Origin: Desulfococcaceae bacterium | GTDB lineage: Bacteria > Desulfobacterota > Desulfobacteria > Desulfobacterales > Desulfococcaceae | Length of the DNA: 64,000 nt | NCBI GenBank assembly: GCA_046541515.1 | Contig: JBKHDD010000005.1 | Span: 647-64,646, forward strand | Reading direction: 5' to 3' | Shown: one piece after another, positions 1 through 64,000 of the stretch | How the letters are laid out: every line of letters starts with the position of its first letter | Numbering within the stretch: position 1 is the stretch's first letter | Notes under the pieces: generated by a model | Databases searched by the model: none | What the model saw: only the letters and a program-made list of their open reading frames with translations | Told to the model about the DNA's origin: nothing | Program-made: the position numbers and the translations under genes

Positions 1-1
1 T

Positions 2-79
2 TTTACCATTGTGGATGCTCCTCGGGCCGGTACCGTCTTAACTCCGGAGGAGGTTCGACAAGCGCATGAAAATTGGTAA
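2..79 (+). CDS. 3' end (25 codons) of an unidentified CDS entering from the left edge
   Basis: The frame is open from the window edge to TAA at 77-79. It reads FTIVDAPRAGTVLTPEEVRQAHENW*, a balanced protein-like tail that is too short to assign to a family. Confidence 0.25.
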   Translation, partial: FTIVDAPRAGTVLTPEEVRQAHENW

Positions 80-436
80 ATTTGTTTGAATCGACGCCAT
101 ATCCGAATTGTCGATATGAAGAAACTATGGGCCGGCGTCAATTTCCGCCAACACCGGAACATGATCCGAAGATCGATACGGCGTCGGCCGGCAGAAGCGG
201 ATCGTCGCTTCGGATTTGCCTTCGGCCTCGTAGTCCGGCAGATCGGATTCGTCGGCGTTGACGGGCCATGCGGTGGTCCCGGTCGCCCGCGTCGCCAAGA
301 ACGGGCCGGCAAGGGCGTGGCATAGGTAGCCGGCCGCGCCGTCGTGGACGTAGGCCTAGGCGGCGGAACCAGGGAGGCGCACAGCCTTTGGGAATTCATT
401 TTTTTTGTAATTCTAATTTGATAGGTTGTTCGGCTG

Positions 437-476
437 GCGGCTTTCTCCACCTTATTGTAAAGGGGGAGAAAGCCGC
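437..476. repeat. perfect 12-bp-stem inverted repeat in a non-coding leader
   Basis: GCGGCTTTCTCC (437-448) pairs with GGAGAAAGCCGC (465-476) across a 16-nt loop. It is followed directly by the 12-bp palindrome CTGTTCGAACAG (476-487). Confidence 0.8.
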
Positions 477-807
477 TGTTCGAACAGCCTGCCAAGGTTG
501 AATTAGTAAATTAACGGAATTCATTTTTCATTTTTCGGGTTTTTTATTTATCCTGATTCAAGATCGTGGTTGTCGGCGTCTCCGCGTTGTGATAAAATTC
601 CAAGGTTGATTGGACGAGGCATTCCATTCATTTGGGTCTGCCGGTTTCCCCGGGTCCTTTTTCCGACGACGCCGGTCAATTCCACTTTGGCAAGTTGTTC
701 GGGCATGGGTTTTCTCTCCATTTTGTAAAGGTGACCGGGGAGTTTTTAGGGCCGGAAGACTCCGTTTCCACTTTTAAAGCGCCAATCCGCCAAAGTAGAA
801 TTAAGAT

Positions 808-887
808 CAATACCGTTCATTTTGGCGAAAATTTGGAGGGGCGAATCGCATTCGTCCTTGGAAATCCCAAATTGAACGCCATTGCGG
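808..887. repeat. miniature TIR-bounded repeat element, 80-bp copy
   Basis: Starts CAATACCGTTCATTTTGG and ends CCAAATTGAACGCCATTG (imperfect terminal inverted repeats). Central hairpin GGGCGAAT-cgc-ATTCGTCC lies at 839-857. Direct TTAAGAT repeats flank it at 801-807 and 888-894. Related copies lie at 6948, 14053, 34766 and 61609. Confidence 0.8.
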
Positions 888-1085
888 TTAAGATGGGCGC
901 TCCGCCGGGCGGCGGCGGGATTTTTCCGGGGGAAGGGGAATTTTTCACGATTTTTTTCCGGAATTTTGCCGGGAAATAACCGGTTCCAAATATTCCCCAA
1001 ACATAAACCAAATATAAACCAAATATAAAAATGATACTTGCGCCAAGGGACGACCGCCGCCGCGACAACGTTCCCCGGCCGATTC

Positions 1086-1113
1086 CAATGCCGTTCACTT
1101 TGGGATTTCAGAA
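1086..1113. repeat. solo terminal fragment of the same repeat family
   Basis: CAATGCCGTTCACTTTGGGATTTCAGAAG matches the end CACCGTTCACTTTGGGATTTCCAAAG of the copy at 6948. No central hairpin or second end follows. Confidence 0.6.
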
Positions 1114-1144
1114 GAAAAAAGAAAACCACGCAAAGGAGACGCAC

Positions 1145-4100
1145 ATGAAACCAAATTTACACCGACGATTGCGGCATGGAACCGGACTGCTTTTGGCCCT
1201 GATCCCCTTCGTATTCTTCGGATGCGGGGAACCGACGCCGGAACGGATCGACATCACTCCGCAAAGCCGGGAAATGGCCGTGGGAGAAACGGTCGAATTC
1301 AGCGCCACGGTTCTGAATTCAGACGGCGAGGCCATGCCGGACCAGCCGATATCCTGGCAGGCGACCGGCGAAGCCGGAAGGATCGACGGGACGGGAACGT
1401 TTTCCGCCCGGCAGCCCGGCGAGGCCGAAATTACCGCCACTTCCGGCGAACTCTCCGCCGCGGCCTCGGTGACGGTGACCCCGGCGGCCCTTTCGGATCT
1501 GGAAATTTCTCCTGCGGAGCCCGGCGGCCAGATCGGGGAAGAACTGACCCTGACCATCGCCGGGAAAGACGCCGATGATCAGCCTGCGGGATACCACACG
1601 GTTTCGATCTCCACGCCCACGGAAAATTTGTCTCTCGCCGCGGAGGAGGCCACCCTGGACGAAAATGGGTCGGCCGAGATCGCGTTGACCCTTCCGCCGA
1701 CGCCCGGCGAGGCGGAGGTTCGGCTGACGGTTGGCGAGATGGAAAAAACCGTGGCCATCCAGGTCGATCCACGCCCCATTGCCGATCTCTCGGTCTCGCC
1801 GGAAACGTCCCGGGCCCTGGCGGGCGCCGAGGTGCCGGTGACGATCCAGGCCACGGACGCGGACGGCGAGCCGGCGGGCTTCCACGAGTTGACATTGGAA
1901 CCCGCGGATGACGCCATCGCCGTTTCCGAAGATCGCGTCACCCTGGACGCGGAAGGAACGGCCCAATTCACCGTCACGCTCTCGTCGTCTCCCGGCGCCA
2001 ACGCGGTTGCGCTTCGGATTCCCGGCGAAGAGGACGCCCGGGCCACGCTGGAGATCGCCGGCGCCCCCGTTTCCCGGCTGACCATCTCCCCCCGGGAGGA
2101 CGCCTTCGCCATCGGCCAACAGGTGGAATTCACCGCCACCGGCCACGACGAATTCGGGAACAGCCGGCCCGTCGATCCGGAATGGTCGCTGAGCCAACCG
2201 GTGGCGACGGTTTCGGAAGACGGCAAGGCCACCATGAAGTCACTGGGCGAAGGCATTTTGTTCGCCCGATACCAGGGGGTCCAGGCCGCCCAGCCGTTTT
2301 CGGTGGTTCCGGGCGAGCCGGCGGAAGTGCGAATCGAGCCGAAGGAGCTGAAAGCCGCGGCCGGAGAACGGGTCAATTTCAGCGGCACGGTGTTCAACGC
2401 CTACGAGCAGCCCCTTTCCGTTTCCATCCAGTGGGAGACGGAAGGAGGGATCGGCGAGATCAGCGGAGAAGGCGCATTCGTGGCGCAAACGGCGGGCACG
2501 GGCCAAGTGGTGGCCCGCAGCGGGGACGCCCAAGCCGAAGTCCCGGTGACGGTGGGCCACGGCGAACTTCACGAAATTGACTTTTCCCTGGAAAAATCGG
2601 TCATTCCCGCCGGGGAGACGGTGGAACTCTCCGCCCGGGGGATGGACGCCTTCGGCAACCGGTTTCCCATCCGCCCGGAATGGCTGTTGAGCACCTCCAT
2701 CGGCGAGGTGGAGCAGGAGGAAAACCGGTTCAGGGCGCTTCGCGCCGGCGCCGGCGAAATCATCGCCAAGGTGGGCGAAGTGCTCCGGGGTGCGAGGGTC
2801 GAAGTGGTTCCCGGTTCGCTTTCCCGGCTGGAAATGAAACCCCAGAGCGCCAACCTGATCGCGGGGGAGACGGTGGAATTCGCGGTGGAGGGATTCGACC
2901 GGTTTGACAACCTGATTTCAGTGGAACCCGAATTTTCCCTCAGTCGGGAAATCGGCGAACTGGCGCCGGACGGAACCCTTACGGTGGAAACCGCCGGCAA
3001 CGCGGTGGTCACCGCCAAGGTGGAGGATTTTTCCTCGGAAAGCACGGTGGCCGTGGCCCCGGCGGAAATGGAAACCGCCCGCATCGTTCCGGAAGGCCCC
3101 ATCGGCCTGACGGCCGGAGACGCCCAGGCCCTGAAGGTATCGGGATTTGACGCCTACGGCAATACCGTGACCTCCCGAGTGCAATGGGGGATTCGCCCCG
3201 CGCTGGGACGAATCACCGAAAACGGGGTGTTGCACCCGGAAAAGGCCGGCAAGGGAACGGTCATGGCCACCGTGACCCAGCCGCGAACCGGCCGGACGCT
3301 GGAGGTCGCCACGCCCTTTTCCGTGGCTCCGGGGCAGACCGCCCGCATCGAGGTCCAGCCCGAGGCGGCCGAGCTGGTGGCCGGAGAGTCGGTCCAGTTC
3401 ACCGCCGCCAGCTTCGACCGCTTCGACAACCGAACCGAGGCGGAGATCGACTGGAAGCTGGGTCCGCCGGAACTGGGAGAGATCGACGACACCGGGCGAT
3501 TTAGCGGCGTCCGCGCCGAGACCGGGCAGGTGTCGGCCGTGCACGGCAACGTCGAGGGAACCGCGGCGGTCGCCGTGGTTCCCGCGGAAGTGGCCTTCCT
3601 GAAAATCATTCCGGAATCCATAGATATCCGGGCCGGGGAGCAGGTCTCTCTGGACGCCATCATCGAAGACCGGTTCGGCAACGAAATCCCCGGCCGGGCG
3701 CTGTGGCAGCTTTCCCCGGATTCTCTGGGAACCATCGAAGACGCGGCCGAAGACGCGGCCCTCGCCGGACAAAAAGCCGGGGAGGGAAAGCTCGTCGCCA
3801 CCTTCGAAGACCGGGTGGCCACCGCGCCGGTCACGGTGTCGCCGGGCCCCCTGCACGCCATTGAGCTTACGCCCGCCGGGGCGGAGGTGGCCGCCGGGTC
3901 GACGCTGGAATTCACCGCCAAAGGGTACGATCCCGGCGGGAATCCGGTGTCGGCCGAGGTGGAATGGTCGCTGTCCGAACCGGTGGGAAAATTGGACGAC
4001 GGGGGCACTCTGGAAGCGGAAAAAACCGGCGCCGCCGAAGTTCAGGCCCGGGCGGGCGACGTTTCCGCCACGGTTTCGGTGGAGGTGGTTCCGGGCGAGC

Positions 4101-5917
4101 CCGCGGAGATCCGACTGTCGGAAACCGAGCTGGAACTGACCGCCGGCGAAACCCATGCCTTTTCCTTCGAAGTGTTCGACGGCCAGGGCAACCGGATTCC
4201 CGATCCGGGATATCGCTGGGAGGTGCCCGACGATCGGGGCGTTTTTTCCGCCGACAACCAGTTCACGGCCAAGCGGGCCGGCGAGGGGCCGGTCCGGCTG
4301 GTGGCGGGGCCGGTTACCGAAACCATCTCGGTGACGGTGAATCCCGGCGACATCGCCCGGGTGGAAGTGGCCCCGGCGGAACGGAATCTTCGGGCCGGGG
4401 ATACGCGGCCCTTTACCGCTTCCGGGTTCGACGCCCAGGACAATCCGCTGGAGATTTCCCCGGTCTGGTCGGTGGACGGCGGCGTCGGAACGATCCAAGA
4501 AAGCGGCGAGTTCCAGGCGACCCGGGTGGGCGACGGTTTCGTGGTGGCCCGGATGGATTCGGCCTCCGGCGTGGCGCGGATTTCGGTGGAACCGGGGCCG
4601 GTGGACCGGGTCGAAATTTCGCCGGATTCCGTGGAAATCGCGGCCGGAGAGGTGGCCCGCCTCTCGGCCACCGCCTTCGACGCCTTCGACAATCCGACCC
4701 CGGCCGCGGTCTCCTGGTCCCTGTCCGACGCGGCGGAGGCCGGGGGCGAACTGACCGGCCCGGGAACCTTCCAGGCCCGAACGGTCGGTTCCGGCCACAT
4801 TCTGGCCGCGGCCGAAGGGGTATCGGGTCGGGTTCCCGTGGAAATCTCCCACGGCCCCCTGAGGGAATTGTCCTTTCGGCGGGAGGCCGCGGAGTTGCGG
4901 GCCGGCGAGCGGACCGAACTCCAGGTTTCCGGTCGGGACGCCTTCGGCAACGATGTCCCCGTGGAGCCGAATCTGACCGTTTTTCCGGAAACCCTGGGAG
5001 AAATTGGGGCGGACGGATCGACGTTCGAGGCCCGAGGGGTCGGTTCCGGCCGAATCGAGGCCCGTTTCGGAACCGTCACCGCCGATCTCGCCGTCGCCGT
5101 CCGGCCGGGCGAGCCGACTTCCATCGAAGTTCAACTTCCCGCCGGTTCCCTCATGGCGGGGAAGACCTATTCCCTCCAGGCGATCGGATACGATCCCGGC
5201 GGGAATCCGGTTCCGATTTCGGCGGAATGGGCCGCAAGTCCGGAGGTGGGACGGATTGAAAGCGATACCGGATTGTTCCATGCCCGGAAGGCCGGAACCG
5301 GCCTGGTGGTGGCCTACGGCGACGGCGTCAAGGCCGCGAAAACCGTTGAAGTCCAACCCGGCGATCTCTACAAGCTGTTCCTGTCGCCAAATCCGGTCAC
5401 GGTGGCCTCGGCCACCGTTCAGGAATTCACGGCGAGCGGATACGACGTGGAGGAAAACGAGGTTCCCCTTTCGGAATCGGCCGTGGAGTGGGAAACGGCG
5501 GGCGACATCGGCCAAATGGAAGCCCCCGGCGAATTCCTCGGAACCCGGATGGGCAAGGGCAAGGTGATCGCCCGCACCGGCGACCTGCTGGCGGAGTCCT
5601 ATGTCACGGTCATCCCCGGCCAACCGGTGTTGGCCAACAGCCGCATCCGGGTCACCCACCCCGCCCTTCCGGCCGACGGCAACGCGTTCTCGGAGGTAAT
5701 TGTGGAGGTCCGGGACCGCCACCACAATCCGGTTCCGGAGATTTCGGTCACGCTGGTTTCCAGCCGGCAGGGGGACGAGGTCGTTCAGCCCGGGCCCACC
5801 GGCGAAGACGGCCAGGCCCGGGGCCGGGTCCTTTCCACGGAAGCCGGCGATTCGGTGATTCGAGCGGTCATCGACGGAAGGTCCTTTCCGGACACCGCCC
5901 GGGTGACGTTCGAGTAG
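1145..5917 (+). CDS. giant surface lipoprotein with ~17 tandem Ig-like (Big_2-type) repeats and a C-terminal invasin/intimin-like Big_1 domain
   Basis: ATG at 1145 is preceded by AAGGAG. The N-terminus MKPNLHRRLRHGTGLLLALIPFVFFGC is a signal peptide with a lipobox Cys. About 17 modules of ~90 aa follow, each opening with V.P(G/A)....(I/L).(I/V).P (VTPAALSDLEISP, VVPGEPAEVRIEP, VNPGDIARVEVAP ...). The last ~95 aa (ANSRIRVTHPALPADGNAFSEVIVEVRDRHHNPV..) resemble Big_1. The ORF-track start at 1031 was trimmed. Confidence 0.9.
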   Translation: MKPNLHRRLRHGTGLLLALIPFVFFGCGEPTPERIDITPQSREMAVGETVEFSATVLNSDGEAMPDQPISWQATGEAGRIDGTGTFSARQPGEAEITATSGELSAAASVTVTPAALSDLEISPAEPGGQIGEELTLTIAGKDADDQPAGYHTVSISTPTENLSLAAEEATLDENGSAEIALTLPPTPGEAEVRLTVGEMEKTVAIQVDPRPIADLSVSPETSRALAGAEVPVTIQATDADGEPAGFHELTLEPADDAIAVSEDRVTLDAEGTAQFTVTLSSSPGANAVALRIPGEEDARATLEIAGAPVSRLTISPREDAFAIGQQVEFTATGHDEFGNSRPVDPEWSLSQPVATVSEDGKATMKSLGEGILFARYQGVQAAQPFSVVPGEPAEVRIEPKELKAAAGERVNFSGTVFNAYEQPLSVSIQWETEGGIGEISGEGAFVAQTAGTGQVVARSGDAQAEVPVTVGHGELHEIDFSLEKSVIPAGETVELSARGMDAFGNRFPIRPEWLLSTSIGEVEQEENRFRALRAGAGEIIAKVGEVLRGARVEVVPGSLSRLEMKPQSANLIAGETVEFAVEGFDRFDNLISVEPEFSLSREIGELAPDGTLTVETAGNAVVTAKVEDFSSESTVAVAPAEMETARIVPEGPIGLTAGDAQALKVSGFDAYGNTVTSRVQWGIRPALGRITENGVLHPEKAGKGTVMATVTQPRTGRTLEVATPFSVAPGQTARIEVQPEAAELVAGESVQFTAASFDRFDNRTEAEIDWKLGPPELGEIDDTGRFSGVRAETGQVSAVHGNVEGTAAVAVVPAEVAFLKIIPESIDIRAGEQVSLDAIIEDRFGNEIPGRALWQLSPDSLGTIEDAAEDAALAGQKAGEGKLVATFEDRVATAPVTVSPGPLHAIELTPAGAEVAAGSTLEFTAKGYDPGGNPVSAEVEWSLSEPVGKLDDGGTLEAEKTGAAEVQARAGDVSATVSVEVVPGEPAEIRLSETELELTAGETHAFSFEVFDGQGNRIPDPGYRWEVPDDRGVFSADNQFTAKRAGEGPVRLVAGPVTETISVTVNPGDIARVEVAPAERNLRAGDTRPFTASGFDAQDNPLEISPVWSVDGGVGTIQESGEFQATRVGDGFVVARMDSASGVARISVEPGPVDRVEISPDSVEIAAGEVARLSATAFDAFDNPTPAAVSWSLSDAAEAGGELTGPGTFQARTVGSGHILAAAEGVSGRVPVEISHGPLRELSFRREAAELRAGERTELQVSGRDAFGNDVPVEPNLTVFPETLGEIGADGSTFEARGVGSGRIEARFGTVTADLAVAVRPGEPTSIEVQLPAGSLMAGKTYSLQAIGYDPGGNPVPISAEWAASPEVGRIESDTGLFHARKAGTGLVVAYGDGVKAAKTVEVQPGDLYKLFLSPNPVTVASATVQEFTASGYDVEENEVPLSESAVEWETAGDIGQMEAPGEFLGTRMGKGKVIARTGDLLAESYVTVIPGQPVLANSRIRVTHPALPADGNAFSEVIVEVRDRHHNPVPEISVTLVSSRQGDEVVQPGPTGEDGQARGRVLSTEAGDSVIRAVIDGRSFPDTARVTFE

Positions 5918-5993
5918 GCGAATCGATGCCGCCCCTTTTCCCCGGCGAACCGCTCGCGGTTTGTCCGGGGAAGGGGCTCCGACCAAGGTCCCC

Positions 5994-6884
5994 ATGCCCG
6001 ATTTCATTCGACATTCCGCCCGCTGCTTCGACGCCGCTTTCCGCGCCTGGGAACAAGATGGCGTCCGAAAAGCCATGGGCGGCTTGCTGTTGATCATTTT
6101 TCTCGGGGCTCTGGCGGCGATCGAGCTGGGGCGACGGGGCATGGTCCCGGCCGCCATTGGGGTTCTGTTGCCGCGCAGCCATTTCTACGCCATCAGCGTC
6201 ACCTTCACGGTGTTGCTGTATCTGGAGGTCATCGACCTGGTTTTCGGGATGGGCCGGTCGTTTTCCAAATCGGTGGGCAAGCAGTTCGAAATTTTCTCGT
6301 TGATCCTGCTGCGGCAGTCCTTCAAGGATTTCACCCGGCTTCCGGAGCCGCTCCACTGGCCCGATTCCACGGCGCCGGTGGCGGCCATTTTGACCAACGG
6401 GATCGGCGCCCTGGCCATCTTCGGCGTGTTGTTCCTTTATTATCGGGTGCTTTACCATCAGCCCATCACCCAAAGCGAGCGGGAAACGGCCGGATTCATC
6501 GCCGCAAAAAAGACCATCGCGTTGCTGCTGCTGGGGATTTTCGGCTTCAGCGGCCTGATCCATCTGACGGATTTCGTCTTCGGTCGTCGGGCCGGCCAGT
6601 TTTTCGACGTGTTCTACACCGTCCTCGTGTTCAGCGACATCCTCGTCGTGCTCATCAGCCTTCGCTACACGCATTACTTTCCCGTGGTCTTTCGAAATTC
6701 CGGCTTCGCCCTGGCCACCGTCCTTCTGCGGCTGGCACTCACCGCCCCCGCCCACTTCGGCGCGGGGCTGGGGCTGATCGCGGCCCTTTACGTCCTCGGC
6801 GTCATGAGCGTCTACAACCTCATGCTGCCGGTGCAGCAGGACGGGGATGGCGGCGAAATCGAGGCCGAAATCGAGGAGACCTAA
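5994..6884 (+). CDS. polytopic inner-membrane protein of unknown function (about 7 hydrophobic segments), probably co-transcribed with the Ig-repeat lipoprotein
   Basis: ATG at 5994, 76 nt after the upstream stop. Several long hydrophobic stretches are present (GGLLLIIFLGALAAI, FYAISVTFTVLLYLEVI, ILTNGIGALAIFGVLFLYY, IALLLLGIFGFSGLI, FYTVLVFSDILVVLISL, GLGLIAALYVLGVMSVY). No family was recognised. Confidence 0.7.
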   Translation: MPDFIRHSARCFDAAFRAWEQDGVRKAMGGLLLIIFLGALAAIELGRRGMVPAAIGVLLPRSHFYAISVTFTVLLYLEVIDLVFGMGRSFSKSVGKQFEIFSLILLRQSFKDFTRLPEPLHWPDSTAPVAAILTNGIGALAIFGVLFLYYRVLYHQPITQSERETAGFIAAKKTIALLLLGIFGFSGLIHLTDFVFGRRAGQFFDVFYTVLVFSDILVVLISLRYTHYFPVVFRNSGFALATVLLRLALTAPAHFGAGLGLIAALYVLGVMSVYNLMLPVQQDGDGGEIEAEIEET

Positions 6885-6947
6885 AGGCGAACCCGCCCCC
6901 GGGAACGAAGAGTTTCACTCGTCGCCCGGTTTCCGGCCAAGCCCCGA

Positions 6948-7048
6948 CACCGTTCACTTTGGGATTTCCAAAGGGCGAACGGGCCCGATTGTCCGAGGGC
7001 GAATGCAATTCGCCCCCCCGCAAATTTTCGCCAAAATGAACGGTATTG
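6948..7048. repeat. miniature TIR-bounded repeat element, 101-bp archetype copy
   Basis: Ends are CACCGTTCACTTTGG ... CCAAAATGAACGGTATTG. Perfect central hairpin GGGCGAAT-gca-ATTCGCCC lies at 6997-7015. It is flanked by the 13-bp direct repeat GGCCAAGCCCCGA (6935-6947 and 7049-7061) and sits between convergent genes. Confidence 0.85.
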
Positions 7049-7121
7049 GGCCAAGCCCCGATTCGACGAGTGCGACTCGTCGCTCCCAAAGGCCCCGGGT
7101 TCGGGATTTGCGGCGAACCCC

Positions 7122-7862
7122 TCACCCTCCGGAGATCGGACTTCCCAAACACCCCGCCACGTGGGCCGCCAGCACCCGGTGAATGGATTCCGTGTGTGAA
7201 TTCGTCAGCCTCTCCGTCCCCAAGGCCCGGAGCAGGCTCTCCCGGTTCACCAGGAATCCCAGAAGCTGGCCGATCAGCGCGTGGACGCGGATTTTCACTT
7301 CGTCGCTTTCCGGATCGAGGCCGGTGCGGGCGCCCGCCAGGGTGGCGAGAATCCGCTGGACCCGCCGGATGTGCCGGTCGTAAAACAGATGGAAGCCCTC
7401 GGTGGGATGAAACTGCTCCCGCAGCAACACCCGGGCCCAGACCTTGGGCTCGTCGAATTCCACCATCAGTTCGGCCAATGCTCGGAAAATCCGTTGGCAA
7501 CCCGCCAAAGCCCGGCCCCCGTCCATCGGCCCCGCCGCGATTTCCGCCTCCAGGTCCCGAAGAACGCCCCCGATGGCGGCGGAAATGGCCGCCACGATGT
7601 GCGCCACCACGGCCAGATACAGCCCCCGCTTGCTTCCGAAATGGTAGGGAATCGCCGCCACGTTGGCCCCGGACAATTCCGCCAGCATGCGGGTGCTCGT
7701 GCCCTTGATTCCGTATTCCCCGAACAATTCCAGCCCCGCATGGATCAGGGCCCGGCGGGTTTCGTCCCCCCGTCGGGCGGCCGTCGCGCCGGATTTCCCG
7801 TTTTTTCGCGTCGTCCCGGATTCAGCCGCCCTCGTTTCCTCCCTCCCAATTTCATGTCTCAT
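7122..7862 (-). CDS. TetR/AcrR-family transcriptional repressor
   Basis: The N-terminal HTH segment RRALIHAGLELFGEYGIKGTSTRMLAELSGANVAAIPYHFGSKRGLY is a typical TetR signature. The ATG overlaps the RND gene 3' end by 11 nt. Confidence 0.9.
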   Translation of the reverse strand: MRHEIGREETRAAESGTTRKNGKSGATAARRGDETRRALIHAGLELFGEYGIKGTSTRMLAELSGANVAAIPYHFGSKRGLYLAVVAHIVAAISAAIGGVLRDLEAEIAAGPMDGGRALAGCQRIFRALAELMVEFDEPKVWARVLLREQFHPTEGFHLFYDRHIRRVQRILATLAGARTGLDPESDEVKIRVHALIGQLLGFLVNRESLLRALGTERLTNSHTESIHRVLAAHVAGCLGSPISGG

Positions 7863-10800
7863 TGACGCGCCCCCTCTCCCCGCCGTTCGATTTCACGCCC
7901 AAAAACAGGCTGTACAGCACCGGTGTCACCCCCAGCGTCAGCACCGTTCCCACCGCCAACCCAAAGGCGATGACACTGGCCATGCCGTAAAACAAGGCGT
8001 CGCGGAAGAGAATCAGCGGCAGCAGGCCGAGAATCGTGGTGAGGGTGGTCATGACGATGGGCCGCAGTCGGCGGACGCAGGCGGAGATGACCGCCTCCGC
8101 CGGGTCGTCAAGGGTTTCCCGATCCATGTCGATCCGGTCAAGCAGGACGATGGCGTTGTTGATGATGATCCCGGCCAAGGAGTACAAGCCCAGGGTCACC
8201 ATGAAGCCGAAATTGGCGCCCATGACCGCCAGGCCGATCACCGCGCCGATCAACAGCAGGGGAACCGTGAGCAAAATGACGACGGCCCGGCGGAAGGAGT
8301 TGAACTGGGCGATCATCAGAATGACGATCAGCCCCAGGCAGAGCGGCGCGTTGGCGGAAAGGGCCGCCTGGGCGTCGGCGGATTCCTGGATGACGCCGTC
8401 GTATTCGATGGCGTGGGCGGGCGGCAGCGCGGCTTCGATTTCGTCCAGCTTCGGCTGGATCAGCGGGACCATGGCCTCGGCGGTCATGATCGTGTTTTTG
8501 GCCTCCACGGTGATGGTGCGGAAGAGGTTTTTCCGTTGAATGCGCGAAAAATTGTTGACCAGTTCGACATCGGCCACCTGCATGAGCGGAACGGGGGCCT
8601 TACGTCCCCGAGAATAGACCGTCACGGTGCGGACCCGGTCCAGGTCGAACCGCTCCCGCTCGGGCGCCCGAACCACGATGGGAAAGATGTCGTCCCCTTC
8701 CCGGAATTCCGAGACCCGGAGGCCGGAAAAATAGCTCTCCATGGATTGCGCCACGTCGTCGGAGGTCACCCCGGCCCGTTTGGCCCGCCTCTGGTCCACG
8801 TTCACCCGGATCTGGGTGATCCGGTTTTCCCAATCGGTTTTGACGTCGATGGCGCCGGGCACGTTTCGGAGCACGGCTTTGATCCGATCCGCCGTCTCGT
8901 AGATGAAATCGGCGTCGGGCCCCTTCACCTGAATTTCGATTTTGGTGGAATCGCTGGGTCCCAGAAACATCTTGGTCACCCGGGCCCGGACTTCGGGGTG
9001 GCGTTCGTTGAACATGGCCCGCAATTCTTGGATGGTCGGGTCCATGTGTTCCAGCCCGTCGATGTTGAGGACGATGAATCCCTTGCTTTCGTCGGGATCG
9101 ATGGGCGTGAGGGACAAAACGAACCGGGGGCCGCCGAAGCCGCCGTAGGCCGCGAAGCTTTCCACGTGGGGAAACCGCTCCCGGTCTTCCAGGGAGGCGG
9201 AAATCTCCCGGATGGCCGCGTCGGTCTTGCGCATCGAACTGCCGGCGGGCAGGTCCAGATAGACCAGAATCTGGGTGCGGTCCGAGTCGGGGAAGAATTT
9301 CTTGGGCAGGTGCGGCAGGGTGAAGACCGCCCCCGCGAACAGGACGACAATCAGCAGGAGAAACAGGAGTCGCCACCGAAGAATCCGCCGGAGCGCACCC
9401 TCGTATCCCCGGTTCATCCGGTCGAAAATTCCCGTGATTCCCCGCTGGACCGCCGATTTGTTCTCCCGCCGTTTCACCGCGATGAATCGATGGCAGAGGG
9501 TCGGGGTCACCGTCAGCGCGATGACCCAGGAACTCAGCAGGGTGATGAGGATGACCAGGGAGATGGACCGGGTGTACTCCCCGGCCACGTGCTCCGCCAG
9601 CATGAGCGGCAGAAAGACGACGATGGTGGTCAGCGACGAGGTCAGCAGCGGGATGGCCAGGGTGCGGCCGGAATCCCGCAGGGCCTGGTCGCGGCTTTCG
9701 CCGTCCTCCAGCCGCCGCTTGAAATCCTCGGCGATGACGATTCCGTTGTCCACCAGCAGCCCCAAGGAAATGATCAGCGTGGCCAGACTCATTCGCTCCA
9801 GGGTCATGCCGTTGAAGTTCATGATGGCCAGGGTCACCAGCATGACCGTGGGCACGATGGTCCCGACGATGAGGCCGGTTCGCAGTCCGAGAAAGAGGAT
9901 CACCACCGCGAGGACGATTGCCAGGGTTTGGAGCACGTTGAGGGTGACGCCGTAGACCGCGTTTTCCACCTGATCCACCTGGTAGGTGGCGATGTCCAGA
10001 TGGTAGCCGGCCGGCAGCCGGTTTCCGATCTCGTCCAGCAGGGCTTTGACCCGGGGGCCGAAGTCCAGCACGTTGGCGTTGTCGGCCATGGCGATGGCGA
10101 AGACAATCGCCGGCTCTCCGTTGAAATAGGCGGTCCGCTCCGGCGGATCCACGTAGCCCCGGGTGACCGCGGCGATCTCCCGCAGCGGAATGCTCTCCCC
10201 CCGGCCGGGAACCGGGATCAGGGTGTTCCGGATGTCTTCCACCGTCTCGAAATTGCCGGTGGGCTGGATGAGGAACGCCTTGCCCCGGGCCTCGGCCGCG
10301 CCGCCGGGGCGGATGATGTTCTGTTGCTGGAGCAGGGCGATCAGCTCCGCGGGCGAGATATTGAACTGGGCCAGCCGGGCGTTGGCGGTTTCGATGAAAA
10401 TCCGCTCGGCCTGGGCGCCGAGGATGTCCACTTTTTCCGTGCCCTGGATTCCGTAGAGCGTGTCCCGGATGTGCTGGGCCATGTCGAACATCTCGGCCAT
10501 TTCGAAGCCCTCGGCCCACAGCGCGGCGGTGACCACGGCCACGTCCCCGAAATTGTCGTTGACCATGGGCGTTCCGGTCCCCTCGGGCAAATCGGGCCGG
10601 ACTTGGTCGATGGCGTTGCGGACGTCGTCCCAAATCTGGTCCAGATCGAAAAATCGGTCGTAGGCCTCGACGTGGATCACGGATCGGCCGGGATGGGAGG
10701 TGGAGCGAATCTCCTCGATTTCCGGAACGGTGCGGATGGCCTCTTCCAGCGTCTTGGTGATGAGCAGCTCCACCCGGTCCGGCGGCAGCCCGGGAAATCG

Positions 10801-10947
10801 GGTGGTGATCACCGCCTCGCGGATGGTGATTTCCGGGTCCTCCCGGGCCGGGAGGGTGAAATAGCTGACGAAGCCGAAAACCATCAGCACCAGCAGCAGG
10901 GCGAAGACGACCCGTTTGTGGCGGAACGCGATGACGGAAAAGTCCAT
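7852..10947 (-). CDS. RND efflux transporter, AcrB/HAE1-like inner-membrane pump
   Basis: 1031 aa. N-terminus MDFSVIAFRHKRVVFALLLVLMVFGFVSYFTLPAREDPEITI, with large periplasmic loops alternating with TM bundles and the characteristic length and layout of the AcrB/AcrD/AcrF family. Confidence 0.92.
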   Translation of the reverse strand: MDFSVIAFRHKRVVFALLLVLMVFGFVSYFTLPAREDPEITIREAVITTRFPGLPPDRVELLITKTLEEAIRTVPEIEEIRSTSHPGRSVIHVEAYDRFFDLDQIWDDVRNAIDQVRPDLPEGTGTPMVNDNFGDVAVVTAALWAEGFEMAEMFDMAQHIRDTLYGIQGTEKVDILGAQAERIFIETANARLAQFNISPAELIALLQQQNIIRPGGAAEARGKAFLIQPTGNFETVEDIRNTLIPVPGRGESIPLREIAAVTRGYVDPPERTAYFNGEPAIVFAIAMADNANVLDFGPRVKALLDEIGNRLPAGYHLDIATYQVDQVENAVYGVTLNVLQTLAIVLAVVILFLGLRTGLIVGTIVPTVMLVTLAIMNFNGMTLERMSLATLIISLGLLVDNGIVIAEDFKRRLEDGESRDQALRDSGRTLAIPLLTSSLTTIVVFLPLMLAEHVAGEYTRSISLVILITLLSSWVIALTVTPTLCHRFIAVKRRENKSAVQRGITGIFDRMNRGYEGALRRILRWRLLFLLLIVVLFAGAVFTLPHLPKKFFPDSDRTQILVYLDLPAGSSMRKTDAAIREISASLEDRERFPHVESFAAYGGFGGPRFVLSLTPIDPDESKGFIVLNIDGLEHMDPTIQELRAMFNERHPEVRARVTKMFLGPSDSTKIEIQVKGPDADFIYETADRIKAVLRNVPGAIDVKTDWENRITQIRVNVDQRRAKRAGVTSDDVAQSMESYFSGLRVSEFREGDDIFPIVVRAPERERFDLDRVRTVTVYSRGRKAPVPLMQVADVELVNNFSRIQRKNLFRTITVEAKNTIMTAEAMVPLIQPKLDEIEAALPPAHAIEYDGVIQESADAQAALSANAPLCLGLIVILMIAQFNSFRRAVVILLTVPLLLIGAVIGLAVMGANFGFMVTLGLYSLAGIIINNAIVLLDRIDMDRETLDDPAEAVISACVRRLRPIVMTTLTTILGLLPLILFRDALFYGMASVIAFGLAVGTVLTLGVTPVLYSLFLGVKSNGGERGRVNET

Positions 10948-10956
10948 GACGGGCCC

Positions 10957-12093
10957 CTATTCGTTGAAGGTCTGGACGTCCCGGTTGAGCAGGGTCACCC
11001 GCTGGCCGTCCCGGAGAAAGGGCAGCCCCGCCTTGACGATGATGTCCCCGGCGGAAAGCCCGCGGGAGACGTAGCCGTGCGGGCCGGACAGATGGGCGAT
11101 GGTCACCGGTTGGGCCGCGATGGTTTCCGTTTCGGGATCGTAGCGGAAGACGTAGTGATCCTCGCCCTCGGCGGCCTCGAAGGCGGTGACCGGGATGGGG
11201 AACCAGGATTCCGCGCGTTCCGCGGGAGCGCCGTTCCCGTTCTCCCCGTCCATGGCGAAATCCACCTCCGCCGTCATGCCCGGACGCAGGCCGGACAGCG
11301 GTTCCGACAGCGCGAGCGTGACCGGGAAAGCGTTGGCGTTTTCGGCCCGGGCGCCGATTTCGACGATTTCCGCCGAGACCTCCAGATCGGGCCGCGCGGG
11401 AAATTCCACCGTTTTCCGCCCGCCGACCTGGAGCCGGCCCACCAGGGTTTCCGGCACGGAGACGGCCACTTCCAGTTTTTGATCGCCCTGGATTTCCAAG
11501 GCCGGTTGCCCCGGCGACACCCGCTGGGACGGTTCGATTTGCCGGCTGGAGACCGATCCGTCGTAGGGCGCCGTGAGCCGGGCGTCGGCCAAATCCTCTT
11601 TGGCCAGGTCCAGTCGGGCTTCCGCCACCGTCACCTGATTCCGGGCGGCCTCGTAGGCGGCCTTGGAGAGATCGAAATCGGCCTGGGACACGGCGCCGGC
11701 CTCCACGAGATTCCGCTTGCGCCGAAAATCGTTCCGGGCCTCTTCGAACCGGGCACGGGCTTCGGACAACGCCCCTTCCCGCTGGCGAACCGTTAGCGCG
11801 TACGTTCGGTCGTCCAGCGTGGCCAGAACGTCGTCCTTCTGGAAAGTTTCCCCAAGTTCGACGTTCACCGTCTCCACCTTGCCGGCCACCTCGAAGCTGA
11901 GTTCCGCCTTGTCCGCCGGGGCCACGATTCCGGACAACCGACGGTTCACCTGTCCATTGCCGGATTCGAGCTGAATCCAGGCGACGGTTTTGGGGGGAAG
12001 CTCGGTCGTTTCGCCGTCCGCGTTTTCGCAAGCCGCGAGACTGAAAGCGGCGAGCAAAAGGATCGGCGGAATCAGATATCGCTCCAGGATCAT
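10957..12093 (-). CDS. RND periplasmic adaptor (membrane fusion protein, HlyD/AcrA family), lipoprotein
   Basis: Lipobox LLLAAFSLAAC. Contains a coiled-coil hairpin (..SEARARFEEARNDFRRKRNLVEAGAVSQADFD..AEARLDLAKEDLADARLTAPYDG) and beta-barrel segments. It ends 9 nt before the RND gene. Confidence 0.9.
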   Translation of the reverse strand: MILERYLIPPILLLAAFSLAACENADGETTELPPKTVAWIQLESGNGQVNRRLSGIVAPADKAELSFEVAGKVETVNVELGETFQKDDVLATLDDRTYALTVRQREGALSEARARFEEARNDFRRKRNLVEAGAVSQADFDLSKAAYEAARNQVTVAEARLDLAKEDLADARLTAPYDGSVSSRQIEPSQRVSPGQPALEIQGDQKLEVAVSVPETLVGRLQVGGRKTVEFPARPDLEVSAEIVEIGARAENANAFPVTLALSEPLSGLRPGMTAEVDFAMDGENGNGAPAERAESWFPIPVTAFEAAEGEDHYVFRYDPETETIAAQPVTIAHLSGPHGYVSRGLSAGDIIVKAGLPFLRDGQRVTLLNRDVQTFNE

Positions 12094-12141
12094 GATGAAT
12101 TTCCTTGGTTTGGTTTGGCTTCCGTGTCAATCGACCAATTT

Positions 12142-12157
12142 AATCAATCGATTGATT
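12142..12157. promoter_or_regulatory. perfect 16-bp palindrome AATCAATCGATTGATT, candidate TetR operator of the efflux operon
   Basis: Lies 49-64 nt upstream of the adaptor start codon in the divergent efflux/prfC intergenic region. The related half-site motif TGTCAATCG recurs at 12125-12133 and 12189-12197. Confidence 0.5.
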
Positions 12158-12341
12158 GAAGCGAGAAGGTAGAATGGGACGGGAGGATTGTCAATCGGGA
12201 ATTGAGCCGGGACCATCTCCAATCCCACCTTAAAATTTATTTTACGATCCCTTCCCCTTCTGCTATACTTGACAATTTCGCTCATCCCATCATCCGACAT
12301 TCGTCGAACCATCCCGGCCAGCGGCCGGATTTGAGGCATCC

Positions 12342-14012
12342 ATGAACAGCACAGCCGAAGCGCTCGCGGAAACGGCGGCGCCCCAGACCCAAAATCAGTC
12401 CCAAAATCAGTCCCAAAACCAGACCAAAAATTCCCGCAAGGCGGAAATCGCCCGACGGCGCACCTTTGGAATCATCAGCCATCCCGACGCCGGAAAGACC
12501 ACCCTCACCGAAAAGTTGCTGCTCTTCGGCGGGGCCATCAAACTGGCGGGGGCGGTCAAGGCCCGCAAGGCCAATCGACACGCCACCAGCGACTGGATGG
12601 CCATCGAGCAGGAGCGCGGGATCTCCGTAACCAGCTCCGTGATGAAATTCGAATACCGGAATTACGAAATCAACCTGCTGGACACCCCCGGCCACGAGGA
12701 TTTCTCCGAGGACACCTATCGCGTCCTCACCGCCGTGGACAGCGCGGTGATGGTCATCGACAGCGTGAAGGGCGTGGAGCCCCAGACCCGGAAGCTGATG
12801 GAGGTCTGCCGGATGCGCAACACGCCGATTCTCACCTTCATCAACAAGCTGGACCGGGAGGGCATGTCGCCCATCGATCTGATGGGCGACATCGAGGAGA
12901 AGCTCCAGATCGAATGCGCGCCGCTCACCTGGCCCATCGGCATGGGCAAGCGGTTCAAGGGGACCTACAACCTGTACCGCAAGGAGCTGAACCTGTTCAC
13001 CGCCGGGGAGGATCGGGTCGGCCAGGAGATGGTCACCATCCGGGATCTGGACGACCCCGCCCTGGACGAGGCTTTGGGCGAGAGCGACGCGAACGCCCTG
13101 CGGGAGGACATCGAACTGCTGGAGGGCGCGGCCGATCCCTTCGACTTGGATCTGTATCGCCAAGGCACCCAGACGCCGGTTTTCTTCGGCAGCGCCATCA
13201 ACAATTTCGGCGTCCGGGAAATGTTGGACGCCTTCGTGGAAGTGGCGCCCGGTCCCCTGCCTCGGGAAACCACCACGCGTATGGTGGACCCCGAGGAGGA
13301 GCAGTTCACCGGCTTCATCTTCAAAATCCAGGCGAACATGGACCCGGCCCACCGGGACCGGCTGGCGTTTTTGCGGGTCTGCTCCGGCCGGTTTCAGCGG
13401 GGCATGAAAATTCGCCATCATCGAATCGGAAAGGACATCCAGGTGGCCAACCCAATCATCTTCATGGCCCAGGACCGGGCCATCGCCGAGGACGCCTGGC
13501 CCGGCGACATCATCGGGATTCACAACCACGGAACCATCAAAATCGGCGACGCCTTTTCGGACAAGGAGCCGCTCAAATTCACCGGGATTCCCAATTTCGC
13601 CCCGGAACATTTCCGCCGGGTGCGGCTGAAATCGCCGCTCAAGGCCAAGCAATTGTTGAAGGGATTGACCCAGCTCGCCGAGGAAGGCGCGGTTCAGTTT
13701 TTCCGGCCGCTCATGGGAAGCGATTTTATTTTGGGGGCCGTGGGGGCGCTTCAGTTCGACGTGACGGTGGGCCGGCTCAAGGCCGAGTACGGGGTGGACG
13801 CCACCTACGAAGGGGTGGGATACGCCGCCGCCCGCTGGGTCTACTGCGACGACCGCAAGCGGCTGGCCGAATTCCAGGCCGCCAACCAGGCCTACCTGGC
13901 CCTGGACGCCGAGGAAAACCTCACCTTCCTCGCCGACGGCGCCTGGCGGCTGGATTTCGTGGCGGAGCGCTGGCCGGACGTGACCTTCGCGAAGACGCGG
14001 GAGCATTTGTAG
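12342..14012 (+). CDS. prfC: peptide chain release factor 3 (translational GTPase)
   Basis: Contains [66 protein letters not shown] and [10 protein letters not shown] (G1-G4 motifs in RF3 context). It carries an unusual ~30-aa N-terminal extension with QNQS repeats. Confidence 0.95.
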
Positions 14013-14052
14013 GCGCGGGACAGAATTCCGTCGAAAAATTCCCCAGCCCCGG

Positions 14053-14146
14053 AACCGTTCATTCCCGGGAAAATGGCAGGGGCGTATCCCATGCGCCCAC
14101 CGTCAATCCGACACGATTGCCCCTTTGAAATCCCAAGCCGAAGGGC
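14053..14146. repeat. miniature repeat element, diverged copy
   Basis: Begins GGAACCGTTCATTCCCGGGAAAAT and has central hairpin GGGCGTAT-ccc-ATGCGCCC (14080-14098). It ends ..TTTGAAATCCCAAGCCGAAGGGC and sits between convergent prfC and the REC-CheW gene. Confidence 0.65.
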
Positions 14147-14294
14147 GCGGCAGCTTGCCCCCTCTTGAAAATCCGGCAAAGAGTCCGGACATCCCCGCCA
14201 AAAACAAAAACGCCCCGGGCTGCCCATTTGGGCCTCCCGGGGCGTTGTCCTTTGCGTTCCCCGCGACGTCTTCGGCGAAAATTCTCCCCCGGCG

Positions 14295-16241
14295 CTATTC
14301 CGCCATCACCGCGTCGATGTCCAGCAACACTTTGAGGCTGTCCTCCACCTTGGCCATGGCCGAGATGAAGCTGGTTTTCACGTCCGCGCCGAAGTGGGGC
14401 ATGTCCTCGATATCCTTCGCCCGGATGGAGAGGACCTCCAGCACGGTGTCCACCACCACGCCCATGTAGAAGATCTCGCCGTTCCGACTCAGCTCCAGCA
14501 CGATGATGCAGGTGCGATCGGTGTATTCCGTCTCCTCCATGCCGAATTTCAGCCGCAGGTCCATCACCGGAATTACCTGATCCCGCAGCCGAACCACCCC
14601 TTTGATGTAATGGGCCGACTGGGGCAGGCTTCGGATGGGCAGCATCCCGATGATTTCCTTGATCCGGGAAATGTCGATCCCGTATTCCTGATTGGCCAGC
14701 TGAAAGGTGAGATAGGTGCCTTCGGCGTTCAGCATCGACTTGGCTTCGGTGTGGGTCCGGTCCACCTCCCCGCGTTGCAGAATCCGCATTACCGAATCCG
14801 CGTCGTCGGTCAGCATGGGCCGATAGTTGGGGCGATTGGCCACGTCCTCGCCGCAGGCCGCCCGGGTGAATCGGGTGTCGATGAACCGGTCCAGATCGAT
14901 TCGCGCGCCGATGCCCATCTGCTCCACCATGTAGTCCTGAATCACTTGAAAGTCGGCCACCCGGGGATACAGGTCGTCGGTCTTGATGCCGTAGGATTCG
15001 GTCAGCACGTTTTTCAGCAGCGGCGTTTTGAGGCCCAGGGACTTGTCCGGGTCCAGAAAGGCCACCGCGATTTCGGCCGCCTTTTCCGGCTTCTGGGAGA
15101 TAAATTTCCCCGCCTCCACCAGCATTCCGCAGAATTCGTGAACCGCGTCCGGACATTCGTCGATGAAGTCGTCCCGCATGGCCACGATGCAGCAGGGATG
15201 TTGTTGCCACAGTTCTCCGGAAAGAAATTGAAGGTCGGCGATGTTGGAGGCGACGGCCTTGGTGCCCAAGGGTTCCGCCACCATGAACCCGCTGGCGTTG
15301 GGGTGTTCCTTGAGAAACTGGGGCATTTTGACCGGCGCGACCACCTCGAAGTTTACGTCGGCGTCTTTTCCCAGCATGCCGGAGCCGAGCCCCGCCCGTC
15401 GAAAAAAGAGATGAGCCAGCATGTGGTGGATGGAAAGTTTGTGGGGAATCAGAAAGAATTTTTTTCGGAAGAAATCCGGATAGGGCGGGCGGTAATCGCC
15501 CCGGCGATTCCGAACGAAAATGCTGCCGTTTTTGTGGGCCAGCATCACCATCCGGATGGGGACTTGGTATCGGAACAGGTCCATGGCGATGGGGGCCAAG
15601 ATGCAGGCGGCGTCCACCCAGCCGTTTTCCAGGGATTCCGCCACCGGGTTCCAGCTTGACAGGCAGCGGGTTTCCAGCTCGAAATGCTTGGGCGGGGTTT
15701 CCGCGGTCTCCACCATGTGCTTCAGCACCCCCAGCACCAGGTGGTCGGTGATTTGAATATGGGCCACCCGCAGTTTGGTTTTGCCCGAGGCGGCCCGCTG
15801 GGGGCCGGCGGCCTGTTCGGGGCCTCGATCGGCCTCGGTTTCCAACCCCAGGGACTGCCTGATTTTGGCCATCAATTCGTCGCCGTCGAAGGGCTTGGCG
15901 ATGAAGCCGTTGACCCCCGCCTCCATGGCCTTTCGCTGCTGATCGATATCCCCCTGTCCGGTGGCCATCAGGAAAGGCAGCGCCGGTTTTTCGTGATTGT
16001 TCCGAATCCAGGACAGCAGCTCGAAGCCGTCCCGTTTGGGCATGTTCCAGTCGCTGATGACGATGTCGATGTCCAGGGTTTCCTTGAGGACGGCGACGGC
16101 GACATCGCCGTCCTCCGCCTCCCGGATGTTTTCAAAGCCAAGCCGGCGAAGGGTCTGCGTTTCGATCTTCCGCATGACCGCCGCGTCTTCCACCAGCAAA
16201 ACCGATACGCGTTTTGGATCAATGGGCATGGGATTCACCAT
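14295..16241 (-). CDS. three-domain fusion: CheY-like receiver + NrtA/NasS-like (NitT/TauT periplasmic-binding-fold) domain + CheW domain
   Basis: REC: VSVLLVEDAAVMRK..VISDWNMPKRDGFELL..FLMATG..FIAKPF. Middle: LRVAHIQITDHLVLGVLKH..LSSWNPVAESLENGWVDAACILAPIAMD..MVAEPLGTKAV..ELWQQHPCCIVAMRDDF matches the NrtA/CmpA/NasS pattern. C-terminus: TYLTFQLANQEYGIDISRIKEIIGMLPIRSLPQSAHYIKGVVRLRDQVIPVMDLRLKFG is a CheW fold. No signal peptide is present. Confidence 0.85.
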   Translation of the reverse strand: MVNPMPIDPKRVSVLLVEDAAVMRKIETQTLRRLGFENIREAEDGDVAVAVLKETLDIDIVISDWNMPKRDGFELLSWIRNNHEKPALPFLMATGQGDIDQQRKAMEAGVNGFIAKPFDGDELMAKIRQSLGLETEADRGPEQAAGPQRAASGKTKLRVAHIQITDHLVLGVLKHMVETAETPPKHFELETRCLSSWNPVAESLENGWVDAACILAPIAMDLFRYQVPIRMVMLAHKNGSIFVRNRRGDYRPPYPDFFRKKFFLIPHKLSIHHMLAHLFFRRAGLGSGMLGKDADVNFEVVAPVKMPQFLKEHPNASGFMVAEPLGTKAVASNIADLQFLSGELWQQHPCCIVAMRDDFIDECPDAVHEFCGMLVEAGKFISQKPEKAAEIAVAFLDPDKSLGLKTPLLKNVLTESYGIKTDDLYPRVADFQVIQDYMVEQMGIGARIDLDRFIDTRFTRAACGEDVANRPNYRPMLTDDADSVMRILQRGEVDRTHTEAKSMLNAEGTYLTFQLANQEYGIDISRIKEIIGMLPIRSLPQSAHYIKGVVRLRDQVIPVMDLRLKFGMEETEYTDRTCIIVLELSRNGEIFYMGVVVDTVLEVLSIRAKDIEDMPHFGADVKTSFISAMAKVEDSLKVLLDIDAVMAE

Positions 16242-16575
16242 GAGGGACGAGATTCAGGCGACGTTTCGCCGCCGGTGCCGGGCGCCGAGCCCGCCAAGGG
16301 CCAAATCCAACCACGCACCGGGACGGCCTGGCGACCGCGGAACCGCCGCAAGGGCGCTTTCCGGGGCCGCCCGCCAATGAAAAAGGGTCCAATGTCGGGC
16401 GGGATGACAGGGCGACTCTAAAAGGGAACGGCCGGGGGGTCAAGGGAAATGCGGAAAATGAAAACGACGACCCTCCGAACCGAACCGAACCGGATGGGAT
16501 GGGCTGAATGGGAAAGAGAAATTTTGTTTTATCCGTCTCGACTTGGGAATGAAAAAGTATGGATAAAACAACCCG

Positions 16576-16848
16576 TTGAGTCAACGTCGTCGGATGGGCG
16601 GAGCGTTCAACAGTTCCCTGCGCCGCAGGAACTCAACTTTTCGCAGAAAGTCGAACACTTATGCGAAAAATGAAAGCGGCCTTCAAAAAATTCTCGACGT
16701 GTATTGGGTGGTTCACAATTTCATGCGAACACATTTCACCACGAAGCAAGTTCCGGCCGTTTCCATAGGAATTCTTGACGAAGCGATTTCCTGGGAAGAA
16801 CTCTTGATGATTCCAACGGCCGCCCAATGGACCGTCCCATTCAACTGA
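16576..16848 (+). pseudogene. C-terminal remnant of a DDE-type IS transposase
   Basis: The translation ..AFNSSLRRRNSTFRRKSNTYAKNESGLQKILDVYWVVHNFMRTHFTTKQVPAVSIGILDEAISWEELL matches the conserved C-terminal tail of many IS transposases (..FSK....HNF.R.H..L...TPA...G......W.ELL). No catalytic N-terminal part is present. A neighbouring frame (16449-16673) carries a shifted ..ELNFSQKVEHL piece. Confidence 0.6.
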
Positions 16849-16888
16849 ACCAGTGCCCCCCATTTAATCTGATCTTAAATGGCTGTAT

Positions 16889-18475
16889 TTACACCCACCC
16901 GACAGCCACCACCAACACCCGCACCCCGCCAACCAATTCCTCACCGGAAATCTGCCCCAAAACATCTTCATCTTCGACGGGCACAAACACGGCGAGGGTG
17001 ATGGACGTAAGGTTCAATTTTTTTGCATACCCCGCCGCCTGTTCTTTGGACTTTTCCAGCTCCACCTGATCCTTGTAGCTTTTTACTTCGATAACGCCCC
17101 GTTGGCCGCCGCAACGAAGGTGCAGGTCCACCCTTCCGTTGCCGGTGGGAAATTCCGGGCTGATGGCGCAACGGGAACCGACCGCCTGATACAGCCAGAA
17201 ATACAGGTGAAAATGGCCCACGGCCTCACGCAAGTGCAGATCCGTCCGCCGGGGCTGGTCTTTCCAGGGATTAAGTCCCTTGGCCTTCAGGCGCGCCAGA
17301 TACTTTTTATAGCGATCCAAAAGTGCCGGAAGGTCGAGTTCGGTTTTATCGAACACATCGGCCAGCCGGTCCAGCGGTTCGAGCGCGAGGATGGGGGAGC
17401 GTTCCCCGATGATGTCCAGGGTGAGCGCGTTGTACAGCCGGTGCTGTATGAACGGGTTGGCGAAACGGCAGATTTCCGTTTTTCCGCCATGGGAATCCGC
17501 CACGGTTTCCACATCGATAATGCCGTGCAGATAGGCGTAGGCGCACCATTCGGAATCGATGGAAAAAGGGATGTCCGACCGCGTGAACAGTTCGAGAATA
17601 TGATTCCGGTATTCTCCCTTGGCTTTTTTCACGAGATTCAGGATGGTGTTGTTCCATTCCTTCACCCGCGCCAGGCGGAACACATCCTTCCAGGTATCCA
17701 AACCAATGGTTTTTTCTTGGCCGGGATTGTAGGTTTCGGTCAGCAGTTCGCCGAACCAGCACACCAGCCCCGGCTGTCCCCGAGTGGCATCGTTGACGCC
17801 TTGCACTACCGCGGATTCCACCTTCTGGCCGCTCTCGTTCTGATACTGCAAGAACAATTCTTCCACCTCTTCCGGTTCAAAATTGGGAACATGCAGGGAG
17901 CGCTGAATATTGAAAGGCGAACCCCGTTCGCTTTCGACCCCGAGGACCGCCCGGACCCCGATCAAGGCCAGGCCGTGAAGGACAAAATTTTTTCGGTCCA
18001 GATACATGTCCCGAAACATGCTTACCAGATGATCGATCACCATGGGCGGCAGTTTGTCAAACTCGTCGATAAACAGGATCAGAGGCTTTTTAAAAATTCC
18101 GGCGCTTCGGGAAAACAGGTTTCCAAATGTCTCCCAGTCTGCCGGCGCTTCAACGGGTACGTTAAAAAACCGCTGGAAAAAGAGAGGAACCCGGGAAAGA
18201 AACGCCTCCGGTGGATCTTCCGGCTTCAGAATGACGCCTTGCATCGACATTAACCCGATTGAAAACTGATCGGAATGATGTTTTTCGATTTCCCTCTTCA
18301 CCTGTCGCATGAGCCACGTCTTTCCGGTTTGCCTCGGCGCCCAAACGGTAAAATAATGCCCCCCTTTTTCAGGATTTCCAATTAGCTGCTCTTTGGTCCG
18401 GTTCACCAGTGCCACACGTTCCACGCAGAAATTTTCCTCGCAATCCACCGGACCGTAAGAATTGAATCGTCTCAT
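16889..18475 (-). CDS. AAA-type (AAA_35/ORC-like) ATPase fused to a C-terminal PD-(D/E)XK nuclease-like domain
   Basis: Walker A is VWAPRQTGKTWL and Walker B is LILFIDEFDKL. SPFNIQRSLHVPNFEPEEVEELF resembles the AAA_35 signature. The C-terminus ..AISPEFPTGNGRVDLHLRCGGQRGVIEVKSYK fits a PD-(D/E)XK (PDDEXK_9-like) core. The gene is visibly more AT-rich than its neighbours. Confidence 0.75.
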   Translation of the reverse strand: MRRFNSYGPVDCEENFCVERVALVNRTKEQLIGNPEKGGHYFTVWAPRQTGKTWLMRQVKREIEKHHSDQFSIGLMSMQGVILKPEDPPEAFLSRVPLFFQRFFNVPVEAPADWETFGNLFSRSAGIFKKPLILFIDEFDKLPPMVIDHLVSMFRDMYLDRKNFVLHGLALIGVRAVLGVESERGSPFNIQRSLHVPNFEPEEVEELFLQYQNESGQKVESAVVQGVNDATRGQPGLVCWFGELLTETYNPGQEKTIGLDTWKDVFRLARVKEWNNTILNLVKKAKGEYRNHILELFTRSDIPFSIDSEWCAYAYLHGIIDVETVADSHGGKTEICRFANPFIQHRLYNALTLDIIGERSPILALEPLDRLADVFDKTELDLPALLDRYKKYLARLKAKGLNPWKDQPRRTDLHLREAVGHFHLYFWLYQAVGSRCAISPEFPTGNGRVDLHLRCGGQRGVIEVKSYKDQVELEKSKEQAAGYAKKLNLTSITLAVFVPVEDEDVLGQISGEELVGGVRVLVVAVGWV

Positions 18476-18520
18476 ATCCTTATGCCTCCAATTTCAAATT
18501 CGGTTGCCTCGCAGCCAGTT

Positions 18521-18638
18521 CCCCATCAAAATAAACGGCGCCCAATAAAAAGGATGGGCATACGGCCGCTCCGGCCCGGGCCAGTTCCAGCGACCCCACC
18601 ACGCCCCCCTCTACTGGGGACCGTTTATTTTGGTGGGG
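18521..18638. repeat. 18-bp inverted repeat pair enclosing 82 bp
   Basis: CCCCATCAAAATAAACGG (18521-18538) and CCGTTTATTTTGGTGGGG (18621-18638) are reverse complements with one mismatch. They lie just upstream of the ATPase start. Confidence 0.7.
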
Positions 18639-19079
18639 CATTGGTTGTGACTAACCCCTCTTTGGGGAGCCTACCTCCATATCTATAATAGCCCTCTCTT
18701 CCCGCCGATTTACAAAAAATTCCTTTGCTATGTCTTTCTTTAAAGTTACCCCCCCAATTTTCCACAAAAAATGGAAACCTCCCTCTTATTTTCCATACAT
18801 CCCACCCTTTTCAAATCAAATCAACTGTATTTTCGGAATATAACCCGCCTTGCTCTTCATCAAGCCCTAACAAAAACCGGTTATTGTTTTACCAATAGGT
18901 TGAAAAATTTTCCGCAGGATGGCACAGGAAGCCCTTTGGGTTCGGGGTGCGCTTGGTCTTTGCCGCCAAAAATGGGCCGGGAACAACCCGCCCGTCCGAG
19001 ACGGGCGTCCACGGTCGCCCTTCCGTCCGCAGGGCGGCCAAAAAGGAAGATATCCATCACGAAAAAATGGGGAGGATAC

Positions 19080-21137
19080 ATGCCAAAACTCCACATGGGA
19101 TTGCGGTCCAAAATGGTGGTTCAGCTCGGGGGCGTCCTGCTGATTTCGTTCGCCCTGATGCTCTATTTCGTGTCGCTGCGATCCGCGGAAACGGCGAAAG
19201 GGTCCGCCCGCCAATTCGCGGAAACGCTGGCGGACCAATACGGCGCGGAAGTGGAGGCCGAACTGGAGGCCGCCATGAACACCGCCCGCACCACGGCCCA
19301 GTTTTTCGCCGGGCTCAAAAACAGCGGCCTTCCCATGGAGCGCCCGGCCCTTGTCCGGGGCTTGCGGGGCGTGTTGTCTCAATCGCCCGGGCTGTTCGGC
19401 ATCTGGACCGTCTGGGAACCCGACGCCCTGGACGGCCGGGACGCCGAATTCGTCGACGCCCCCGGCCACGACGGAACCGGACGCTTCATCCCCTACTGGA
19501 ATCGCCAGGGCGGACTACATTTGGAGCCCTGCGTGGATTACGACGCCCCGGGTCTCAACGGCGACTACTACCGACGGCCCATGACCACCGGCCATGAAAT
19601 CCTGCTGGAACCGGTGGCCTACCAGATCGGCGGGGAGCTTGTGACGGTGGTCAGCGCCATCGTGCCCATCGAAACCGACGCGGGACGGCTGGGGGTGGTC
19701 GGCGTGGATTTTTCCATGGACCGGATGGCGGAAATCGCCAGTGGAATCCGTCCCTTGGGGGCTGGATTCGGTCTTGTCGCCGCCCAGAACCACAACGTCG
19801 CGGCGGGGCCGGAGGCGGAATGGAGCGGAAAACCGACGACGGAGGTGCTGGATCTGCCGGAAAAGGTTCACGAGGCCGCCCACGCCGGCGAAAGCATCCG
19901 GCACCATGTCCATCTGGACGGCCGGGAATACCTCGCCGCCTCCTCCGCCATTCGCGTCGGGAAGGCGGAGGAGGCCTGGCGGCTTTGGGTGGCGCTTCCC
20001 ATGCGGGAAGCCATGGCGGAGGTCCGCTCCCTTCGCCAGAGGATGCTGGCCGTTTCCGCCGGGGCGCTGGCGATCCTTTTCGCGGCGATCTTCATTCTTT
20101 CCCGCCAGATCACGCGAAAGACCCGGAAGCTGGCCCGGGAACTCGGGGAGGATTCCGAGGACCTGAACACCGCCTCTCGGGAGGTGGCCGCCATCAGCCG
20201 GCAAATTTCCGAAGGGGCCGGCGAGCAGGCGGCGGGGTTGGAGGAAACGTCGGCTTCGCTGGAGGAAATTTCGGCCCTCAGTCGAGAAAACGCCGGTCGC
20301 GTGGCGGAAATCGACCGCGTCATGCGGGAGGACGCCTCGGAAAGCTTCCAAGAGATCCAGCGGCGGATGTCCGACATGAACCAGGCCGCCGCCGCGGTCC
20401 AGAGGGCCGGGGAGGAGACGGCGCGGATCATCCGGACCATCGACGAAATCGCCTTTCAGACCAATTTGCTTTCCCTGAACGCGGCGGTGGAGGCGGCCCG
20501 GGCGGGCGAAGCCGGCGCGGGATTCGGCGTGGTGGCGGAGGAAGTGCGGGCCCTGGCCATCCGGGCGGCCGAGGCCGCGCGGGAATCGGCCGGCCTGATC
20601 CAGAAAACCCGACGCCACAACGCCGAGATCGTGGAACTGGCCGAAAAGGTCAACGGCGCGGTGGCCGGCAACCACGACATCGCCGAACGGGTGACCCGGG
20701 CCATGGCCGACATTCGTTCCGCCTCCGACCACCAAGCTGAAGGACTGGGGGAAATCAGCCGGGCCGCGGCGGAAATGGACCGGGTCGTTCAGCAAAACGC
20801 CGCCTCCGCCCAGGAAGCCTCCGCCGTCGCATACGCCTTGCTGGAACGGGCCGACCGAAGCCGCAAATCCGTGGCCGAACTGCTCGCGGTGATCGCGGGG
20901 AAAAATGGGAATTCCCGCTTGGCCCCTTCGATTCCGGAGAAAGTGGAATCCGGTGTCTCCCTCTGTCGGTTCACCCGCCATCCAGTTTCCCGTCGCGGCA
21001 GCGCCAAAAAGAACGGTTCATCGGCGAGGGGTGGTGAAAGTCCCAAGGTCATCGGCCCTCCCGCCGAGAGCCTTCCAAGCCCGCCGGAATGGGAAAAGAA
21101 AGAGGGGAAGGAAGCGGAAAACCGGGAAAACGTTTAA
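19080..21137 (+). CDS. methyl-accepting chemotaxis protein with periplasmic Cache-type sensor
   Basis: ATG at 19080 follows GGAGGA. TM1 is [19 protein letters not shown]. The Cache-like region includes [44 protein letters not shown]2 is followed by the signalling hairpin [38 protein letters not shown]. The ORF-track start at 18771 was trimmed. Confidence 0.9.
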
Positions 21138-21287
21138 CAAAACCCTAACTTGACCCATTCTCGGCCGGAAAGATAAACGTTATAATTTATCCAATAAAGG
21201 ACGGCGGCGTTTCGTGTGGTTCGATCGACCAGGGCACCCCCTGCCGTCCGGATCGATCGGATCGGTTTTTTTTCCGGGGAAACTCCC

Positions 21288-22319
21288 ATGGAAGGGTGTT
21301 TGAACGCTTTGAAAAAAATCCTCATTGTCGATGACTCCCCCGTTGCGCGGATGATGCTGAAAAGCTGTCTGCCCAAGGCCAAGGAATTTTCCCTGGCCGA
21401 GGCCGGAAACGGGCGGGAGGCCATCGAGAAATATTTCGATTTCGGCCCGGAGCTGACCTTCATGGATCTGACCATGCCGGAGATGGACGGCTATGCCGCC
21501 ATCGAGCGCATCCGCGAAAGAGACCCGGAGGCCCGGATCGTGGTGATGACCGCCGACGTTCAAAAGCGGGCGGTGGAGCGGGTTCAAAACCTGGGAGCCT
21601 TGGACATCCTGAAAAAACCGCCCCGTGCCGAGGTGGTGTTCCAGACCCTCTCCCGCATCGAAGCCGAGATGACCCAAACGCCCGTCCGGACGGTCTTTTC
21701 CGAAAGGGAAAAGGACATCCTCCAGGAGATCATGAACATCGCCTTCGGCAACGCGGCGGCCGATCTCTCGGAAATTATTGACATTTACGTGGAGCTGACC
21801 GCCCCGAAGGTGCGACTGATCGGCGCCGCGGAAATTCCCGGCCACATTTCGGAGCGGATGCGGCTCGGCGACGACGGCACCAGCCTGGTGGTGCAGAATT
21901 TCTGGGGCAATTTCAACGGAATGGGGCTTCTGGTCCTTCCGGAAAACGCGGGCATGGGCCTCATTCGGGTGATGCAGGACCTGGACGGCGACGAGGACGC
22001 CGACCGGCCCCTGGCCCACCAGGAACGGGAAATCCTGATGGAGGTGGGCAACATCCTCATCGGGGCCTGCGTGGGCAAAATCTGCGAACTGCTGGACACC
22101 TTCGTCACCTACACGCCGCCGCGCATCGTTTCCGAGGCCGGACGAGACGGCCCGTCCTTCCTGGACTCCCTGGAGGAAGACCGGTTCGCCATCTTGCTGG
22201 AAACGGTGTTTCGTTTTGAAAGCGTGGACATCAACGGCCAATTGCTGCTGATCACCAGCCAGAACGCCATCGAGTGGCTTCGCAAGGCGCTCAACGCCTT
22301 TATGGAACAGTGGGCATGA
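21288..22319 (+). CDS. CheY-like receiver fused to a CheC-type phosphatase domain
   Basis: REC: KILIVDDSPVARMM..TFMDLTMPEMDG..VVMTAD..ILKKP. Two CheC-type sites are present: DILQEIMN-x22-P and EILMEVGN-x22-P, matching the D/S-x3-E-x2-N-x22-P consensus. Confidence 0.85.
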   Translation: MEGCLNALKKILIVDDSPVARMMLKSCLPKAKEFSLAEAGNGREAIEKYFDFGPELTFMDLTMPEMDGYAAIERIRERDPEARIVVMTADVQKRAVERVQNLGALDILKKPPRAEVVFQTLSRIEAEMTQTPVRTVFSEREKDILQEIMNIAFGNAAADLSEIIDIYVELTAPKVRLIGAAEIPGHISERMRLGDDGTSLVVQNFWGNFNGMGLLVLPENAGMGLIRVMQDLDGDEDADRPLAHQEREILMEVGNILIGACVGKICELLDTFVTYTPPRIVSEAGRDGPSFLDSLEEDRFAILLETVFRFESVDINGQLLLITSQNAIEWLRKALNAFMEQWA

Positions 22320-23263
22320 AGCTCGACCAGCTATTCGACATGATCGACATCGGCATAGTGGTGCTGGATTTGCGGCTCGCCGTGTGTCGATGGAACCGCT
22401 GGATGGAGATCCACAGCGGCATTTCCGCCGAAGAGATTATTGGCAGGCCGGCCTTCGACTTTTTCCCGAATTTGGATTCCCCTCGGTTCCACCGCAATTT
22501 CAAGGCGGTTTCCACCTTCGGCAACTTCGCCTTTTTCTCCCGAAAGCTCCACCGATATCTCTTCCCCCTTCCCGTTCCCGCCCTTTCCGACGACGCCGCC
22601 GTTTTCGACCACATGCAGCAGACCTGCACCATGGGACCGCTTCGGGACGACGACCAGGCGATCCGCCACGTCTACATCATGGTCCAGGACGTCACCGAAA
22701 TCGCCGCATACGAACGAAAACTGCTGAAAATGAACATGCGGGACGGACTGACCGGGGCCTTCAACCGCCGGTACCTGGAAATCCGGCTGCGGGAGGAGTT
22801 GGAGCGATACGCCAGGTACGGCCGGCCTTTCAGCGTCATCCTTCAGGACCTGGATTGGTTCAAGGCCGTCAACGACACCCATGGCCATCTCTGCGGCGAT
22901 TTCGTCCTGAAAAAATTCACCGAACTCATGAAAACCCGACTTCGAAAATCGGACCTGTTCGCCCGTTTCGGCGGGGAGGAGTTCTGCGTGCTGCTGACGG
23001 AAACCGAAGCCGAAAAGGCGTTGCTGTTGGCCGAAGAACTGCGCGCGCTGACGGAACAGACTGAGTTCGAATGGCGGGGAACGAAACTTTCCATTTCCAT
23101 CAGCCAAGGTGTTTCCGAAATCCAGTCCGACGAGGACGGACCGGAATCGGTTCTTGAGCGCGCCGATCAGGCGCTGTACCGGGCAAAAATGGAGGGCCGC
23201 AATCAGGTGGTCGTCCATCGGAAAAAGGAAAAACCATGCGTTTCCGTTTTTCCCAAAAAATGA
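22316..23263 (+). CDS. PAS-GGDEF diguanylate cyclase
   Basis: ATGA start/stop overlap with the upstream gene. Has an N-terminal PAS-like region, then [50 protein letters not shown] (GGEEF active site with an RxxD I-site five residues upstream). Confidence 0.9.
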
Positions 23264-25185
23264 TCGCCCTGGTGGTCGCCGCGGTCCTGGTTTGTTCGGC
23301 GGCCATCGGACTGCTGACCTACCGGGTGGTCGCCGAGGGTTTCCAGGCCGAGGCCCGGCAGAACATTGTCGCCGCCGGCCGGGTGGTGGACGGCTTGATC
23401 GAAGGCCGCCGAGAGCGGTGCCTTCAGGCGGCGGGCCTGATCGCCGGGATGGCCGAAGTCCAGGGGGCCGTGGTCCGGGGGGACGCCGCCGATCTTCAAG
23501 AACGCGGGGCGGAATGGATGGCCGCCAGCGGCGCCGATTTCATGACCTTCACCGACGCTTCGGGAAACGTGATCGCCCGTGCCCACGACGGTCGAAAGGG
23601 AGATTCCATCGCCAACCAGGAAATCCTGCGGATCGCCTTGGAAGGCCGAGCCGCGAGCGGCATCGGGGCCGGAAAACTGGTGGGACTGTCCATTCGGGCC
23701 GTTGCGCCGGTGACGGTCGATGGCCGGTTGGCGGGAGCCGTGCTGACGGGCATCCATCTGACCCGGGACAACGATTTCGTGGACGAAATCCGGGAAACAC
23801 TGAGGGTTCACGCCACCGTGTTCCACGGCGACCGCCGGGTGTCCACCACCATCCGCCGGGCCGGGAAACGGATTCGCGGCACCCGGATGGAGAATCCCGC
23901 CGTCACCCGGACGGTGTTGGAAGAAGGAAAAACCTTCTACGACGTGAACGAAATTTTGGGAGAAGACTTCACCGCGGCCTACTGGCCGATCCGGTCCGTC
24001 TCCGGCGAAAACTTGGGCATATGGTTCGTGGGAAAGGAGCGCTCTTTCTTGCAACGGGCCTTTCTGGACATTCTGCGTTCGATTCTTCCGACCTCGGCGG
24101 GGGTGGGGCTGCTGGTTTCTCTGGCCGCATGGCTGACCGTTCGCCGGAGTCTGGCCCCGGTCTTCCCCTGCATCCGGTTCGCAAAGGGATTGGCCAAGGG
24201 ACGGCTGTCCGGGCGCCTGCCTTCGGGCCGCTCCGATGAAATCGGCGAGCTGGCGGCGGCCCTCGGCCGTATGGCCGCCCGGCTGAGGGAGGTCGTCCGG
24301 GAGGTGGTTCACGGCGCCGAAAATGTTCGATCCGGAAGCCGGCAAGTGAGCGTCGGCGCCCAACAAATCGCGGCCGGGTCCGAGCGACAGAAAATCGCCG
24401 CCGAGGCGCTGATGCGGGCCATGGGAGAGCGGGCCGCGGCGGCGGAAGCGATGGCCGAATCCTCCGCCGCGAGAGCGGAGGAAAGCGGCGCGGCGGCCAC
24501 GGAGGCGGTGAAGGCCCTGAGGGCCATCGCGGAGCAGATTCGGGTGGTGGAGGAGATCGCCCGGCAAACCGACCTTTTGGCCTTGAACGCGGCGGTGGAA
24601 GCCGCCCGGGCAGGAGAGGCCGGCAGGGGGTTCGCCGTTGTGGCGGATGAAGTGAGAAGCCTCGCGGAGAAATCCCAAACCGCCGCCAATTCGGTGGCGC
24701 GCATTTCCGAAAAAACCTTCGAAATCGCCGAGCGGTCCGGCTCCATCCTCGCCGAAATGGTTCCGGATATCCGGCGAACGGCGGAGCAGGTCCGGGACAT
24801 CAGCGAAGCCTGTCGGGCCGGCGGTTCCGGGGCGGAGACGATTCGCGCCGCCTTCGATCAATTCGACAACGTGATCCGTGAAAACGCTTCCGCGGCGGAA
24901 CAAATGGCCGCCGCGGCCGAAGAGCTGAACGCCCAGGCCGACCAGTTGGGCGAGACGATACGTTTTTTCCGGGGAGAAGCGCAATCTGAAACGGGATTCG
25001 GCGCAAAGACGATTTCCATCAACCCGTCTTCGCGCGGCGGCTGTGAAATTCCGACAAGCCAACCCTTCAGGGGGGCGAGGCGACGGCGCCGCGGTTCCAC
25101 TCCGCCATCCGTTCTTCCGCCGGGGCGGCCGCCTTCGCGGCGTCCAGGGCCGCGCGAACCGTCCGGGCCAGTTGAAGCTGGGTGA
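23236..25185 (+). CDS. methyl-accepting chemotaxis protein with double Cache-like (Cache_3-Cache_2-type) sensor and HAMP
   Basis: TM1 is [19 protein letters not shown]. The periplasmic region includes ..[57 protein letters not shown]... TM2 and HAMP (..[17 protein letters not shown]) follow, then the signalling domain [38 protein letters not shown]. The start overlaps the GGDEF gene by 28 nt. Confidence 0.9.
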
Positions 25186-27910
25186 ATGGCTTGGCCAGAA
25201 CGGCGCCAATGCCCGCGTTCCGAAGGGTTTCCGGCGGCAGGGCGTCCAGGGAGCCGGAGTAGAGGATCACCGGCAAATCCGGACGCCGTCGGAGAACGTC
25301 CCGGGCCAGATCGAGGCCGCTAAGCTCCGCCATGCTCAGGTCGGTCACCAGCAGGTCCGCGCCGCGGGGATTTTCCCGCAAATCATCGCGGGCCGCGATC
25401 GCGCGGTTGTAAACCGTCGCCTGGTAGCCGGCCTCCCGCAGCATTCTGGCCACCACCCGGGCCACCGAAGCCTCGTCGTCCACCAGCACCACTCGTTCCG
25501 TGCCTTGGGGAATCGCAGTGGAACGGGGATCGGTCGTTTCCGGATCGGAAACTCGGTCCCCGGAAGGGAGATACACCGAAACGGTGGTTCCCTCGTCCCT
25601 CCGGCTGAAAACCTGGATGTTCCCGCCGTAGTCCCTCACAATGCCGTAGACGATGGCCAGGCCCATTCCGGTCCCCTTTCCTTCCGCCTTGGTGGTGAAG
25701 TAGGGCTCGAAAATCCGGTCCCGCACCTCTTCCGGAATCCCGTCGCCGGAATCCCGAATGATCAGTCGAAGATAATCGCCGTCCACCAGTCCTTCGGCGG
25801 AACGGTCGGAAATCCTCGTCGCCTCCAGCCGGATTTCGATGACTCCGGGCCGGTCGCCAATGGCGTGGGCCGCGTTGGTGACCAGATTCATAACGATCTG
25901 GTGGATGTGCGTGGGGTTGGCCAGCGCGGGTGGGCAGTGGTCGGGAATGCTTTCCCGGATGTCTATCAGCTTGGGCAAGCTGGCCCGCAATAGTTTCAGC
26001 ACTTCTTTGACCACCACTTCCATTTGAATGGGCCCCCTTTCCCGCCGGCCGCCTCTGCAGAAGGTGAGAATCTGGGTGACCAGCTCCCGGGCCCGTTGCG
26101 CGGCGGAGTGAATCTCCCACAGGTAGCCGGCTACTTTTTCTTCTTCCGGGAGGATGCGAAGGGCCAGTTCCGAAAACCCCATGATGGGCGCAAGGATGTT
26201 GTTGAAATCGTGGGCGATGCCGCCGGCCAGATTGCCGATGGCTTCCATTTTTTGGGATTGTTGCAGGCGGTGTTCCAGCTCCCGCTTTTCTCGCTCCGCC
26301 CGTCGTCGCCCGGTGATGTCGTTGCCGAAGGCGATTAGTTCCACCGGCAATCCGTCCCGGTTTCGTCGAAGGGTAAAATTCCAGAGGACCGTGGCGTGAT
26401 GGCCGTCCAGGGATTCGACCTCGGATTCCCGGGAATTGAGGCCGGCCAGATCCCGACGAAACAGGCAGGGAAAGGAAAATTCCGGCTCGGAAAGCGCCAA
26501 AAGGTCGTGCACCGGCCGGTTTACCGCTTCGTCGGCCGAGAGACCGATGAGTCGTTCTCCCGCCGGATTGAGATAATTCAAGGCGCCGTCCGGCCGAATC
26601 GAGAGGATGGGGCCGGGCGCCACCTGGAGCAACTCCCGGGAGTAATCCCGCTCCTCCTGAAGACTGCGCATCACCGCCTTCAATCGATCCGCCATCTGGT
26701 TGAAGGCGGTGGCCAGCTCCCCCATTTCGTCTTCCGACTCCACGGAAAGCGGCGTCTCCAGCGATTCCCGGCCGGATGCGATGTCGTTGAAGCTTCGCGC
26801 CATCCTCCGAATGGGCCGGGTCAGCACGGCGCGAATGATCCAGGAAACCAGCGCCAGAATGAGCAGCAGCGAAATCGCCGCGATCAGGATGGCGTTGTTC
26901 CGAAGCCGGAAGGCGTCGGCCAGCACCCGCCGAACCGGCACCGAAATCGCCAGCGACCAGGGCGTTCCCGTGTGGCCAACGTCAATGGGAGAAATCACCA
27001 TGAAGGATCGTTGGCCGTTGACCGGATCGGCGTCCCGAACCCAGGATCGGGTTTCTCCGGCGCGGACGGCGGCCAACACTTCCGGGTCCGAAAAGCCGGG
27101 CTGACCGATATGGGCCGGGTCCGGATGGGCCACCACTTCCCCTCCGTTGGTCATCAGGAAGCAGTGGCCGGCGTCGAACGGGTGGACGCGGGCCACCATC
27201 TGGGAGAGTTTTTGCATGGACAAATCAACCCCCGCCACCCCCAGGGAACGACCGCCGATGCGAATGGGCGAAACCACGGAGACCACTTCCACGTCCCGGT
27301 CGCCGATGACGTAGGTGGTGGGATCGATCACCGTTTCCCGGCCGGTGGTCATGGGGACGGTGTAGTAATCGCTTTGCGGGCCGGGCGTGTCGTAATCCAC
27401 GCAGGGTTCCAGGCGCAGGCCGCCCACCCGGTTCCAGTAAGGCACGAATCTGCCGTTTTCGCTGTGGCCGGGCGCGCCCCGAAATTTTTGGTCCAGACCG
27501 TCCAAGGCGTTGGGTTCCCAGACGGTCCAGGCCCCCAGGAGCTGCGGATTGGCCTCCAGAAACCGGCGGACGAAGCGGATCAACAGTTGCCGATCCGGAT
27601 AGGCCCGCTCCTGACGCATGGTGGTCAAAACGTTGGCCAGGGAACGGGCCGTGTTGGCGGCGCCGTCCATGTCGTTGGCAATTTCCGCGGCGTACCGATT
27701 GGCCATTTCGACGTTTTTTTCCAGGGCCTCCCGGCGGGCGGTTCGAAAGGAATGGCCGATGTTGAAGCCGATGGCGAGAAGATGGGAAAGAAAAACGATG
27801 AGACCAATGGGAAGGAGAAGCTTGGCGGCGAGATCCAGGTTCCGGATTCGCCGGCGACCGCGCCCTGTCCATCGCCGCCAGGAACCGGAAAACAGCCATA
27901 GGGATTTCAT
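25067..27910 (-). CDS. hybrid sensor histidine kinase: Cache sensor-HAMP-PAS-HisKA-HATPase-REC
   Basis: The Cache region ([42 protein letters not shown]) is paralogous to that of the MCP at 19080. Also present: HAMP ([17 protein letters not shown]), H-box [16 protein letters not shown] boxes [26 protein letters not shown], and a C-terminal receiver [21 protein letters not shown]. Confidence 0.92.
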
Positions 27911-28027
27911 GGAATATCCTTTGGGAAGTCGATGAACGCGATTGCAAAAAAATATAGGAAACCATTGTTAGCGCTTTGTGAAGCCGACCATTTTTTTACC
28001 GGCGGTTCCAGTTATACCGGAAAAAAG

Positions 28028-28047
28028 ATTATAAAAATTTTTATAAT
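28028..28047. repeat. perfect 20-bp A/T-only palindrome ATTATAAAAATTTTTATAAT
   Basis: Read directly from the sequence. It lies about 120 nt upstream of the hybrid kinase start, in the most AT-rich patch of the window. Confidence 0.9.
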
Positions 28048-28283
28048 GGAGAAAAGCTTGAATGCGCTCGGACAATAACAATTCCACCATGTTGCACGAT
28101 GATTGGCCTGAATTTATAACCAAGCGAATGAGCTAACCGTTCGTTAACATTCTAAGTAATTGAAAATTCAATAAAAAATTCTCACCTTTTTGGCGCGCTT
28201 TTTGCTCTATCAAAAATGGACGCCAAACGGTTTCGCAAGCGCTTCGGTTTCCCCGCCCTTTCTTTCCTTCGCCCGACGGCGGT

Positions 28284-28352
28284 CGGGGATCGAATCGAAG
28301 AAGTCTTAATTCCATTTTCTTGGAGGAAACCCAAATTGAAGGCGATAGGTTT
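28284..28352. repeat. partial, degenerate copy of the miniature repeat family
   Basis: CTTGGAGGAAACCCAAATTGAAGGCGATAGG aligns with CTTGGAAATCCCAAATTGAACGCCATTG of the copy at 808-887. The central part is only loosely similar and the other end is missing. Confidence 0.4.
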
Positions 28353-28518
28353 CGCGGCTTGGGTCATCTTGGGCTCCTGGTTCTTCTGGAACTCGGGCGC
28401 GTTCGCCACGGCAAGCCGGATTTGGGAACCGGTGCCGGAGCCTGGCGGAATGGCCATGTTTGGCGGCTGGCTACTTGGCCTCGGCATTCTGGCGCGAAAA
28501 CTCCTTCGCCATCGGTAA
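28336..28518 (+). CDS. minimal PEP-CTERM-type secreted peptide candidate (about 60 aa)
   Basis: TTG at 28336 lies 8 nt after GGAGGA. The signal-peptide-like KLKAIGFAAWVILGSWFFWNSGAFA is followed by VPEPGGMAMFGGWLLGLGILARKLLRHR (PEP motif, hydrophobic helix, basic tail). Third codon positions are G/C-biased. An alternative ATG at 28216 would give 100 aa. Confidence 0.45.
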   Translation: MKAIGFAAWVILGSWFFWNSGAFATASRIWEPVPEPGGMAMFGGWLLGLGILARKLLRHR

Positions 28519-28893
28519 ACGTCGCGTCGCCATATTTTCCGTTTATGGGACGTTGCTCGGCCACGGATTCCCAGTGGAATTCCAATCCGTTCCACTTGGA
28601 CGCCGTGCCGCTTCCTCCCTCCCGCCTCCCCACCGGAACTTTTCGCCGCCCCGCCCCTTTCCGTTCACCCATCCGTTCGCCCCTTTTTATGTTCTTCGTC
28701 TCTCGATCTTTCCACTTTTCCACGGTTTTCCGGTCGATCCCGCTTTTTCCAAAAGGAACCGCGGCGGAAGGGGGCGCCATCCCGGAAAACCGGTTTGGAT
28801 GCCGTTTGACATTCCGCCGAGAGCCTTTCTATTTTTTATGCTCGGAACCGTGACCAACCGATGTTCGCGTGGAAAATCTAAAAAGGAAAAAAC

Positions 28894-30048
28894 ATGGATC
28901 CCGCCCGGATTCTGATTGTGGAAGACAGCCCGGCCATCGCGGCCAAACTGGAATGGACTCTGGAAAAGTTTGGCTACCAATCCGCGGGCCGCGCCGTCAG
29001 CGGCAAAGAGGCCGTCGCAATGGCGTTGTCCGCGGAACCCGATCTGGTGCTCATGGACATCGAGCTGGAGGGCGACATGACCGGTATCCAGGCGGCCGAA
29101 CGGCTGCGCGCGGAGGGGGAATTTCCTCTGGTCTACCTCACTTCCCACGCCGACGACGAGTCCCTGGCCCAGGCCCAGCGAACCGCGCCCTACGCCTATC
29201 TCGTCAAGCCGTTCAAGGACCGGGAGTTGCGCGCGGCCATCGAAACGGCCCTCCACCGCCATCGGCTGGAACAACGACTCAAGGATCGGGAATCGGCGCT
29301 TCGGCGGGCATTGAAGCACGAAGCGGTCTGCACCCTTGCCGGTGGAATGGCCCACGAATTCAATACCGTTCTCAGCATCATTCTGGGCAACGCGGAAATG
29401 GCCATGGAAGACGTCCCCTCGCACTGGCCGGTTCACAAAAACCTTGAACAGATTCGCCTCGCCTCCCTTCGGGGACGGGACGCGGTGCGGCAATTGCTGG
29501 TTTTTATGAAAAAGCCCGAAGGCGGAAAGCCAACCTTGGACCCCGCCGCCGTTCTTCTGGAATCCATTCGGGCGATCCGGCCCGCCATCCCGGCCCACAT
29601 CCGGCTGGAATGCCGATTCGCTCCGGACGGCGGACACGTGGCGGGCGATCCGGCCCAGCTTCACCAGGTCCTCCGCAATTTGTTGGACAACGCGGTTCGC
29701 GCGGTTCGCGACAAGGCGGGGGGCGGCCGCATCGAGGTGGCGTTGGACCGGGCGACGGTTTCCGAAACGGAGATGGAAGGGGAAGACAAGGGGCCGGCCT
29801 CGGGGGACTATTATCGACTGCGGGTGACGGACGACGGGGTGGGAATCCCCGAAACCGATTTGGAGCGGGTGTTTGATCCCTATTTCACCACCCGCGAAAC
29901 CGGCGAAGGGGTCGGCATGGGTTTGGCGGTGGTGTACGGGATCGTCCGGAGCCACGGCGGCTTCGTGCAAATCCGCAGCGACCCCGGCGAGGAAACCGCG
30001 GTCGAAGTCTTTCTCCCGGCGGTGGTCCCGACCGTTCCGGCGGAATAA
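28894..30048 (+). CDS. receiver-histidine kinase fusion (REC-HisKA-HATPase), cytoplasmic
   Basis: REC: RILIVEDSPAIAA..LVLMDIELEGDMTG..YLTSH..YLVKPF. H-box LAGGMAHEFNTVLSII. N/G boxes RNLLDNAVRAV..DDGVGIP..GVGMGLAVV. Confidence 0.9.
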   Translation: MDPARILIVEDSPAIAAKLEWTLEKFGYQSAGRAVSGKEAVAMALSAEPDLVLMDIELEGDMTGIQAAERLRAEGEFPLVYLTSHADDESLAQAQRTAPYAYLVKPFKDRELRAAIETALHRHRLEQRLKDRESALRRALKHEAVCTLAGGMAHEFNTVLSIILGNAEMAMEDVPSHWPVHKNLEQIRLASLRGRDAVRQLLVFMKKPEGGKPTLDPAAVLLESIRAIRPAIPAHIRLECRFAPDGGHVAGDPAQLHQVLRNLLDNAVRAVRDKAGGGRIEVALDRATVSETEMEGEDKGPASGDYYRLRVTDDGVGIPETDLERVFDPYFTTRETGEGVGMGLAVVYGIVRSHGGFVQIRSDPGEETAVEVFLPAVVPTVPAE

Positions 30049-30090
30049 TCCGGTTTCCAACGCGGCGGACGATTCGGATCGACGGCGGGA

Positions 30091-32028
30091 TCAGGCGCCG
30101 CCGGGAAAGGGCTGGACCGACCGGGGCCGCGCGACCGGCGTCCGACTTTCCGCTTCCGGGACGGATTCCCGGTTCGTCTTTCGGGGCGGCTTTGCGCCGT
30201 TTCGGCTTCCTTCCACCAGCGCCGTCAGCTCTCCGGCGATTTTCGCCATCCGGCGGGATTGGCCGTTGACCGTCTCCGACACCCCGGCCGATTCCTGGGC
30301 CTTGGCCGCGTTCAGCTGCACCACCGCGTCGATTTCCACCGCCGCCCGCCGAAGCTGTTCGACGCCCTTGGCCTGTTCCCGGGAGGCTTCGGCCACCTCT
30401 TCCATCAAATTTCCCATGTCCCGGACTTTTTGGGACACGCCGCCAAATCGACTCCGAACGGTTTCCGACCGCTCGGCCATGGTTTCCAGCCGTCGCATGT
30501 TTTCGTCCACCAGGGCGGAGGTGCTCCGGGCGGCCTCTCCCGCGCGCCCCGCCAGCTTGCGGACCTCCTCGGCCACCACCGAAAAGCCGGCGCCGGCCTC
30601 TCCGGCCCGGGCCGCCTCCACCGCGGCGTTCAGGGACAGCAGATTGGTCTGAAAGGCGATTTCATCGATGGTTTTTACAATTTGGGAGGTCCGTAGGCCC
30701 ACGTCCAGGGCGCTTTGGGCGACGGCGTTCAGCTCCCCGATGGATTCGTCCGCGCCGTCCACCACTTCGTAAACCTCCCCCTTGAGCGCATTTCCGGCGC
30801 CGGCGTTTTTCGCGTTTTGACTGGCGATGGCGGAAATCTCCTCCAGGGAAGACGCGGTCTGCTGGATGGTGACGGCCTGACGGGCCGCGCCGTCGGCGAT
30901 GTCTTCGTTGGTCTCCGACATTTTGGCGGCGGCCCGCTGGACCTGCTGGGAGCTCTCGTGCAGCTCGCCCACCGCCCGCCGGATGGAAACGGCGACCCGG
31001 GCGGCGAAAAACCGGACGGCGATCGCCGAAAGCAGAAGGAAAACCGCCATCGCCCCCCAATTGAAATTCAGGACGTCGGAAAGCACGGTTCGGAATTCGT
31101 CCGCGTTTTGGGTCGCCGCCACGCTCCAGCCTTGGCTTTTCACCGGGGCGAAGGCGGCCACCCGCTCCGCGTCTCGGAACCGGTAGGTCGCCAAGCCGCT
31201 TTCCGACGCCAACATCCGATCGGCGAGTTCCTCCAGGCCGGGCTCTTCCCGAATGTTGAGGCGAAGCTGAAAATCGGCTTCGGGATGGGCGATCATCCCG
31301 CCGTTTTTATCGGTCATGAAGGAATATCCGGTTTTCCCAACCCGGGTATTGGTCACAAGGGCCGCGATTTCGGAAAGACGGAGATGAAGGCCGACGAAGC
31401 CGGCGAATTCTCCCCGTTTGTCGGGAATCGGCGAAAATACGGGAAGCACCGGTTCTTTGGTCAACTCCGAATGGACGGGATTTCCGATGAAAGGGGCGCC
31501 GACGTCCCGCAATTGCCGGAAGGCGTCCGTCTCCGCCATTTCCAGGCCGATGGGACGCGCCCCGACGTTGGCGACGTAGTTGCTTCGAAAATCGGGGGCG
31601 TCGGCGATTTTTTCCCGGACGAAAGGCGTTTCTCCGCTTTCGGTGGCCCCCGCGAAAACCGTTCCCCGTTTATCGCCCAAAAATATGAGATCATACGCGC
31701 CGCCAAGCCGCTTCAGCGTATCCAACAGCCGATCGTTGAGCCGGGCCAGTTCCATTTCGCCCATGGCGCCGTCGGCATAAAAGCGAATGTCCATGCCGTC
31801 GAAGCTTTGATAATTGGCCGCCAGGCTGTCGGCGATCCGGACCTGTTCGTCGAGCAGCAGCTCCACGGATCGGGCGAGACTTGCCGCCGTCTGGGACGCC
31901 TGGTTCGCGGCGTAGGTTTCCAAGGCCCGGGATACCCGGAAGGTGAAAAGCAACGCCATCGTGAGCATGGGCGCGGCCACCAGCAACACCCCGCCGGAAA
32001 TCAGTTTGAATTTTAAACTGGCTTGCAT
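30091..32028 (-). CDS. methyl-accepting chemotaxis protein with double-Cache-like periplasmic sensor
   Basis: ATG at 32028 is preceded by GGAGG. TM1 is [22 protein letters not shown]. The Cache-like region includes ..[36 protein letters not shown]... TM2 follows, then the signalling domain [38 protein letters not shown]. The ORF-track start at 32181 was trimmed. Confidence 0.9.
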
Positions 32029-32528
32029 CGATCCTCCTTGGCCGTCCCCGCGGCGACGGGGCGGCATTTGCGAACGGCTCGGGTTTTCATCCTGGGAAAC
32101 GATCGTCTTGGGGCGCCAACCCGCGTTCAAGATTTGCCTGCGGATTTCAATCGTTTCCAGACAAAATGGAAAACGACGCATGAAACCCCTACGCTTTTTG
32201 CTAACACCGGGAAGTTAAGGGCGTGTTAAGGCGCGAAAAATTACCGAAAAAAATTGTGCGGAATTTGGGAAAAATGGATTGAACAAGGCGGGCGCGATCG
32301 CCATTCCCAAATGAGAATATAAAATAAAACAAAGGGGCTACGGAAGAGGCGCGGCGGAATCGGGGGCCGGTTTTTTTCGGAATATCCAAGAAGATGAACC
32401 CTTTTTTCCGGGTTGCAAAACTTTTGAATTTTCTGTAAAAAAGCGTTCCAGTTTGACGGGGGGCGGGTCGCCGCGGGGTCTTTTTCAGGCGTCCCGAATT
32501 TCTGAAACGCCAAGGGGAAGGGAAAGCG

Positions 32529-32723
32529 ATGGAGCCGGACTTGATGAAACCGGTACGTTTCGAGGATTTGCCCGAGGACGCGCTGTTTTGGATGTCCCGG
32601 GAGGCGGCGCCCCGGGAACCGTACCATTTCAAGGGACCCTACAAGAAAAAAGTGTACGTGGAAATGCGGCCGGAGCATCCGGAAACCGTCTTCGTGAAAG
32701 AGGACCGGCCGGAAAGTGGATAA
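32529..32723 (+). CDS. small hypothetical protein (64 aa)
   Basis: ATG follows a purine-rich stretch. Composition is balanced (MEPDLMKPVRFEDLPEDALFWMSREAAPREPYHFKGPYKKKVYVEMRPEHPETVFVKEDRPESG) and the third-position G/C bias matches confirmed genes. No family was recognised. Confidence 0.4.
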   Translation: MEPDLMKPVRFEDLPEDALFWMSREAAPREPYHFKGPYKKKVYVEMRPEHPETVFVKEDRPESG

Positions 32724-32814
32724 TCGTCCGAGGCCTTTCCAGGCCTCCGCGACGCCGGCCGGGAAGGCGAGAACGGCTCCCCGCTCGCCTCCCCGGCCAT
32801 CGGTTTGTCGATGA

Positions 32815-33123
32815 TCAAGCCCGGAATCCGGCGTTGCCCTCCCGGTGCTTGGATTTCTCCGCGATGGGGACGATTTCCTTCTCCAGCGCCTCGAAGGGGC
32901 CCGGGCTTTCCTCCCGCGGTCCCATCTCCGCAAGCTGGTTCGAGGGGGTCTCCAATTCCGTCGCCGGCGGGTCGTTCCACGGAATCTCGTTCAACCGCCG
33001 AATCAACAGGGACCGTTCCACCCGATCCGCCTTTTCGTATCCGTCCCGCAACCTTTTCCGAAACACCGCCTCCGCCCGTTCCGTAAATTTTTTCCCCTTT
33101 TCCGTCTTCAATTTATGGAGCAT
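32815..33123 (-). CDS. hypothetical protein (102 aa)
   Basis: ATG at 33123. Reads MLHKLKTEKGKKFTERAEAVFRKRLRDGYEKADRVERSLLIRRLNEIPWNDPP.., with strong third-position G/C bias. It is the only protein-like part of the 422-aa track ORF 32815..34083. Confidence 0.45.
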   Translation of the reverse strand: MLHKLKTEKGKKFTERAEAVFRKRLRDGYEKADRVERSLLIRRLNEIPWNDPPATELETPSNQLAEMGPREESPGPFEALEKEIVPIAEKSKHREGNAGFRA

Positions 33124-33446
33124 GGCTTCCAGGCCGCAGCCGGAAAACCACCGGCGATTTCCCGCCTTTCCGCGTTGAACCCGGGCCGGACGAAGAGAAA
33201 GGGGGCGGTGTTCAGAATCATCTGCTTGAAGGAGCGATACCGGCCCGGAATGGTGGAGTCCCATTCGACGATGGAGGCCGACGGCTTCACCGGCATGTCG
33301 TCGTCGCCCACCACGTTGCGGAAGTGGATGTTCTCCGTTCCCGGCTGGAAGTGGAAATCCGCGGGATGTTCCGCCGCCTGAAACCCGTTTTCGATGACGT
33401 CCATCATGGCGGAAAAGGGCGCCGGCCCGTCGGGTTTCGTTTTCAA
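33108..33446 (-). CDS. hypothetical protein (112 aa), overlapping the next ORF by 16 nt
   Basis: TTG start in the track, with internal ATG-ATG at codons 13-14. Reads ..FSAMMDVIENGFQAAEHPADFHFQPGTENIHFRNVVGDDDMPVKPSASIVEWDSTIPGRYRSFKQMILNTAPFLFVRPGFN, with strong third-position G/C bias. No family was recognised. Confidence 0.45.
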   Translation of the reverse strand: MKTKPDGPAPFSAMMDVIENGFQAAEHPADFHFQPGTENIHFRNVVGDDDMPVKPSASIVEWDSTIPGRYRSFKQMILNTAPFLFVRPGFNAERREIAGGFPAAAWKPCSIN

Positions 33447-33500
33447 GCGGTTTCACCGGATTTAAGCGATTTGCGGAGATTGAAATGGCGTACGGGCACA

Positions 33501-33634
33501 CCGCCGGGGAATAAATTTCCCGGCTCGAACCGAAAAAGCCAGCCAAAGCGGGCGCCCTTGCCCCCGGATCGAAAGAGGCTGAGCTTCTTTTAGGGCGCTT
33601 TTCGGAATGAGCCGGGGGATTTATTCCCCGGCGG
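33501..33634. repeat. 24-bp inverted repeat pair; each arm is itself hairpin-prone
   Basis: CCGCCGGGGAATAAATTTCCCGGC (33501-33524) and GCCGGGGGATTTATTCCCCGGCGG (33611-33634) are reverse complements with 2 mismatches. The right arm sits 8 nt downstream of the EEP gene stop. Confidence 0.7.
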
Positions 33635-33641
33635 CCAGGCC

Positions 33642-34694
33642 TTACGGAGATGGCATGGAAACGGTGGCGGGGGAATCCAACGCGGCCTGCCGGACCGGGC
33701 GGGATTCCGCCGCCACCGCCGGGGATTTGGTGGAGACCGGGGCAATCTCCGCGACGACGCCCAAGTGATCCGACAACACGTCGGGGAGCACGCGATAATC
33801 CCGGAATTCCAACTCCGGCGAGATCAAAATCCAGTCCAGCCGCTTTCCGGAAAATGGAAAGGTGTCCAGGTCCGTCGCGTTTTCCCGCCACGTCTTCAGA
33901 TTCAGCCCCTCGGCCAGGGCGCGGACCGCGGATTCGTCGTCGTCCCATTCGCTGTTGAAATCGCCGAGCACGATGCGCGGCGAGGGACGAGGGGAGAGCG
34001 TTCGAATCATCTCCGCAACCTGTCCGGCCCGGACCGACGACCGGGCGAAATCCAGGTGGACCGACACCACGTCCGCGGACCAACCGCCGGGGAATTGGAC
34101 CCGGCTAACAACGAAGCCCTTGGGAAAGGTCGGCGGCGAGGGCGGAAAGGTGACCGAAATCGGAGCGACCGGAACGGAACGGGAAAGGATGGCCGTGCCG
34201 TAGGAAAGCCCGCCGCCGTCCACGTGGGAACCGCGGAGGGAGTAGTCGAATCCCGCGCTTTCCGCCAGCCGGGCCACGTGGTCGAAATCGCCGCTCCAAA
34301 AAGAGGGTCCGTCGGCCTCCTGCAAGGCCACCGCGGCCGGGGATTCGCGGCGAAGCACGCCGGCGACCTCTTCCAGATTGCCCTGGATTTTTTCTCCGCT
34401 TTGGAGCATCTGGCTGAATCCGTCCTTGCGGCCGTGGGCCAGATTCAGGGTCATCACCGTCGCCGCCTGCGGCGTTCGCAAGGCTGCGGGAGACTGGATC
34501 GAAGCCGTCCATCGCTCGGACGGGCGATCGGGCGGGCTTCCCAACGAAGTGGTTCCGTGGGCCCGGACCGGAGGTTGGTCCACGCTGGGTCCGGAAAGGC
34601 AGGAGACCAGCGACAGGCTTACAAAAAGACCGGCAATGGTCCAAAAAAAGAGGAAACGGAGGCGTTTCCAAGAGAAAAACGGTCGTTTTTTCAT
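33642..34694 (-). CDS. endonuclease/exonuclease/phosphatase (EEP) family lipoprotein
   Basis: N-terminus MKKRPFFSWKRLRFLFFWTIAGLFVSLSLVSC (signal peptide plus lipobox). EEP motifs: VMTLNLAHG.., ALQEADG, GTAILSR, VSVHLD, IVLGDFNSE, DWILISP, SDHLGVVAEI. The TTG at 34703 is an alternative start. Confidence 0.88.
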   Translation of the reverse strand: MKKRPFFSWKRLRFLFFWTIAGLFVSLSLVSCLSGPSVDQPPVRAHGTTSLGSPPDRPSERWTASIQSPAALRTPQAATVMTLNLAHGRKDGFSQMLQSGEKIQGNLEEVAGVLRRESPAAVALQEADGPSFWSGDFDHVARLAESAGFDYSLRGSHVDGGGLSYGTAILSRSVPVAPISVTFPPSPPTFPKGFVVSRVQFPGGWSADVVSVHLDFARSSVRAGQVAEMIRTLSPRPSPRIVLGDFNSEWDDDESAVRALAEGLNLKTWRENATDLDTFPFSGKRLDWILISPELEFRDYRVLPDVLSDHLGVVAEIAPVSTKSPAVAAESRPVRQAALDSPATVSMPSP

Positions 34695-34765
34695 GGTTCG
34701 CAAGGGAGAAATGGACCCGCCGCCGCGGGCGGGTTTGGATTTTTCGTCACGGGCGTTGGCCCCAT

Positions 34766-34862
34766 GGCCTTCACGTTGGATTTTCCAATGGAGAACCGTT
34801 CGGGATTGAACGGGGGCGTGTGGGAAACGCCCACGCCGATTCGCCGCGAAATGAACTTTCCG
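34766..34862. repeat. miniature repeat element, diverged copy
   Basis: Begins GCCTTCACGTTGGATTTTCCAATGG, has a GC-rich central dyad GGCGTGTGGGAAACGCCCACGCC, and ends ..GATTCGCCGCGAAATGAACTTTCCG. It is colinear with the 6948 copy and lies between the EEP gene start and the ettA stop. Confidence 0.6.
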
Positions 34863-34873
34863 AGCCGTTGGCC

Positions 34874-36556
<1,683 letters not shown>

Positions 36557-36916
36557 AAAAAAAGAGTCTCCTCGGGGACAAACCCAAAAAAAGGTCCGGC
36601 GTCGGAAACCGCTGGCCGATTCCCGATCCGGACGATGGTGTTTTTCGCGAATGAATGAGCTTTTTGCCACAATCGCGGGGGATTGGCAAGGGGGAGATGC
36701 CGAAACGCCGGAAAAGTTCGTTCCGTTGCGGGAAGGGGTTCTGGATTTTTCTTTCTTGACCCGGCGAGAATTTTTCACTATTGGTCATAAATTTTGCGCG
36801 CTCCCGCCCCCGTGCTGGACCGAATTGAAGGAAAATCCCGCATTCTGCGGAGGCGGCGAGGTGAGGAATGTTGCGGGTGGACCCCCCGCCAATGTCACCC
36901 AATTCGAGGAGGAACT

Positions 36917-38470
36917 ATGAAAAAGGGAATGGTGCTGTTTCTCACGCTGACCCTGGGCCTTTGCCTGAGCGCCGCCGCCGGGGCCAAGACCCTGCGGCTG
37001 GCCATGGACGCCGACCCGGTCTCCCTGGACCCCCATGTCCAGCTCTCCGGCGGGATGCTCCAGTATTCCCACATGGTGTTTGATCCCCTGGCCCGCTGGA
37101 CCAAGGACATGGAATTCGAGCCGCGTCTGGCCACCAAGTGGGAGCGGATCGACCCGCTGACACTTCGATTTCACCTCCGCAAGGGCGTCAAATTTCACTC
37201 CGGCAACCCCTTCACCGCCAAGGACGTGGCCTGGACCCTGGCCCGCCTCAAGAGAAGTCAGGATTTCAAGGGACTCTTCGAGCCGTTCGCCGAGCCCGAG
37301 GTGATCGACGACTTCACCATCGACATCAAGACCAAGAAGCCCTACGGCCTGACCCTGAACATGGCCACCTACATTTTCCCCATGGATTCCGAATTTTACA
37401 CCGGGACCGACGAAAAGGGCCATCCCAAGGACGCCATCGTCAAAACCGAGCATTCCTTCGCCAACGAGAACGAGTCGGGCACCGGAAAATATACCGTGGA
37501 ATCCCGGGAGCAGGGTCAGAAGTGGGTGCTCAAGGCCTTTCCGGAATACTGGGACGAGAATTCCGGAAACGTGGACACCATCGAGCTGACCCCCATCGGC
37601 GAGGACGCCACCCGGATGGCCGCGCTGCTGGCCGGCGACGTGGACTTCATCATGCCGGTGCCGCCCCAGGATTTCGACCGCATCGAGCGGACCGAGGACG
37701 TGCAGCTCATCACCATGCCCGGCTCCCGGATCATCACCTTTCAGCTCAACCAGAAGCGGCGGGAGGAGTTCAAAAATCCCAAGGTCCGCCAGGCCATGGC
37801 CTACGCCGTCAACAATCCCGGCATCGTGGCCAAGATCATGAAGGGCCGTGCCACCGTCGCCGCCCAGAATTCCCCCGAGGGCTACGACGGCCACGTGCCG
37901 GAGCTGGAACCCCGCTTTGACGTGGCCAAGGCCCAGGAACTGATGAAGGAAGCGGGCTATCCCGACGGCTTCGCCGTTTCCATGATCGCCCCCAACAACC
38001 GGTACGTCAACGACGAGAAGATCGCCGAGGCGGTGGCCGGCATGCTCTCCAAGATCAACGTCAAGGTGGAGCTGAAGACCATGCCCAAGGCCCAGTACTG
38101 GGACGAGTTCGACGCCCAGGTGGCCGACGTCCAGATGATCGGCTGGCACTCGGACACCGAGGACTCCGCCAATTTCTTCGAATTCCTCCACATGTGCCCG
38201 AACAAGGAAACCGGCTACGGCCAATACAACAGCGGCAACTACTGCAACCCAAAGGTGGACGAGCTGACCCTGGCCTCCCAGAGCGAGACCGATCTGGCCA
38301 AGCGGGCCGAAATGCTCAAGGAAGTGGAGCGGATTCTCCACAACGACGCCGCCTTCATCCCCCTTCACTGGCAGATGCTCTCCTGGGCCGGCAGCGACAA
38401 GCTGAAGAACGCCGACGAGATTGTCAACGTCATGAACTTCCCCTATTTCGGGGACCTGGTGATGGAGTAA
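36917..38470 (+). CDS. ABC transporter substrate-binding protein, family 5 (peptide/nickel, DppA/OppA-like)
   Basis: ATG follows GAGGAGG. Signal peptide MKKGMVLFLTLTLGLCLSAAAGA, then KTLRLAMDADPVSLDPH..., KFHSGNPFTAKDV and the typical SBP_bac_5 layout. Confidence 0.9.
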   Translation: MKKGMVLFLTLTLGLCLSAAAGAKTLRLAMDADPVSLDPHVQLSGGMLQYSHMVFDPLARWTKDMEFEPRLATKWERIDPLTLRFHLRKGVKFHSGNPFTAKDVAWTLARLKRSQDFKGLFEPFAEPEVIDDFTIDIKTKKPYGLTLNMATYIFPMDSEFYTGTDEKGHPKDAIVKTEHSFANENESGTGKYTVESREQGQKWVLKAFPEYWDENSGNVDTIELTPIGEDATRMAALLAGDVDFIMPVPPQDFDRIERTEDVQLITMPGSRIITFQLNQKRREEFKNPKVRQAMAYAVNNPGIVAKIMKGRATVAAQNSPEGYDGHVPELEPRFDVAKAQELMKEAGYPDGFAVSMIAPNNRYVNDEKIAEAVAGMLSKINVKVELKTMPKAQYWDEFDAQVADVQMIGWHSDTEDSANFFEFLHMCPNKETGYGQYNSGNYCNPKVDELTLASQSETDLAKRAEMLKEVERILHNDAAFIPLHWQMLSWAGSDKLKNADEIVNVMNFPYFGDLVME

Positions 38471-38526
38471 ACAAGAACCATGACGCCCCGGATTGGAAAA
38501 TCGGCGCGGTTTTGGAATTATAATCG

Positions 38527-39504
38527 ATGATCGCGTTTTTCATTCGGCGCGTTGTCCAGGCCGTGTTCGTGATGCTGGTGATCAGCGTGATCGGGTTCAC
38601 CATCAAGCAGTCGGTGGGGGACCCGATCCGCGAAATCACCGGCATCTCGGTCTCGGCGGCGGAGCGGGAGGCCCTGCGGGACGAGCTGGGCCTCAACGAT
38701 CCGTTCCTTGTCCAGTGGGCGCGGTTCGTGGGAAAAGCGCTCCAGGGCGATCTGGGGAACTCCTTCTATTTCAAGCGGCCGGCCGCCCAGGTGATTCTCG
38801 GCAAGGCGCCGGCCACGCTTGAACTGGTGCTGGCCACCTCGATCCTGGTGATCGCGCTGTCCATTCCCATCGGCATCTTCGCGGCGGTGCAACCCCGACA
38901 TCCGCTCTCCCGCTTTTTCATGGGGGCCAGCATCGTCGGGGTCTCCATCCCCGTCTTTCTCACCGCCATCCTGCTTATCTACGTCTTTGCCGTCAACCTG
39001 AACTGGCTGCCCGCCTTCGGCCGCGGCGACACGGTGGAAATCTTTCCCGGCTGGTCCTCCGGCTTCGCCACCCTGGACGGCTGGACCCACCTGATCCTGC
39101 CCAGCATCTCCCTTGCCTCCATCATGCTGCCACTGTTCATCCGGCTGATCCGGGCGGAAATGAAAGAGGTGCTGGAGTCGGAGTACATCAAATACGCCCG
39201 GGCCAAGGGGCTGAAACGAAATCGAATTTTGTTCATCCACGCCTTCAGGAACACGCTGTTGCCGGTGATAACCGTGGGCGGCGTCCAGCTTGGCACCCTG
39301 ATCGCGTTTACGATTCTCACCGAAACCGTGTTCCAGTGGCAGGGCATGGGCTCCATGTTCATTGAATCGGTCCAGCGGGCGGACACCTCGCTGATGGTGG
39401 CCTATCTGGTTTTCGTGGGCTTCCTCTTCGTGGTGGTCAACACGGTGGTGGACCTGATTTACGGGCTGGTGAATCCCACCGTCCGAATCGCGGGGATGAA
39501 ATAG
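38527..39504 (+). CDS. ABC transporter permease (DppB/OppB-like)
   Basis: N-terminus MIAFFIRRVVQAVFVMLVISVIGFTI.., with the EAA-type loop YIKYARAKGLKRNRILFIHAFRNTLLPVITV. Confidence 0.9.
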   Translation: MIAFFIRRVVQAVFVMLVISVIGFTIKQSVGDPIREITGISVSAAEREALRDELGLNDPFLVQWARFVGKALQGDLGNSFYFKRPAAQVILGKAPATLELVLATSILVIALSIPIGIFAAVQPRHPLSRFFMGASIVGVSIPVFLTAILLIYVFAVNLNWLPAFGRGDTVEIFPGWSSGFATLDGWTHLILPSISLASIMLPLFIRLIRAEMKEVLESEYIKYARAKGLKRNRILFIHAFRNTLLPVITVGGVQLGTLIAFTILTETVFQWQGMGSMFIESVQRADTSLMVAYLVFVGFLFVVVNTVVDLIYGLVNPTVRIAGMK

Positions 39505-39506
39505 CC

Positions 39507-40427
39507 ATGGCCGGCCGACTGACCCGCATCCGAAAATCTTATTTTCTCCACAGCTTCGTTCGGGACCCCATCGCCCTGGCCAGTTTTCTCGCGCTGGCGG
39601 CGTTGATGATCGCCAGCTTCGGCGCCCCGGCGCTGGCCCCCCACGATCCCTACGATGCGCGCACCATCGACATCATGGATTCCGAGTTGCCGCCCATCTG
39701 GCTGGACAACGGCGACGGCCGGTTTCCGCTGGGGACCGACTCCCAGGGGCGAGACATGCTCTCCACCCTGCTGTACGGGATGCGGGTTTCCATCATCATC
39801 GGCCTGGGCGCGGTGGCGCTTCAGTCGCTGATCGGAATCGTGCTTGGCCTACTGGCCGGCTACAAAGGGAAACGGTTCGACGCCATCCTCATGCGGATGG
39901 CCGACGTGCAGCTTTCCTTTTCCACCTACATGGTGGCCATTTTCTTTGGCGCCCTCTTCCAGGCCGCCTTCGGCATGGGGCTGTACGAGGAGTTCGCCGT
40001 TCCGCTGTTGATTCTCATCATCGGCGTCGCGGAGTGGCCCCAATACGCCCGCACCGTCCGGGCCTCGGTGATGGCCGAAAAAAAGAAGGAATACGTGGAG
40101 GCCGCCCGGGTCATCGGCCTCTCCCCCACCCGGATCATGTGGCGGCAAATTCTGCCCAACGCCATGACGCCGGTGCTGGTCATCTCCACGGTGCAGGTGG
40201 CCAACGCCATCATGAGCGAAGCGGCCCTCTCCTTCATCGGGCTGGGCATGCCGGTGACCCGCCCCTCCCTGGGCTCCCTCATCAAGTCCGGCTTCGACTA
40301 CATCTTCTCCGGCTCCTGGTGGATCACCTTGTTCCCCGGCGTCGCCCTGGTGGTGCTGATCCTCTCCATCAATCTGCTGGGGGACTGGCTGCGGGACTTC
40401 CTCAATCCGAAGTTGTACAAGGAGTGA
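39507..40427 (+). CDS. ABC transporter permease (DppC/OppC-like)
   Basis: Contains ..PLGTDSQGRDMLSTLLYGMRVS.. and YVEAARVIGLSPTRIMWRQILPNAMTPVLV, typical of the second permease of peptide/nickel importers. Confidence 0.9.
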   Translation: MAGRLTRIRKSYFLHSFVRDPIALASFLALAALMIASFGAPALAPHDPYDARTIDIMDSELPPIWLDNGDGRFPLGTDSQGRDMLSTLLYGMRVSIIIGLGAVALQSLIGIVLGLLAGYKGKRFDAILMRMADVQLSFSTYMVAIFFGALFQAAFGMGLYEEFAVPLLILIIGVAEWPQYARTVRASVMAEKKKEYVEAARVIGLSPTRIMWRQILPNAMTPVLVISTVQVANAIMSEAALSFIGLGMPVTRPSLGSLIKSGFDYIFSGSWWITLFPGVALVVLILSINLLGDWLRDFLNPKLYKE

Positions 40428-40429
40428 CC

Positions 40430-41398
40430 GTGGCCACCGAACCGTTGCTGTCCGTCCGCGACCTCAACATCGGCTTCCGCCTCCGCCACGGGGTGCTTAC
40501 GGCCGTCCGCGGCGCCAGTTTCGACCTGGGCGAGAGCGAACGGCTGGGCATCGTGGGCGAATCCGGCGCCGGCAAGTCGGTGACCGGCTTCGGCATCATC
40601 AACATGGTCGGCAAGCCGGGCTGCATCGCCGGCGGCTCCATCCGGTTTCAAGGGCGGGAACTGACGACGCTGTCCGAAGAAGAAATGCGCCGCATCCGGG
40701 GCGACCGGATCAGCATGATCTTCCAGGACCCGATGATGACCCTGAACCCGGTGCTGACCATCGGCGATCAGATGATCGAAACCCTCCAGGCCCATCGGAA
40801 AATCTCCCGCAGGGACGCCGCCGAGATCGCCATGGACCGGATTCGAAAGGTGGCGATCCCCGCTCCGGAAAAGCGGATGAAACAGTATCCCCACGAATTT
40901 TCGGGCGGCATGCGCCAGCGGATCGTGATCGCCATCGCCCTGCTCACCTCTCCGGCCCTGATCATCGCCGACGAGCCGACCACGGCGCTGGACGTGACCA
41001 TCCAAGCCGACATCATGGCGCTGTTGCTGGAGCTGTGCCGGTCGGAAAAGATGGGGCTGATTCTCATCACCCACGATCTGGCGGTGGTCTCCCAGGTGGC
41101 CCAGCGGATCGCGGTGATGTACGCCGGCGCGGTGATGGAGCTGGGGGAGACCGAACAGATCATTTCCAATCCCCAGCACCCCTACACCCGGGGCCTGCTG
41201 GCCGCCCTGCCCCAGGTGGTGGACCGGCGGGGCCGATTGAACCAGATCCCCGGCGTCATGCCCAATCTCCTGGGCGTTCCCGAGGGCTGCCCCTTCAACA
41301 ATCGCTGTTCCTGGTGCGAAGACATCTGCCGCCGGGAAACGCCGCCGCTGACCCCCAAGGCCGCCGGTTGCCTGGCCGCCTGCCATCTGTTGGAGTGA
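40430..41398 (+). CDS. ABC transporter ATP-binding protein (DppD/OppD-like)
   Basis: GTG at 40430 lies 5 nt after AAGGAG; an in-frame GTG at 40424 is also possible. Has Walker [10 protein letters not shown], signature FSGGMRQR and Walker [13 protein letters not shown], plus the C-terminal oligopeptide-type extension ..HPYTRGLL. The track ORF start at 40034 overlaps the permease and was rejected. Confidence 0.88.
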
Positions 41399-41408
41399 GA
41401 ACGCGACC

Positions 41409-42425
41409 ATGAACGACAACGTGCTGCTGAGCGTGAAAAACGTGGTCAAACACTTCGACATCACCGGCGGATGGCTGGAGCAGTTCCGGTTCGAAGGCGG
41501 GCGGATCTTGCGGCGGCCTTCCGTGGTCCATGCGGTCAACGGGGTGAGCTTCGACATTCGGGAGGGGGAAACGGTGAGCGTGGTGGGCGAGTCGGGCTGC
41601 GGGAAATCGACCCTGGCCCGGACGGTGGTGCGGCTCTATCCGCCAACCGGCGGAGAGGTGCACTACCGGGGTGCGCGGATCGATCACTTGTCCCGGCAGG
41701 AGCTGAAACCCTACCGGACGAAAATGCAGATGGTTTTCCAGGACCCCTACGCCTCGCTGAATCCCCGGATGACCCTGCGGCGGATTTTGGAAGAGCCGAT
41801 ACGGTTTCACCGGCCGGCGATGACCGACGGCGAGGTGCGGGACCGGGTGGCGGAGATCATGGAGCAGGTGGGCGTGGACCCCGGCTGGCGGGACCGGTAT
41901 CCCCACGAATTCTCCGGCGGCCAGCGCCAGCGGATTTCCATCGCCCGGGCCCTGGCCGTGGACCCGGAGTTCATCGTGGCCGACGAGCCCATCGCGGCGT
42001 TGGACGTCTCCATCCAGGCCCAGATCCTCAACCTGATGATGGACTTGCAGGAGCGGCGGGGGCTGACCTATTTTTTCATCAGCCACGATTTGTCGGTGGT
42101 GGAGCACATTTCCAGCCGGGTGGCCGTGATGTATCTGGGCACTCTTTGCGAGCTGGCCGAAACCGACGAGTTGTTCGAAAACCCCCGCCATCCCTACACC
42201 CGGGCGCTTCTCTCCGCCATTCCCAAACTGGGCGCGGAGGGCTTCCGGCACGAGCGGCTGAAAGGCGACGTGCCCACCCCCATCGACCTCCCCGCCGGCT
42301 GCGTCTTCCGCGGCCGCTGCCCGCACTCCGACGGCGCCCGCTGCGTCAACGAAATCCCGGAAATCCGCGAATACGAATCCGGCGCGCGGGTGGCGTGTCA
42401 CGGGGTGGAGGAAGGGCGGATCTGA
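41409..42425 (+). CDS. ABC transporter ATP-binding protein (DppF/OppF-like)
   Basis: Walker A GESGCGKST, signature FSGGQRQR, Walker B FIVADEPIAALD, and C-terminal ..HPYTRALLSAIP... Confidence 0.9.
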   Translation: MNDNVLLSVKNVVKHFDITGGWLEQFRFEGGRILRRPSVVHAVNGVSFDIREGETVSVVGESGCGKSTLARTVVRLYPPTGGEVHYRGARIDHLSRQELKPYRTKMQMVFQDPYASLNPRMTLRRILEEPIRFHRPAMTDGEVRDRVAEIMEQVGVDPGWRDRYPHEFSGGQRQRISIARALAVDPEFIVADEPIAALDVSIQAQILNLMMDLQERRGLTYFFISHDLSVVEHISSRVAVMYLGTLCELAETDELFENPRHPYTRALLSAIPKLGAEGFRHERLKGDVPTPIDLPAGCVFRGRCPHSDGARCVNEIPEIREYESGARVACHGVEEGRI

Positions 42426-42561
42426 CTTCGGTTCAACGCCTTTTCAACCGGAAGGTGGACTGGGCCATCCGACTTCTTCCCGAAACGGTTGCGGTTTTCG
42501 CGATCTCCCAGACGGACCGGCGGAAATTTGCGAAAGCCTCCGAATTTGGGCGCCCCGCCGA

Positions 42562-44709
42562 TCAGGAAGGAATCGCCCTTTCCCTGGGCAACGCCACCGC
42601 AAACGTGCTCCCCTCCCCCGGGCGGCTTTCCAGGAAAATTTCTCCGCCGTGGAGGTGGACCAGGCGGCGGACCAGGGCGAGACCGAGGCCGGTGCCGTCC
42701 TGGGAGCGGGCGAAGCCGCCGTCCACCTGGGTGAACGGCTCGAAAATTTGCTCCAGGGCCTCGGGTTCGATCCCGATGCCCGTATCCCTCACCCGAAAAC
42801 AGACCCGCCCCGGTTCGGTTCGGTCTTCCACCGTCAGCGTGACCATTCCGCCTTCGGGCGTGAATTTGACCGCGTTGGAAAGCAGGTTGACCAGAATCTG
42901 CTTCAATCGGCGCTGATCGGCGAGAATCGTCTCCGTCCGGCCGTTGAAGCGGGAGTAAAGCGTGATCCCTTTCTTCTCCGCCGGGGCGCGGACCATCCGG
43001 AGGCTGCTTTCGCAGATGTCCGGCACCGAAACCGGCGTCACCTCCAACTCCAGCTTTCCCGCTTCGATTTTGGAAATGTCAAGGATGTCGTTGATCAGGG
43101 CCAGGAGATGATTGCCGGCGCGCTCAATGATTTCCAGGCTGTGCAACTGCTTTTGGTTCAGGGGGCCGTAGACTTGATCCTGCAAAGCCTCCGTCATGCC
43201 CAGGACCGCCGTCAACGGAGTCCGAAGTTCGTGGCTCATGTTGGCCAGGAATTCGTCTTTGAGGCGAGCCGCCTTGGCCAGCTCCAGGTTGGCCGCCTCC
43301 AGCTCCCGGGTCCGATCTCCCACGCGGTCCGCCAGGAGGGTCCGTTCCGCCTCCAAGGCGGAACGCATCCGTTGCCGGGCCAAAAAGGAGCCGACCATTT
43401 CGGCGGCGGTTTTGAGCGTCATCACCTCTCCCGCGTCCCATCGCCGGAAATGCGCGCCATCTTCCAGGCCCAAAAAGCCGTAGAGGTCATGCCCCGTCCG
43501 GACCGGGAGCAAAAGGACCGAGCGGGCTTTCCGGCCGGAAAAAAACCAGCGCTCCTCGGGGGGAAATCCACTGACGGCCCCCAGCACGGGGCGATCTTCG
43601 GCGAAGGCCGCAAGCCAACGCTGCAGCCCTTCGTTGAAATGAATGGCTTTCTCGGGAGGGGCCGAACAAGCGGTCTCCCCTTCCCCTCTCCGGATTTCGG
43701 CCACCCCGCGGGCCATCGGTTCGCCGGCGCCATCCTTCTGGTTTTCGTAAAGAAATACGTGACTGGCGCCGGAGGCTTCCATCAGGTGCTCCAATCCGGT
43801 TTCGAGGGCTTCGGGCGAATCGGACAGCAAGGCCCGGGAGCAGGCGGAAAGGCCCTGCTCGTATCGCAAACGCTGGTTCAGCGCCAGTTCGTAGGTTTTT
43901 CGCTGGGAAATATCCCGGGCCGAAACAAAAATTCCGCAAACCCGCCCCTCCTCGTCTCGGACGGGCGTTTTCGTAACGCTGACCCACTCGAGACCCCGGG
44001 GGCCAATCACCTGTTGATCCAAGATCAGCGGCTCGCCGGTTTCCAGAACCTTTTGATCTTCTTCCAAGAACACGCGCGCCTGTTCCGGAGGAAAAAAATC
44101 CAAATCGCCTCGGCCCAGAATTCCGGACCGATCCCGCCAGAGAAATTTGCAGAAAGCCGCGTTGGCCGCCCGATAAATGCCGTTCAAATCCTTGACCATC
44201 ACCAGATCGGGCGTCGCCTCAAACATTGCGTACAGCAACTCGTCACGGCCGCGAAAAAAGCTGAAATTCTCTCGATCGGCCAAAGCCGGCGAAACCCTTT
44301 TCGGCGGGGGCGGGTCCGGCTTGGCGGGAAACGTTCCGCCCAGTCGGGCCGCCTTCTGCACGGCGGACCGCAAGTCGGGGGGCTCAAAGGGACGAAACAG
44401 CGGGATGCCCGGTCCGGCGGCCAACCGGCGACAGGCCGCCACATCCGCCGGATGGGTGAGGAATACCAGGGACGGAGATTCCCCCGCCGCGTCCCGAATT
44501 CCATCGGCTTCGGCCGGGTCCGCGGGGCGTGGCCGGTCCAGGTCGACCAACACCACGTCGGGCCGTTCCGGGGCGCGGGGCAAAAGCGTTTGGGCCGCGA
44601 GAATGTCCGCCGCCATACCAACCACCGCGTATCCGGCGTCGTTCAGCATGTTGGCGAGGGCTTCGGCGGGACCGGGATCCCCTCCGACCAGATACACATG
44701 CAGGGTCAT
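42562..44709 (-). CDS. cytoplasmic sensor histidine kinase: atypical receiver-like N-domain, PAS, GAF-like, HisKA, HATPase
   Basis: N-domain: VYLVGGD..VVLVDLDRP..VFLTHP..LFRPF (receiver-like, with a non-canonical acidic pair and Arg in place of the conserved Lys). PAS: LLYAMFEATPDLVMVKDLNG..ISQRK. H-box FLANMSHELRTPLTAV. N/G boxes NLLSNAVKF..DTGIGI..GTGLGLALV. Confidence 0.88.
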   Translation of the reverse strand: MTLHVYLVGGDPGPAEALANMLNDAGYAVVGMAADILAAQTLLPRAPERPDVVLVDLDRPRPADPAEADGIRDAAGESPSLVFLTHPADVAACRRLAAGPGIPLFRPFEPPDLRSAVQKAARLGGTFPAKPDPPPPKRVSPALADRENFSFFRGRDELLYAMFEATPDLVMVKDLNGIYRAANAAFCKFLWRDRSGILGRGDLDFFPPEQARVFLEEDQKVLETGEPLILDQQVIGPRGLEWVSVTKTPVRDEEGRVCGIFVSARDISQRKTYELALNQRLRYEQGLSACSRALLSDSPEALETGLEHLMEASGASHVFLYENQKDGAGEPMARGVAEIRRGEGETACSAPPEKAIHFNEGLQRWLAAFAEDRPVLGAVSGFPPEERWFFSGRKARSVLLLPVRTGHDLYGFLGLEDGAHFRRWDAGEVMTLKTAAEMVGSFLARQRMRSALEAERTLLADRVGDRTRELEAANLELAKAARLKDEFLANMSHELRTPLTAVLGMTEALQDQVYGPLNQKQLHSLEIIERAGNHLLALINDILDISKIEAGKLELEVTPVSVPDICESSLRMVRAPAEKKGITLYSRFNGRTETILADQRRLKQILVNLLSNAVKFTPEGGMVTLTVEDRTEPGRVCFRVRDTGIGIEPEALEQIFEPFTQVDGGFARSQDGTGLGLALVRRLVHLHGGEIFLESRPGEGSTFAVALPRERAIPS

Positions 44710-46172
44710 TCTTCTTCCCGACAGTTCCGGGTTGGGATCACCATTTCCACCACCAGCCCCTCCCGGTCGGCGCGATTGGCGGCCCGACAGGTCCCGCCCG
44801 CCTCCCAGACGACCACCGCGACCATGGAAAGCCCCAACCCCATTCCGGGCACCTCTCCGGTCTGGTCCTTGTCCCCCTGATAGTAGGGATACCAGATTCT
44901 TCCCAGCTGAAGCGGAGAAAGCCGGATTCCGTCGTCGGTTACGCGGGTTCGAATTCCCTCGGGGGTCGAATCCATCTGAATTCCCACGGCAGGGCGTTTT
45001 TCGGGATGAAATTTCCAGGCGTTTTCCAGCAATTCCAACAAAAGATCCTGGAAGAGCGGGCGGGAAAGGGGGATTTCAACCGATGCCAGGTCCGCCGGAA
45101 ACGCCACCGTCGGCGGTTCGATTCCCAGCGAAGCGGCCGCCTCTTTGGCCAGCCCGCCAATTTCCCCCACCGTGCAACGCTCGGCCCAGCACAATCCGGC
45201 GGAAGTTGTTTGAATATAACGGAAAATATCCAAAATTTCCCTCTGGAGCCGATGCGCGCTGTCGGCCGCCATTTGCGTGAACTCCGCTCGTTCCGAAGGC
45301 TCCATCATTTCCGACTCCGCGACCAGCAGATCCAGGGCGCCGGTCAGCCCGTTGAGCGGGGTCTTGAGCTTGTGGCTGATCTGGCGGTGAAGAGACCAGG
45401 TCATTTTTCGTCCGTCCACCTGGCTCGTCACGTCCCGCAACCGGACCAGGAAGGGTTCCGCCTCCCGGCCGGAAGCGGGCATCAGATCCACCTGGAGCCA
45501 CAGCGCGTTGGCGGCCAGGCAGTCCGGGCGAACCAGATACCGGGGCGCCTCGGCGGGTTCCGGCCAGTTTTCCCAAAGGGATTCGGGGCGTCGCCGGTAC
45601 TCCGGAAGGGCCAGTTCGGGAAACGGCGTCTCCGGCAAGGATTCACCCGACGCGTTCTCCGGCAAGGAGAGAAACCGGCGGGCCTGTGGATTGGCGTACA
45701 GGATCCGTCGTTCCGGCGAAAGGGCCAAAAAGCCGTCGTCGTCCTGCTCCACCACCCATTGGAAGCGACTGCGTTCGTAGACGAGTCGCCGATACCGGTT
45801 GAGGCGCAACAGCGTTCGGACCTGGGCGCGGAGTTCTCCCCGGTTGAAAGGCTTGGACAAAAAATTGTCGGCGCCGGCCTCGATGCCATCCAGACGAGAT
45901 TGGGCGTCGTCCAGGGCCGTGACCATTATGATCGGGATTTCGGAGGTCTTCGGGTCCTCGCGAAGGTTTCGGCACACTTCCTGACCGTTCATGCCCGGCA
46001 TCATCACGTCCAGCAGGATCAGGTCCGGCGGGGTTTCCCGCGCCATTTCCAGGGCCTGGGACCCGTTTTCGGCGAAGCGCAGGCGATAGCTTTCCGAATG
46101 CAGCAGGGCCGCCAGGGTGTCCCGCGCGGATTCGGTGTCGTCAACAATCAGAATGTCCGGCTCGCTGGCCAT
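44706..46172 (-). CDS. receiver-sensor histidine kinase fusion (REC, PAS-like linker, HisKA-like, HATPase)
   Basis: REC: DILIVDDTESARD..LILLDVMMPGMNG..IMVTAL..FLSKPF. H-box-like QISHKLKTPLNGL. N box LLENAWKF and G2 GMGLGLSMV. Its stop overlaps the next start (ATGA at 44706-44709). Confidence 0.85.
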   Translation of the reverse strand: MASEPDILIVDDTESARDTLAALLHSESYRLRFAENGSQALEMARETPPDLILLDVMMPGMNGQEVCRNLREDPKTSEIPIIMVTALDDAQSRLDGIEAGADNFLSKPFNRGELRAQVRTLLRLNRYRRLVYERSRFQWVVEQDDDGFLALSPERRILYANPQARRFLSLPENASGESLPETPFPELALPEYRRRPESLWENWPEPAEAPRYLVRPDCLAANALWLQVDLMPASGREAEPFLVRLRDVTSQVDGRKMTWSLHRQISHKLKTPLNGLTGALDLLVAESEMMEPSERAEFTQMAADSAHRLQREILDIFRYIQTTSAGLCWAERCTVGEIGGLAKEAAASLGIEPPTVAFPADLASVEIPLSRPLFQDLLLELLENAWKFHPEKRPAVGIQMDSTPEGIRTRVTDDGIRLSPLQLGRIWYPYYQGDKDQTGEVPGMGLGLSMVAVVVWEAGGTCRAANRADREGLVVEMVIPTRNCREEE

Positions 46173-47736
46173 GAGAATTCTCCGGAGAAAGGGCGAGAAA
46201 GTTTTCCACCGTTTTAATCAGGGTTCGAAGTCGGACGGGCTTGCTCATGTAGGCGTTGGCGCCGGCCGAAAGGCACCGTTCCCGGTCTCCGGCCATGGCC
46301 AGCGCCGTAATGGCGATCACGGGAACAAAGCGCAATTGGGGGTCGGCGCGAAGATTCCGAATGGCTTCCAGGCCGTCCATATCCGGCATTTGCACATCCA
46401 TTAACATCAGGTCCGGCGGGTTTTGACGAGCGCCCTCCAGGGCTTCGCGACCGGTGAGGGCGGTCCGGACGGCGTAGCCCCGGGATCGGACATAATCGGC
46501 CATGACGGCGGCGCTTTCCGGATTATCCTCGGCGAGGAGAATGGTTGCTTTGGAAGGCGCTCCATCCGCCGCTTCGGCCGGTTTGCGGGAAACGATCTCC
46601 GAGGAATCCTTGGTCTGGCGGTCGGGGAGAGAAAGGGTAAAGCGGTTTCCGGATTCGAGGTGGCATTCCACCGTTATCTGGCCGCCCAACAAGGCGGACA
46701 ATCGCCATGCCATGGGAAACGAAAGGTCGATGTCGCCGGGCGTCTGGATGTCCGGAAAGGCGTCGCCGGAAAGGAAACGCTCCAAGGTTTTCTCGGAGAT
46801 GGCGATCCCCTCCCGGGACAGGGAAAGGCGGAAACGGTTTTCCGCCCGCACGGCGTCCAGGAGGATGGGCCGATCGGGCGCGCCGTCCTTGGCGTATCGG
46901 GCCAATTCCATCAGAATCCGGACCGCCATTTCCGGGTCGGTCCAGATCGTTTCCCCGGGAAGAACATCCCGGATCAACGGGGGCGGCTCCGCCGGGTATT
47001 CCGCGGCGAGACGTTCCCGGCAGGTCCGCAACAATTCGGAAACGGCCACCGGCTCCTTTTGAGCCGTCCGCCGTCCATTTTGAATATGCGCCAGTTCCAG
47101 CAAATCCTCCGAAAACCGAAGCAGGCGACCGATTCTTTCCCGGGACAAGGATGGATCGCCCCCGGCGCTTCCTTCCGATTCCCCGGATTCATCGTGGATG
47201 AGGTTCAGCTCCGCCGTCAGCCGGCGGGCCAGACCCAGAAAGAACCGGTCCATGCTTTTCAACCGCCGACTCAGCGCCTCCTTTTCCGCGTGCAACCGGC
47301 GGGTCCGCGCAGCGACTTTCCGCGACTTTTCGGACCGTTCCCGCCCCAACTCACGGCTTGCGGCCACTCGTTCGGAAGCGCGTTTCACGGTGACCAGAAG
47401 CTGGTCGATTTCACAAGGCTTGCGCAGGTAGCCGTAGGCCCCCAAATTGACCGCCTCGACGGCCGAATCCCGGGAGGCGTGACCGGCAAGAACGATGCAC
47501 TGGGTGCCCGGAGAGAACGTCCGAAGATAACGGATGATTTCCAGCCCGTCGATTTGCGGCGTCCGAAGGTCGATCAGGCCGACGGCGAAGGCGCGCCGAG
47601 CCAGAAGCGGCTTCACCCGCTCCGGCGCTCCCGCGATCGTCACCTTGAATCCCTCTGCTTTCAAAAAAGAGGCCAGGGCTTCCCGGAACAATTCGTCGTC
47701 GTCGACGATCAATACCGATTGAGGATCAATTTCCAT
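46141..47736 (-). CDS. REC - degenerate (pseudo) histidine-kinase core - REC protein
   Basis: ATG at 47736. REC1: VLIVDDDELFRE..GLIDLRTPQIDG..LRKP. The middle has HK-like length and order, but the H-box position reads FFLGLARRLTAEL, the N-box position reads ILMELARYAKDG, and the G boxes are degenerate. REC2: ILLAEDNPESAA..LMLMDVQMPDMDG..AITAL..YMSKP. The first ~490 codons of track ORF 46141..49209 are out-of-frame read-through and were trimmed. Confidence 0.8.
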   Translation of the reverse strand: MEIDPQSVLIVDDDELFREALASFLKAEGFKVTIAGAPERVKPLLARRAFAVGLIDLRTPQIDGLEIIRYLRTFSPGTQCIVLAGHASRDSAVEAVNLGAYGYLRKPCEIDQLLVTVKRASERVAASRELGRERSEKSRKVAARTRRLHAEKEALSRRLKSMDRFFLGLARRLTAELNLIHDESGESEGSAGGDPSLSRERIGRLLRFSEDLLELAHIQNGRRTAQKEPVAVSELLRTCRERLAAEYPAEPPPLIRDVLPGETIWTDPEMAVRILMELARYAKDGAPDRPILLDAVRAENRFRLSLSREGIAISEKTLERFLSGDAFPDIQTPGDIDLSFPMAWRLSALLGGQITVECHLESGNRFTLSLPDRQTKDSSEIVSRKPAEAADGAPSKATILLAEDNPESAAVMADYVRSRGYAVRTALTGREALEGARQNPPDLMLMDVQMPDMDGLEAIRNLRADPQLRFVPVIAITALAMAGDRERCLSAGANAYMSKPVRLRTLIKTVENFLALSPENSHGQRAGHSDC

Positions 47737-47786
47737 TTGTTTCCATGAATCCCGCCGATACGGTTCGAGGGACCTCGCCATTCCCT

Positions 47787-48899
47787 TTACAACTGGATGG
47801 TAAACACGGAACCCCGGGGTTCGTTGGCCTCCGCGAAAATGCGTCCGCCATGGGCTTCCACCACCATTTTGCAAAAAACCAATCCCAGTCCGTATTGCGG
47901 GATGCCCCGTCGTTTCATGTCGGCCACTTCGTATTTTTCGAAAACCCGTTCCCGGCGCCCCTCCGGAATGCCGGGGCCTTCGTCCATCACCCGGACGACG
48001 AGGGCCGGAAATGGACCGGCCTCCTCCCCTGCGACCTCCGCCGGGGAAGGATACCGGGCCCGGATGGTGATCTGCCCCTCGTCCGGAGAAAATTTGATGG
48101 CGTTGCCGATCAGGTTGTCGAAAACCCGGTGCATGAGATTGGGGTCCAACAAAAGGGTCCGGGACTCGTCGGGAAGGTCGTCCACCACCGACACGTCCCG
48201 TCCAATGGCCATTGCGCGGCCGTGGCCCACCGCCGTTCGCAGCAGGTCGGCCACGTCGACGGGTTCCCGCTGGAGGATCGGGTTGCCCGCTTCCATCTTT
48301 GCCAGCATGAGCATGTCGGTCAGGTAATTGTTTAAGCGACCGCCCTGCTCCCGAATTTTTTCGAGACCCCGGTCCGCCTCGGGGGAAAGCCGCCCGGAAA
48401 GTTTCAGAGAAAGAAATTCGCTCATTCCCATGATGACGGAAACGGGGCTCTTCATGTCGTGGACGATCATGTGGGCCAACTCTTCCCGAAGCCGAAGATT
48501 GTCCAGCAACTGGTCGTAAAGCCGCTTGATGCGGAGCATGGAACGGGCCCGCACCCGAAGTTCGCTTCCGCGAACCGGCTTGGAAAGAAATTCGTCGGCC
48601 CCGGCCTGAAACCCGCTCTCCAAGTCCCGGCGACTTTCCAGGGCGGTGACCAGAATGACGGGAATGGGCGAGGTTTCGGGGTTTCCCTTCAGGGTCCGGC
48701 ACACCTCGAATCCGTCCATGCCCGGCATCATCACGTCCAGCAAAATCAGGTCCGGGGCCTGGGCCGCCACCTGTTCCAGGGCTTCGGGACCGTTTCGGGC
48801 GAATCGGAGGCGAAAGGGCTCGGCGGCAAGGAGCGCTTCGAACGTGCTGCGGGCGCCGGGATCGTCGTCCACGACCAGCACGTCGGCGGTTTGGTTCAT
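47787..48899 (-). CDS. receiver-histidine kinase fusion (REC-HisKA-HATPase), cytoplasmic
   Basis: ATG at 48899. REC: VLVVDDDPGARS..LILLDVMMPGMDG..ILVTAL..FLSKPV. H-box MIVHDMKSPVSVI. N/G boxes DNLIGNAIKF..DEGPGIP..GLGLVFCK. Confidence 0.9.
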   Translation of the reverse strand: MNQTADVLVVDDDPGARSTFEALLAAEPFRLRFARNGPEALEQVAAQAPDLILLDVMMPGMDGFEVCRTLKGNPETSPIPVILVTALESRRDLESGFQAGADEFLSKPVRGSELRVRARSMLRIKRLYDQLLDNLRLREELAHMIVHDMKSPVSVIMGMSEFLSLKLSGRLSPEADRGLEKIREQGGRLNNYLTDMLMLAKMEAGNPILQREPVDVADLLRTAVGHGRAMAIGRDVSVVDDLPDESRTLLLDPNLMHRVFDNLIGNAIKFSPDEGQITIRARYPSPAEVAGEEAGPFPALVVRVMDEGPGIPEGRRERVFEKYEVADMKRRGIPQYGLGLVFCKMVVEAHGGRIFAEANEPRGSVFTIQL

Positions 48900-49045
48900 G
48901 GCGGAATCCTTTCCGGAAAGGGCGCGACGAGGCGTCAACGGATTTTCGGATTGTGATCGCGGGGCGCGGGACGGCCGCTCGTCGGCCGAGGGGGGCACGG
49001 CGTCGAGGCGGAATCGGGGACGAAGGGCGCCCGGGGATATCGGAT

Positions 49046-49786
49046 TCAATTTTCCGGCGTTTCCAGCAAGGCCCGGGCCTTTCCGACGCTGAAGCGGACG
49101 GGAATGTCCCCCGCTTCCGCGAAGCCTCGCAGGGCTTTCGCCCGTTCCGGCGTGGCGGCCGCGGCGATGGAAATGCCGGCCTCCCGGCATCGATCGCGCA
49201 GAGCGGCAACCAGTTCCACCACGGGGATGTTGATCGCCTCCGTTCCGCTCAAATCGACGATCAGCGCGCGGTGTCCATCGGCCCGGATCCGCTCCACCTC
49301 GGGGCCGATGCCCGGCAACAGCTCGGTCAGCGTGGCCCGGTCCACGGAACGGGGCAGGGTCACGATGATGAGGCCCCCGTCCGCGGCAAAATATTTTCGG
49401 GCGGGATTTCGCCGCGTCGTCAGCGGGACCATCTTGCCGACCTGGGCCAGCAAGGCCTCCCGGTCGAACGGCTTCAAAATATAATAGTCGGCCCCTTCCC
49501 GAATGATGTCCAGCACCCGCTCCCGGCTGGCCTCCGCCGTCAGCATGACGACGGGAATCGATTTCAGGACCGGGTCTATCTTGAGATGGCGCAATGTCTC
49601 CAGGCCGTCCATCACCGGCATGGCCACGTCCAGCAGAATCAGATCCGGCCGTTCGTTCCGGGCCGTTTCCAGACCCATGGCGCCGTTTTCCGCCTCCAGG
49701 ATTCGCACGTCGAACGGTTTCAGAGCCCGCCCCACCAGCGTCCGGATCATTTTGCTGTCGTCGACCGTTAAAATCTTCGCGCCCAT
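49046..49786 (-). CDS. receiver-STAS (anti-sigma-antagonist-like) fusion protein
   Basis: REC: KILTVDDSKMIRT..LILLDVAMPVMDG..VMLTAE..YILKPF. The C-terminal ~110 aa (..GGLIIVTLPRSVDRATLTELL..ALIVDLSGTEAINIPVVELVAALRDRCREAGISIAAA..) has the STAS/SpoIIAA layout but no obvious DSSG phospho-serine motif. Confidence 0.8.
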   Translation of the reverse strand: MGAKILTVDDSKMIRTLVGRALKPFDVRILEAENGAMGLETARNERPDLILLDVAMPVMDGLETLRHLKIDPVLKSIPVVMLTAEASRERVLDIIREGADYYILKPFDREALLAQVGKMVPLTTRRNPARKYFAADGGLIIVTLPRSVDRATLTELLPGIGPEVERIRADGHRALIVDLSGTEAINIPVVELVAALRDRCREAGISIAAAATPERAKALRGFAEAGDIPVRFSVGKARALLETPEN

Positions 49787-49845
49787 CGCGCCTTTCCTTC
49801 CTCGGGCGCCGAGGTCCGGGCCCGCCGGCCGGCCACGACCGTCCG

Positions 49846-50859
49846 CTATTGCAAATTGTAGCGTTTGATTTTTTCCACCAGGGTGGTGCGGTTCAGCCGC
49901 AAAAGGTCCGCGGCCTGCTTTTTCACCCAGCGAGTCCGTTGCAACGACTGCAGGATCAAGGATTTTTCAAATTCGCCGACCGCGGTGGTCAGGCAGATGC
50001 CCTCGTCGGAAAGCCGGACGGCGGGCGAAAACGGGGCCGCCTCGGCGTTGCGAAGGGTGGGGGGGAGGTCATCGGCGCCAATTTCTCCGGCGTCCTTGAG
50101 CACCACCAGCCGTTCCATCAGGTTTTTCAACTCCCGCACGTTCCCCGGCCAAGTGTGGCGGTTCAAAATCTCCCGGGCTTCCGCGGAGATGCCGATAACG
50201 GACGCCTGGTTTTTGCGATTGAAATGGTCCAGGAAAAAATCGGCCAACCGGTCGATGTCTCCGGTGCGGTCCCGCAGGGCGGGCGTATCCAGGGGGATGA
50301 CGTAGAGACGGTAAAACAGGTCCTCCCGAAAGCGACCCTCTCGCACCTCTTCCGCCAGATTTTTGTGGGTCGCGGCAATAATCCGCACGTCCACGGAAAT
50401 CGTTCGGACCCCGCCCACCGGTTCGAAGGCCCGCTCTTCGAGCACCTTGAGCAGTTTGACCTGAAGCTCGGGGCTCATATCCCCGATTTCGTCCAAAAAA
50501 ACGGTGCCGCCGTCGGCCTGTTCAAACTTCCCCATTTTGGGATGGGTGGCCCCGGTGAAGGCGCCCCGAACGTGGCCGAACAGTTCGCTTTCCAGCAGAC
50601 TTTCGGGAATCGCCCCGCAGTTGATCCCCACGAAGGGACGATCCGCTCGGGGGGAGCGGTCGTGGATGGCCCGGGCAACCATGCCTTTGCCGGTGCCGCT
50701 TTCTCCGGAAATCAGAACGGTGCTGTCGCTTCGGCTCAACTTTCGGATCAGCCCGAACAGCTCCCGCATGGGGGGGCTGGCCCCGATCATTTCATTCAGG
50801 CCCGGCGGTCTTTGGAGCTCCAAAGGCGCATCTGCCCCCGGAATCGGTTGGGGAATCAC
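49846..50859 (-). CDS. sigma54-dependent transcriptional activator (AAA+ and Fis-type HTH) lacking any N-terminal regulatory domain
   Basis: GTG at 50859 lies 5 nt after AAGGAGG. Only ~25 residues precede [22 protein letters not shown] (Walker A). GAFTGA motif ([10 protein letters not shown]), Walker [10 protein letters not shown] and C-terminal [24 protein letters not shown] are present. The track start at 50958 reads through a repeat region. Confidence 0.85.
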
Positions 50860-50908
50860 GGAAACCTCCTTGCAATCGCATGGGAAAGTGGCAAAACGCC
50901 CTTCATTT

Positions 50909-50938
50909 TTGCAAAATACAAACTTGCAAAATACAAAC
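50909..50938. repeat. exact tandem duplication of the 15-mer TTGCAAAATACAAAC
   Basis: Read directly from the sequence at 50909-50923 and 50924-50938. A third near-copy TTGCAAAATACAAT lies at 51047-51060. More TTTGCA/TGCAAA motifs occur at 51127-51158. Confidence 0.9.
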
Positions 50939-50941
50939 CAA
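50924..50941 (-). promoter_or_regulatory. candidate sigma54 (-24/-12) promoter for the activator/STAS/kinase cassette
   Basis: The minus strand reads TTGGTTTGTATTTTGCAA, with GG and GC separated by exactly 10 nt and a TTGCA -12 element. It lies ~65 nt upstream of the GTG at 50859. Confidence 0.45.
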
Positions 50942-51136
50942 CGCGAAAAGCTCCCCAAAAAAAATATTTGCCCGATTTTTCAGATGGTTTCACTCCAGCC
51001 GATCCTTGGCGCGCCTTCGCGGGGGAGGAAAATTTCCCGCAAACTTTTGCAAAATACAATGAATTTGGAAGCCCAAGGGCTAATTGCTTGAATTAAATAT
51101 GGAATTTTGTGAAAAAAATCACTGCGTTTTGCAAAC

Positions 51137-52513
51137 TTAATTTGCATTCTGCAAAACCTCGTCGGCGAGACCAAAACTTTTGATCTTTCGGTAGAGGGTG
51201 GTGATATTGATTCCAAGCAATTTGGCGGCGCGGGCCTTGTTGCCTCCGGTGTGTCGAAGGGCGCGGCGAATCATTCGAATTTCGCTTTCCCGAAGGGTCA
51301 GCACCTGACCGCGGGAAGATTCGCCGTCCCCCGCTTCTCCCCGCTCCCGAATTCGGGCGGGCAAATCCTCCGGGCGAATCACGCTGGAACGGCTCAAGGC
51401 CAACGCCCGCTCCACCGCGTTTTCCAGCTCCCGCACGTTGCCGGGCCAGTGATAGGCCAGCAACAGGCGCATGGCCTCGGAGGACACCTCCCCGAAATCC
51501 TTGGCCCCGCCGGCGTAGCGGTTCGCGAAATGCCGAACCAGCGGAGAAATGTCCTCCCGCCGCTCCCGCAGGGGCGGCATTCGGACGGAGACCACGTTGA
51601 GCCGGTAAAACAGGTCCTTGCGAAGAATCCCCTGGGCCAATAGCGTTTCCGGCGTTCGGTTGGTGGCGGCCACCACCCGAACATCCACCGGCAGTTCCCG
51701 GGTGCCGCCCACCGGTCGAATCCGGCGCTCCTGAAGAACCCGAAGCAGCTTGACCTGCAACGGGGGCGAGATTTCCGAAATTTCGTCCAAAAAAAGAGTG
51801 CCGCCGGCCGCGGCGCGAAACAGGCCGTCGTGCTCGCGGACGGCGCCGGTAAAGGCGCCTTTGACGTGGCCAAAGAGTTCGCTTTCCAACAGGCCGTCCA
51901 CCATGGCCCCGCAGTTCACCGGCACGAAGGGTCCGTCGGACCGGGCGCTGTTGCGATGAATGGTCCGGGCCGCCACCTCCTTTCCGGTGCCGCTTTCCCC
52001 CTGGATCAGCACCGTGGGGCTTTTCTCCCGCATCCGCTCGATGCGGTCGTAAATTCGCCGCATGACGGGGCTGACCCCCACCAGCTCCCCGTACCCGGAC
52101 GGATCTTCGAGGCGGGAGCGAAGCCGGCGATTTTCGCGCTGCAACGCCTTCTTCTCGAACACCCGGACGGCCAGCAGTTTTAGCCGGTCGAAATTCAGCG
52201 GCTTCTGCAGGTAGTCGTAGGCGCCCAGCTTCATGGCCTCGATGGCGGAGTCCACGTCGGCGTAGCCGGTCAGGATGATCACTTCCGTGTCCGGGCGGGT
52301 CTCCTTGACGGCGCTCAACAACTCCAGCCCGCCAATTTCCGGCATCAGCAGGTCGGTGAAGACCAGGTCGAACCGCTCTTCCCGGATTCGCTCCAGGGCC
52401 TTCAAGCCGCTGGAAACCGACGCAACCTGGCATTCCAGCAGGGAAAGGTGTTTCACGACGACGTCCAGCATTTCCCGGTCGTCGTCCACGCACAGCACGC
52501 GGTGTTCACTCAT
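51137..52513 (-). CDS. NtrC-family sigma54-dependent response regulator (REC-AAA+-HTH)
   Basis: ATG at 52513 overlaps the motB stop by 8 nt. REC: VLCVDDDREMLD..LVFTDLLMPEIGG..IILTGY..YLQKP. AAA+: IQGESGTGKE, GHVKGAFTGA, LFLDEISE. HTH: GNKARAAKLLGINITTLYRKIKSFGL. Confidence 0.92.
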   Translation of the reverse strand: MSEHRVLCVDDDREMLDVVVKHLSLLECQVASVSSGLKALERIREERFDLVFTDLLMPEIGGLELLSAVKETRPDTEVIILTGYADVDSAIEAMKLGAYDYLQKPLNFDRLKLLAVRVFEKKALQRENRRLRSRLEDPSGYGELVGVSPVMRRIYDRIERMREKSPTVLIQGESGTGKEVAARTIHRNSARSDGPFVPVNCGAMVDGLLESELFGHVKGAFTGAVREHDGLFRAAAGGTLFLDEISEISPPLQVKLLRVLQERRIRPVGGTRELPVDVRVVAATNRTPETLLAQGILRKDLFYRLNVVSVRMPPLRERREDISPLVRHFANRYAGGAKDFGEVSSEAMRLLLAYHWPGNVRELENAVERALALSRSSVIRPEDLPARIRERGEAGDGESSRGQVLTLRESEIRMIRRALRHTGGNKARAAKLLGINITTLYRKIKSFGLADEVLQNAN

Positions 52514-53273
52514 CCGTGGGCGCTCCTCCGTCGGAACGAGAAAGGGCCTGAAACGAAGAGGACGACAGGGTGATCTCCACGCGACGGTTTTTCCGCCGGC
52601 CTTCGGCGGTGTCGTTGGGTTCCAGGGGCCGGTACTCGCCATACCCCATCGTCCCGATCCGTTCCGGGGGCACGCCGGCCTCGCCGATCAGGAATTCCGC
52701 CACCGAGGCGGCCCGGGCCATGGAAAGCACCCGGTTTGACCCGTAGAGGCCTCCGGAAACCGGCACGTTGTCGGTATGGCCGGCGATGATGATCTCCCCT
52801 TGGGTGTCCTTGAGCATTTCGCCGATGGACCGCAGCAGCGGGGCCATTTGCGGCCGGATCACCGCCTGGCCGGAATCGAAGGTGGTTTCCCCCATCAGCC
52901 GAATGATCACCTGATCGGCGTCCTGGTCCACCCGGACCAGATTTCCCACGTCGCTCAGGTGCTTTTCCACCTCCGCCCGAATCTCTCGGATCAGCGCCTC
53001 CCGCATCCGGGTGGCGATCACGTCCTGGTCGAAATCCTTTGCGATGATTTTCCGCCCCTTGGGCATCTCCATCACGCGGGTTTTGCGCTGCACGCCGAAG
53101 GCCTCGGCCATGGAGCCCGACATCAGTTTGTACTTCTGCCGGTCCATTTCGGAAAAGGAAAGCATCAGAACGAAAAAACAGAGGAGCAGGCTCATCAGAT
53201 CCCCGAAGGTGACCACCCATTCGGGCGCCCCCTCCTCGACGATCTCCTTGCGTTCCGGCGGTTTCCGGGCCAT
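52506..53273 (-). CDS. motB: flagellar motor stator protein MotB (OmpA-like C-terminal domain)
   Basis: Contains APEWVVTFGDLMSLLLCFFVLMLSFS (plug/TM with conserved Asp) and the C-terminal IIAGHTDNVP..SNRVLSMARAASVAEFL..GYGEYRPL..RRKNRRVEI. Confidence 0.92.
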   Translation of the reverse strand: MARKPPERKEIVEEGAPEWVVTFGDLMSLLLCFFVLMLSFSEMDRQKYKLMSGSMAEAFGVQRKTRVMEMPKGRKIIAKDFDQDVIATRMREALIREIRAEVEKHLSDVGNLVRVDQDADQVIIRLMGETTFDSGQAVIRPQMAPLLRSIGEMLKDTQGEIIIAGHTDNVPVSGGLYGSNRVLSMARAASVAEFLIGEAGVPPERIGTMGYGEYRPLEPNDTAEGRRKNRRVEITLSSSSFQALSRSDGGAPTDE

Positions 53274-53276
53274 GGA

Positions 53277-54059
53277 TCAGGCGCCTTCCGGGGCGGGGGC
53301 GGCCGGGGCGAAGCGGCGGCGGTCCCGGGGGGACAGGTAGATTTTCAGCGATTCCTCCAGCACCATGGGAGAAACCCCCTGGTTCATGGCCAGCGCCGAC
53401 TCCAGAATGATGTTTTTGTTGTCCTGCTCCTGCTCGCTGCGAAGCGCCAGCTTGTCGGCGATGGGATTGCAGATCAGGTTGGCCAGCAGGGCGCCGTACA
53501 GGGTGGTCAGCAAGGCCACCGCCATGGCCGGCCCGATGGAGGCGGGGTCTTCCATGTTGGCCAGCATCTGAACCAGTCCGATCAGCGTTCCGATCATCCC
53601 GAAGGCCGGGCCCGAGGACCCCATGCCCTTGAAGATTCGCTGGCCCACCGAATGGCGCTGGACCATCAGCCGGATATCTTTTTCAAGCATGTCCTCGATG
53701 AGTCCCTCGTCGAAGCCGTCGGACAGGTATCGCAGGGCCTTGTCCGCGAAGGGATCGCTCACCTCCTGGTTTTCCAGGGCGATGAGTCCCTCCTTTTTGG
53801 CGATTTTGGCCAGCTCCAACATCCGCTGAATGACCGCCTCGGGCGGATCAATTTTATACAAAAAGGCTTTCATGGCCACTTTGAGGGAATTGATCACGTC
53901 CGACATGGAAAACTTGATGAAGCAGGTGGCCAGCGTGCCGCCCAGCACGATGAGAATGCCCGGAATATTGATGAACAATAGCAGGCTTCCGCCCAACAAA
54001 ACGGCGGAGATCACCAGGGCGGCGCCTCCGACCAGTCCGATTACGGTTGCCAGATCCAT
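53277..54059 (-). CDS. motA: flagellar motor stator protein MotA
   Basis: N-terminus MDLATVIGLVGGAALVISAVLLGG.., then ..GPAFGMIGTLIGLVQML..AVALLTTLYGALLANLICNPIADKL (MotA/TolQ/ExbB channel signature). Ends 3 nt before motB. Confidence 0.92.
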   Translation of the reverse strand: MDLATVIGLVGGAALVISAVLLGGSLLLFINIPGILIVLGGTLATCFIKFSMSDVINSLKVAMKAFLYKIDPPEAVIQRMLELAKIAKKEGLIALENQEVSDPFADKALRYLSDGFDEGLIEDMLEKDIRLMVQRHSVGQRIFKGMGSSGPAFGMIGTLIGLVQMLANMEDPASIGPAMAVALLTTLYGALLANLICNPIADKLALRSEQEQDNKNIILESALAMNQGVSPMVLEESLKIYLSPRDRRRFAPAAPAPEGA

Positions 54060-54060
54060 G

Positions 54061-55233
54061 TTATCCCCTTATGGAATCTCTGTAAACAAAGACCCGGTCG
54101 GTCACCCCGGCCAGTTCCCGGTTCTTTTTGAGTTTTTCGATGCCGTGGGCGTCCAGCCGGCTGCCGCCGGGCAACAGAAGGGCCCCGGTGGGACGGCGAA
54201 CCTCCCGGGCCAGCCGCATGCCCGGCGCCAGCTCCTCCAGCGGAAGCTCCACGTCCACCCGCCGGGCCTCGGCCGCCTCCAGTTCGCCGGCGTGGGCGAT
54301 CAGGATATCCGTCAGCGCCGGCTCCAGTTGATAGCCGCGCATCCGCCGGAGTTGATCCGGCGTTTCGCCGATCCGGAAGCCGCCGCGATGAAGCAGATTG
54401 TCGAACACCGACGCGGCGTTGATGATTCGGGCGCCCAGGGGCGCCGCGTCCCCGACCAGTCCGTCGGGAAAGCCGCGGCCGTTGTACTGTTCGTGATGGG
54501 ACCGCACCAGGTCGGCGGCCGGGGCGAGAAACTCGATCTCCCGCAGCAGAACCTCCCCAAGCACGGGATGGGAACGGTAGAGCTTGACTTCGTCCCCGGT
54601 CATTTCGGTTCGACTTTTGAAAAGGATTTCCTGGGGGAGGCCGATCATGCCAATGTCGTGGAGCAGGGCGGCCGTTTCCAGTTCGGGAAGGTCTTCGAAT
54701 TTCACGCCGGGAAGACGCTCCGCCAGGAGAAGCGAAAGCTCCGCAACGCGGCGGGAATGGCCGCCCAGGGCATTGTCGAAGGTTTCGATCAGTTGATTGA
54801 ACATCCGGATGGTCTGGTAATAATTGGCGCGAATCCGCTCGTATCGTCGGGTCAGCTCGCTTTCCAAGCCCACGATCCGCTCGCCGATTTCCACCCGCGC
54901 CTCGAATTCGTCGTGGCGAACCGGCTTGGTGATGAAGTCGTCGATGCCGCCTTCCAGGCCCCGCACGACGTCCTGGGGGCGGTTCATTCCGCTGACGATG
55001 ATAAAATAGGTATAGCGGGAGTGGCCCGCCCCGCGAATTCGCTGGCATAGCTCAATCCCGCCAATGTCCGGCATCATCCAGTCCGACACCACCATGGGCG
55101 GCTTCCGGTCCATCCAGGTCGCCCAAGCTTTTCGTCCGTCGATCACCGGGAGCGGCTCGTGCCCCATGTGCCGGATGAACATTTCCAGCATTTCCAGATG
55201 ATCGCGATCATCTTCCGCAACCAAAATCTGCAT
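54061..55233 (-). CDS. receiver-HD-GYP c-di-GMP phosphodiesterase (RpfG-like) with an extra C-terminal domain
   Basis: REC: ILVAEDDRDHLE..MVVSDWMMPDIGG..FIIVSG..FITKPV. HD-GYP: GGHSRRVAEL..AALLHDIGMIG..RSHHEQYNGRGFPDGL (GFP variant of GYP). About 90 further residues follow (..LEELAPGMRLAREVRRPTGALLLPGGSRLDAHGIEKL..). Ends 1 nt before motA. Confidence 0.88.
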   Translation of the reverse strand: MQILVAEDDRDHLEMLEMFIRHMGHEPLPVIDGRKAWATWMDRKPPMVVSDWMMPDIGGIELCQRIRGAGHSRYTYFIIVSGMNRPQDVVRGLEGGIDDFITKPVRHDEFEARVEIGERIVGLESELTRRYERIRANYYQTIRMFNQLIETFDNALGGHSRRVAELSLLLAERLPGVKFEDLPELETAALLHDIGMIGLPQEILFKSRTEMTGDEVKLYRSHPVLGEVLLREIEFLAPAADLVRSHHEQYNGRGFPDGLVGDAAPLGARIINAASVFDNLLHRGGFRIGETPDQLRRMRGYQLEPALTDILIAHAGELEAAEARRVDVELPLEELAPGMRLAREVRRPTGALLLPGGSRLDAHGIEKLKKNRELAGVTDRVFVYRDSIRG

Positions 55234-55330
55234 GACGCGTTTCGTCCAGGGTAGGGGTGACGTCCGCCGCCTTGCGGTGGCGAACCTTCTTTGGGCGACC
55301 GACCATCGGTGGATCTACGGCGGAGGAATT

Positions 55331-55346
55331 TGCAATATCCGTTCCC
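55331..55346 (-). promoter_or_regulatory. candidate sigma54 promoter for the HD-GYP-motAB-ntrC operon
   Basis: The minus strand reads GGGAACGGATATTGCA against consensus TGGCACG-N4-TTGCA. GG/GC spacing is exact and AC, G and TTGCA match. It lies ~95 nt upstream of the ATG at 55233. Confidence 0.5.
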
Positions 55347-55530
55347 AATCCAAAACCCACTTTCCATCCCGGTCCCAAGGCGCTTCATCGGTTTTCAATG
55401 CTGTCTTCGTCAAAATGCTGACGGACCGCGTCGAGGAATCGGTCAAAGGGGCGGTCCTCTATATGCCATCCCGAGAACGAACCCGCCATTTTTTCCCTCG
55501 GAAAGGACCCTTTTTTGCCTCTCCGATGTT

Positions 55531-55546
55531 CGGTATGGCTTTTGCA
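55531..55546 (+). promoter_or_regulatory. candidate sigma54 promoter for the flgB operon
   Basis: The plus strand reads CGGTATGGCTTTTGCA, with exact GG-N10-GC spacing and a TTGCA -12 element. It is ~280 nt upstream of the flgB ATG, which implies a long leader. Confidence 0.4.
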
Positions 55547-55827
55547 TGTCCCTTGGCCATTCACTCGGATATCCCCTCCGTCGGCAATCGTCGATGGAGG
55601 CCCATGAAAAAAAACCGGCGACGGCGGGATTCTGAAAACCGAGCGGCAACTCGGGTTCCGATGGGAATGGTTTCGGACATCCCTCGGACGGGCATCGGTT
55701 GGAGGTCCGCGGCAGGATAGAATACGCCGGCCTGCCGGGAAAATGGAGACCGAATGCGCGGGAATAGACGAAATGGTCCATCGATGGAATCCGCAATCTT
55801 CCTCCCACGATTGCGCGGGAGAACCCC

Positions 55828-56235
55828 ATGAACGGCGCCGATCCGGCCACCGCGCCCCTTCGGTTGCTGGAACGGACCATGGATCTCCGGTCCCGCCAGC
55901 ACGAACGGATCGCCATCAATCTGGCCAACCGGGACACCCCCGGATTCCGCGCCTTCGAAGTGGATCTGGCCGCCGCGCTTTCCACCGAAGCCGAATCCGC
56001 AGCCTCCCTGGAGCGGACCCATCCGTCCCACCGGTCCGGCGTCGGGGAAATGGCGCCGGACCGGACGCCGCTGCGCCCGGTGGAGCGAAACCCGGCATCT
56101 GCCCGGGGTGACGGAAACACCGTGGACCTGGACCGGGAGATGGCCCGCCTGTCCGAAAACGCATTGATGTACACCGCCGCCGCCCGGGTGTTGGCCGACG
56201 AGTACGCCCGCATCCGGGACGCCATCGAGGAGTGA
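55828..56235 (+). CDS. flgB: flagellar basal-body rod protein FlgB
   Basis: Contains RQHERIAINLANRDTPGFRAFEVD and C-terminal NTVDLDREMARLSENALMYTAAARVL. Confidence 0.92.
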   Translation: MNGADPATAPLRLLERTMDLRSRQHERIAINLANRDTPGFRAFEVDLAAALSTEAESAASLERTHPSHRSGVGEMAPDRTPLRPVERNPASARGDGNTVDLDREMARLSENALMYTAAARVLADEYARIRDAIEE

Positions 56236-56239
56236 CGCC

Positions 56240-56665
56240 ATGAGCTTTTTGCAGGCCCTTCGCGCCAGCGCCGCCGGCTTGACCGCGCAGCGGACGCGCA
56301 TGAACCTGATTTCCCAAAATTTGGCCAACATCGAAACCACCCGAACCGAAACGGGCGAGCCCTATCGGCGAAAAGACGTGGTGTTCGCCGCCGGACAAGC
56401 CCCGGGGACCTTCGCGGCGGAACTGTCGGCGCAGGCCCCCGCCGTTCGGGTGGCCGAGGTGATGGAGGACCCGCGCCCCTTCCCCGCCCGGTACGAACCC
56501 GGCCATCCGGACGCCGACGCCGCCGGGTATGTCCAGTTGCCCAACGTGGAGCTGGTGGAGGAAATGGCGAACCTGGTTTCGGCCGTCCGCTCCTACGAAG
56601 CCAACGTCGCCGCGGCCACCGCCAGCCGGCGCATGGCCGCCACCGCGCTGGACATTGGACGCTGA
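56240..56665 (+). CDS. flgC: flagellar basal-body rod protein FlgC
   Basis: Contains MSFLQALRASAAGLTAQRTRMNLISQNLANIETT..YRRK and C-terminal GYVQLPNVELVEEMANLVSAVRSYEANV. Confidence 0.95.
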   Translation: MSFLQALRASAAGLTAQRTRMNLISQNLANIETTRTETGEPYRRKDVVFAAGQAPGTFAAELSAQAPAVRVAEVMEDPRPFPARYEPGHPDADAAGYVQLPNVELVEEMANLVSAVRSYEANVAAATASRRMAATALDIGR

Positions 56666-56666
56666 C

Positions 56667-56960
56667 ATGGCGCCGCCTCCGCTCCAACCGGTTTCGCCGG
56701 AGGTTTTCCGCATTCCGGAATCCCGCCCCGCGGAACGGGCCGGTGGATTCGGGAATGTCCTTTCCGACGCCCTGAATTCCGTCGGCGCCCTGCATCGGGA
56801 AAAGGACGCCGCCATCCGCGAGCTGGCGGCGGGCGAGGCCCCGGACGTCCACTCCACCATGATCGCCATCCAGCGGGCCGACCTCTCCTTCCGGTTCCTC
56901 ATGCAGGTGCGGAACAAGGCGGTGGCGGCCTACCAAGAGATCATGCGGATGAACATCTGA
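56667..56960 (+). CDS. fliE: flagellar hook-basal body complex protein FliE
   Basis: 97 aa from the ATG at 56667. Contains FGNVLSDALNSVGALHREKDAAIRELAAGE..VHSTMIAIQRADLSFRFLMQVRNKAVAAYQEIMRM. The track ORF start at 56529 was trimmed. Confidence 0.9.
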   Translation: MAPPPLQPVSPEVFRIPESRPAERAGGFGNVLSDALNSVGALHREKDAAIRELAAGEAPDVHSTMIAIQRADLSFRFLMQVRNKAVAAYQEIMRMNI

Positions 56961-56976
56961 CCGTTCCGGAACGCCC

Positions 56977-58590
56977 ATGGCTTTTCAAAATCCGTTTCCA
57001 CCGTTGTATGGCGTCCTGTCGGGGCTCGGCACGGGCCGAAAGATCGCCTTCGGCCTGCTGGCCGGCGGCGTCCTGGCCGCGCTGATCGCCCTGATTTTCT
57101 GGACCGGCCGCCCCGATTTTCGGCCTTTGTACACCGGCCTTTCCCCGGAAGACGCCGGGGCGGTGCTGGAACAATTGCGCGCCGAAAACATTCCCTATCG
57201 CATCGGGGAGGGCGGGACCATCCGGGTGCCGGCCGACCGCGTCTTCGAACTGACCATGACGCTGGCGGCCCGGGGGCTGCCCGCCGGGGGCGGCGTTGGC
57301 TTCGAAATTTTCGACGACGCCCGTCTGGGCATGACCGAGTTTGAACAAAACGTCCATTTTCAACGGGCCCTTCAGGGCGAGCTGGGCCGCACCATCCGCC
57401 GCTTCGACGAAGTGGAAGATTGCCGGGTCCATATCGCCATGGCCTCCCGCTCCCTGTTTCTGGAGCAGGAGGAGCCGGCCACGGCCTCGGTGATCGTGCG
57501 CACCGTTCCGGGACGGCGATTGTCGAAGAGCCAGGTGCGGAGCATCGTGCACCTTCTGGCCACCAGCGTCCAGGGGCTTTCTCCCGAAGGCGTCACCGTG
57601 GTGGACGCCGACGGGACGTTGCTGTCGGGGCCGGAGAGCGTCGGCGGCGGCGAGGGGGAAGACGGCCGCTTGAGTCTCCAGCGGCGGATGGAGAATTCCT
57701 TGGAGCTTCGGGTGCGGACCTTGCTGGACGAGGTCCTGGGGCCGAACCGTTCCATCGTGCGGGTTTCCGCGGAGCTGGACTTTACCCGGCAGGAAACCAC
57801 CGAAGAACGGTTCGATCCGGAAACCGTGCCCCGCAGCCGCCAAGTCTCGCGCACCGGCGGCACCGGCCCGGCCGGTCTGGCCGCCGGGGTGCCCGGCGTG
57901 TTGTCCAACATGACCGACACCGCCGCCGAGGAGGCCGCCGAGACGGGACCGTCGGCCTTTACCCGGGAAGAGGAAACCATCAATTACGAGGTGGGCCGGA
58001 CGACCCGGCGCACCGTGGCGCCGGTGGGCCGCATTCGGCGGCTGTCCGTGGCCGTGGCGGTGGACGGGACCTGGCAGGCGGCGGAGGCCCCCCCCGAGGC
58101 TCCCCCCGAGGCCCCCGAAGACGCCCCGCCGCCGGAGCCGGTCTACGTGGCCCGGAGCGCCGACGAACTCGAAACCTTGACCCGGCTGGTGGAGCGGGCG
58201 GTGAATTTTGATCCCGAGCGGGGCGACCGGGTGGAGGTTGCCAACCTTCCCTTCGCCCCCGCGGCCCCGGCCATCGCCGACGAGACGCCCGACCCGGGCT
58301 GGCCCTTGGCGATTCGACCCTTTCTTCCGTTGCTGAAATACCTGGCCGCCGGATTCCTTGTGCTGCTCTTGTTCTTCGTGGTGGTCCGTCCCCTGGTGAA
58401 ATGGGTCACCGGCGCCCCGCCGGTGGACGCCCGGCTGCTGAAGCAGCTCCCCATGACCGTCAACGAGTTGGAGCGTCGGGTGGACCCGGCCGGGCTTCCC
58501 GCGCCCGCCGGGACCGATCTCAATCGGGCCGTTTCCGGGGATCGCGAACAGGCCCTGCGGCTGATCCGGCGATGGATGGCGGAGGAATAG
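56977..58590 (+). CDS. fliF: flagellar MS-ring protein FliF
   Basis: TM IAFGLLAGGVLAALIALIFW, then RPDFRPLYTGLSPEDAGAVLEQLRAENIPYRI..., RLGMTEFEQNVHFQRALQGELGRTI, a C-terminal TM and a FliG-binding tail. Confidence 0.95.
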   Translation: MAFQNPFPPLYGVLSGLGTGRKIAFGLLAGGVLAALIALIFWTGRPDFRPLYTGLSPEDAGAVLEQLRAENIPYRIGEGGTIRVPADRVFELTMTLAARGLPAGGGVGFEIFDDARLGMTEFEQNVHFQRALQGELGRTIRRFDEVEDCRVHIAMASRSLFLEQEEPATASVIVRTVPGRRLSKSQVRSIVHLLATSVQGLSPEGVTVVDADGTLLSGPESVGGGEGEDGRLSLQRRMENSLELRVRTLLDEVLGPNRSIVRVSAELDFTRQETTEERFDPETVPRSRQVSRTGGTGPAGLAAGVPGVLSNMTDTAAEEAAETGPSAFTREEETINYEVGRTTRRTVAPVGRIRRLSVAVAVDGTWQAAEAPPEAPPEAPEDAPPPEPVYVARSADELETLTRLVERAVNFDPERGDRVEVANLPFAPAAPAIADETPDPGWPLAIRPFLPLLKYLAAGFLVLLLFFVVVRPLVKWVTGAPPVDARLLKQLPMTVNELERRVDPAGLPAPAGTDLNRAVSGDREQALRLIRRWMAEE

Positions 58591-58591
58591 C

Positions 58592-59578
58592 ATGAACGCG
58601 TCGACGGTGAGCGGCCCGCTCAAGGCGGCGGTGCTGTTGCGGAATCTCGATCCGGTCACGGCCCGGGATCTGACCGAGGGGCTGACCGATTTGGAGCGGC
58701 GGATTCTGGAGGCGAAGGCGGCCGAAGCGGATCGGCTTTCGCCGGAATTGGCCCGATCGGTGTTGGAGGAGTTTTATTCGCTGATGGGAATCGAGACGGA
58801 ATCGACTTCGGGAGGATCCCATGGCTTCGCCGGCGGGGAATCGTTCGCCGGGGGCGGTTCCTTTGGGTCGAACCGGTCGATGGGAGGCGGACTGGCGAGG
58901 CTCCAGGCCAAGGATCCGGAGGAACTGGCGTCCCTGATCCGGGAAGAACATCCCCAGACCGTGGCCATCGTTTTGGCCCAGCTTCCGCCGCAAAAGGCCG
59001 GGGCGGTGCTGGAATCGCTCCCGGAGGAGACCCGGACCGAAGTGGCGGTGCGGATCGCCACCTCCGGAAAGTACGCGGGCGAGATGGTGGAGGAGATGGA
59101 AACGGTCTTCGAGGAGATTCTCCGCCAGAAGGAGACCGCACCCTCCGGCGACCCCGGCGGGGCCGAGCGGCTGGCGGAAATCCTCAATCAGCTCGACAAG
59201 GCCGCCGTGCGGTCGGTCATGGGCGAAATCGAGCGCATGGACGAGGTGTTGGCCGCCCGGATCAAACAGATGATGTTCGTCTTCGACGACGTGGTGCTGG
59301 TGGACGACCGGGGATTCCAGGATGTGCTTCGGCGGGTGGAAACCCGGGACCTGGCCGTGGCGCTCAAGGCCGCGTCCGAGGAAATCCGGGACAAGGTCTT
59401 CCGCAATTTGTCGGCCCGGGCCGGCGACATGCTCCGGGAGGAAATGGACAACCTGGGGCCCGTCCGGATGAAGGACGTGGAAGCGGCCCAGCAGCTCATT
59501 TTGGGCCAAATTCAGGAGATGGAAGCCCAGGGCAACCTGGTGATCCGACGCGGCGGCGGCGATGAATACGTCGAGTGA
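58592..59578 (+). CDS. fliG: flagellar motor switch protein FliG
   Basis: Contains GPLKAAVLLRNL.., EEHPQTVAIVLAQLPPQKAGAVLESLPEETRTEVAVRIAT, MMFVFDDVVLVDDRGFQDVLRRVETRDLAVALKAASEEIRDKVFRNLSARAGDMLREEMDNLGPVR. Confidence 0.95.
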   Translation: MNASTVSGPLKAAVLLRNLDPVTARDLTEGLTDLERRILEAKAAEADRLSPELARSVLEEFYSLMGIETESTSGGSHGFAGGESFAGGGSFGSNRSMGGGLARLQAKDPEELASLIREEHPQTVAIVLAQLPPQKAGAVLESLPEETRTEVAVRIATSGKYAGEMVEEMETVFEEILRQKETAPSGDPGGAERLAEILNQLDKAAVRSVMGEIERMDEVLAARIKQMMFVFDDVVLVDDRGFQDVLRRVETRDLAVALKAASEEIRDKVFRNLSARAGDMLREEMDNLGPVRMKDVEAAQQLILGQIQEMEAQGNLVIRRGGGDEYVE

Positions 59579-60296
59579 CGACTTCCGGCCCGGCTTCTCC
59601 CCCGATTCGTCGGGGGAATCCGAGGAATCGGCGACGCCCCGTCCCTTTCGGTTTCCGGATTTGGAACGGGTTTCCATTCCCGTTTCGCTTCCGGAGGACG
59701 GGTTTTCCCCCCTCCGGTTCGCCTCGGGTCGGGAACTTCGGCCGGGGACGCCCGGACCCGAGGAAGTCCGGCGGCGCGAGGCGGAACGGGAAGTCGCCGC
59801 GGCCCGGGCCGAAGCCGAGGCCCTCCGCGCGGAGGCCCGGGAACAGGGGTTCGCCGAGGGCCGGGAAGCGGCCGAGGCCGGGGCGGCCGAGTTGCTTGGG
59901 CAGTTAAACGAGGCCTTGAACGAACTTCACGCCCGACGGGAAGCCCTCCTTCGGCAGGCGGAGCGGGGCGCGGTGGCCCTTGCCCTGACCATCGCCCGGC
60001 GCGTGGTGGCGCGGGAAGTTTCGGCGGACCCGGAACTGGTCCGGGGCGTCGTCGCGGAAACCTTGGGCGAAATGGATCATTCCGATCAATTGACGATCCG
60101 GGTTCATCCCGACGCGGTGACCGTTCTGAACCCGGAGCAAATCGCCGCCCGGGCCGGGCTGGAATCGGTGGCCGTTCTTCCCGACGCCGCGGTCTCTCCC
60201 GGCGGATGCCGGCTGGAGACCGGGCTGGGCGAGCTGGACGCCCGAATGGAAACCCGGCTGGCGGAAATCGCCAAGGCCCTGGAGGCCCGATTGTGA
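59562..60296 (+). CDS. fliH: flagellar assembly protein FliH
   Basis: Charged coiled-coil REAEREVAAARAEAEALRAEAREQGFAEGREAAEAGAAELL, then ..ALALTIARRVVAREVSADPELV..IRVHPDAV... Position between fliG and fliI. Overlaps fliG by 17 nt. Confidence 0.8.
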   Translation: MNTSSDDFRPGFSPDSSGESEESATPRPFRFPDLERVSIPVSLPEDGFSPLRFASGRELRPGTPGPEEVRRREAEREVAAARAEAEALRAEAREQGFAEGREAAEAGAAELLGQLNEALNELHARREALLRQAERGAVALALTIARRVVAREVSADPELVRGVVAETLGEMDHSDQLTIRVHPDAVTVLNPEQIAARAGLESVAVLPDAAVSPGGCRLETGLGELDARMETRLAEIAKALEARL

Positions 60297-60306
60297 GGGA
60301 ACGGCG

Positions 60307-61608
60307 TTGAGCGACCTGGACCTCTCCCGTTTTCACGACGCGGTGATGGAACGCCCTCCCATTCGGCCTGCGGGGCGCGTCATGCGCGTGGCGGGCCTCA
60401 CCGTGGAGGCCAGCGGCCCGCCGGTTCCGGTGGGCGGCCTTTGCCGCCTGGAGCCGGGCATCCGTGCCGAGGCGGTGGGCTTCCGGGAAGGCCGCCTGTT
60501 GCTCATGCCCCTGGAGCCGCTCCAGGGCGTCTACCCCGGCGGACGGGTGTTCGCGGAGGAAGCGCAGGCGGGCGTCCCCGTGGGCGAGGGCCTGCTGGGG
60601 CGCGTGCTGGACGGGCTGGGCGCGCCCACCGACGACCGGGGACCGATCCGAACCGAGGGCCGCTATCCTCTGTACGCCGACGCGGTCAACCCGTTGCTCC
60701 GCCGCCGCATTCGGGAACCGCTGGAAACCGGCGTCCGGGCCATCGACGCGCTAACGACCCTGGGCCGGGGCCAACGAATGGGCATCTTCGCCGGTTCCGG
60801 CGTGGGCAAAAGCGCGCTGCTGGGGATGATCGCCCGCAACTGCGCCGCCGACGTCAACGTGGTGGCGCTCATCGGCGAGCGGGGCCGGGAGCTGAACGAT
60901 TTTCTGGAGCGGGACCTGGGGCCGGAAGGGATGGCCCGGTCGGTGGTGGTGGTGGCCACCTCGGATCAACCGGCGCTTATCCGGATGCGGGCCGCCTGGA
61001 CCGCCGCGGCGGTGGCCGAATATTTCCGGGACCGGGGCCGGCAGGTGTTGCTGATGATGGATTCGCTCACCCGGTTCGCCATGGCCGGGCGGGAGGTGGG
61101 GCTGGCCGCCGGAGAACCGCCCACCAGCAAGGGCTACACGCCGTCCATCTTCGCCGCCCTGCCCCGGCTGCTGGAGCGGGCCGGCAACGGCGCGGGGCCT
61201 GGGGGAATCACCGGGCTGTACACCGTGCTGGTGGAGGGAGACGATCCCAACGAACCCATCGCCGACGCGGCCCGGGGCATTCTGGACGGCCATCTCTGGC
61301 TGACCCGGGAACTGGCGGCCCGGAATCACTATCCCGCCATCGACGTGCTGGAAAGCGTCAGCCGGACCATGCCCGACACGGCGACCCCGGAACACCGGGC
61401 CCTGGCGGGCCGCCTGCGTTCCACCCTGGCGGTCTACCGCCGCGCCGAAGATCTGATCGCCGTGGGCGCCTACAGCAAGGGCGGGAGCCGGGAAATCGAC
61501 GAGGCCATTCGAAGAATCGACCGGATCAACGCCTTCCTTCGCCAGGACATGGCCGAATCGTCTTCGTTGGCGGATACGATGAAGGCGCTGGAGGCCATTT
61601 TCGTCTAA
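60307..61608 (+). CDS. fliI: flagellum-specific ATPase FliI
   Basis: TTG start in the track. Walker A GIFAGSGVGKSALLGMI and Walker B VLLMMDSLTRFA, plus SITGLYTVLVEGDD-type segment (ITGLYTVLVEGDDPNEPIADAARGILDGHLWL..HYPAIDVLESVSR). Confidence 0.95.
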   Translation: MSDLDLSRFHDAVMERPPIRPAGRVMRVAGLTVEASGPPVPVGGLCRLEPGIRAEAVGFREGRLLLMPLEPLQGVYPGGRVFAEEAQAGVPVGEGLLGRVLDGLGAPTDDRGPIRTEGRYPLYADAVNPLLRRRIREPLETGVRAIDALTTLGRGQRMGIFAGSGVGKSALLGMIARNCAADVNVVALIGERGRELNDFLERDLGPEGMARSVVVVATSDQPALIRMRAAWTAAAVAEYFRDRGRQVLLMMDSLTRFAMAGREVGLAAGEPPTSKGYTPSIFAALPRLLERAGNGAGPGGITGLYTVLVEGDDPNEPIADAARGILDGHLWLTRELAARNHYPAIDVLESVSRTMPDTATPEHRALAGRLRSTLAVYRRAEDLIAVGAYSKGGSREIDEAIRRIDRINAFLRQDMAESSSLADTMKALEAIFV

Positions 61609-61720
61609 GGCCATTCGCGGGAAAATTTATACTCCCAGAAAGACGAGCGCCCCGCTTCGAGCCCAAATGGGCGAATGCGATTCGCCCGCGATTTTGGATT
61701 AAATTGAACGGGATTGGGTG
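61609..61720. repeat. miniature repeat element copy inserted in the fliI-fliJ spacer
   Basis: Perfect central hairpin GGGCGAAT-gcg-ATTCGCCC at 61669-61687. The flanking ..CGCGGGAAAATTT.. and ..GATTTTGGATTAAATTGAACGGGATTGG resemble the ends of the 808 and 6948 copies. Confidence 0.65.
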
Positions 61721-61866
61721 CAAGGCGATTGGCGGAAGGAAATCAAACCGTTCGGAGTTTCGCCTTCAGGCGGCTCCGCGTCGAGGCGTTCCGCATTTCC
61801 GGAGCGTCCGTTCCGTCCAACGCCGGTACGCCAAGCTCGACAGTGCAAGATTAAAAAAGGAATTTC

Positions 61867-62331
61867 ATGTTTCAATTCCGGCTGGCGCCCCTGCTTCGGC
61901 TGCGGGAAGCGGAAGAGGAAAAACGGAAGCACGCCCTGGCGGAAGCCCTGGCCCGCCGGGACCGAGGACGGGAACGGCTCGCGGTCTTGGAAGCGGAGCG
62001 CGGCCGTTGCCGCCAACGGCTGGCCAAGGAGGGCGCCGCCATGGATTTCCGGGAGCGGAGCCTGTTCGGCGGCTATTTCCAGCGCCTGGCCCGGGAGGCC
62101 GAAACGGTCCAACGGGACATCGAAGCGGCGGAGGCGGACGTGGCCCGGCGGCAGGGGCGGCTGGCGGAGGCCGCCCGGGACCGGCAGATTCTGGAACGGC
62201 TGCGGGAGCGGCAGCGGACGGCCCACCATCGCGCGGAACTTCGGCGGGAGCTGACCCAACTGGACGAACTGGCCGTCCTCGGTTTCGGCCGACGGCGGAC
62301 CGAGGAGGAACGCGAATGCAAATCGACCTGA
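61867..62331 (+). CDS. fliJ: flagellar export chaperone FliJ
   Basis: 154-aa all-helical, Arg/Glu-rich protein. N-terminus MFQFRLAPLLRLREAEEEKRKHALAEAL.. is typical of FliJ. Position after fliI. Confidence 0.78.
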   Translation: MFQFRLAPLLRLREAEEEKRKHALAEALARRDRGRERLAVLEAERGRCRQRLAKEGAAMDFRERSLFGGYFQRLAREAETVQRDIEAAEADVARRQGRLAEAARDRQILERLRERQRTAHHRAELRRELTQLDELAVLGFGRRRTEEERECKST

Positions 62332-63380
62332 TCACCCTGTTTTCCAAACTGTCTCCCCCGTCCGGCGGCGCCGCGCCGTTGGCGGCGAAGGGCGCGGAGG
62401 GCGGTTTTTTGGCGGCGATTTTGGAGATGGCCGGCGAGATGGGGCTGCCCCCCGGCGAACTGGCGAATCTGGCCGCCGCCCCGGACGGCGGGGCCCTTTT
62501 GGAACGGCTTGCCCGGCTGGCCAACGGCGAGGAAACGGCGGCGGCGACGGCGGTTCCCTTCCTATCGGAAATCCCGGACGACGGGGAAATCGGCGCGCTT
62601 CTTCCCGACGGGCGGGGGGTCCCCGAGGAAGCGCCGTCAAGGCCCGTTAAGGAAACGGAATGGGAACCGGAAGCGGACGCCGCCTTCGACCTGCCGGAGG
62701 ATTCTTTCATGGACGAACTTCTTCCGCCCGTTTCCGCGCCGCGGCCCGAAACCCCGCCGCCGGGACCGGTTCTTCCGATCACCGGCGATTCAAGTTCTCC
62801 GAACCCGGCGGAAATCGGAGCGTTGGAAACGGAGGCCGTCGAACCGCCGGCCCCAACGCTCCGTTCGGCGCCAAGCATGGAGACCCAATCCGTCCGGCCC
62901 GCGGGGACCCCGCCGGTTTCGACCGCCCCCGCCCTTTCCGCCGCGCCGGAATCGGCCGAAGTCCTGGCCCAAGTGGGCGACCGGGTCCGGATGATCCTGC
63001 GGGAAGGGCGTTCGGAAATCCGCATGTCTCTTGAGCCGCCGGAGCTGGGAAGCGTTCGGGTCCACATTGCCGCGGAACACGGCCATGTCACCGTCCGGAT
63101 GATCGCCGAAATGCCGGCGGTCCGGGATGTCCTTGAAAACGGCCTGCCCCAGCTTCGCGCCGGACTGGAGAGCGGCGGCCTGGACGTGGACGGCTTCGAG
63201 GTGCTCGTGTCGGACAACGGCGCGGGTCAGCCCGACGGCTTTGCCGGGTTCGACCGGGGAAACCGGCCGGAGGCCGACGACCTGCCGTTTGACGGCGATG
63301 GCGACGAAATCCCATCGTCCCCATCCGCCCCCCGCCAGGTCCGTTCCGCGCGAACCGGCGGCATCGACTACTTCGCCTGA
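62316..63380 (+). CDS. fliK: flagellar hook-length control protein FliK
   Basis: ATG at 62316 overlaps the fliJ end by 16 nt. Pro/Ala-rich middle, then a C-terminal Flg_hook-type domain EIRMSLEPPELGSVRVHIAAEHGHVTVRMIAEMPAVRDVLENGLPQLRAGLESGGLDVDGFEV. This is the last third of the long track ORF 60441..63380. Confidence 0.78.
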   Translation: MQIDLITLFSKLSPPSGGAAPLAAKGAEGGFLAAILEMAGEMGLPPGELANLAAAPDGGALLERLARLANGEETAAATAVPFLSEIPDDGEIGALLPDGRGVPEEAPSRPVKETEWEPEADAAFDLPEDSFMDELLPPVSAPRPETPPPGPVLPITGDSSSPNPAEIGALETEAVEPPAPTLRSAPSMETQSVRPAGTPPVSTAPALSAAPESAEVLAQVGDRVRMILREGRSEIRMSLEPPELGSVRVHIAAEHGHVTVRMIAEMPAVRDVLENGLPQLRAGLESGGLDVDGFEVLVSDNGAGQPDGFAGFDRGNRPEADDLPFDGDGDEIPSSPSAPRQVRSARTGGIDYFA

Positions 63381-63418
63381 ACGGGGCGCGACTTCGCCGT
63401 TCCCGGGAAAGGAAACCC

Positions 63419-64000
63419 ATGGACATCACGCCCGTTTCCCCGGCCGCAACCGGGACCACCGAAACCCGTTCGTCCCGGCGGAATTCCCTCGGCCAGGATG
63501 ATTTTCTGAATCTGCTCATCACCCAGCTTCGGGCCCAGGACCCGCTGAATCCCATGGACGGCGCCGAGTTCACGGCCCAGCTCGCCCAATTCAACAGTCT
63601 GGAACAGCTCATGGACGTGAACCGAGGCATCGAGCGGCTGGAAGCGGCGGTCGGCCAGGGCCGTCAGTTGGACGCGGCGAACTTGATCGGCAAGAAGGCC
63701 CGGGTGGAAGGAGGCCGCCTTCAGCTGACCGACGGCGAGGGAGCGGTTCTTTCCTTTTCCCTTTCCGGGGAGGCCGCCGGCGTCTTCGGCGCGGTGTACG
63801 ACGCCGCCAACCGGTACGTGGCCACCGTGGAAGGGGGGCCGACTCCGGCCGGCGAGGCCCAACTGGAATGGGATGGAACCGACGACGCCGGAAACCCCAT
63901 GCCCCCGGGTTCCTACCGCTTCGAGGCGATGGCGGTGGACGCGGCGGGGAATTCCGTTCCCGCCGCGCCGTTCCACCAGGCCGAAATCACCGGCGTCGCC
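63419..64000 (+). CDS. flgD: flagellar hook capping/assembly protein FlgD (3' end beyond window)
   Basis: ATG at 63419. Translation MDITPVSPAATG..LGQDDFLNLLITQLRAQDPLNPMDGAEFTAQLAQFNSLEQLMDVN.. is the canonical FlgD N-domain, and the frame stays open to the window end. It is absent from the ORF track because no stop is reached. Confidence 0.9.
   Translation, partial: MDITPVSPAATGTTETRSSRRNSLGQDDFLNLLITQLRAQDPLNPMDGAEFTAQLAQFNSLEQLMDVNRGIERLEAAVGQGRQLDAANLIGKKARVEGGRLQLTDGEGAVLSFSLSGEAAGVFGAVYDAANRYVATVEGGPTPAGEAQLEWDGTDDAGNPMPPGSYRFEAMAVDAAGNSVPAAPFHQAEITGVA

Follow-up and report, generated by a model that had tools for sequence, protein, structure and literature searches.

Classical MITEs are intergenic units that can fold into hairpins, number in the tens per genome and rely on a transposase that is supplied in trans. 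Correia of Neisseria, RUP of Streptococcus and ERIC/IRU of the enterobacteria are non-coding MITEs of approximately 100-150 bp with terminal inverted repeats (TIRs). Correia and RUP duplicate the dinucleotide TA and are tied to other IS families, which for RUP is of the IS630 type. In the Bacillus cereus group, the MIC231 are non-autonomous cassettes derived from IS231, which are mobilised in trans, generate duplications of about one helical turn, and carry passenger genes together with CAT-type IS231 ends.

IS231 constitutes a subgroup of the IS4 family (PMC2266710). In the IS4 subgroup of this family, elements of 1.4-1.65 kb have ends of the type -AATR--------WTW---- and are flanked by direct repeats of 10-13 bp (PMC2266710 Table 1), with relaxed conservation of the first base and a striking target specificity (PMC2266710). 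The IS4Sa subgroup has the signature CA------T and repeats of 8-10 bp (PMC2266710 Table 1). BrickBuilt, from Porphyromonas gingivalis, is a MITE that contains a minisatellite and produces duplications that are variable in length (PMC4596501).

The repeat analysed here is dispersed over a stretch of 64,000 nucleotides of a Desulfococcaceae bacterium, which is referred to as the window. Its ends are IS4-like and its duplications 10 bp long, and it represents an undescribed family of MITEs in the Desulfococcaceae/Desulfobacterales, for which no published MITE description was found. It is very probable that the dispersed repeat is a family of TIR-bounded MITEs, flanked by 10-bp duplications and mobilised by a transposase that is encoded elsewhere.

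Copies in the window and their surroundings

The window was searched with a profile HMM (nhmmer) built from 19 full copies, 18 from other genomes and copy B of the window, and with a covariance model of the three-helix structure, run with the filters off. Five full copies and one solo left end were found in the 64 kb (Table 1), and the covariance model retrieved the same five full copies. The elements are non-coding and range from 77 to 106 nt. The top match across 20 shuffled windows (1.28 Mb) was 8.2 bits, versus 21.8-98.8 bits for the six matches in the window. Orientation is defined, given that the covariance score of copy A is 104 bits on the plus strand and 25 bits on the minus strand. 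The preliminary description had placed copies near 808, 14053, 34766 and 61609, which are supported by the HMM and the covariance model with adjusted boundaries, and a solo end at 1086, which is supported by the HMM. A partial copy that it had proposed at 28284-28352 found no support (nhmmer E = 10, and no covariance-model match up to E = 10) and was dropped as a chance-level score.

Table 1. Coordinates of the family copies, their parts and two other repeats. Positions are those of the window unless a locus (L number) is given.
Feature	Coordinates	Strand	nhmmer match in the window	Covariance model (bits)	Basis or remark
Copy A, full-length MITE, 104 nt	6945..7048	+	6947-7048 (+), 98.8 bits, E 7e-30	104	nhmmer and covariance model; 90% identity to consensus
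Copy A, left target-site duplication, 10 bp, GGCCAAGCCC	6935..6944	.			identical to 7049-7058
Copy A, left TIR, CGACACCGTTCACTTTGG (family consensus CAATRCCGTTCAYTTTGG)	6945..6962	+			pairs with 7031-7048
Copy A, internal hairpin 1, GGGCGAAC...GATTGTCC	6973..6994	+			helix 2 of the pair count
Copy A, internal hairpin 2, GGGCGAAT-gca-ATTCGCCC	6997..7015	+			helix 3 of the pair count
Copy A, right TIR, CCAAAATGAACGGTATTG	7031..7048	+			sequence, alignment, pair count
Copy A, right target-site duplication, GGCCAAGCCC	7049..7058	.			identity to 6935-6944
Copy B, short 77-nt variant without hairpin 1	808..884	-	808-884 (-), 57.6 bits (partly circular, since copy B is among the 19 training copies)	68	nhmmer, covariance model, sequence
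Copy B, decayed duplication	798-807 GAATTAAGAT / 885-894 CGGTTAAGAT				7/10 matching
Copy G, solo left end, CAATGCCGTTCACTTTGGGATTTCAGAAG	1086..1114	+	1086-1114 (+), 21.8 bits, E 6e-6, model positions 1-29		start of the Big_1 surface-protein gene lies 32 nt downstream
Copy C, full length, decayed	14050..14150	-	14054-14142 (-), 53.6 bits	70.5	covariance model, nhmmer; 69% identity to consensus; subfamily with hairpin 2 of the GGGCGTAT/ATACGCCC type; duplication no longer recognisable
Copy D, decayed	34762..34863	+	34766-34856 (+), 35.1 bits	54.5	covariance model, nhmmer; 62% identity to consensus
Copy D, duplication	34752-34761 GGCGTTGGCC / 34864-34873 GCCGTTGGCC				9/10 matching
Copy E, heavily decayed left end	61612..61716	+	61641-61716 (+), 23.7 bits, E 1.6e-6	22.3 (61606-61716, E 0.007)	left boundary inferred from the duplication register
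Copy E, duplication	61602-61611 CGTCTAAGGC / 61717-61726 GGTGCAAGGC				7/10 matching
Further copy, between fliP and fliQ	L184 20778-20868				~5.4 kb past the window end
Second MITE-like family	window 395-510, 700-800; L008 7362-7478; L014 1330-1450; L051 6738-6860
Third repeat	window 33489-33646; L012 1567-1644; L081 7435-7487

Rereading of the region 6935-7061 confirmed the left end CACCGTTCACTTTGG, the right end CCAAAATGAACGGTATTG, the presence of GGCCAAGCCCCGA on both sides and the perfect hairpin GGGCGAAT-gca-ATTCGCCC. For the element itself, initially delimited as 6948-7048, the inverted ends and the right boundary stand, but the start is at 6945, where the first bases CGAC are a decayed CAAT. 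The direct repeat of 13 bp that had been reported around this copy is in fact the 10-bp duplication GGCCAAGCCC followed by three coincidental bases, because the element, with its decayed first bases CGA, happens to start with the same bases that follow the right duplication. In the case of copy B, the TTAAGAT flanks are indeed repeated, but they are what remains conserved of a 10-bp duplication that has decayed.

Gene neighbourhoods were taken from public gene calls for Desulfococcaceae MAGs with exact matches to window proteins (GCA_964596765.1, contig CAZQVO010000003.1; GCA_046541375.1; and others), and the claim that all copies are intergenic holds against these calls. Copy A separates a hypothetical gene from a convergent TetR gene, and copy C separates RF3 from a convergent gene for a CheW-response regulator. 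Copy D is flanked by two minus-strand genes (for an ABC-F ATPase and an Exo_endo_phos protein), being antisense to both. Copy E is found between fliI and fliJ in the sense orientation, while copy B and the solo end G are located in the repeat-rich leader of a gene for a Big_1/invasin-like protein of 1,590 amino acids. The orientation of the copies with respect to their neighbour genes is mixed, and no gene family is consistently adjacent. Naive ORF calls for the CAYFVR01 context were discarded as unreliable at this G+C, with copy E being put in a spurious 979-aa ORF.

The flagellar cluster holds two copies in opposite orientations, one between fliI and fliJ and the other, which is antisense, between fliP and fliQ. 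At the fliI-fliJ insertion, the duplicated target includes the stop codon of fliI (CGTCTAAGGC). Within 1086-1146, an A-rich segment comes after the solo left end G, and then come a Shine-Dalgarno-like AAGGAG and the start codon (ATG) of the Big_1/invasin-like gene, so that a truncated copy makes up part of the 5' leader of this gene. Immediately to the right of copy A, positions 7064-7082 form a perfect 8-bp hairpin (CGACGAGT-gcg-ACTCGTCG), the left arm of which also pairs with 6917-6925 (CACTCGTCG), on the opposite side of the insertion. Copy A therefore landed inside a pre-existing palindromic structure between convergent genes.

Two other repeats were observed. The second MITE-like family is about 120 nt long, with the ends TTCTACTTTGGTAGG...CCAAAGTAGRA, and a partial copy of it abuts copy B in the window. 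One variant of this family is a 51-nt inverted repeat at 403-510, and L008 contains a complete copy that sits within a member of the first family and has a CTAC duplication on its flanks. The third repeat is a 48-nt inverted repeat pair containing CCGGGGAATAAATTTCCCGG, which CAYFVR01 has as well, in one case immediately next to a MITE copy.

Target duplications and distribution across genomes

The family consensus has 102 nt (CAATACCGTTCACTTTGGGATTTCCAAAGGACGAATGTGCCGGATTGTCCGAGGGCGAATGCAATTCGCCCCTACAAATTTTCGCCAAAATGAACGGTATTG), with 18-bp TIRs (CAATRCCGTTCAYTTTGG) at its ends and two internal hairpins as its core. When 185,579 species-representative genomes were scanned for the left-end 18-mer CGTTCANTTTGGGATTTC, at least 97 stretches were obtained, with two genomes making up most of the matches listed. 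The copies are dispersed and occur in both orientations. More than 35 near-identical full-length copies are present in the MAG CAYFVR01 ('uncultured Desulfobacterales bacterium'), and 12 of the 30 non-window copies have at least 95% identity to the consensus, although the identities of the CAYFVR01 copies are biased upward because these loci were fetched by an exact 18-mer match. Run as the preliminary description suggested, the genome scan and the flanking-duplication test gave over 35 additional copies in a relative, a duplication fixed at 10 bp and conserved inverted ends.

None of the 80 metagenome loci (900 kb) that encode an RF3 with 59-82% identity contains a copy, and the 20 matches to a 17-mer in viral contigs are at chance level, with zero real copies among them. 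The family is thus confined to a narrow lineage. A blastn search of plasmids with the consensus returned one 20-nt chance match only. One copy with a perfect duplication (TGTTTAAAGG) was observed at L052 968-1070, on a contig of 8 kb that had been binned as Wenzhouxiangella (Gammaproteobacteria), which could be the result of either mis-binning or horizontal transfer.

For the analysis of the flanks, 32 copies were extrapolated to the model ends, and the 10 bases before the element were compared with the 10 bases after it. The identity of the flanks is 74% in the 10-bp register versus 23-38% in the shifted registers. Duplication lengths of 6-9 and 11-14 give no comparable excess, with lengths of 9 and 11 reaching only about 0.4 versus 0.74 at 10, and the length of 13 bp was rejected since the register tests over 6-14 favour 10 bp alone. 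A 10-bp target duplication is found around every well-preserved copy, and it is perfect (10/10) in seven copies, for example CGCCTAAAGG, CATTTAGGTG, ACCCTAAAGG, GGTTTGGCGG and, in the window, GGCCAAGCCC. The 20 targets that were reconstructed have the consensus SSYYTARNSS, with T at position 5 in 16 of them, A at position 6 in 14, and G or C at positions 1, 2, 9 and 10.

Copies A, C and E and the fliP-fliQ copy are present in every same-species assembly that reaches the site (two assemblies for copy A and four for copy C). The metagenome collection does not contain the exact sequence of an empty site for copy A, and no paralogous empty sites were found in the examined loci, so that the search for empty sites that had been suggested gave none. 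The relatives found are too distant for this comparison, with an RF3 identity of 82% or less. Given that no empty site was found, the movement of the element is deduced from its footprints and was not observed. The copies of the window's species are fixed and, for the most part, degraded; with identities of 62-90% to the consensus, they look like old and probably inactive relics. In CAYFVR01, where the loci were fetched by the exact 18-mer, many copies have 95-99% identity and perfect duplications, which points to a recent burst.

Source of the transposase

For the MITE to move, a DDE transposase encoded elsewhere would bind both inverted ends, excise the element and link each of its 3' ends to a target phosphate, with a stagger of 10 bp between the two, and the repair of this stagger would create the 10-bp duplication. 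From the sequence of the ends and the length of the duplication, we infer that the source of this transposase is probably the IS4 subgroup of the IS4 family; no autonomous partner was found in the examined sequence. The element end, which reads C-AATR-CCGTTCAC-TTT, fits with CAATRCCGTTCAYTTTGG every specified position of the signature of this subgroup, and the 10-bp duplication is within its range of 10-13 bp. The left end of IS4 from Escherichia coli K-12 (TAATGCCGATCAGTTAAGGAT) is identical to CAATGCCGTTCACTTTGGGAT at 16 of 21 positions, a level reached by only 1-2 of 1.8 million background positions. In relatives of IS4 whose proteins are 67-68% identical, the ends are the same and the duplicated targets measure 12-13 bp, an example being CCCCTTTAAGGGG, which resembles SSYYTARNSS.

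The main remaining alternative, which is clearly less likely, is that the MITE is mobilised by a transposase from outside the IS4 subgroup, either from IS4Sa, ISH8 or IS231 within the IS4 family or from another family with duplications of approximately 10 bp, such as ISAs1 or IS481. The ends of ISAs1 start with CAGGG (ISfinder), which counts against this particular source. The right end of the element is weaker in its match to the IS4 ends (12-13 of 21 positions), which favours a source of this kind, whereas the match of the left end (16/21), found at about one in a million background positions, opposes it. That no cognate transposase was found in the examined sequence is also compatible with a source outside the subgroup. 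The ends of the element are CAAT, versus the CAT of IS231 and ISH8 (PMC2266710). Nonetheless, CAATACCGT agrees with IS4Sa as well, the signature of which is CA------T with 8-10 bp repeats (PMC2266710 Table 1), and for this reason the assignment to the IS4 subgroup is probable but not unique.

The search for the partner of an IS4-subgroup MITE covered the window, approximately 330 kb of CAYFVR01, approximately 300 kb of Cephaloticoccus and related metagenome loci amounting to 900 kb, and it retrieved neither an autonomous element with these ends nor an IS4-like transposase. The autonomous IS with the same ends that the preliminary description proposed to look for was likewise not encountered in the approximately 1.6 Mb of examined sequence, where no unpaired ends more than 300 bp apart were found either, the candidates being nested or tandem copies or chance matches. 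A tblastn search with InsG of E. coli over the examined sequence gave nothing better than E = 0.4, and a homology search with InsG yielded solely enterobacterial IS4 copies among the 120 matches listed. No candidate DDE transposase (YREK motif, Nterm_IS4 and DDE_Tnp_1) recognising the ends was identified in the examined sequence. For the window, no transposase domain is found among the gene calls over 2.3-24 kb and 31.4-64 kb, which, together with the search for IS4-like proteins over the whole window, agrees with the earlier statement that it contains no transposase.

In Cephaloticoccus capnophilus CV41, a verrucomicrobial symbiont of the ant gut, a repeat of about 330 nt was observed at approximately 40 loci (within L010-L100), with 36-nt inverted ends (CCACTRCGCGTGGGGCGGCAG...GCACCC). 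Just inside its end there is a motif of 18-20 nt (CCCGTTCAATTTGGGATTTC) that the left end of the MITE carries too. This repeat was rejected as a member of the family, given its length, its different 36-nt ends and the fact that just this subterminal motif is shared. The motif common to the MITE and to the Cephaloticoccus repeat may represent related transposase-binding sites or a coincidence. As the shared motif, CCGTTCAATTTGGGATTTC could mark a cross-phylum group of IS4-like transposases that bind it.

Internal hairpins and comparison with known systems

The pairing of the three helices (the inverted ends, hairpin 1 and hairpin 2) was counted on an alignment of 33 sequences. Overall, 87.7% of the cells are paired, versus 33-47% when the partners are slid by 1-3 columns, and double-sided changes occur in 14 pairs versus the 5.4 expected from shuffles. 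In helix 1, formed by the 18-bp inverted ends, 88.9% of the cells are paired over 31 distinct sequences. Helix 2 (hairpin 1) has 76.8% of its cells paired, with AU/UA, GU/AU and UG/CG alternations, and this hairpin is a perfect 8-bp stem (GGTCAATC/GATTGACC) in one subfamily and contains G-U pairs in the main one. The observation that the central stem keeps its pairing despite changes in sequence was borne out for helix 3 (hairpin 2), where 96% of the cells are paired; six sequences have UA in place of AU, and in one sequence each GC is replaced by CG or by AU. Nonetheless, the compensatory changes are few and follow mostly subfamily lines, so they argue weakly for selection on structure.

Hairpins 1 and 2 together form a quasi-repeat of 24 nt. 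A variant of 77-78 nt that lacks one unit (hairpin 1) exists in both genomes, as copy B of the window and at L097 4767-4844. In two copies of CAYFVR01 (L095 4335-4764 and L008 4548-4807), the 60-nt core with the two hairpins has been amplified to a tandem array of at least 4-5 units with 97% identity, partly masked as N, within otherwise normal copies whose duplications still match at 8 of 10 positions. The hairpins are structurally conserved and could serve for the binding of the transposase or a host factor, or have an effect on flanking transcripts. A scan of the element for promoters and terminators found no consensus.

The pairing that is kept via compensatory and G-U-preserving changes, the amplification of the core as a minisatellite in some copies and the retention of copies within the flagellar operon have led to the consideration of the two-hairpin core as a selected module. 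In that case, the 60-nt core may be a protein-binding DNA or RNA element, or a signal for the processing or stabilisation of transcripts, which the transposon carries into operons. Taken jointly, that the core is such a module and, separately, that CCGTTCAATTTGGGATTTC marks a cross-phylum group of IS4-like transposases is improbable.

It is very unlikely that the repeats are structured non-coding RNA genes or cis-regulatory RNA motifs that owe their copy number to function and not to transposition. The fixed-length target duplications are a footprint of transposition for which an RNA family offers no explanation, and there is no constant gene neighbour. Two copies are placed inside the flagellar operon (fliI-fliJ and fliP-fliQ), as an RNA with a function there might be, but orientation with respect to transcription is mixed, with copy E being sense and copy D and the fliP-fliQ copy antisense. 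The pairing of the two hairpins is kept by compensatory changes, and the G-U pairs of subfamily 1 work on the sense strand only, both of which would suit an RNA, although the compensatory changes are few and largely inherited within the subfamilies. Copy A folds with z = -3.7 on the plus strand and z = -5.0 on the minus strand, which also favours an RNA, but for the decayed copies C, D and E the folding is not better than that of shuffles. In Rfam 15 there is no gathering-level match in the window, the best over 6900-7100 having E = 1.6, well below the gathering score.

REPs are single hairpins of 20-40 nt without terminal inverted repeats or target duplications. It is hardly credible that a RAYT (Y1, IS200-like) transposase has spread the repeat as an extragenic palindrome of the REP/BIME type: the repeat shares with REPs an intergenic location, often between convergent genes (copies A and C), and palindromic, G+C-rich stems, but it has 102 nt, 18-bp inverted termini and 10-bp duplications, and there is no Y1 transposase domain among the window gene calls. 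Of the label MITE/REP-like that was first given to the repeat, the MITE part is thus retained, on the basis of the TIRs and the 10-bp duplications, and the REP-like part is not. An IS630/Tc1-type MITE with a TA duplication was rejected because the duplication is of 10 bp and the shorter registers have no excess identity.

As a MITE, the repeat provides a clean and well-delimited family for the Desulfococcaceae/Desulfobacterales, and its masking by annotators would avoid that the hairpins are mistaken for terminators, small RNAs or riboswitches. The 10-bp duplications and the IS4-like ends predict a transposase to be sought in closed genomes of the lineage. The relic copies found here, versus the recent burst in the relative, are a possible marker of strain or lineage history. 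MITEs are well-known, ordinary selfish DNA, and this family leaves the general understanding of mobile DNA unchanged.

With Correia, RUP and ERIC the element has in common that it is a small, intergenic and non-coding unit with TIRs, hairpins and many copies. It differs from Correia and RUP in the duplication of 10 bp and in the IS4-like ends, and it has no sequence similarity to any of the three. BrickBuilt is matched by the L095 and L008 copies, which carry the tandem array of the 60-nt core inside their inverted ends, although its sequence, ends and duplications are unrelated to those of the element. MIC231 are, as is proposed for this element, non-autonomous derivatives of the IS4 family bounded by the ends of the parent, but the element is a minimal unit of 102 bp with CAAT ends. 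With respect to IS4 itself, the element has 102 bp and no transposase gene, versus 1.4-1.65 kb for the IS4 subgroup; its first base is C where that of IS4 is T, the interior is unrelated, and its host is a Desulfococcaceae MAG, while the IS4 used for the comparison is from Escherichia coli. The likeness to IS4 resides in the end signature, in the 16 of 21 bases of the left end, in a 10-bp duplication that falls within 10-13 bp, and in targets that are flanked by G+C, centred on A/T and partly palindromic.

Follow-up and report, generated by a model that had tools for sequence, protein, structure and literature searches.

A widespread chemotaxis scaffold of anaerobic bacteria joins a receiver, a cytoplasmic NrtA-type binding fold and a CheW domain

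Introduction

In the textbook view of chemotaxis methyl-accepting receptors take in all chemical input, and the scaffolds CheW and CheV have a passive or adaptational role. In arrays the CheW domain docks between the tips of the chemoreceptors and CheA-P5. CheV, known from Bacillus, Helicobacter and Vibrio, carries a CheW domain and a phosphorylatable CheY-like receiver (REC) on one polypeptide, docks in arrays and is phosphorylated by CheA.

That binding proteins of the NrtA fold may serve as sensors inside the cell is an established principle, exemplified by NrtC-CRD, CmpC-CRD and NasS (PMC10945777, PMC13287603, PMC3795266). The two CRDs are fused to an ABC ATPase and bind nucleotide-binding domains (NBDs) to regulate their own transporter (PMC10945777, PMC13287603). 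The nitrate ligands of CmpC-CRD are W319, H408, G452 and K481, the last of which (K269 in NrtA) sets specificity (PMC13287603); the residue that complements the charge of the ligand is Lys in the nitrate binders (K269 of NrtA, K481 of CmpC, K480/484 of NrtC) and Glu in CmpA, which binds bicarbonate (PMC13287603, PMC10945777). NasS, whose receiver partner NasT delivers its output through an ANTAR RNA-binding domain, retains all nitrate ligands (PMC3795266). A further set of related proteins has been linked to metals: 3UN6-like binding proteins have been modelled with a metal on two Cys and one or two His (PMC13592312), and binding proteins of the SaoX type have a CC cleft with predicted metal binding, CC motifs being rare among binding proteins. 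These proteins (the Zn-bound 3UN6 of S. aureus, the clade-B CODH-associated proteins and the SaoX type) are exported or lipoprotein components of transport and have no signalling domains.

Here we describe a protein encoded in a 64-kb stretch of DNA from a Desulfococcaceae bacterium (hereafter the window) that can be compared to each of these systems. As in CheV, a CheW domain and a phosphorylatable CheY-like receiver share one polypeptide, and array docking and phosphorylation by CheA are presumed; unlike CheV, the receiver is N-terminal, CheW is C-terminal and some 320 residues of NrtA fold lie between them. The middle domain resembles NrtC-CRD and CmpC-CRD in being a cytoplasmic copy of an exported binding-protein fold, with two lobes and a C-terminal helical subdomain and a proposed role as an internal solute sensor, but it is fused to a receiver and CheW and there is no ABC_tran domain. 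As in NasS-NasT, an NrtA-fold sensor is paired with a receiver, here by covalent linkage; the output, however, is CheW.

The fusion gene and its flanking domains

The gene lies on the reverse strand at 14295..16241, opens with ATG, has a GC3 of 0.80 and is complete, with 648 codons followed by a stop. All three domains of the 648-residue protein score well over the Pfam gathering thresholds: Response_reg (residues 14-128, E 1e-26), NMT1_2 (PF13379; residues 151-392, E 3e-25, 89.8 bits) and CheW (PF01584; residues 510-647, E 1e-31, 109.8 bits against a cut-off of 23.5, profile positions 2-135 of 138). That the gene is real is shown by full-length homologues with the identical three Pfam domains. 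An earlier note on this DNA, made from the letters alone, had proposed a fusion of a receiver, an NrtA-type fold and CheW. Pfam, which assigns the middle region to NMT1_2, bears this out, as do AlphaFold2 and Foldseek; the order of the domains, REC (14-128), NMT1_2 (151-470) and CheW (510-647), is unlike that of CheV, as the note had said, and the motifs that it quoted (LRVAHIQITDH, SSW..G.VDAACILAP, MVAEP and W..HPCCIV) are all present in the translation.

The receiver, recognized by both Pfam and NCBIfam, is encoded at 15858..16202 on the reverse strand. Its active-site set comprises E18, D19, D64, T94 and K116, of which D19, D64, T94 and K116 are invariant in both family alignments and E18 in one of them. 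The predicted phospho-acceptor, D64 (codon at 16050..16052, reverse strand), is invariant in all 57 aligned sequences and sits in an ISDWNMP motif that matches CheY (ISDWNM at 16041-16058); CheY is also the top NCBIfam receiver model, with 84 bits. The complete phospho-acceptor site is a point of difference from NasS-NasT.

At the other end of the protein the CheW domain (14301..14714, reverse strand), with the complete CheW fold of two SH3-like subdomains, was identified by Pfam, phmmer and Foldseek. The phmmer comparison with E. coli CheW (2ho9_A; E 5e-25) covers CheW residues 18-150, and the alignment retains the equivalents of E38, G57 and R62, which we take, from CheW genetics, to be functionally important. 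E529 and R553 of the domain are invariant in the family alignment, and Foldseek superimposes the C-terminus on E. coli CheW within the core signalling unit (8c5v_E) with a TMt of 0.84.

A cytoplasmic binding fold predicted to pack against the receiver

The middle domain, a class F binding protein of the NMT1_2/NrtA fold defined by Pfam, PDB sequence matches and Foldseek, spans residues 151-470 (14832..15791, reverse strand) and takes in the C-terminal helical subdomain known from NrtA and CmpC-CRD. Because the receiver itself forms the N-terminus, there is no signal peptide; flanked by a receiver and CheW, the domain is cytoplasmic, as the earlier note had it. It is joined to the receiver by a low-complexity linker (residues 129-150; 15792..15857, reverse strand), poorly conserved in both family alignments and with a pLDDT of 60-79 in both AlphaFold2 models, and to CheW by a second linker (residues 471-509; 14715..14831, reverse strand) that includes two short helices and falls below a pLDDT of 50 at residues 495-498.

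For the full-length protein AlphaFold2 returned a mean pLDDT of 86.3 and a pTM of 0.73; for residues 1-475, that is, the receiver and binding fold alone (REC-NMT), the pTM was 0.90 and the pLDDT 91. These models suggest, indirectly, that REC and NMT1_2 form one integrated unit of fixed arrangement, with CheW flexibly tethered. In the predicted structure, and in contrast to CheV, the receiver packs against the inserted domain and not CheW.

Among solved structures the sequence of the middle domain matches 3un6, the CRDs of CmpC and NrtC, CmpA and NrtA. Zn-bound 3UN6 is the nearest (E 3e-23), compared to 2e-9 for NrtA (2g29), where the profile match reaches NrtA residue 326, and about 1e-8 for CmpC-CRD. 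Foldseek gives the same first place to 3UN6 (TMt 0.89), with NrtA at 0.70 and CmpC-CRD at 0.69, and finds TauA and SsuA as well. A neighbour-joining tree of the binding-fold domain carries no bootstrap support, and its branching order is suggestive only.

A conserved pocket rich in Cys and His

The pocket is highly conserved. W197, N198, G239, S240, S270, H272, P324, W345, H348, P349 and C351 are kept in all 236 family members, and H236, A322 and C350 in 235 of the 236. Four of these residues make up the HPCC motif (H348, P349, C350, C351; 15189..15200, reverse strand), located in the translation and placed by alignment to CmpC-CRD, NrtA and 3un6.

The earlier note had suggested, by analogy with NasS, a sensor of nitrate, nitrite or bicarbonate coupled to chemoreceptor arrays; the NrtA fold, membership of NMT1_2 and the existence of cytoplasmic nitrate sensors with this fold speak for it. 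Part of the NrtA/NasS pocket is indeed kept in the alignments: the Trp is present as W197, and so is a His, although its register is ambiguous, the match being H272 with NrtA and H277 with CmpC. The remainder is not. Where NrtA, NrtC and CmpC have the Lys that sets nitrate specificity, and CmpA a Glu, the alignments to CmpC and to NrtA alike place the conserved C351; Gly452 of CmpC-CRD is replaced by A322, and the region of NrtA Q155 is deleted. NasS keeps every nitrate ligand and this protein does not, and the analogy finds no support at the level of the pocket; the closest relative, moreover, is 3UN6 and not NrtA. On the basis of the alignments we reject a nitrate pocket of the NasS/NrtA type, and consider a sensor of nitrate, nitrite or bicarbonate very improbable.

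The comparison with 3un6 points elsewhere. There, 'YCC' aligns to 'PCC', putting the two CC pairs at matching positions, and H236, H267, S270 and H272 are identical. Judged from these alignments and from the published models of related proteins in two papers, a metal ion most likely occupies the pocket formed by W197, H236, S270, H272, H348, C350 and C351, by analogy with the Zn of 3UN6. The pocket signature recurs in the Tat-signal binding proteins of ABC operons adjacent to relatives of the gene (see below), all ten of which carry W197, H236, G239, S240, S270, H272, A322, P324, W345 and HPCC.

A high degree of conservation would also fit a purely structural metal site, and 3UN6 itself has Zn and no known substrate. 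It could thus be argued that the protein, with its complete CheW domain and CheY-like receiver, is a scaffold for adaptation or a phosphate sink in the manner of CheV, and that the middle domain is a metal-stabilized spacer or oligomerization domain that senses no ligand. The variable genomic context of the three-domain gene, which in most genomes lacks a dedicated transporter, is in keeping with such a role. Nonetheless, the conserved residues fall at the positions of the ligand-binding cleft of NrtA and CmpC (W197, the His of S-x-H, the A-E-P loop and the K269 position), the signature recurs in the exported ABC binding proteins, whose task requires them to bind the solute that is transported, and REC-NMT is reused with many outputs outside chemotaxis, as is typical of input modules. 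We therefore regard a spacer without ligand sensing as unlikely, although it is the strongest of the alternatives.

Distribution and reuse of the receiver and binding fold

Over 120 clusters of sequences have the REC-NMT1_2-CheW architecture, which occurs in at least 41 genomes counted at species level, from Desulfobacterota, Ignavibacteriota, Chloroflexota and KSB1. The best 120 matches are all full-length, share the three identical Pfam domains and are 55-94% identical. In calling the architecture unusual the earlier note was right as to the order of domains, which is not that of CheV, but not as to rarity. Its statement that the architecture has no published characterization agrees with our full-text searches of the literature, which found no description; a large survey of CheW architectures left out those with fewer than 40 sequences. 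The protein is an uncharacterized and widespread chemotaxis scaffold of anaerobic bacteria. Candidates for an NMT-CheW architecture that lacks the receiver were also considered and rejected: most are proteins truncated at contig edges, and one (P0121) may be genuine.

CheW is just one of the outputs to which REC-NMT1_2 is joined. Other fusions link it to CheA cores, PP2C phosphatases, STAS/anti-sigma kinase, HK and NIR_SIR domains. REC-NMT1_2 is thus a reusable two-domain module, and this recasts the unit of interest as the module rather than the three-domain protein; reuse with such varied outputs fits an input role.

Two-domain REC-NMT paralogues also occur in che operons. In one (L009) the order is MCP, REC-NMT, MCP, CheA-REC, CheW, CheB, CheR; in another (L008) it is MCP, CheW, MCP, REC-NMT. 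In L003/L013 a stand-alone CheW gene lies directly upstream of the three-domain gene.

Neighbouring transporters and rhodaneses

At no fewer than 13 loci in Desulfobacteraceae the two-domain REC-NMT gene is the last of an operon for an ABC transporter of the NitT/TauT type, in which it follows a gene for a cytoplasmic NMT paralogue and those for the ABC ATPase, the Tat binding protein and the permease. Just one three-domain locus has an adjacent ABC transporter: in Desulfonema magnum (L001) the gene precedes those for an ATPase, a binding protein and a permease. The top NCBIfam matches of the neighbouring ABC genes are SaoX, SaoA and SaoP, all of them sub-threshold; the neighbouring Desulfonema binding protein, for example, scores 59.9 bits, under the SaoX equivalog cut-off of 300, and SaoX is absent from the best 25 NCBIfam matches of the 648-residue protein.

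These operons raise the possibility that the NrtA-fold domain docks on the NBDs of an importer of the NitT/TauT type, as CRDs do in NrtC and CmpC, making the protein a transporter-coupled regulator. Such coupling could run in either of two directions: CheA and phosphorylation could control transport, or the state of the transporter could be physically coupled to the array, much as in PTS taxis signalling. The strong conservation of the C-terminal helical subdomain, which has an LGLKxP insertion specific to the REC form, is consistent with such a role. Further residues specific to the REC form are H161, Q163, H167, N198, R244, H267 and E299. Against it, the window and most three-domain loci have no such transporter nearby, and the fusions to CheA cores, PP2C and STAS indicate signalling outputs rather than control of transport. 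The possibility seems to us about as unlikely as a spacer, and if anything slightly more so.

No gene neighbours the three-domain gene at every one of the 80 loci compared. Those neighbours that recur are limited to particular lineages: a rhodanese at eight loci, an HDOD protein at five or six, CheW at one or two and an ABC transporter at one. Two lineages have the rhodanese, which carries a CFKG[SA]R loop; their target proteins share just 45% identity, and the orientations of the genes differ between them. The presence of the rhodanese, together with the invariant CC and several invariant His of the family, the fusion of one relative to a sulfite/nitrite-reductase domain, and the fact that the family was found solely in lineages of anaerobes, sulfate reducers and Ignavibacteriota among them, could be taken to mean that the vicinal Cys and the His form a thiol or metal sensor of redox state or gas, reporting O2, ROS, sulfide, NO or CO to the array. 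If so, the outcome would be avoidance or energy taxis for strict anaerobes. All of this support is circumstantial and no redox partner is conserved, while the presence of the motif in periplasmic binding proteins for ABC import argues for reversible binding of a solute over redox switching; a redox or gas sensor is accordingly a doubtful proposition, less credible than either the spacer or the regulator of transport.

Proposed chemical input at the level of the scaffold

The fusion of a receiver and a domain of the solute-binding type to CheW means that a chemical signal may enter via the scaffold and not the receptor. The reading that we favor, to which we assign a probability of roughly 0.5, is that the protein is a cytoplasmic sensor, gated by phosphorylation, that detects a metal, a metal-bound ligand or a sulfur ligand and is tethered by CheW to chemoreceptor arrays; within it, we infer both the identity of the ligand and the docking to the array. 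D64 of the receiver would be phosphorylated by a CheA, as in CheV, and the receiver and the clamshell would work as a single input module. Into its Cys2/His-rich pocket the clamshell would take a small ligand that is neither nitrate nor bicarbonate: either the metal itself or a soft ligand, such as a sulfur species, bound to it. Given that the pocket signature is common to this domain and to the Tat-exported ABC binding proteins encoded beside its paralogues, the cytoplasmic domain may signal how much of the imported solute is present inside the cell, the role that NrtC-CRD and CmpC-CRD play for nitrate. Ligand-driven closure and the state of phosphorylation would then alter the coupling of receptor to CheA through the flexibly tethered CheW, so that chemical input would be injected at the scaffold, and the outcome would be a taxis signal dependent on transport or metabolism.

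The occurrence of REC-NMT in che operons, the CheW genes directly upstream of the three-domain gene and the direct fusions to CheA cores count in favor of this sensor; the mostly unconserved context of the three-domain gene and the absence of a CheA gene from the window count against it. More broadly, and more tentatively, a receiver joined to an NrtA fold with a Cys2/His pocket might constitute a previously unrecognized and widespread cytoplasmic sensory module of anaerobes, one that senses a metal, a metal-bound ligand or a sulfur ligand brought in by a cognate ABC transporter and feeds arrays directly through CheW and CheA-core fusions, as well as partner-switching cascades.

If the sensor exists as proposed, a scaffold with its own ligand pocket and receiver would be a second point of signal entry, through which the amount of an imported solute inside the cell is reported, and chemosensing would enter at the scaffold or the kinase, bypassing the methyl-accepting receptor. 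In many sulfate reducers, Ignavibacteriota and Chloroflexota the module is connected to CheA cores, PP2C and STAS, so that an answer for one member would serve to annotate hundreds of proteins that at present go under the names 'CheW', 'response regulator' or 'ABC transporter substrate-binding protein'. A further gain would be a handle on the substrate of the 3UN6-like, CODH-associated and SaoX-like binding proteins with a CC cleft, a question raised in two recent papers.

Genes in the window

Neither a CheA, nor a NitT/TauT ABC transporter, nor a rhodanese is encoded within the window, and a scan for promoters and terminators around the fusion gene gave counts no better than those in shuffled sequence. 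The window does encode three MCPs, MotAB and many two-component proteins. Divergent from the fusion gene, a chemosensory gene set identified by Pfam occupies 18771..25185 on the forward strand and consists of genes for an MCP with a dCache domain (18771-21137), a REC-CheC/CheX protein (21216-22319), a PAS-GGDEF protein (22274-23263) and an MCP with an sCache_3 domain (23236-25185). It is possible that this set, separate from the fusion gene, encodes its partners. The neighbourhood is retained beside the 94%-identical orthologue (L007), but not in genomes that are more distant.

A receiver, binding-fold and CheW protein

The open reading frame at 14295..16241 (minus strand) starts with ATG and encodes 648 amino acids; its GC3 of 0.80 is high, like that of neighbouring genes. 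In its product Pfam places a receiver (REC) at residues 14-128 (E 1e-26), NMT1_2, an NrtA-fold binding domain, at 151-392 (E 3e-25) and CheW at 510-647 (E 1e-31). This bears out the three-part protein described in the earlier note, the cited motifs of which are present in the translation. In NCBIfam the two ends match CheW and CheY best, and residues 294-458 match SsuA_fam weakly. All three domains belong to known families; their combination is not described in the literature searched. It is of note for specialists in chemotaxis and two-component signalling, and is directly testable.

Receiver residues E18, D19, D64, T94 and K116 are invariant family-wide, and D64 lies within the CheY motif ISDWNMP; judged by sequence, the phospho-acceptor site is competent. 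The CheW domain is complete: it aligns with residues 18-150 of E. coli CheW (E 5e-25) and retains the equivalents of E38, G57 and R62.

An AlphaFold2 model of the full-length protein (57 homologues) has a mean pLDDT of 86.3 and a pTM of 0.73, with low confidence only in two linkers (residues 131-150 and 495-498). Searched against the PDB with Foldseek, the middle domain matches 3UN6, an S. aureus ABC binding protein whose crystals contained Zn (E 1.5e-19, TMt 0.89), NrtA (TMt 0.70) and the cytoplasmic C-terminal regulatory domain (CRD) of CmpC (TMt 0.69), with CmpA, TauA and SsuA among further matches; for the C-terminus, the match is CheW of E. coli within the core signalling unit (TMt 0.84). 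A model of residues 1-475 (receiver plus binding fold) gave a pLDDT of 91.3 and a pTM of 0.90 despite a floppy 20-residue linker, so the relative placement of these two domains is confidently predicted. From this score we infer, indirectly, that the receiver packs on the binding-fold domain, with CheW flexibly tethered.

The binding pocket

In the CRD of CmpC, nitrate is contacted by W319, H408, G452 and K481; the last, equivalent to NrtA K269 and NrtC K480, sets specificity and is Glu in the bicarbonate binder CmpA (PMC13287603, PMC10945777). Pairwise and profile alignments, which agree for three of the four ligands, pair W197 of the target with CmpC W319 (NrtA W102), A322 with G452 (G240) and C351 with K481 (K269); 'HPCC' (H348 to C351) stands opposite 'HPEK' in NrtA and 'HPGK' in CmpC. 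The counterpart of the pocket His differs by alignment (H272 with NrtA, H277 with CmpC), and an S-x-H motif common to 3UN6 and the target favours H272.

Cytoplasmic NrtA-fold sensors are already known (NasS and the CRDs of NrtC and CmpC), and by analogy with NasS the earlier note had proposed a nitrate, nitrite or bicarbonate ligand. NasS, however, retains all nitrate ligands (PMC3795266), whereas in the target the Lys/Glu position that sets specificity is Cys and the Gly is Ala. On these alignments we reject a nitrate or bicarbonate pocket, and consider a sensor of these anions highly improbable.

Among 236 proteins (134 containing CheW and 102 of the two-domain REC-NMT form), W197, N198, G239, S240, S270, H272, P324, W345, H348, P349 and C351 are conserved in every one, and H236, A322 and C350 in 235. 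By far the nearest solved sequence is 3UN6 (profile E 3e-23, versus 2e-9 for NrtA), which has H236, H267, S270, H272 and the CC pair in common with the target. At the level of residues, the cleft of the target's cytoplasmic NrtA-fold domain is invariant and rich in Cys and His, and the residue that sets nitrate/bicarbonate specificity is missing from it; we found no description of such a pocket in the literature searched.

Binding proteins of clade-B CODH operons are 3UN6-like, and in published models of them two Cys and one or two His hold a metal (PMC13592312, 2026). SaoX, an SsuA-like binding protein, has a CC motif in its cleft and a predicted metal site; CC motifs are rare among binding proteins (Haft and Gwadz, bioRxiv 10.1101/2022.07.06.499078). 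A metal domain might be purely structural, the protein then serving as a CheV-like scaffold, which we think unlikely; that the protein is a redox or gas sensor seems more doubtful.

Distribution and reuse of the module

All of the best 120 clusters retrieved with the full protein have the three domains (55-94% full-length identity), with Desulfonema magnum, Desulfococcus and KSB1 among them. Scanning species-representative genomes gave 80 loci, at least 41 with the three-domain gene; carriers include Desulfatibacillum alkenivorans DSM 16219, Desulfacinum hydrothermale DSM 13146, Desulfarculales, Desulfatiglandales, Desulfobulbales, Geopsychrobacteraceae, Rosettibacter primus and other Ignavibacteriota, and one Chloroflexi MAG. 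Querying with the middle domain alone returned a similarly large set of two-domain REC-NMT1_2 proteins (~458-505 aa, 54-62% identity). In a rough neighbour-joining tree of the binding fold, most three-domain proteins form one block beside paraphyletic two-domain forms, a branching that is suggestive only.

When 1.8 billion representatives were searched exhaustively with HMMER, 81 relatives came out below 1e-30; ~35 close relatives in this set share an N-terminal REC-NMT and differ in their C-termini. The parts that Pfam finds C-terminal to the module or flanking it are CheW, SpoIIE/PP2C, an anti-sigma-kinase with STAS, a hybrid histidine kinase, TPR, CheA cores and a nitrite/sulfite-reductase domain. 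The REC-NMT module is thus reused, CheW being one among its outputs, a spectrum not described in the literature searched.

In three proteins (P0246, P0253 and P0254) a CheA core (H-kinase_dim, HATPase_c, two CheW matches) has REC-NMT1_2 in place of its N-terminal region; Pfam detected no Hpt domain in them at E<1e-5, and a 2023 survey of CheA architectures makes no mention of this one. In P0262 the module is joined to NIR_SIR_ferr and NIR_SIR, the 4Fe-4S domains of sulfite/nitrite reductases, which may hint at the class of ligand (sulfite or nitrite) or at a regulated enzyme.

Genomic context of relatives

When ORFs from 90 loci were clustered, none of the neighbours of the three-domain gene proved universal. 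The two-domain gene is the last of a conserved operon in at least 13 Desulfobacteraceae loci, following a cytoplasmic NMT paralogue (~310 aa, no signal peptide), an ABC ATPase, a binding protein (~400 aa, RRxFLK Tat signal) and a permease; in Desulfonema magnum, genes for ATPase, Tat binding protein and permease follow the three-domain gene. Top matches of the transporter genes are SaoX, SaoA and SaoP, all sub-threshold, then SsuA, NtrB and NtrCD. All ten Tat binding proteins carry W197, H236, G239, S240, S270, H272, A322, P324, W345 and HPCC, so that by residue comparison the cleft signature is common to the target and to exported binding proteins of ABC import. In the ~310-aa paralogues these positions are degenerate. 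The paralogue that opens the operon (L060, L061, L065, L069, L071-L073, L075, L078, L085, L087) retains the CC pair in only about one third of cases, H272 being mostly Gln, and may be a separately encoded CRD-like regulatory subunit.

As to mechanism and ligand, all that we propose we infer. The cleft would hold a metal, the ligand being the metal itself or a soft small molecule; the cytoplasmic domain would report the imported solute, as the CRDs of NrtC and CmpC report nitrate; CheA would phosphorylate D64; and ligand and phosphorylation states would jointly modulate CheW-mediated coupling in arrays. We give this reading as a whole a probability of about 0.5. The operons also invite a regulator that docks on the transporter, which we judge unlikely.

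The module is recurrently associated with chemosensory genes: two-domain genes lie within che operons with MCPs, CheA, CheW, CheB and CheR (L008, L009), and a CheW gene directly adjoins the three-domain gene at L003/L013. At L009/L010 the che order is MCP - REC-NMT - MCP - CheA - CheW - CheB - CheR; directly upstream (3583-6642) lie genes for an HTH-REC regulator and for both subunits, large and small, of a NiFe(Se) hydrogenase, which could be hydrogen-sensing and linked to chemotaxis.

A two-domain rhodanese with the active-site loop CFKG[SA]R adjoins the three-domain gene in eight loci (L024, L033, L034, L038, L043, L047, L052, L077); these fall in two distant lineages with unlike gene orientations, the target proteins being only 45% identical. 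The opposite flank often encodes an HDOD protein.

Neighbourhood and other genes in the window

The target gene and prfC converge. On the upstream side, an AAA_35-type ATPase gene (16889-18475, minus) lies between the target gene and a divergent set (18771-25185, plus), MCP(dCache), REC-CheC/CheX, PAS-GGDEF and MCP(sCache_3), an apparent operon that joins chemoreceptors, a CheY-P-phosphatase-like response regulator and a diguanylate cyclase. The locus of the 94%-identical orthologue (L007) keeps this operon and the same neighbours, minus the ATPase segment: where the window has 2.6 kb (16457-19039; the ATPase gene and the 5' end of the MCP gene), the otherwise syntenic L007 has 364 bp. The MCP N-terminus differs in the two (788 aa in the window, 685 aa in L007), and GC at 16-20 kb is 0.56-0.57, below the flanks; the pattern suggests a recent insertion or deletion.

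Genes for MotAB and three MCPs are present in the window; genes for CheA, a NitT/TauT transporter and rhodanese are not. A 1022-aa ORF (46141-49209, minus) has two receiver domains as its only Pfam matches, both in the C-terminal half, and none in the N-terminal ~480 residues; a shorter alternative ORF (47787-49190) overlaps it, which makes the gene model uncertain. MotB (52506-53273, minus) and MotA (53277-54059, minus) lie downstream of a REC-HD response regulator (HD_5, HD-GYP-like; 54061-55233, minus), placing stator genes beside a c-di-GMP-type regulator; given MotA and MotB, the organism is probably flagellated. The 1628-aa product of 1031-5917 (plus), with Big_1, Big_2 and invasin-type Ig-like domains, is probably a large surface adhesin.

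Follow-up and report, generated by a model that had tools for sequence, protein, structure and literature searches.

The window analysed here, a stretch of 64,000 nucleotides, derives from a MAG of an uncultured sulfate-reducer of the Desulfococcaceae. Six minus-strand genes, referred to below as A to F, lie together at positions 42562-50859 within a flagellar locus, and ORF and Pfam analyses bear out the domain architectures that an initial annotation had assigned to them. Gene A (49846..50859) encodes a sigma-54 activator of the FlrA/FleQ-like flagellar family, in which Pfam and motif searches recognize an AAA+ domain, its lid and a Fis-type HTH. It is followed by gene B (49046..49786), whose product is a REC-STAS response regulator according to Pfam, alignments, AlphaFold2 and Foldseek, and then by four genes for kinase-type proteins. 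These are C (47787..48899), a REC-controlled histidine kinase (REC-DHp-CA); D (46141..47736), a REC-pseudokinase-REC protein recognized by Pfam, orthologue alignment and motif scan; E (44706..46172), a REC-PAS-histidine kinase; and F (42562..44709), which joins an atypical receiver-like domain, PAS, GAF and a canonical histidine kinase, with C, E and F being assigned from Pfam and motifs. The tight, operon-like spacing was confirmed, with intergenic gaps of 59, 146 and 50 nt, a 32-nt overlap of D and E, and an ATGA overlap of E and F. So was the absence of membrane segments from all six proteins, whose 19-residue Kyte-Doolittle maximum is at most 1.45, versus at least 2.35 in the comparison proteins MotA, MotB and FliF. 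Seven receiver domains had been claimed, but alignment counts six receiver or receiver-like domains in genes A-F.

Upstream of the cassette and on the same strand, Pfam identifies genes for a REC-HD-GYP protein (54061-55233, with a GFP variant of the GYP motif in its translation), MotA (53277-54059), MotB (52506-53273) and an NtrC-type REC-AAA-HTH activator (51137..52642), while the flgBC-fliEF operon is divergent; the flagellar context is thus the one initially described. The NtrC-type activator is the final gene of the HD-GYP-motAB operon and, with its probable start near 52520, would overlap the 3' end of motB; its orthologues in the related loci L001 and L088 measure 462-466 aa. The cassette had also been said to lack a DNA-binding response regulator, which holds within the six genes but not for this gene, located directly upstream.

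A sigma-54 type -24/-12 promoter element, TGGTTTGTATTTTGCA, lies 5' of the cassette (50925..50940, minus strand). Predicted initially and found again by pattern match, it is kept in the orthologous intergenic regions of relatives, as TGGTTTGCCTTTTGCA in L001, TGGTTTGGCTTTTGCA in L002 and TGGTTTGCTATTTGCA in L088. Two further sigma-54 type elements are present at this locus: GGAACGGATATTGCA (55331..55345, minus strand), 98 nt 5' of the REC-HD-GYP gene, which is identical and equally distant in L088 and has a similar counterpart in L002, and CGGTATGGCTTTTGCA (55531..55546, plus strand), 5' of the divergent flgB operon and identical in L001. In other Desulfobacterales loci, such an element occurs within 600 nt upstream of 30 out of 35 genes for short, domain-less enhancer-binding proteins (EBPs) like that of gene A, versus 0.08 expected.

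Gene A starts with GTG, with an AAGGAGG ribosome-binding site, and its product matches Sigma54_activat (PF00158; 1.5e-71), AAA_lid_14 and HTH_8 (3e-13) in Pfam. The GESGTGK, VFLDEI and GAFTGA motifs characteristic of bacterial EBPs are all found. As proposed initially, there is no regulatory domain: the AAA+ domain begins at residue 24, with 23 residues ahead of it, and the start chosen by NCBI (ATG 50790, 314 aa) does not add an N-terminal domain either. With its HTH kept, the protein falls among the domain-less (group V, PspF/HrpRS-type) EBPs, although its score against the PspF equivalog of NCBIfam is 261 bits, versus a cut-off of 443. Its family, roughly 350 aa in length, is FlrA/FleQ-like and flagellar, and the N-terminal 20-40 residues are short and not conserved in the family alignment. 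In the PDB, gene A is matched best by the sequences of ZraR, NifA, FleQ and FlrA, and JGI names family members "sigma-54 specific flagellar transcriptional regulator A". The receiver-like N-terminal domain of FleQ was not found in gene A by Pfam, and the resemblance to FleQ and FlrA is limited to the AAA+ domain and the gene context. In the typical loci of other Desulfobacterales, the order short EBP, PAS-kinase, REC-EBP, flgB is that of flrA-flrB-flrC. The flagellar locus, the FleQ/FlrA-like AAA+ domain, the JGI naming, this flr-like order and the precedent of DVU2894 (see below) together suggest that gene A encodes an activator of flagellar genes; in view of this context and of the sigma-54 elements ahead of flgB and the HD-GYP operon, class II genes are candidate targets.

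The receiver of gene B (Response_reg, 1e-26) is canonical, with D9/D10, D53, T83 and K105 in alignment. Its output domain, at about residues 128-242, is less obvious from the window protein alone, which gives a weak STAS_2 match (0.009) and scores under the Pfam cut-off for PF01740 (16.6 to 18.3 bits). In the family, however, 18 of 19 members match PF01740 (best 4.5e-9), AlphaFold2 models the protein with a pLDDT of 91.9 (89.5 for the C-terminal domain), and the top Foldseek matches of the C-terminal domain model are RsbS, RsfB, TM1442 and SpoIIAA (TM 0.65-0.75). The predicted STAS fold is therefore confirmed at the family level and, in the model, at the structure level. This STAS subtype is rare (191 clusters among 1.84 billion representatives) and REC-linked both in all 10 multidomain relatives scanned and in its typical forms of 245-275 aa and 370-390 aa; no fusion with an AAA+ domain was found among the relatives scanned. 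Because the receiver residues are canonical, a kinase gene is adjacent here, and a GAF-kinase and the CheX phosphatase are encoded in typical loci, REC-STAS is predicted to be a genuine phospho-acceptor controlled by kinase and phosphatase.

The initial annotation, which likened the logic to the HptB system, had placed a partner-switching step at the end of the pathway; in the strict sense, such a step was not upheld. The phospho-serine of SpoIIAA and RsbV is absent from the STAS domain: at the aligned position, located by sequence alignment to 3t6o plus manual alignment to SpoIIAA, the window protein has Ile (NIPVV) and its family has Val (NVSLI). Neither an RsbW-type anti-sigma kinase (HATPase_c_2-only) nor a SpoIIE/PP2C phosphatase is encoded in the cassette, the scanned genes of the window or the related loci. 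With phospho-serine, anti-sigma kinase and phosphatase all missing, classical partner switching of the RsbV/SpoIIAA type finds no support. Pfam likewise detects no Hpt domain, the mark of a multistep His-Asp-His-Asp phosphorelay, in the six proteins or their neighbours.

Among the kinase-type proteins, the claim of four kinase cores, one of them degenerate, proved correct: in a motif scan, C, E and F each show the H, N and G boxes. Gene C (REC-HisKA-HATPase in Pfam) always directly follows gene B and is the best-conserved kinase of the cassette (89, 79 and 77% identity to orthologues), its H box (VHDMKSP), N box and G1 being kept in four orthologues. These boxes and the DD/D/T/K residues of its receiver give it, as judged from sequence, the REC-DHp-CA organization of LvrB-type kinases, and in NCBIfam it comes closest to hybrid_HK_LvrA, with a score below the cut-off. 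Gene E (REC-PAS_4-HisKA-HATPase) is a variant of this receiver-controlled type with a PAS domain inserted; its H box is SHKLKTP and its G1 is atypical (DDGIRL). In gene F, a weak REC match (0.0014) precedes PAS-GAF-HisKA-HATPase, and alignment of the receiver-like domain shows Gly-Gly in place of the acidic pair and Arg in place of Lys. Gene D, for which ATG 47781 is an alternative start adding 15 residues, matches REC, HATPase (weakly, 3.5e-4) and REC. With no phospho-acceptor His at the H-box position, with degenerate N, G1 and G2 boxes, and with an empty motif scan in the window and in the orthologues of L001 and L088, it is a conserved pseudokinase. Its first receiver has Ala instead of Thr87, and the second is canonical and of the hybrid-kinase type.

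Synteny had been set out initially as a test of the cassette, which it passed: the ten-gene array is whole in L001 and L088 and partial in L002, and the pair formed by the domain-less EBP and REC-STAS is widespread. The four kinase genes are confined to these close relatives (L001, L088, partly L002). The loci of the window type comprise L001, L002, L003, L034 and L088. Among 45 informative REC-STAS loci, defined by at least 2.5 kb on each flank, a domain-less EBP is encoded within 2.5 kb on the same strand in 29 and within 10 kb in 33, and flagellar structural genes also occur within 10 kb in 33. Reciprocally, REC-STAS adjoins all three short-EBP homologues that were picked solely for the length of DNA available. 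The pair survives inverted gene order and altered other neighbours. Typical loci are ordered CheX, REC-STAS, EBP, and CheX, HDOD and GAF-kinase genes are found in most loci. As the four kinase genes were added in a narrow clade only, what is conserved as a unit is not the six-gene set but the pair of EBP and REC-STAS, which CheX, HDOD and a GAF-kinase usually accompany; this pairing is conserved across the order and has so far been unstudied.

The explanation that we favour, with confidence falling just short of even, is that the cassette is a sigma-54-dependent operon of the flagellar hierarchy, in which a network of cytoplasmic kinases determines how REC-STAS is phosphorylated and thereby modulates flagellar sigma-54 transcription, probably via the short activator. 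Its conserved core is the pair formed by a FlrA/FleQ-like domain-less EBP and a response regulator with a STAS output, joined here by four kinase-type proteins: F as a PAS-GAF sensor, C and E as receiver-controlled kinases, and D as a pseudokinase flanked by receivers. The kinases would integrate intracellular signals via PAS/GAF and through mutual phosphorylation of their N-terminal receivers, and so set the state of Asp53 in REC-STAS, the likeliest direct phosphate donor being C, whose gene is always beside B; these phosphotransfer routes, like the action of STAS on the EBP, which is suggested by gene neighbourhood, are inferred. Receiver phosphorylation, instead of serine phosphorylation, would alter STAS binding, most likely to the AAA+ ring of the co-encoded activator, so that REC-STAS would act as a detachable regulatory domain gating sigma-54 transcription of flagellar operons, while the cassette operon itself would also be gated via its own sigma-54 promoter. 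More tentatively, and with somewhat less confidence, REC-STAS may be such a phosphorylation-switched, detachable subunit for domain-less FlrA-type activators throughout the Desulfobacterales, with STAS on the AAA+ ring gating flagellar transcription. Several observations count against the favoured explanation. Among the relatives scanned, this STAS subtype was not seen fused to an AAA+ domain, and the unconserved N-terminal tail of the EBP family offers no obvious docking peptide. Roughly one informative locus in four lacks a short EBP within 10 kb, and CheX, within 300 nt of REC-STAS in 36 of 45 loci, is a tighter neighbour than the EBP. In addition, verrucomicrobial relatives, where CheX accompanies REC-REC-STAS, are found near a receiver-containing EBP instead of a short one, and the kinases of typical loci are no orthologues of the window kinases (23-28% identity), whose link to REC-STAS is operon membership.

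Since the short EBP gene is itself sigma-54-dependent, the activator could be controlled purely through its own transcription by the upstream NtrC-type protein, with no need for a protein acting in trans. A constitutively active EBP would then be governed by a cascade, the kinases phosphorylating the NtrC-type REC-EBP and/or REC-HD-GYP, and REC-STAS being a phosphate sink or side branch. We consider this unlikely, yet in its favour are the sigma-54 promoters preceding 30 of the 35 short-EBP genes and the NtrC-type gene that immediately precedes the EBP gene in the window and in L001, L002 and L088, with orthologues (54-58% identity) beside the short EBP in L016, L019, L020, L026, L053 and L054. 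The relay formed by GHK3, GHK4 and FgrM in Geobacter, reportedly described by Ueki and colleagues in 2012, would be a precedent: a Desulfobacterota-type flagellar sigma-54 activator is said to be under a kinase with an N-terminal receiver, itself phosphorylated by another kinase. In many typical loci, however, no NtrC-type gene lies between REC-STAS and the short EBP (e.g., L007, L011, L012, L089, and L090), and a cascade leaves unexplained why a STAS output domain is kept beside the EBP through rearrangements. "Participation in a regulatory cascade" is the alternative given by Kazakov et al. for domain-less EBPs (PMC4641369).

The proximity of the STAS fold to RsbS, RsfB and SpoIIAA and the binding of FlgM by Pseudomonas PA3347/HsbA (PMC8256260) would fit an anti-anti-sigma role, in which STAS sequesters an unlinked FlgM-like or RsbW-like anti-sigma factor and so affects sigma-28-dependent late genes such as flagellin; REC-STAS indeed adjoins flagellin, FlbT and FlaF genes in typical loci and L003. 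This seems rather improbable, as FlgM, RsbW-type kinase and PP2C genes were not detected in any inspected locus and the phospho-serine behind classical switching is missing. More improbable still is a fast, CheY-like effector, reset by CheX and acting on the motor, stator or chemosensory array, that would be near the EBP only through the clustering of flagellar genes. The closeness of CheX noted above, MotAB directly upstream in window-type loci and a CheX/HDOD/REC-STAS trio in Verrucomicrobia without a short EBP are in its favour, but the window has no CheX, REC-STAS is predicted to share a transcript, started at a sigma-54 promoter, with a transcription factor and kinases, and its same-strand adjacency to the EBP survives gene-order inversion.

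What controls domain-less sigma-54 activators is a standing question. The 2015 Desulfovibrio regulome paper left a partner protein and a cascade undecided for the flagellar EBPs of sulfate-reducers (PMC4641369). The present survey names a conserved candidate partner, i.e., a rare and always receiver-linked STAS subtype, together with its companions CheX, HDOD and GAF-kinase. If STAS does act on the activator, its repertoire would widen from anti-sigma factors to AAA+ activators, providing a new mode of EBP regulation, a new use of the anti-sigma-antagonist fold and a new variant of the flagellar hierarchy, and answering how DVU2894-type activators are controlled. Moreover, with its four kinase-type proteins, one of them a conserved pseudokinase, the cassette is a small, naturally occurring case of a kinase network that is branched and controlled by receivers.

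Flagellar EBPs of the domain-less, FlrA/FleQ-like kind have been recorded before: DVU2894 of Desulfovibrio vulgaris, for which flagellar control was predicted and which provides a co-expression precedent, also misses its N-terminal domain, and its authors suggested a partner protein (PMC4641369). Gene A shares with FlrA, FleQ and DVU2894 the sigma-54 AAA+ activator, the Fis-type HTH and the flagellar locus, and its relatives recall flrA-flrB-flrC in having the EBP followed by a PAS-kinase and a REC-EBP. It differs from FleQ by the absence of a FleQ-type N-terminal domain, from FlrA/FleQ-type activators by a sigma-54-dependent gene instead of sigma-70 class I expression, and from DVU2894 by GAFTGA in place of GAFTHA; the GTCA-N6-TGAC repeat proposed for DVU2894 was not seen upstream in the window. 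A REC-STAS partner gene is unreported for all three.

PspF/PspA and HrpR-HrpS/HrpV/HrpG combine, as here, an EBP reduced to AAA+ and HTH with the logic of control by a separately encoded protein, but PspA-like and HrpV-like genes are absent here, and a phosphorylatable REC-STAS is the candidate partner instead. As in HptB-HsbR-HsbA-FlgM of Pseudomonas aeruginosa, two-component input would reach a STAS protein affecting flagellar genes. In contrast to that system and to RsbV/RsbW/RsbU, however, Hpt, PP2C and RsbW-type kinase are lacking, and STAS is receiver-fused and without phospho-serine, its presumed target being a sigma-54 activator, not an anti-sigma-28 factor. In the Geobacter relay, FgrM reportedly has its own receiver, and neither a STAS protein nor a domain-less EBP is known to be described there. 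Two likenesses concern logic only. DivL of Caulobacter, like gene D, retains the scaffold of a kinase but not the phospho-acceptor His, and by analogy gene D may read the state of a receiver, although in D the ATP-binding domain is degenerate as well and the protein itself carries two receivers. In PhyR-NepR, receiver phosphorylation can unmask a fused protein-binding domain, the PhyR output being sigma-like, not STAS. Finally, it was shown experimentally in the LvrA-LvrB-LvrC system of Leptospira that a receiver-controlled kinase phosphorylates a receiver joined to a domain of the partner-switch type (PMC13269768). Both systems would constitute a cytoplasmic cascade via a receiver-controlled kinase to a receiver-fused protein of the partner-switch family, and gene C has the architecture of LvrB. 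LvrC, however, joins REC to an RsbW-like anti-sigma (Bergerat) fold, whereas gene B carries the antagonist (STAS) fold, and the cassette described here has four kinase-type genes, including one for a pseudokinase, in a flagellar and sigma-54-dependent context.

Six minus-strand genes, A to F (42562-50859), were delimited by picking frames on GC3 and start-site context, the window having a GC content of about 62% and numerous spurious ORFs that overlap real genes. Together they can securely be described as a flagellar regulatory operon, which combines an FlrA-like activator without a regulatory domain, a phosphorylatable REC-STAS protein, and lineage-specific cytoplasmic kinases accompanied by a pseudokinase. 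In Pfam searches, the sigma-54 activator (gene A, 49846-50859) matches Sigma54_activat (1.5e-71), AAA_lid_14, and HTH_8, with just 23 residues ahead of the AAA+ domain, and the REC-STAS protein (gene B, 49046-49786) matches a receiver and, weakly, STAS_2. The other genes are C (47787-48899, REC-HisKA-HATPase), D (46141-47736, REC, marginal HATPase, REC), E (44706-46172, REC-PAS-HisKA-HATPase), and F (42562-44709, marginal receiver, PAS, GAF, HisKA, HATPase). These architectures, including the bare activator, agree nearly exactly with those proposed in the initial annotation, which was made from sequence alone. Its tight spacing was also recovered (gaps of 59, 146, and 50 nt, followed by overlaps of 32 nt and of ATGA type), as was the lack of membrane segments, none of the six proteins having a hydrophobic stretch comparable to those of the MotA, MotB, and FliF controls. 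The scan for intrinsic terminators within the cassette gave none above chance, which allows a single transcript without proving it. All seven proteins searched score below the cut-offs of the NCBIfam equivalogs.

The Pfam gene map likewise places the cassette next to minus-strand genes for REC-HD-GYP, MotA, MotB, and an NtrC-type REC-AAA-HTH activator, located upstream, with a divergent flgBC-fliEF operon beyond them, as had been described. The REC-HD-GYP protein (54061-55233, minus strand) carries HHEQYNGRGFPDG, with GFP replacing the canonical GYP. On the other side, the region is bounded by a convergent oligopeptide ABC transporter. In the close relatives L001 (17629-18291) and L088 (18923-19618), a PEP-CTERM-domain gene lies between gene F and this transporter; the window has 136 nt alone at that place (42426-42561), so that the gene was either lost or never gained in this genome.

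Alignment with CheY gives six receiver or receiver-like domains in the six genes, rather than the seven initially counted. The full acidic pocket, phospho-Asp, Thr/Ser, and Lys are present in the receivers of B, C, and E and in the second receiver of D, as they are in those of the NtrC-type and HD-GYP proteins. Substitutions occur in the other two domains: Thr87 is Ala in the first receiver of D, and in the N-terminal domain of F the acidic pair is replaced by Gly-Gly and the Lys by Arg. H boxes were found by motif check in C, E, and F; the kinase motifs of F are canonical throughout, and E has an unusual G1 box (DDGIRL). Gene D lacks the H-box His as well as the N, G1, and G2 boxes, which bears out the degenerate kinase core noticed earlier; since its orthologues (69% and 46% identity) show the same losses, D is a conserved pseudokinase and not a decaying gene.

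Synteny, by which the initial annotation proposed to check the cassette, holds in two metagenome contigs, L001 and L088, where the ten-gene array from HD-GYP to F is complete, with proteins 69-97% and 47-93% identical to those of the window, respectively. A third and more distant contig, L002, has at least the first seven array genes before it ends. The REC-STAS protein of the window has the same sequence as a protein annotated in a Desulfococcaceae MAG. The kinase genes of the window were not found outside this narrow clade, and the six-gene composition is confined to it. The possibility that these kinases are orthologues of the GAF- or PAS-kinases of typical Desulfobacterales loci was rejected, identity being just 23-28%.

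The pair formed by the short activator (EBP) and REC-STAS is far more widespread than the kinase genes. Scanning a REC-STAS alignment over species-representative genomes gave 80 loci, whose ORFs were annotated by BLAST with queries derived from the window and from the loci; together with loci from earlier context look-ups, 65 had a full-length REC-STAS and 45 of them flanking sequence of 2.5 kb or more on each side. Among these 45, a domain-less EBP lies on the same strand within 2.5 kb of REC-STAS in 29 and within 10 kb in 33, CheX within 300 nt in 36, and flagellar structural genes within 10 kb in 33. In the reverse test, REC-STAS adjoins all three short-EBP homologues selected solely for long contigs. 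Desulfobacterales loci usually run flaF-flbT-flagellin (reverse strand), CheY-like receiver, HDOD, GAF-kinase, CheX, REC-STAS, short EBP, PAS-kinase, REC-EBP, and flgBC-fliEF, in which short EBP, PAS-kinase, and REC-EBP match the order of Vibrio flrA-flrB-flrC. L003, L034, and the lineage of the window keep the pair together but in reversed order, without CheX and with motAB upstream. In verrucomicrobial loci (L066-L087; e.g., L067, 686-7386), genes for HDOD, CheX, and a REC-REC-STAS protein (about 380 aa, STAS domain of the same subtype) precede flgBC and a sigma-54 activator that contains a receiver; the occurrence of the HDOD/CheX/REC-STAS trio there indicates that it is older and wider than the pairing with a domain-less EBP. 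A small paralogous group of REC-STAS proteins of about 246 aa (L044, L047, L050, L052, L057, and L064), each followed by a receiver-bearing protein of about 1100 aa, looks separate and non-flagellar, since no CheX, EBP, or flagellar genes were found near them.

The Pfam STAS match is below threshold for the window protein by itself, and PF01740 is matched by 18 of 19 family members. An AlphaFold2 model of full-length REC-STAS, built from the relatives' alignment A1 (pLDDT 91.9), has the STAS order beta-beta-alpha-beta-alpha-beta-alpha-alpha in its C-terminal half. Because the structure search with this model returned receivers alone, it was rerun on the isolated C-terminal domain (pLDDT 89.5), which matches RsbS, the anti-sigma-F antagonist RsfB, TM1442, SpoIIAA, and stressosome STAS domains at TM 0.65-0.75; the STAS protein 3t6o and RsbS are also among the matches of the domain profile to PDB sequences. 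The STAS serine that is phosphorylated by RsbW- or SpoIIAB-type kinases is not conserved in the alignment (NIPVV in the window, NVSLI in the family). A profile of this STAS subtype retrieves no more than 191 clusters among 1.84 billion representatives, usually receiver-first proteins of 245-275 or 370-390 residues. The longer relatives, with a receiver at the start in 10 of 10 scanned, include REC-REC-STAS, REC-HD_5-STAS, REC-Hpt-...-STAS, REC-...-VWA, and multi-STAS architectures; none contains an AAA+ domain in this Rosetta-stone test. One relative, P0303, is a REC-HD_5-...-STAS fusion, which hints at a link between the subtype and HD-GYP signalling.

Gene A has Walker A, Walker B, and GAFTGA motifs, and FleQ and FlrA are among the closest solved AAA+ domains. 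Its relatives, of about 350 residues and 61-68% identical across Desulfobacterales, frequently bear the JGI name "sigma-54 specific flagellar transcriptional regulator A"; no conserved docking motif was found in their N-terminal tails, the first 20-40 residues not being conserved. A domain-less flagellar EBP is not new, given the precedent of the FlrA/FleQ-like DVU2894 of Desulfovibrio vulgaris, for which control by a partner protein or a cascade was proposed (Kazakov et al., PMC4641369). The novelty lies in a candidate partner, REC-STAS.

The sigma-54-type promoter match noticed upstream of the cassette, a -24/-12 element (TGGTTTGTATTTTGCA, 50925-50940, minus strand), is kept in L001, L002, and L088 while its flanks diverge; in the window, unlike in L001 and L002, a 15-nt tandem duplication (TTTGTATTTTGCAAG) repeats the -12 region of the element. 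At other loci, [TC]GG-N8-TTGC[AT] occurs within 600 nt upstream of 30 of 35 short-EBP genes, mostly as TGGCAT-N5-TTGCT, against a background of 0.08 per 600 nt, and the short EBP gene itself looks to be under sigma-54 control. Similar elements lie 98 nt upstream of the REC-HD-GYP-motAB-ntrC operon (GGAACGGATATTGCA, 55331-55345, minus strand; same element and distance in L088) and before the flgB operon (CGGTATGGCTTTTGCA, 55531-55546, plus strand; identical in L001), so that each of the three transcription units here looks sigma-54-driven. The AT-rich intergenic region of 277 nt that precedes the EBP gene holds a cluster of TTTTGCAA(AA) palindromes (50907-51134; six of the ten matches in the window, where 2.4 are expected overall), which are candidate activator-binding sites. 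The GTCA-N6-TGAC repeat of DVU2894 type was not seen in this region.

The window has a second signalling-rich stretch (14295-32181), with three Cache-type MCPs, an unusual fusion of REC, periplasmic-binding-like NMT1_2, and CheW (14295-16241, minus strand), a REC-CheC/CheX-like protein (21216-22319, plus), a PAS-GGDEF cyclase (22274-23263, plus), a dCache-HAMP-PAS hybrid kinase (25067-27910, minus), and another REC-HATPase protein without a HisKA match (28894-30048, plus). An apparent intimin/invasin-like surface protein of 1628 aa (1031-5917, plus), carrying Big_1, Big_2, Invasin_D3, and macroglobulin-like domains, is encoded next to a TetR/AcrB/HlyD efflux cluster (7122-12093).

As to mechanism, we tentatively favour, with somewhat less than even confidence, a reading in which the kinases control how far REC-STAS is phosphorylated, and the STAS domain of that protein targets the activator encoded alongside it. 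It is favoured because same-strand adjacency of the pair persists through rearrangements, because the activator has no other regulatory domain, because classical STAS partners are absent, and because precedents exist: in LvrA-LvrB-LvrC, receiver-controlled kinases feed a receiver fused to a partner-switch-family domain (PMC13269768), and in PspA/PspF a domain-less EBP is controlled in trans (cited in PMC4641369). Gene C would be the likeliest direct phosphate donor to REC-STAS, being the best conserved of the kinases and in every case the gene after B, and D may, by analogy, be a DivL-like reader or scaffold.

The sigma-54 promoter data also fit a pure transcriptional cascade, in which the kinases would phosphorylate the NtrC-type activator encoded upstream and this activator would drive the promoter of a constitutively active short EBP, on the model of Geobacter GHK3-GHK4-FgrM, where kinases are said to phosphorylate a sigma-54 activator. 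The NtrC-type gene is, however, missing from many loci, and such a cascade appears unlikely. Still less probable is that REC-STAS works against an unlinked anti-sigma factor, much as HsbA acts on FlgM (PMC8256260): flagellin, FlbT, and FlaF neighbours would suit this role, but between REC-STAS and the adjoining genes Pfam gave no informative match that would point to a small partner such as FlgM, and the STAS domain is without the phospho-serine. Least credence is given to REC-STAS as a CheY-like post-translational effector on the motor, a role that would agree with the close linkage to CheX and with the loci of Verrucomicrobia.

The comparative signal of the pairing is strong and directly testable, and control of the activator through REC-STAS, the key mechanistic step, is a hypothesis. 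The literature search found no description of the REC-STAS/short-EBP pairing and no equivalent joining STAS, receiver, and enhancer-binding protein. The partner-switching step initially envisaged finds no support in the strict sense, as the cassette lacks both the phosphorylatable STAS serine of such systems and their cognate kinase and phosphatase, and gene A falls outside FlrA/FleQ proper by lacking their N-terminal domain. In how it works, the cassette resembles a blend of known elements: a receiver-controlled kinase cascade, a flagellar sigma-54 hierarchy, and perhaps a domain-less EBP under control in trans.

Follow-up and report, generated by a model that had tools for sequence, protein, structure and literature searches.

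Sigma54 activators that lack a sensory domain pose the question of what restrains an ATPase that should be active by default. DVU2894 of Desulfovibrio vulgaris Hildenborough is such a protein, a domain-less FlrA/FleQ-like enhancer-binding protein (EBP) with the predicted site yGTCA-N6-TGACr (Kazakov et al. 2015, PMC4641369; Rajeev et al. 2011, PMC3333781), for which a partner protein or a cascade has already been proposed and the question of restraint left there (PMC4641369). Flagellar cascades with two sigma54 activators, like the one proposed below, are also found in Pseudomonas aeruginosa (FleQ/FleN with FleS–FleR) and Vibrio cholerae (FlrA with FlrB–FlrC). In the Pseudomonas system, FleN is a trans regulator acting on the AAA+ domain of FleQ.

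Here we describe a flagellar locus from a Desulfococcaceae bacterium, contained in a stretch of 64,000 nucleotides of contig JBKHDD010000005.1 (the window), in which the gene for a short sigma54 activator is followed directly by one for a receiver–STAS protein. The latter, together with CheX, is a concrete and widely conserved candidate answer to the question of restraint, and the locus adds a predicted DNA site and promoters. The genes concerned are as follows.

49846..50859, minus strand: short EBP, a sigma54 activator of 337 aa without an N-terminal domain (Pfam, ribosome-binding site and GTG start, orthologue alignment, PDB matches)
49046..49786, minus strand: REC–STAS, 246 aa, a phospho-receiver of canonical type (D53) fused to a STAS fold that lacks the phosphorylatable serine
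51137..52513, minus strand: NtrC-type REC-AAA+-HTH activator, last gene of a REC-HD-GYP/motA/motB operon (Pfam, PDB, synteny with locus L001)
42562..48899, minus strand: four receiver-linked kinase or pseudokinase genes after REC–STAS, candidate phosphodonors (Pfam)

The short activator and its family

The short EBP gene begins at GTG 50859, 5 nt past AAGGAGG, in a stop-to-stop frame of 377 aa that permits an extension of at most 40 codons; an alternative public gene call starts at M24 (P0001, 314 aa). Given the limit of the frame, and with either start, there is no room for a REC, GAF, PAS or V4R domain. Pfam places Sigma54_activat at residues 24–190 (PF00158, E=1.5e-71), AAA_lid_14 at 196–274 and HTH_8 at 295–334, and its search returned no domain N-terminal of residue 24; nor does an alignment of 16 orthologues contain a conserved N-terminal segment. 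The initial annotation had described an activator without a sensory domain, and the Pfam results, the closed frame and the 16 orthologues bear this out. Its placing of the start ~25 residues before Walker A holds for the AAA+ boundary, ~23 residues in, but not for Walker A itself (GESGTGKG, residues 52–59), which lies ~50 residues from the start. It had also named a true start further upstream, encoding a regulatory domain, as the finding that would overturn its reading; the frame closes 40 codons upstream, which excludes both a hidden start and a decayed N-terminal domain there. A decayed domain in the 277-nt spacer can likewise be dismissed, as the spacer contains a promoter and repeats, and the region between the two EBP genes yielded no receiver-like match.

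Walker A, Walker B and the GAFTGA loop are all present, which identifies the protein as a bacterial enhancer-binding protein, and the last residue of Walker A is Gly where Glu is usual. Sigma54 itself is encoded in this genome (Sigma54_DBD, G000:C2, 217 bits). Neither of the two EBPs, nor the STAS part of REC–STAS, scored above the cut-off of any NCBIfam equivalog.

The PDB matches of the short EBP are ZraR, NifA, FleQ and FlrA, its AAA+ domain scoring 281 bits to FleQ against 188 bits to PspF, and the recognition helix of its HTH, RTTLVEK, is identical to that of FleQ. Hundreds of homologues of ~350 aa share 60–68% identity with it, some named flagellar regulator A by JGI, and flgBC-fliEF always adjoins the short EBP gene in the loci examined. 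FleQ/FlrA-like flagellar activators of ~350 aa make up a large clade in the Desulfobacterales, of which this protein is a member, and the missing sensory domain is truly a conserved trait of the whole clade rather than the product of a mis-called start. By Pfam, closed frame and orthologues alike, the degenerate receiver that forms the N-terminal domain of FleQ is absent from the short EBP. In an alignment to 8p53, the c-di-GMP residues of FleQ (LFRS R144, N186, E330 and R334) are replaced by N/E, A, F and H, respectively; with these contacts not kept, c-di-GMP sensing in the manner of FleQ is ruled out.

Promoters, binding sites and the two activators

The following sites were found at the locus.

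50925..50940, minus strand: sigma54-type promoter TGGTTTGTATTTTGCA, GG-N10-GC, ~65 nt upstream of the short EBP start
50906..51149, no strand: TTTGCAAA-type words clustered over the short EBP promoter and upstream of it, a candidate enhancer
55331..55346, minus strand: sigma54-type promoter GGGAACGGATATTGCA of the REC-HD-GYP/motAB/NtrC-type EBP operon
55409..55422, no strand: GTCAAAATGCTGAC, an exact FleQ-box/DVU2894-type palindrome, GTCA-N6-TGAC
55531..55546, plus strand: sigma54-type promoter CGGTATGGCTTTTGCA upstream of flgB, read from sequence

A promoter equivalent to that of the short EBP gene is present at 27 of 29 orthologous loci. The cluster that overlaps the promoter in the window holds 3 of the window's 4 TTTGCAAA copies and is the densest of its kind in the whole 5.25-Mb genome; being unique there, it cannot be an enhancer for flagellar genes in general. 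Of the 29 orthologous upstream regions, 24 contain related words, and TTTGCAAA matches neither the DVU1063 site GGCA-N4-TGCC nor the FleQ box.

The palindrome GTCAAAATGCTGAC is flanked by divergent sigma54 promoters, one for the HD-GYP-motAB-EBP operon and one for the flgB operon, and L001 carries a GTCA-N6-TGAC box at the corresponding divergent flagellar promoter region. Downstream of the short EBP, such a box occurs no more than 650 nt away, upstream of REC-EBP or flgB, at 13 of 27 loci against a background of 5.7% (binomial ~1e-9). The short EBP's own promoter region contains none.

The initial annotation had reported a conventional NtrC-type activator immediately upstream, and Pfam confirms a REC-AAA-HTH protein at 51137–52513. 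Its best PDB matches are NtrC4 and NtrC1; the receiver is canonical and its own operon is without a kinase gene. On the other side of the short EBP, the minus strand has no terminator-like site past either this gene or REC–STAS, and the four-kinase cassette that follows recurs in L001 and L002.

From this arrangement we propose that the short EBP is co-transcribed from its own sigma54 promoter with REC–STAS, and probably with the four kinases, and that at the box at 55409–55422 it would switch on the divergent sigma54 promoters of flgB and the REC-HD-GYP-motAB operon. Binding of DNA by the short EBP is predicted here from its recognition helix and the boxes. Since the REC-HD-GYP-motAB operon ends with the NtrC-type activator, the two activators would form a cascade, as the initial annotation had suggested, and both the FleQ recognition helix and the boxes upstream of the NtrC-type EBP operon and flgB support this. 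Which of the two stands at the top is less certain: the short EBP gene has a sigma54 promoter of its own without a GTCA-N6-TGAC box, so another activator must start its expression, and the order of the cascade, whose direction we infer, is uncertain to that extent. Taken together, we regard it as probable that the 337-aa protein is this lineage's FleQ/FlrA-type activator, expressed from its own sigma54 promoter, binding GTCA-N6-TGAC and acting in a cascade with the NtrC-type EBP.

The REC–STAS protein and its possible targets

The REC–STAS gene begins 59 nt past the short EBP stop. Its receiver is clear (PF00072, E=1.2e-26), with D9, D10, D53, T83 and K105 invariant in 28 orthologues. The STAS match of the window's protein alone is sub-threshold (E=0.009), but PF01740 matches 15 of 16 orthologue C-termini, and an AlphaFold (AF2) model of the C-terminal 123 aa (pLDDT 90.8) retrieves RsbS, RsfB and SpoIIAA in Foldseek with TM values of 0.67–0.73; these matches come from the C-terminal domain alone, the full-length model returning receivers only. 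The receiver–STAS architecture given in the initial annotation is thus upheld by the receiver E-value, the orthologues and the fold match. Its absent phospho-serine is confirmed too: the position of that residue (DSSG, start of helix 2) is V, I or L across the family, with I186-P187 in the window. No RsbW-type or sigma factor gene lies near REC–STAS in the loci examined, where the neighbours are HisKA/HATPase_c kinases, CheX, HDOD proteins and EBPs. The receiver is 32% identical to canonical CheY, and the genome has three canonical stand-alone CheY genes elsewhere (contigs C26 and C27, 50–55% identity), which excludes REC–STAS as the cell's main CheY. Its family is small and has yet to be characterised.

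With no regulatory domain to restrain it, an AAA+ core should be active by default; control would then be exerted through its amount and through a trans partner. REC–STAS is the candidate for this partner. Here the adjacent kinases would set the phosphorylation of its aspartate, which CheX would undo in most relatives; the phosphorylation state would expose or hide the protein-binding surface of the STAS domain, and this surface would bind the AAA+ domain of the short EBP, inhibition being more probable than stimulation. Such binding is the best single hypothesis that we can offer, put forward tentatively and with somewhat less than even confidence.

Evidence bearing on it comes in part from a survey of REC–STAS neighbourhoods in 59 species, in which 54 loci form the denominator for CheX and 43 species or loci that for the EBP. 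Of 43 species, 24 have the short EBP gene within 1 kb of REC–STAS and 30 have it within 6 kb, and REC–STAS is present in 26 of 31 genomes with a short EBP orthologue as against 2 of 170 without. Adjacency is kept in three gene orders: CheX–RECSTAS–EBP, EBP–RECSTAS–kinases (the window and L001) and motAB–EBP–RECSTAS (L061). This adjacency in most species, many sulfate-reducing relatives among them, and in three orders, supports a functional link between the two proteins and suggests that REC–STAS is the missing control of the short EBP. The co-occurrence and the three arrangements count in favour of direct binding, as do the intact receiver residues, the STAS fold, the absent serine and the CheY genes elsewhere, although the co-occurrence may partly reflect common ancestry of the families concerned.

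Other observations count against it. Loci L024 and L025 have kept the HDOD gene and the short EBP and lost CheX and REC–STAS, so the EBP can work without REC–STAS. In 13 of 43 species REC–STAS has no short EBP within 6 kb (in family f15 the two are ~300 kb apart), and Verrucomicrobiota have CheX and a homologous REC-REC-STAS near a receiver-containing EBP, with no short EBP. CheX, directly upstream of REC–STAS at 43 of 54 loci, is at least as constant a neighbour, and the REC–STAS slot of families f7, f18 and f6 is filled by a plain CheY whose gene overlaps that of the EBP by 4 nt. Among 196 representative clusters of this STAS subfamily, eight long ones of which were examined, there is no STAS-AAA+ or STAS-HATPase fusion; REC, Hpt and HD-GYP are the only partners seen, in the forms REC-Hpt-REC-STAS and REC-HD-GYP-REC-STAS (P0303, the sole HD-GYP cluster). 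Of the initial proposal that REC–STAS is the partner of the EBP, the functional link stands on adjacency in the three orders; direct partnership is weakened by the EBP-only species, the 13 without an EBP nearby and the lack of a STAS-AAA+ fusion.

Could the STAS domain instead address a kinase? REC–STAS might be a kinase-docked receiver, equivalent to a fusion of CheS and CheY1, with its STAS domain on the ATPase domain of CheA in most relatives and of one of the four adjacent receiver-kinases here; acting as a sink or relay for phosphate, it would shape signals to the NtrC-type activator or to chemotaxis and leave the short EBP untouched. Classical STAS partners are GHKL-type ATPases (SpoIIAB, RsbW, RsbT), and the structural matches of the REC–STAS C-terminus fit that pairing. 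The STAS-only protein CheS, encoded next to cheY1, binds CheA and accelerates the dephosphorylation of CheY1 (PMC12654446). The usual upstream position of CheX, a CheY-P phosphatase, also fits, as do the REC-Hpt-REC-STAS fusion, the four HATPase_c proteins encoded past REC–STAS in the window and the lack of a kinase in the NtrC-type EBP operon. In most species, however, there is no kinase gene near REC–STAS, which usually lies outside che operons; L061 has the EBP and REC–STAS with neither kinase nor CheX nearby, and no STAS-HATPase fusion was seen. We consider docking to a kinase unlikely on this balance.

It is similarly improbable, in our view, that no protein encoded here acts on the short EBP after translation, and that its control runs through its amount, as set by the sigma54 promoter and TTTGCAAA enhancer, or through an ATPase of the FleN/FlhG type. 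REC–STAS would then be a CheY variant at the motor or stator, co-located through the clustering of flagellar, stator and chemotaxis genes. The near-universal sigma54 promoter of the EBP gene (27/29 loci), retention of the EBP without REC–STAS in L024 and L025, the plain CheY that overlaps the EBP gene in other families, the adjoining motAB here, in L061 and in L055, and the control of FleQ by FleN in Pseudomonas all agree with this. It does not readily explain why REC–STAS stays with the EBP when the locus is rearranged in three ways and CheX, HDOD, kinases and motAB are variably present, nor why such a variant is kept in a genome with three canonical CheY genes elsewhere.

Least likely is an HsbA-like partner switch, in which the phosphorylation state of the receiver would govern binding of the STAS domain either to FlgM, which it would sequester, freeing sigma28, or to an HDOD or HD-GYP c-di-GMP protein, with effects on late flagellar genes or c-di-GMP and not on the sigma54 activator. 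The unphosphorylated STAS protein PA3347/HsbA does bind FlgM (PMC8256260), FlgM is encoded in this genome, HDOD is a frequent neighbour of CheX and REC–STAS, and REC-HD-GYP heads the adjacent operon and is found fused to REC–STAS in P0303; against this, flgM is on another contig (C176), outside all REC–STAS neighbourhoods examined, there is no adjacent RsbW-type serine kinase, the HDOD orthologue is missing from this genome despite its REC–STAS, and the HD-GYP fusion is confined to a single cluster.

Binding of REC–STAS to the short EBP, combined with the cascade, is our best overall explanation, and taken together we give the two rather less than an even chance. More doubtful is the wider proposal of a new response-regulator class in which CheA or receiver-kinases write, and CheX erases, the Asp-P that switches a STAS domain onto a sensorless FleQ-type AAA+ ring. 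Were REC–STAS to act on the AAA+ ring, fast phosphosignalling of the chemotaxis type would directly gate sigma54-dependent flagellar transcription, and enhancer-binding proteins would have a new kind of anti-activator or co-activator. A receiver-fused STAS switch that needs no serine kinase would extend partner switching into two-component signalling, whichever its target. Should REC–STAS prove to be no more than an accessory of chemotaxis, the locus would count as a flagellar regulatory region that is well organised but ordinary.

Comparison with known regulatory systems

DVU2894 is the nearest published case to the short EBP: it too has no N-terminal domain, is flagellar and is FlrA/FleQ-like by AAA+ phylogeny, and it too occurs together with a second, receiver-containing flagellar EBP (DVU1063). 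DVU2894 has GAFTHA and no conserved sigma54 promoter nearby, whereas the short EBP has GAFTGA, a Walker A ending in GKG and a sigma54 promoter that is conserved. The FlbD-like DVU1063 recognises GGCA-N4-TGCC and its receiver is atypical, whereas the receiver of the NtrC-type EBP here is canonical. The description of DVU2894 mentions no REC–STAS neighbour.

With FleQ the short EBP shares the RTTLVEK helix and a GTCA-N6-TGAC box upstream of the second activator's operon; it is without the N-terminal domain and the c-di-GMP contacts of FleQ. The FleQ and FlrA genes have sigma70 promoters, in contrast to the sigma54 promoter here, and the kinases of this locus are receiver-linked and encoded after REC–STAS, not beside the second activator. 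PspF and HrpR/S, like the short EBP, consist of AAA+ (plus HTH) only, and control by a binding partner is expected in each case; their partners are the coiled-coil PspA and HrpV, respectively, and the candidate here is a receiver–STAS protein.

In Geobacter, the flagellar EBP FgrM, which contains a receiver, is reportedly (Ueki and colleagues, 2012) governed with GHK4/GHK3 through a relay of several steps, in which one kinase carries a receiver at its N-terminus. Such a kinase resembles those encoded after REC–STAS, and we know of no domain-less EBP or REC–STAS in that system.

Two STAS systems provide the closest likenesses for REC–STAS. In HptB-HsbR-HsbA (PA3346/PA3347), a STAS protein controlled by a phosphorelay governs flagellar genes via FlgM; HsbA is STAS-only and switched by serine phosphorylation, whereas in REC–STAS the serine is missing and a receiver is fused, so that Asp-P would be the switch. 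The CheS-CheA-CheY1 system of Sinorhizobium meliloti likewise has a STAS protein at work alongside a receiver of the CheY type and a phosphatase-like function, in the context of flagella or chemotaxis. Unlike the receiver-fused STAS here, CheS stands alone and its gene is part of a che operon; by domain make-up and setting alone, REC–STAS resembles CheS and CheY1 joined in one chain, with CheX as the usual neighbour.

Start and domain content of the short EBP

The locus is arranged as follows.

Features of the locus (window positions)
From 55828, divergent from the minus-strand series: flgB-flgC-fliE-fliF
55531-55546, plus: sigma54 promoter preceding flgB
55409-55422: exact GTCA-N6-TGAC palindrome GTCAAAATGCTGAC, between the two divergent sigma54 promoters
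55331-55346, minus: sigma54 promoter of the operon ending in the NtrC-type activator
54061-55233, minus: REC-HD-GYP, first of the minus-strand series
Between REC-HD-GYP and the NtrC-type activator, minus: motA, then motB
51137-52513, minus: NtrC-type REC-AAA+-HTH activator, separated from the short EBP by a 277-nt spacer
50925-50940: sigma54 promoter of the short EBP gene, TGGTTTGTATTTTGCA
49846-50859, minus: short EBP, sigma54 activator, 337 aa, followed by a 59-nt spacer
49046-49786, minus: REC-STAS, receiver-STAS protein, 246 aa
42562-~48900, minus: four receiver-linked kinase or pseudokinase genes, after REC-STAS

The short EBP starts at GTG 50859, 5 nt after AAGGAGG, and comprises a sigma54-interaction domain (residues 24-190), a lid (196-274) and a Fis-type HTH (295-334; all Pfam). 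The initial annotation described it as sensorless, and this description holds: no Pfam domain precedes residue 24, the frame is closed and orthologue N-termini are unconserved, the pre-AAA+ stretch being short and variable in 16 of them. As the frame measures only 377 aa from stop to stop, a start further upstream could add at most 40 residues, too few for the regulatory domain that the same annotation had allowed for. Its figure of ~25 residues before Walker A really measures how far the start is from the AAA+ boundary; Walker A itself lies at residues 52-59. A public gene call (P0001, 314 aa) begins at an internal ATG (M24, 50790), but we favour the longer form on the basis of the GTG with its AAGGAGG and the orthologue lengths. 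The N-terminal extension of the sole 429-aa homologue (P0005) is unconserved and looks like a mis-called start. Protein searches returned hundreds of 330-360-aa Desulfobacterales proteins at 60-68% identity, several carrying the JGI name "sigma-54 specific flagellar transcriptional regulator A"; judged from these sequences, the missing sensor is a family trait.

In the Walker A motif (50683-50706), Gly replaces the Glu that is usual in enhancer-binding proteins. In place of the canonical ...GKE, GE[ST]GTGKG is found throughout the short-EBP clade, in every orthologue of at least 56% identity (the window and loci L003-L033), and in most of these GHV[RK]GAFTGA replaces GHEKGAFTGA. The neighbouring receiver-containing activators (REC-EBPs) and short EBPs of the f7 family type keep GKE.

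The 5.25-Mb genome (321 contigs) encodes sigma54 and ~26 full-length sigma54 activators. A second activator that lacks an N-terminal domain (354 aa, G000:C34:7764-8828) is encoded outside the window, directly upstream of clpB; the clpB gene has a sigma54-type promoter, TTGGCTTGAATATTGCT, ahead of it (9100-9205).

Cis-elements and a two-activator cascade

A GTCA-N6-TGAC (FleQ) box occupies the equivalent place in L001, a 78%-identical relative. More distant loci have the order short EBP, then (REC-EBP), then flgB. In 13 of 27 of these, the 650 nt downstream of the short EBP include an exact box, placed ahead of the REC-EBP or flgB; among random 650-nt windows the proportion is 5.7% (binomial ~1e-9, our own arithmetic). 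These boxes upstream of the second activator's operon lend support to the FlrA/FlrC-like hierarchy suggested initially, in which the short EBP would act on the operon of the NtrC-type activator. As a reading of conserved cis-elements, such a two-activator cascade is well supported.

Expression of the short EBP itself complicates this picture. Its gene is preceded by a sigma54 promoter in 27 of 29 loci, each matching the consensus at 9 or more of 12 positions with GG and GC fixed, and no FleQ box was found upstream of it in the window, so another activator must start its expression. The region upstream of the promoter (50906-51149) is rich in TTTGCAAA-type words, which form the densest such cluster in the whole genome, with 14 overlapping matches against 6 in the next; related words occur in 24 of 29 loci. 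The cluster does not match the FleQ box, nor the site of DVU1063, a flagellar EBP of D. vulgaris. A feedback loop is possible.

REC-STAS and its candidate partners

The receiver of REC-STAS is canonical, with D9, D10, D53, T83 and K105 invariant in 28 sequences. Its C-terminal 123 residues are predicted confidently by AlphaFold (pLDDT 90.8) and resemble RsbS, RsfB and SpoIIAA (TM 0.67-0.73); in Pfam the window protein by itself reaches no more than a sub-threshold STAS_2 match, while 15 of 16 orthologue C-termini match PF01740. The phospho-serine motif had been described as missing, and a hydrophobic residue indeed occupies the SpoIIAA position throughout the family. This STAS subfamily, a small one with 196 representative clusters among 1.84 billion proteins, is always joined to receivers, as REC-STAS, REC-REC-STAS or, rarely, REC-HD-GYP-REC-STAS and REC-Hpt-REC-STAS (P0303, 626 aa; P0372, 508 aa), these rare fusions hinting at links to c-di-GMP turnover and phosphorelays.

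A survey of 200 genomes from the same class found a short-EBP orthologue in 31, a full-length REC-STAS in 28 and both in 26; REC-STAS occurs in only 2 of 170 genomes without a short EBP, at least one of these at a contig end. The usual order is hyp111-HDOD-...-CheX-RECSTAS-shortEBP-(REC-EBP)-flgBC. Across 59 species with full-length REC-STAS, CheX is its immediate upstream neighbour in 43 of the 54 loci that leave room for it. In 24 of 43 loci no more than 1 kb separates REC-STAS from the short EBP, which is downstream in 23 and upstream in 1; at 6 kb the count rises to 30, and the other 13 have no short EBP in the neighbourhood. The pair is kept in three gene orders: the usual one, EBP-RECSTAS-kinases (the window, L001, L002) and motAB-EBP-RECSTAS with nothing following (L061). 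CheX, HDOD, FlbT and FlaF orthologues are absent from the window's genome, where REC-STAS still adjoins the short EBP, and no terminator-like site was found between the two genes. We regard REC-STAS as an uncharacterised, putatively Asp-switched STAS protein and a conserved companion of the short EBP and CheX.

Of the functions considered for REC-STAS, binding and gating of the short EBP ranks first, albeit as a tentative hypothesis to which we give somewhat less than even chances. Several observations speak against it. CheX and REC-STAS are missing together between HDOD and a retained short EBP in two loci (L024, 8165-9053; L025, 8466-9212), apparently lost as a unit; in family f15 the short EBP and REC-STAS lie ~300 kb apart; and no STAS-AAA+ fusion was found in the subfamily (196 representative clusters, eight long ones examined). 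The REC-STAS slot is filled by a canonical CheY in families f7, f18 and f6, so a receiver ahead of a sensorless EBP recurs in other families of the order even without STAS. In L029 (7328-8763), the f7 locus examined closely, a 124-aa CheY overlaps a GKE-type, domain-less EBP by 4 nt; genes for a large TPR protein and a REC-EBP come next, then flgC-fliE-fliF. Finally, the EBP close to the CheX/REC-REC-STAS pair of Verrucomicrobiota contains a receiver, and there is no short EBP. These loci (L094, 5512-10742; also L092-L101) carry HDOD, CheX, a REC-REC-STAS of 374 aa (first receiver 55-59% identical to that of the window), two further proteins (317 aa and 397 aa, the second loosely TPR-like by eye) and the receiver-containing activator.

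Other STAS partners have been documented in motility circuits: CheA, to which CheS binds, speeding CheY1 dephosphorylation (PMC12654446), and FlgM, which is bound by HsbA (PMC8256260). Docking of REC-STAS to a kinase is a live rival to gating of the short EBP, as are partnership with FlgM, encoded here on a different contig from the window, or with HD-type proteins, and action at the motor level. REC-STAS is not the genome's CheY, its receiver being only 32% identical to CheY and three canonical cheY genes lying elsewhere. Two of the genome's canonical cheY genes stand in tandem outside the window (G000:C26:28161-29579), followed by its only CheX-like match, a weak one (26% identity).

Comparison with known flagellar activators

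The short EBP is a domain-less FleQ/FlrA-like flagellar EBP, a known kind. FleQ and FlrA are among its best AAA+ matches of solved structure, and its HTH recognition helix, RTTLVEK, is the same in P. aeruginosa FleQ; the four c-di-GMP contact residues of FleQ are not conserved. The nearest published case is D. vulgaris DVU2894, a FlrA/FleQ-like EBP without an N-terminal domain that has been assigned to flagellar regulation, has the predicted site yGTCA-N6-TGACr and is found alongside another flagellar EBP, DVU1063; for its control the original study put forward "a partner protein ... or a regulatory cascade" (PMC4641369).
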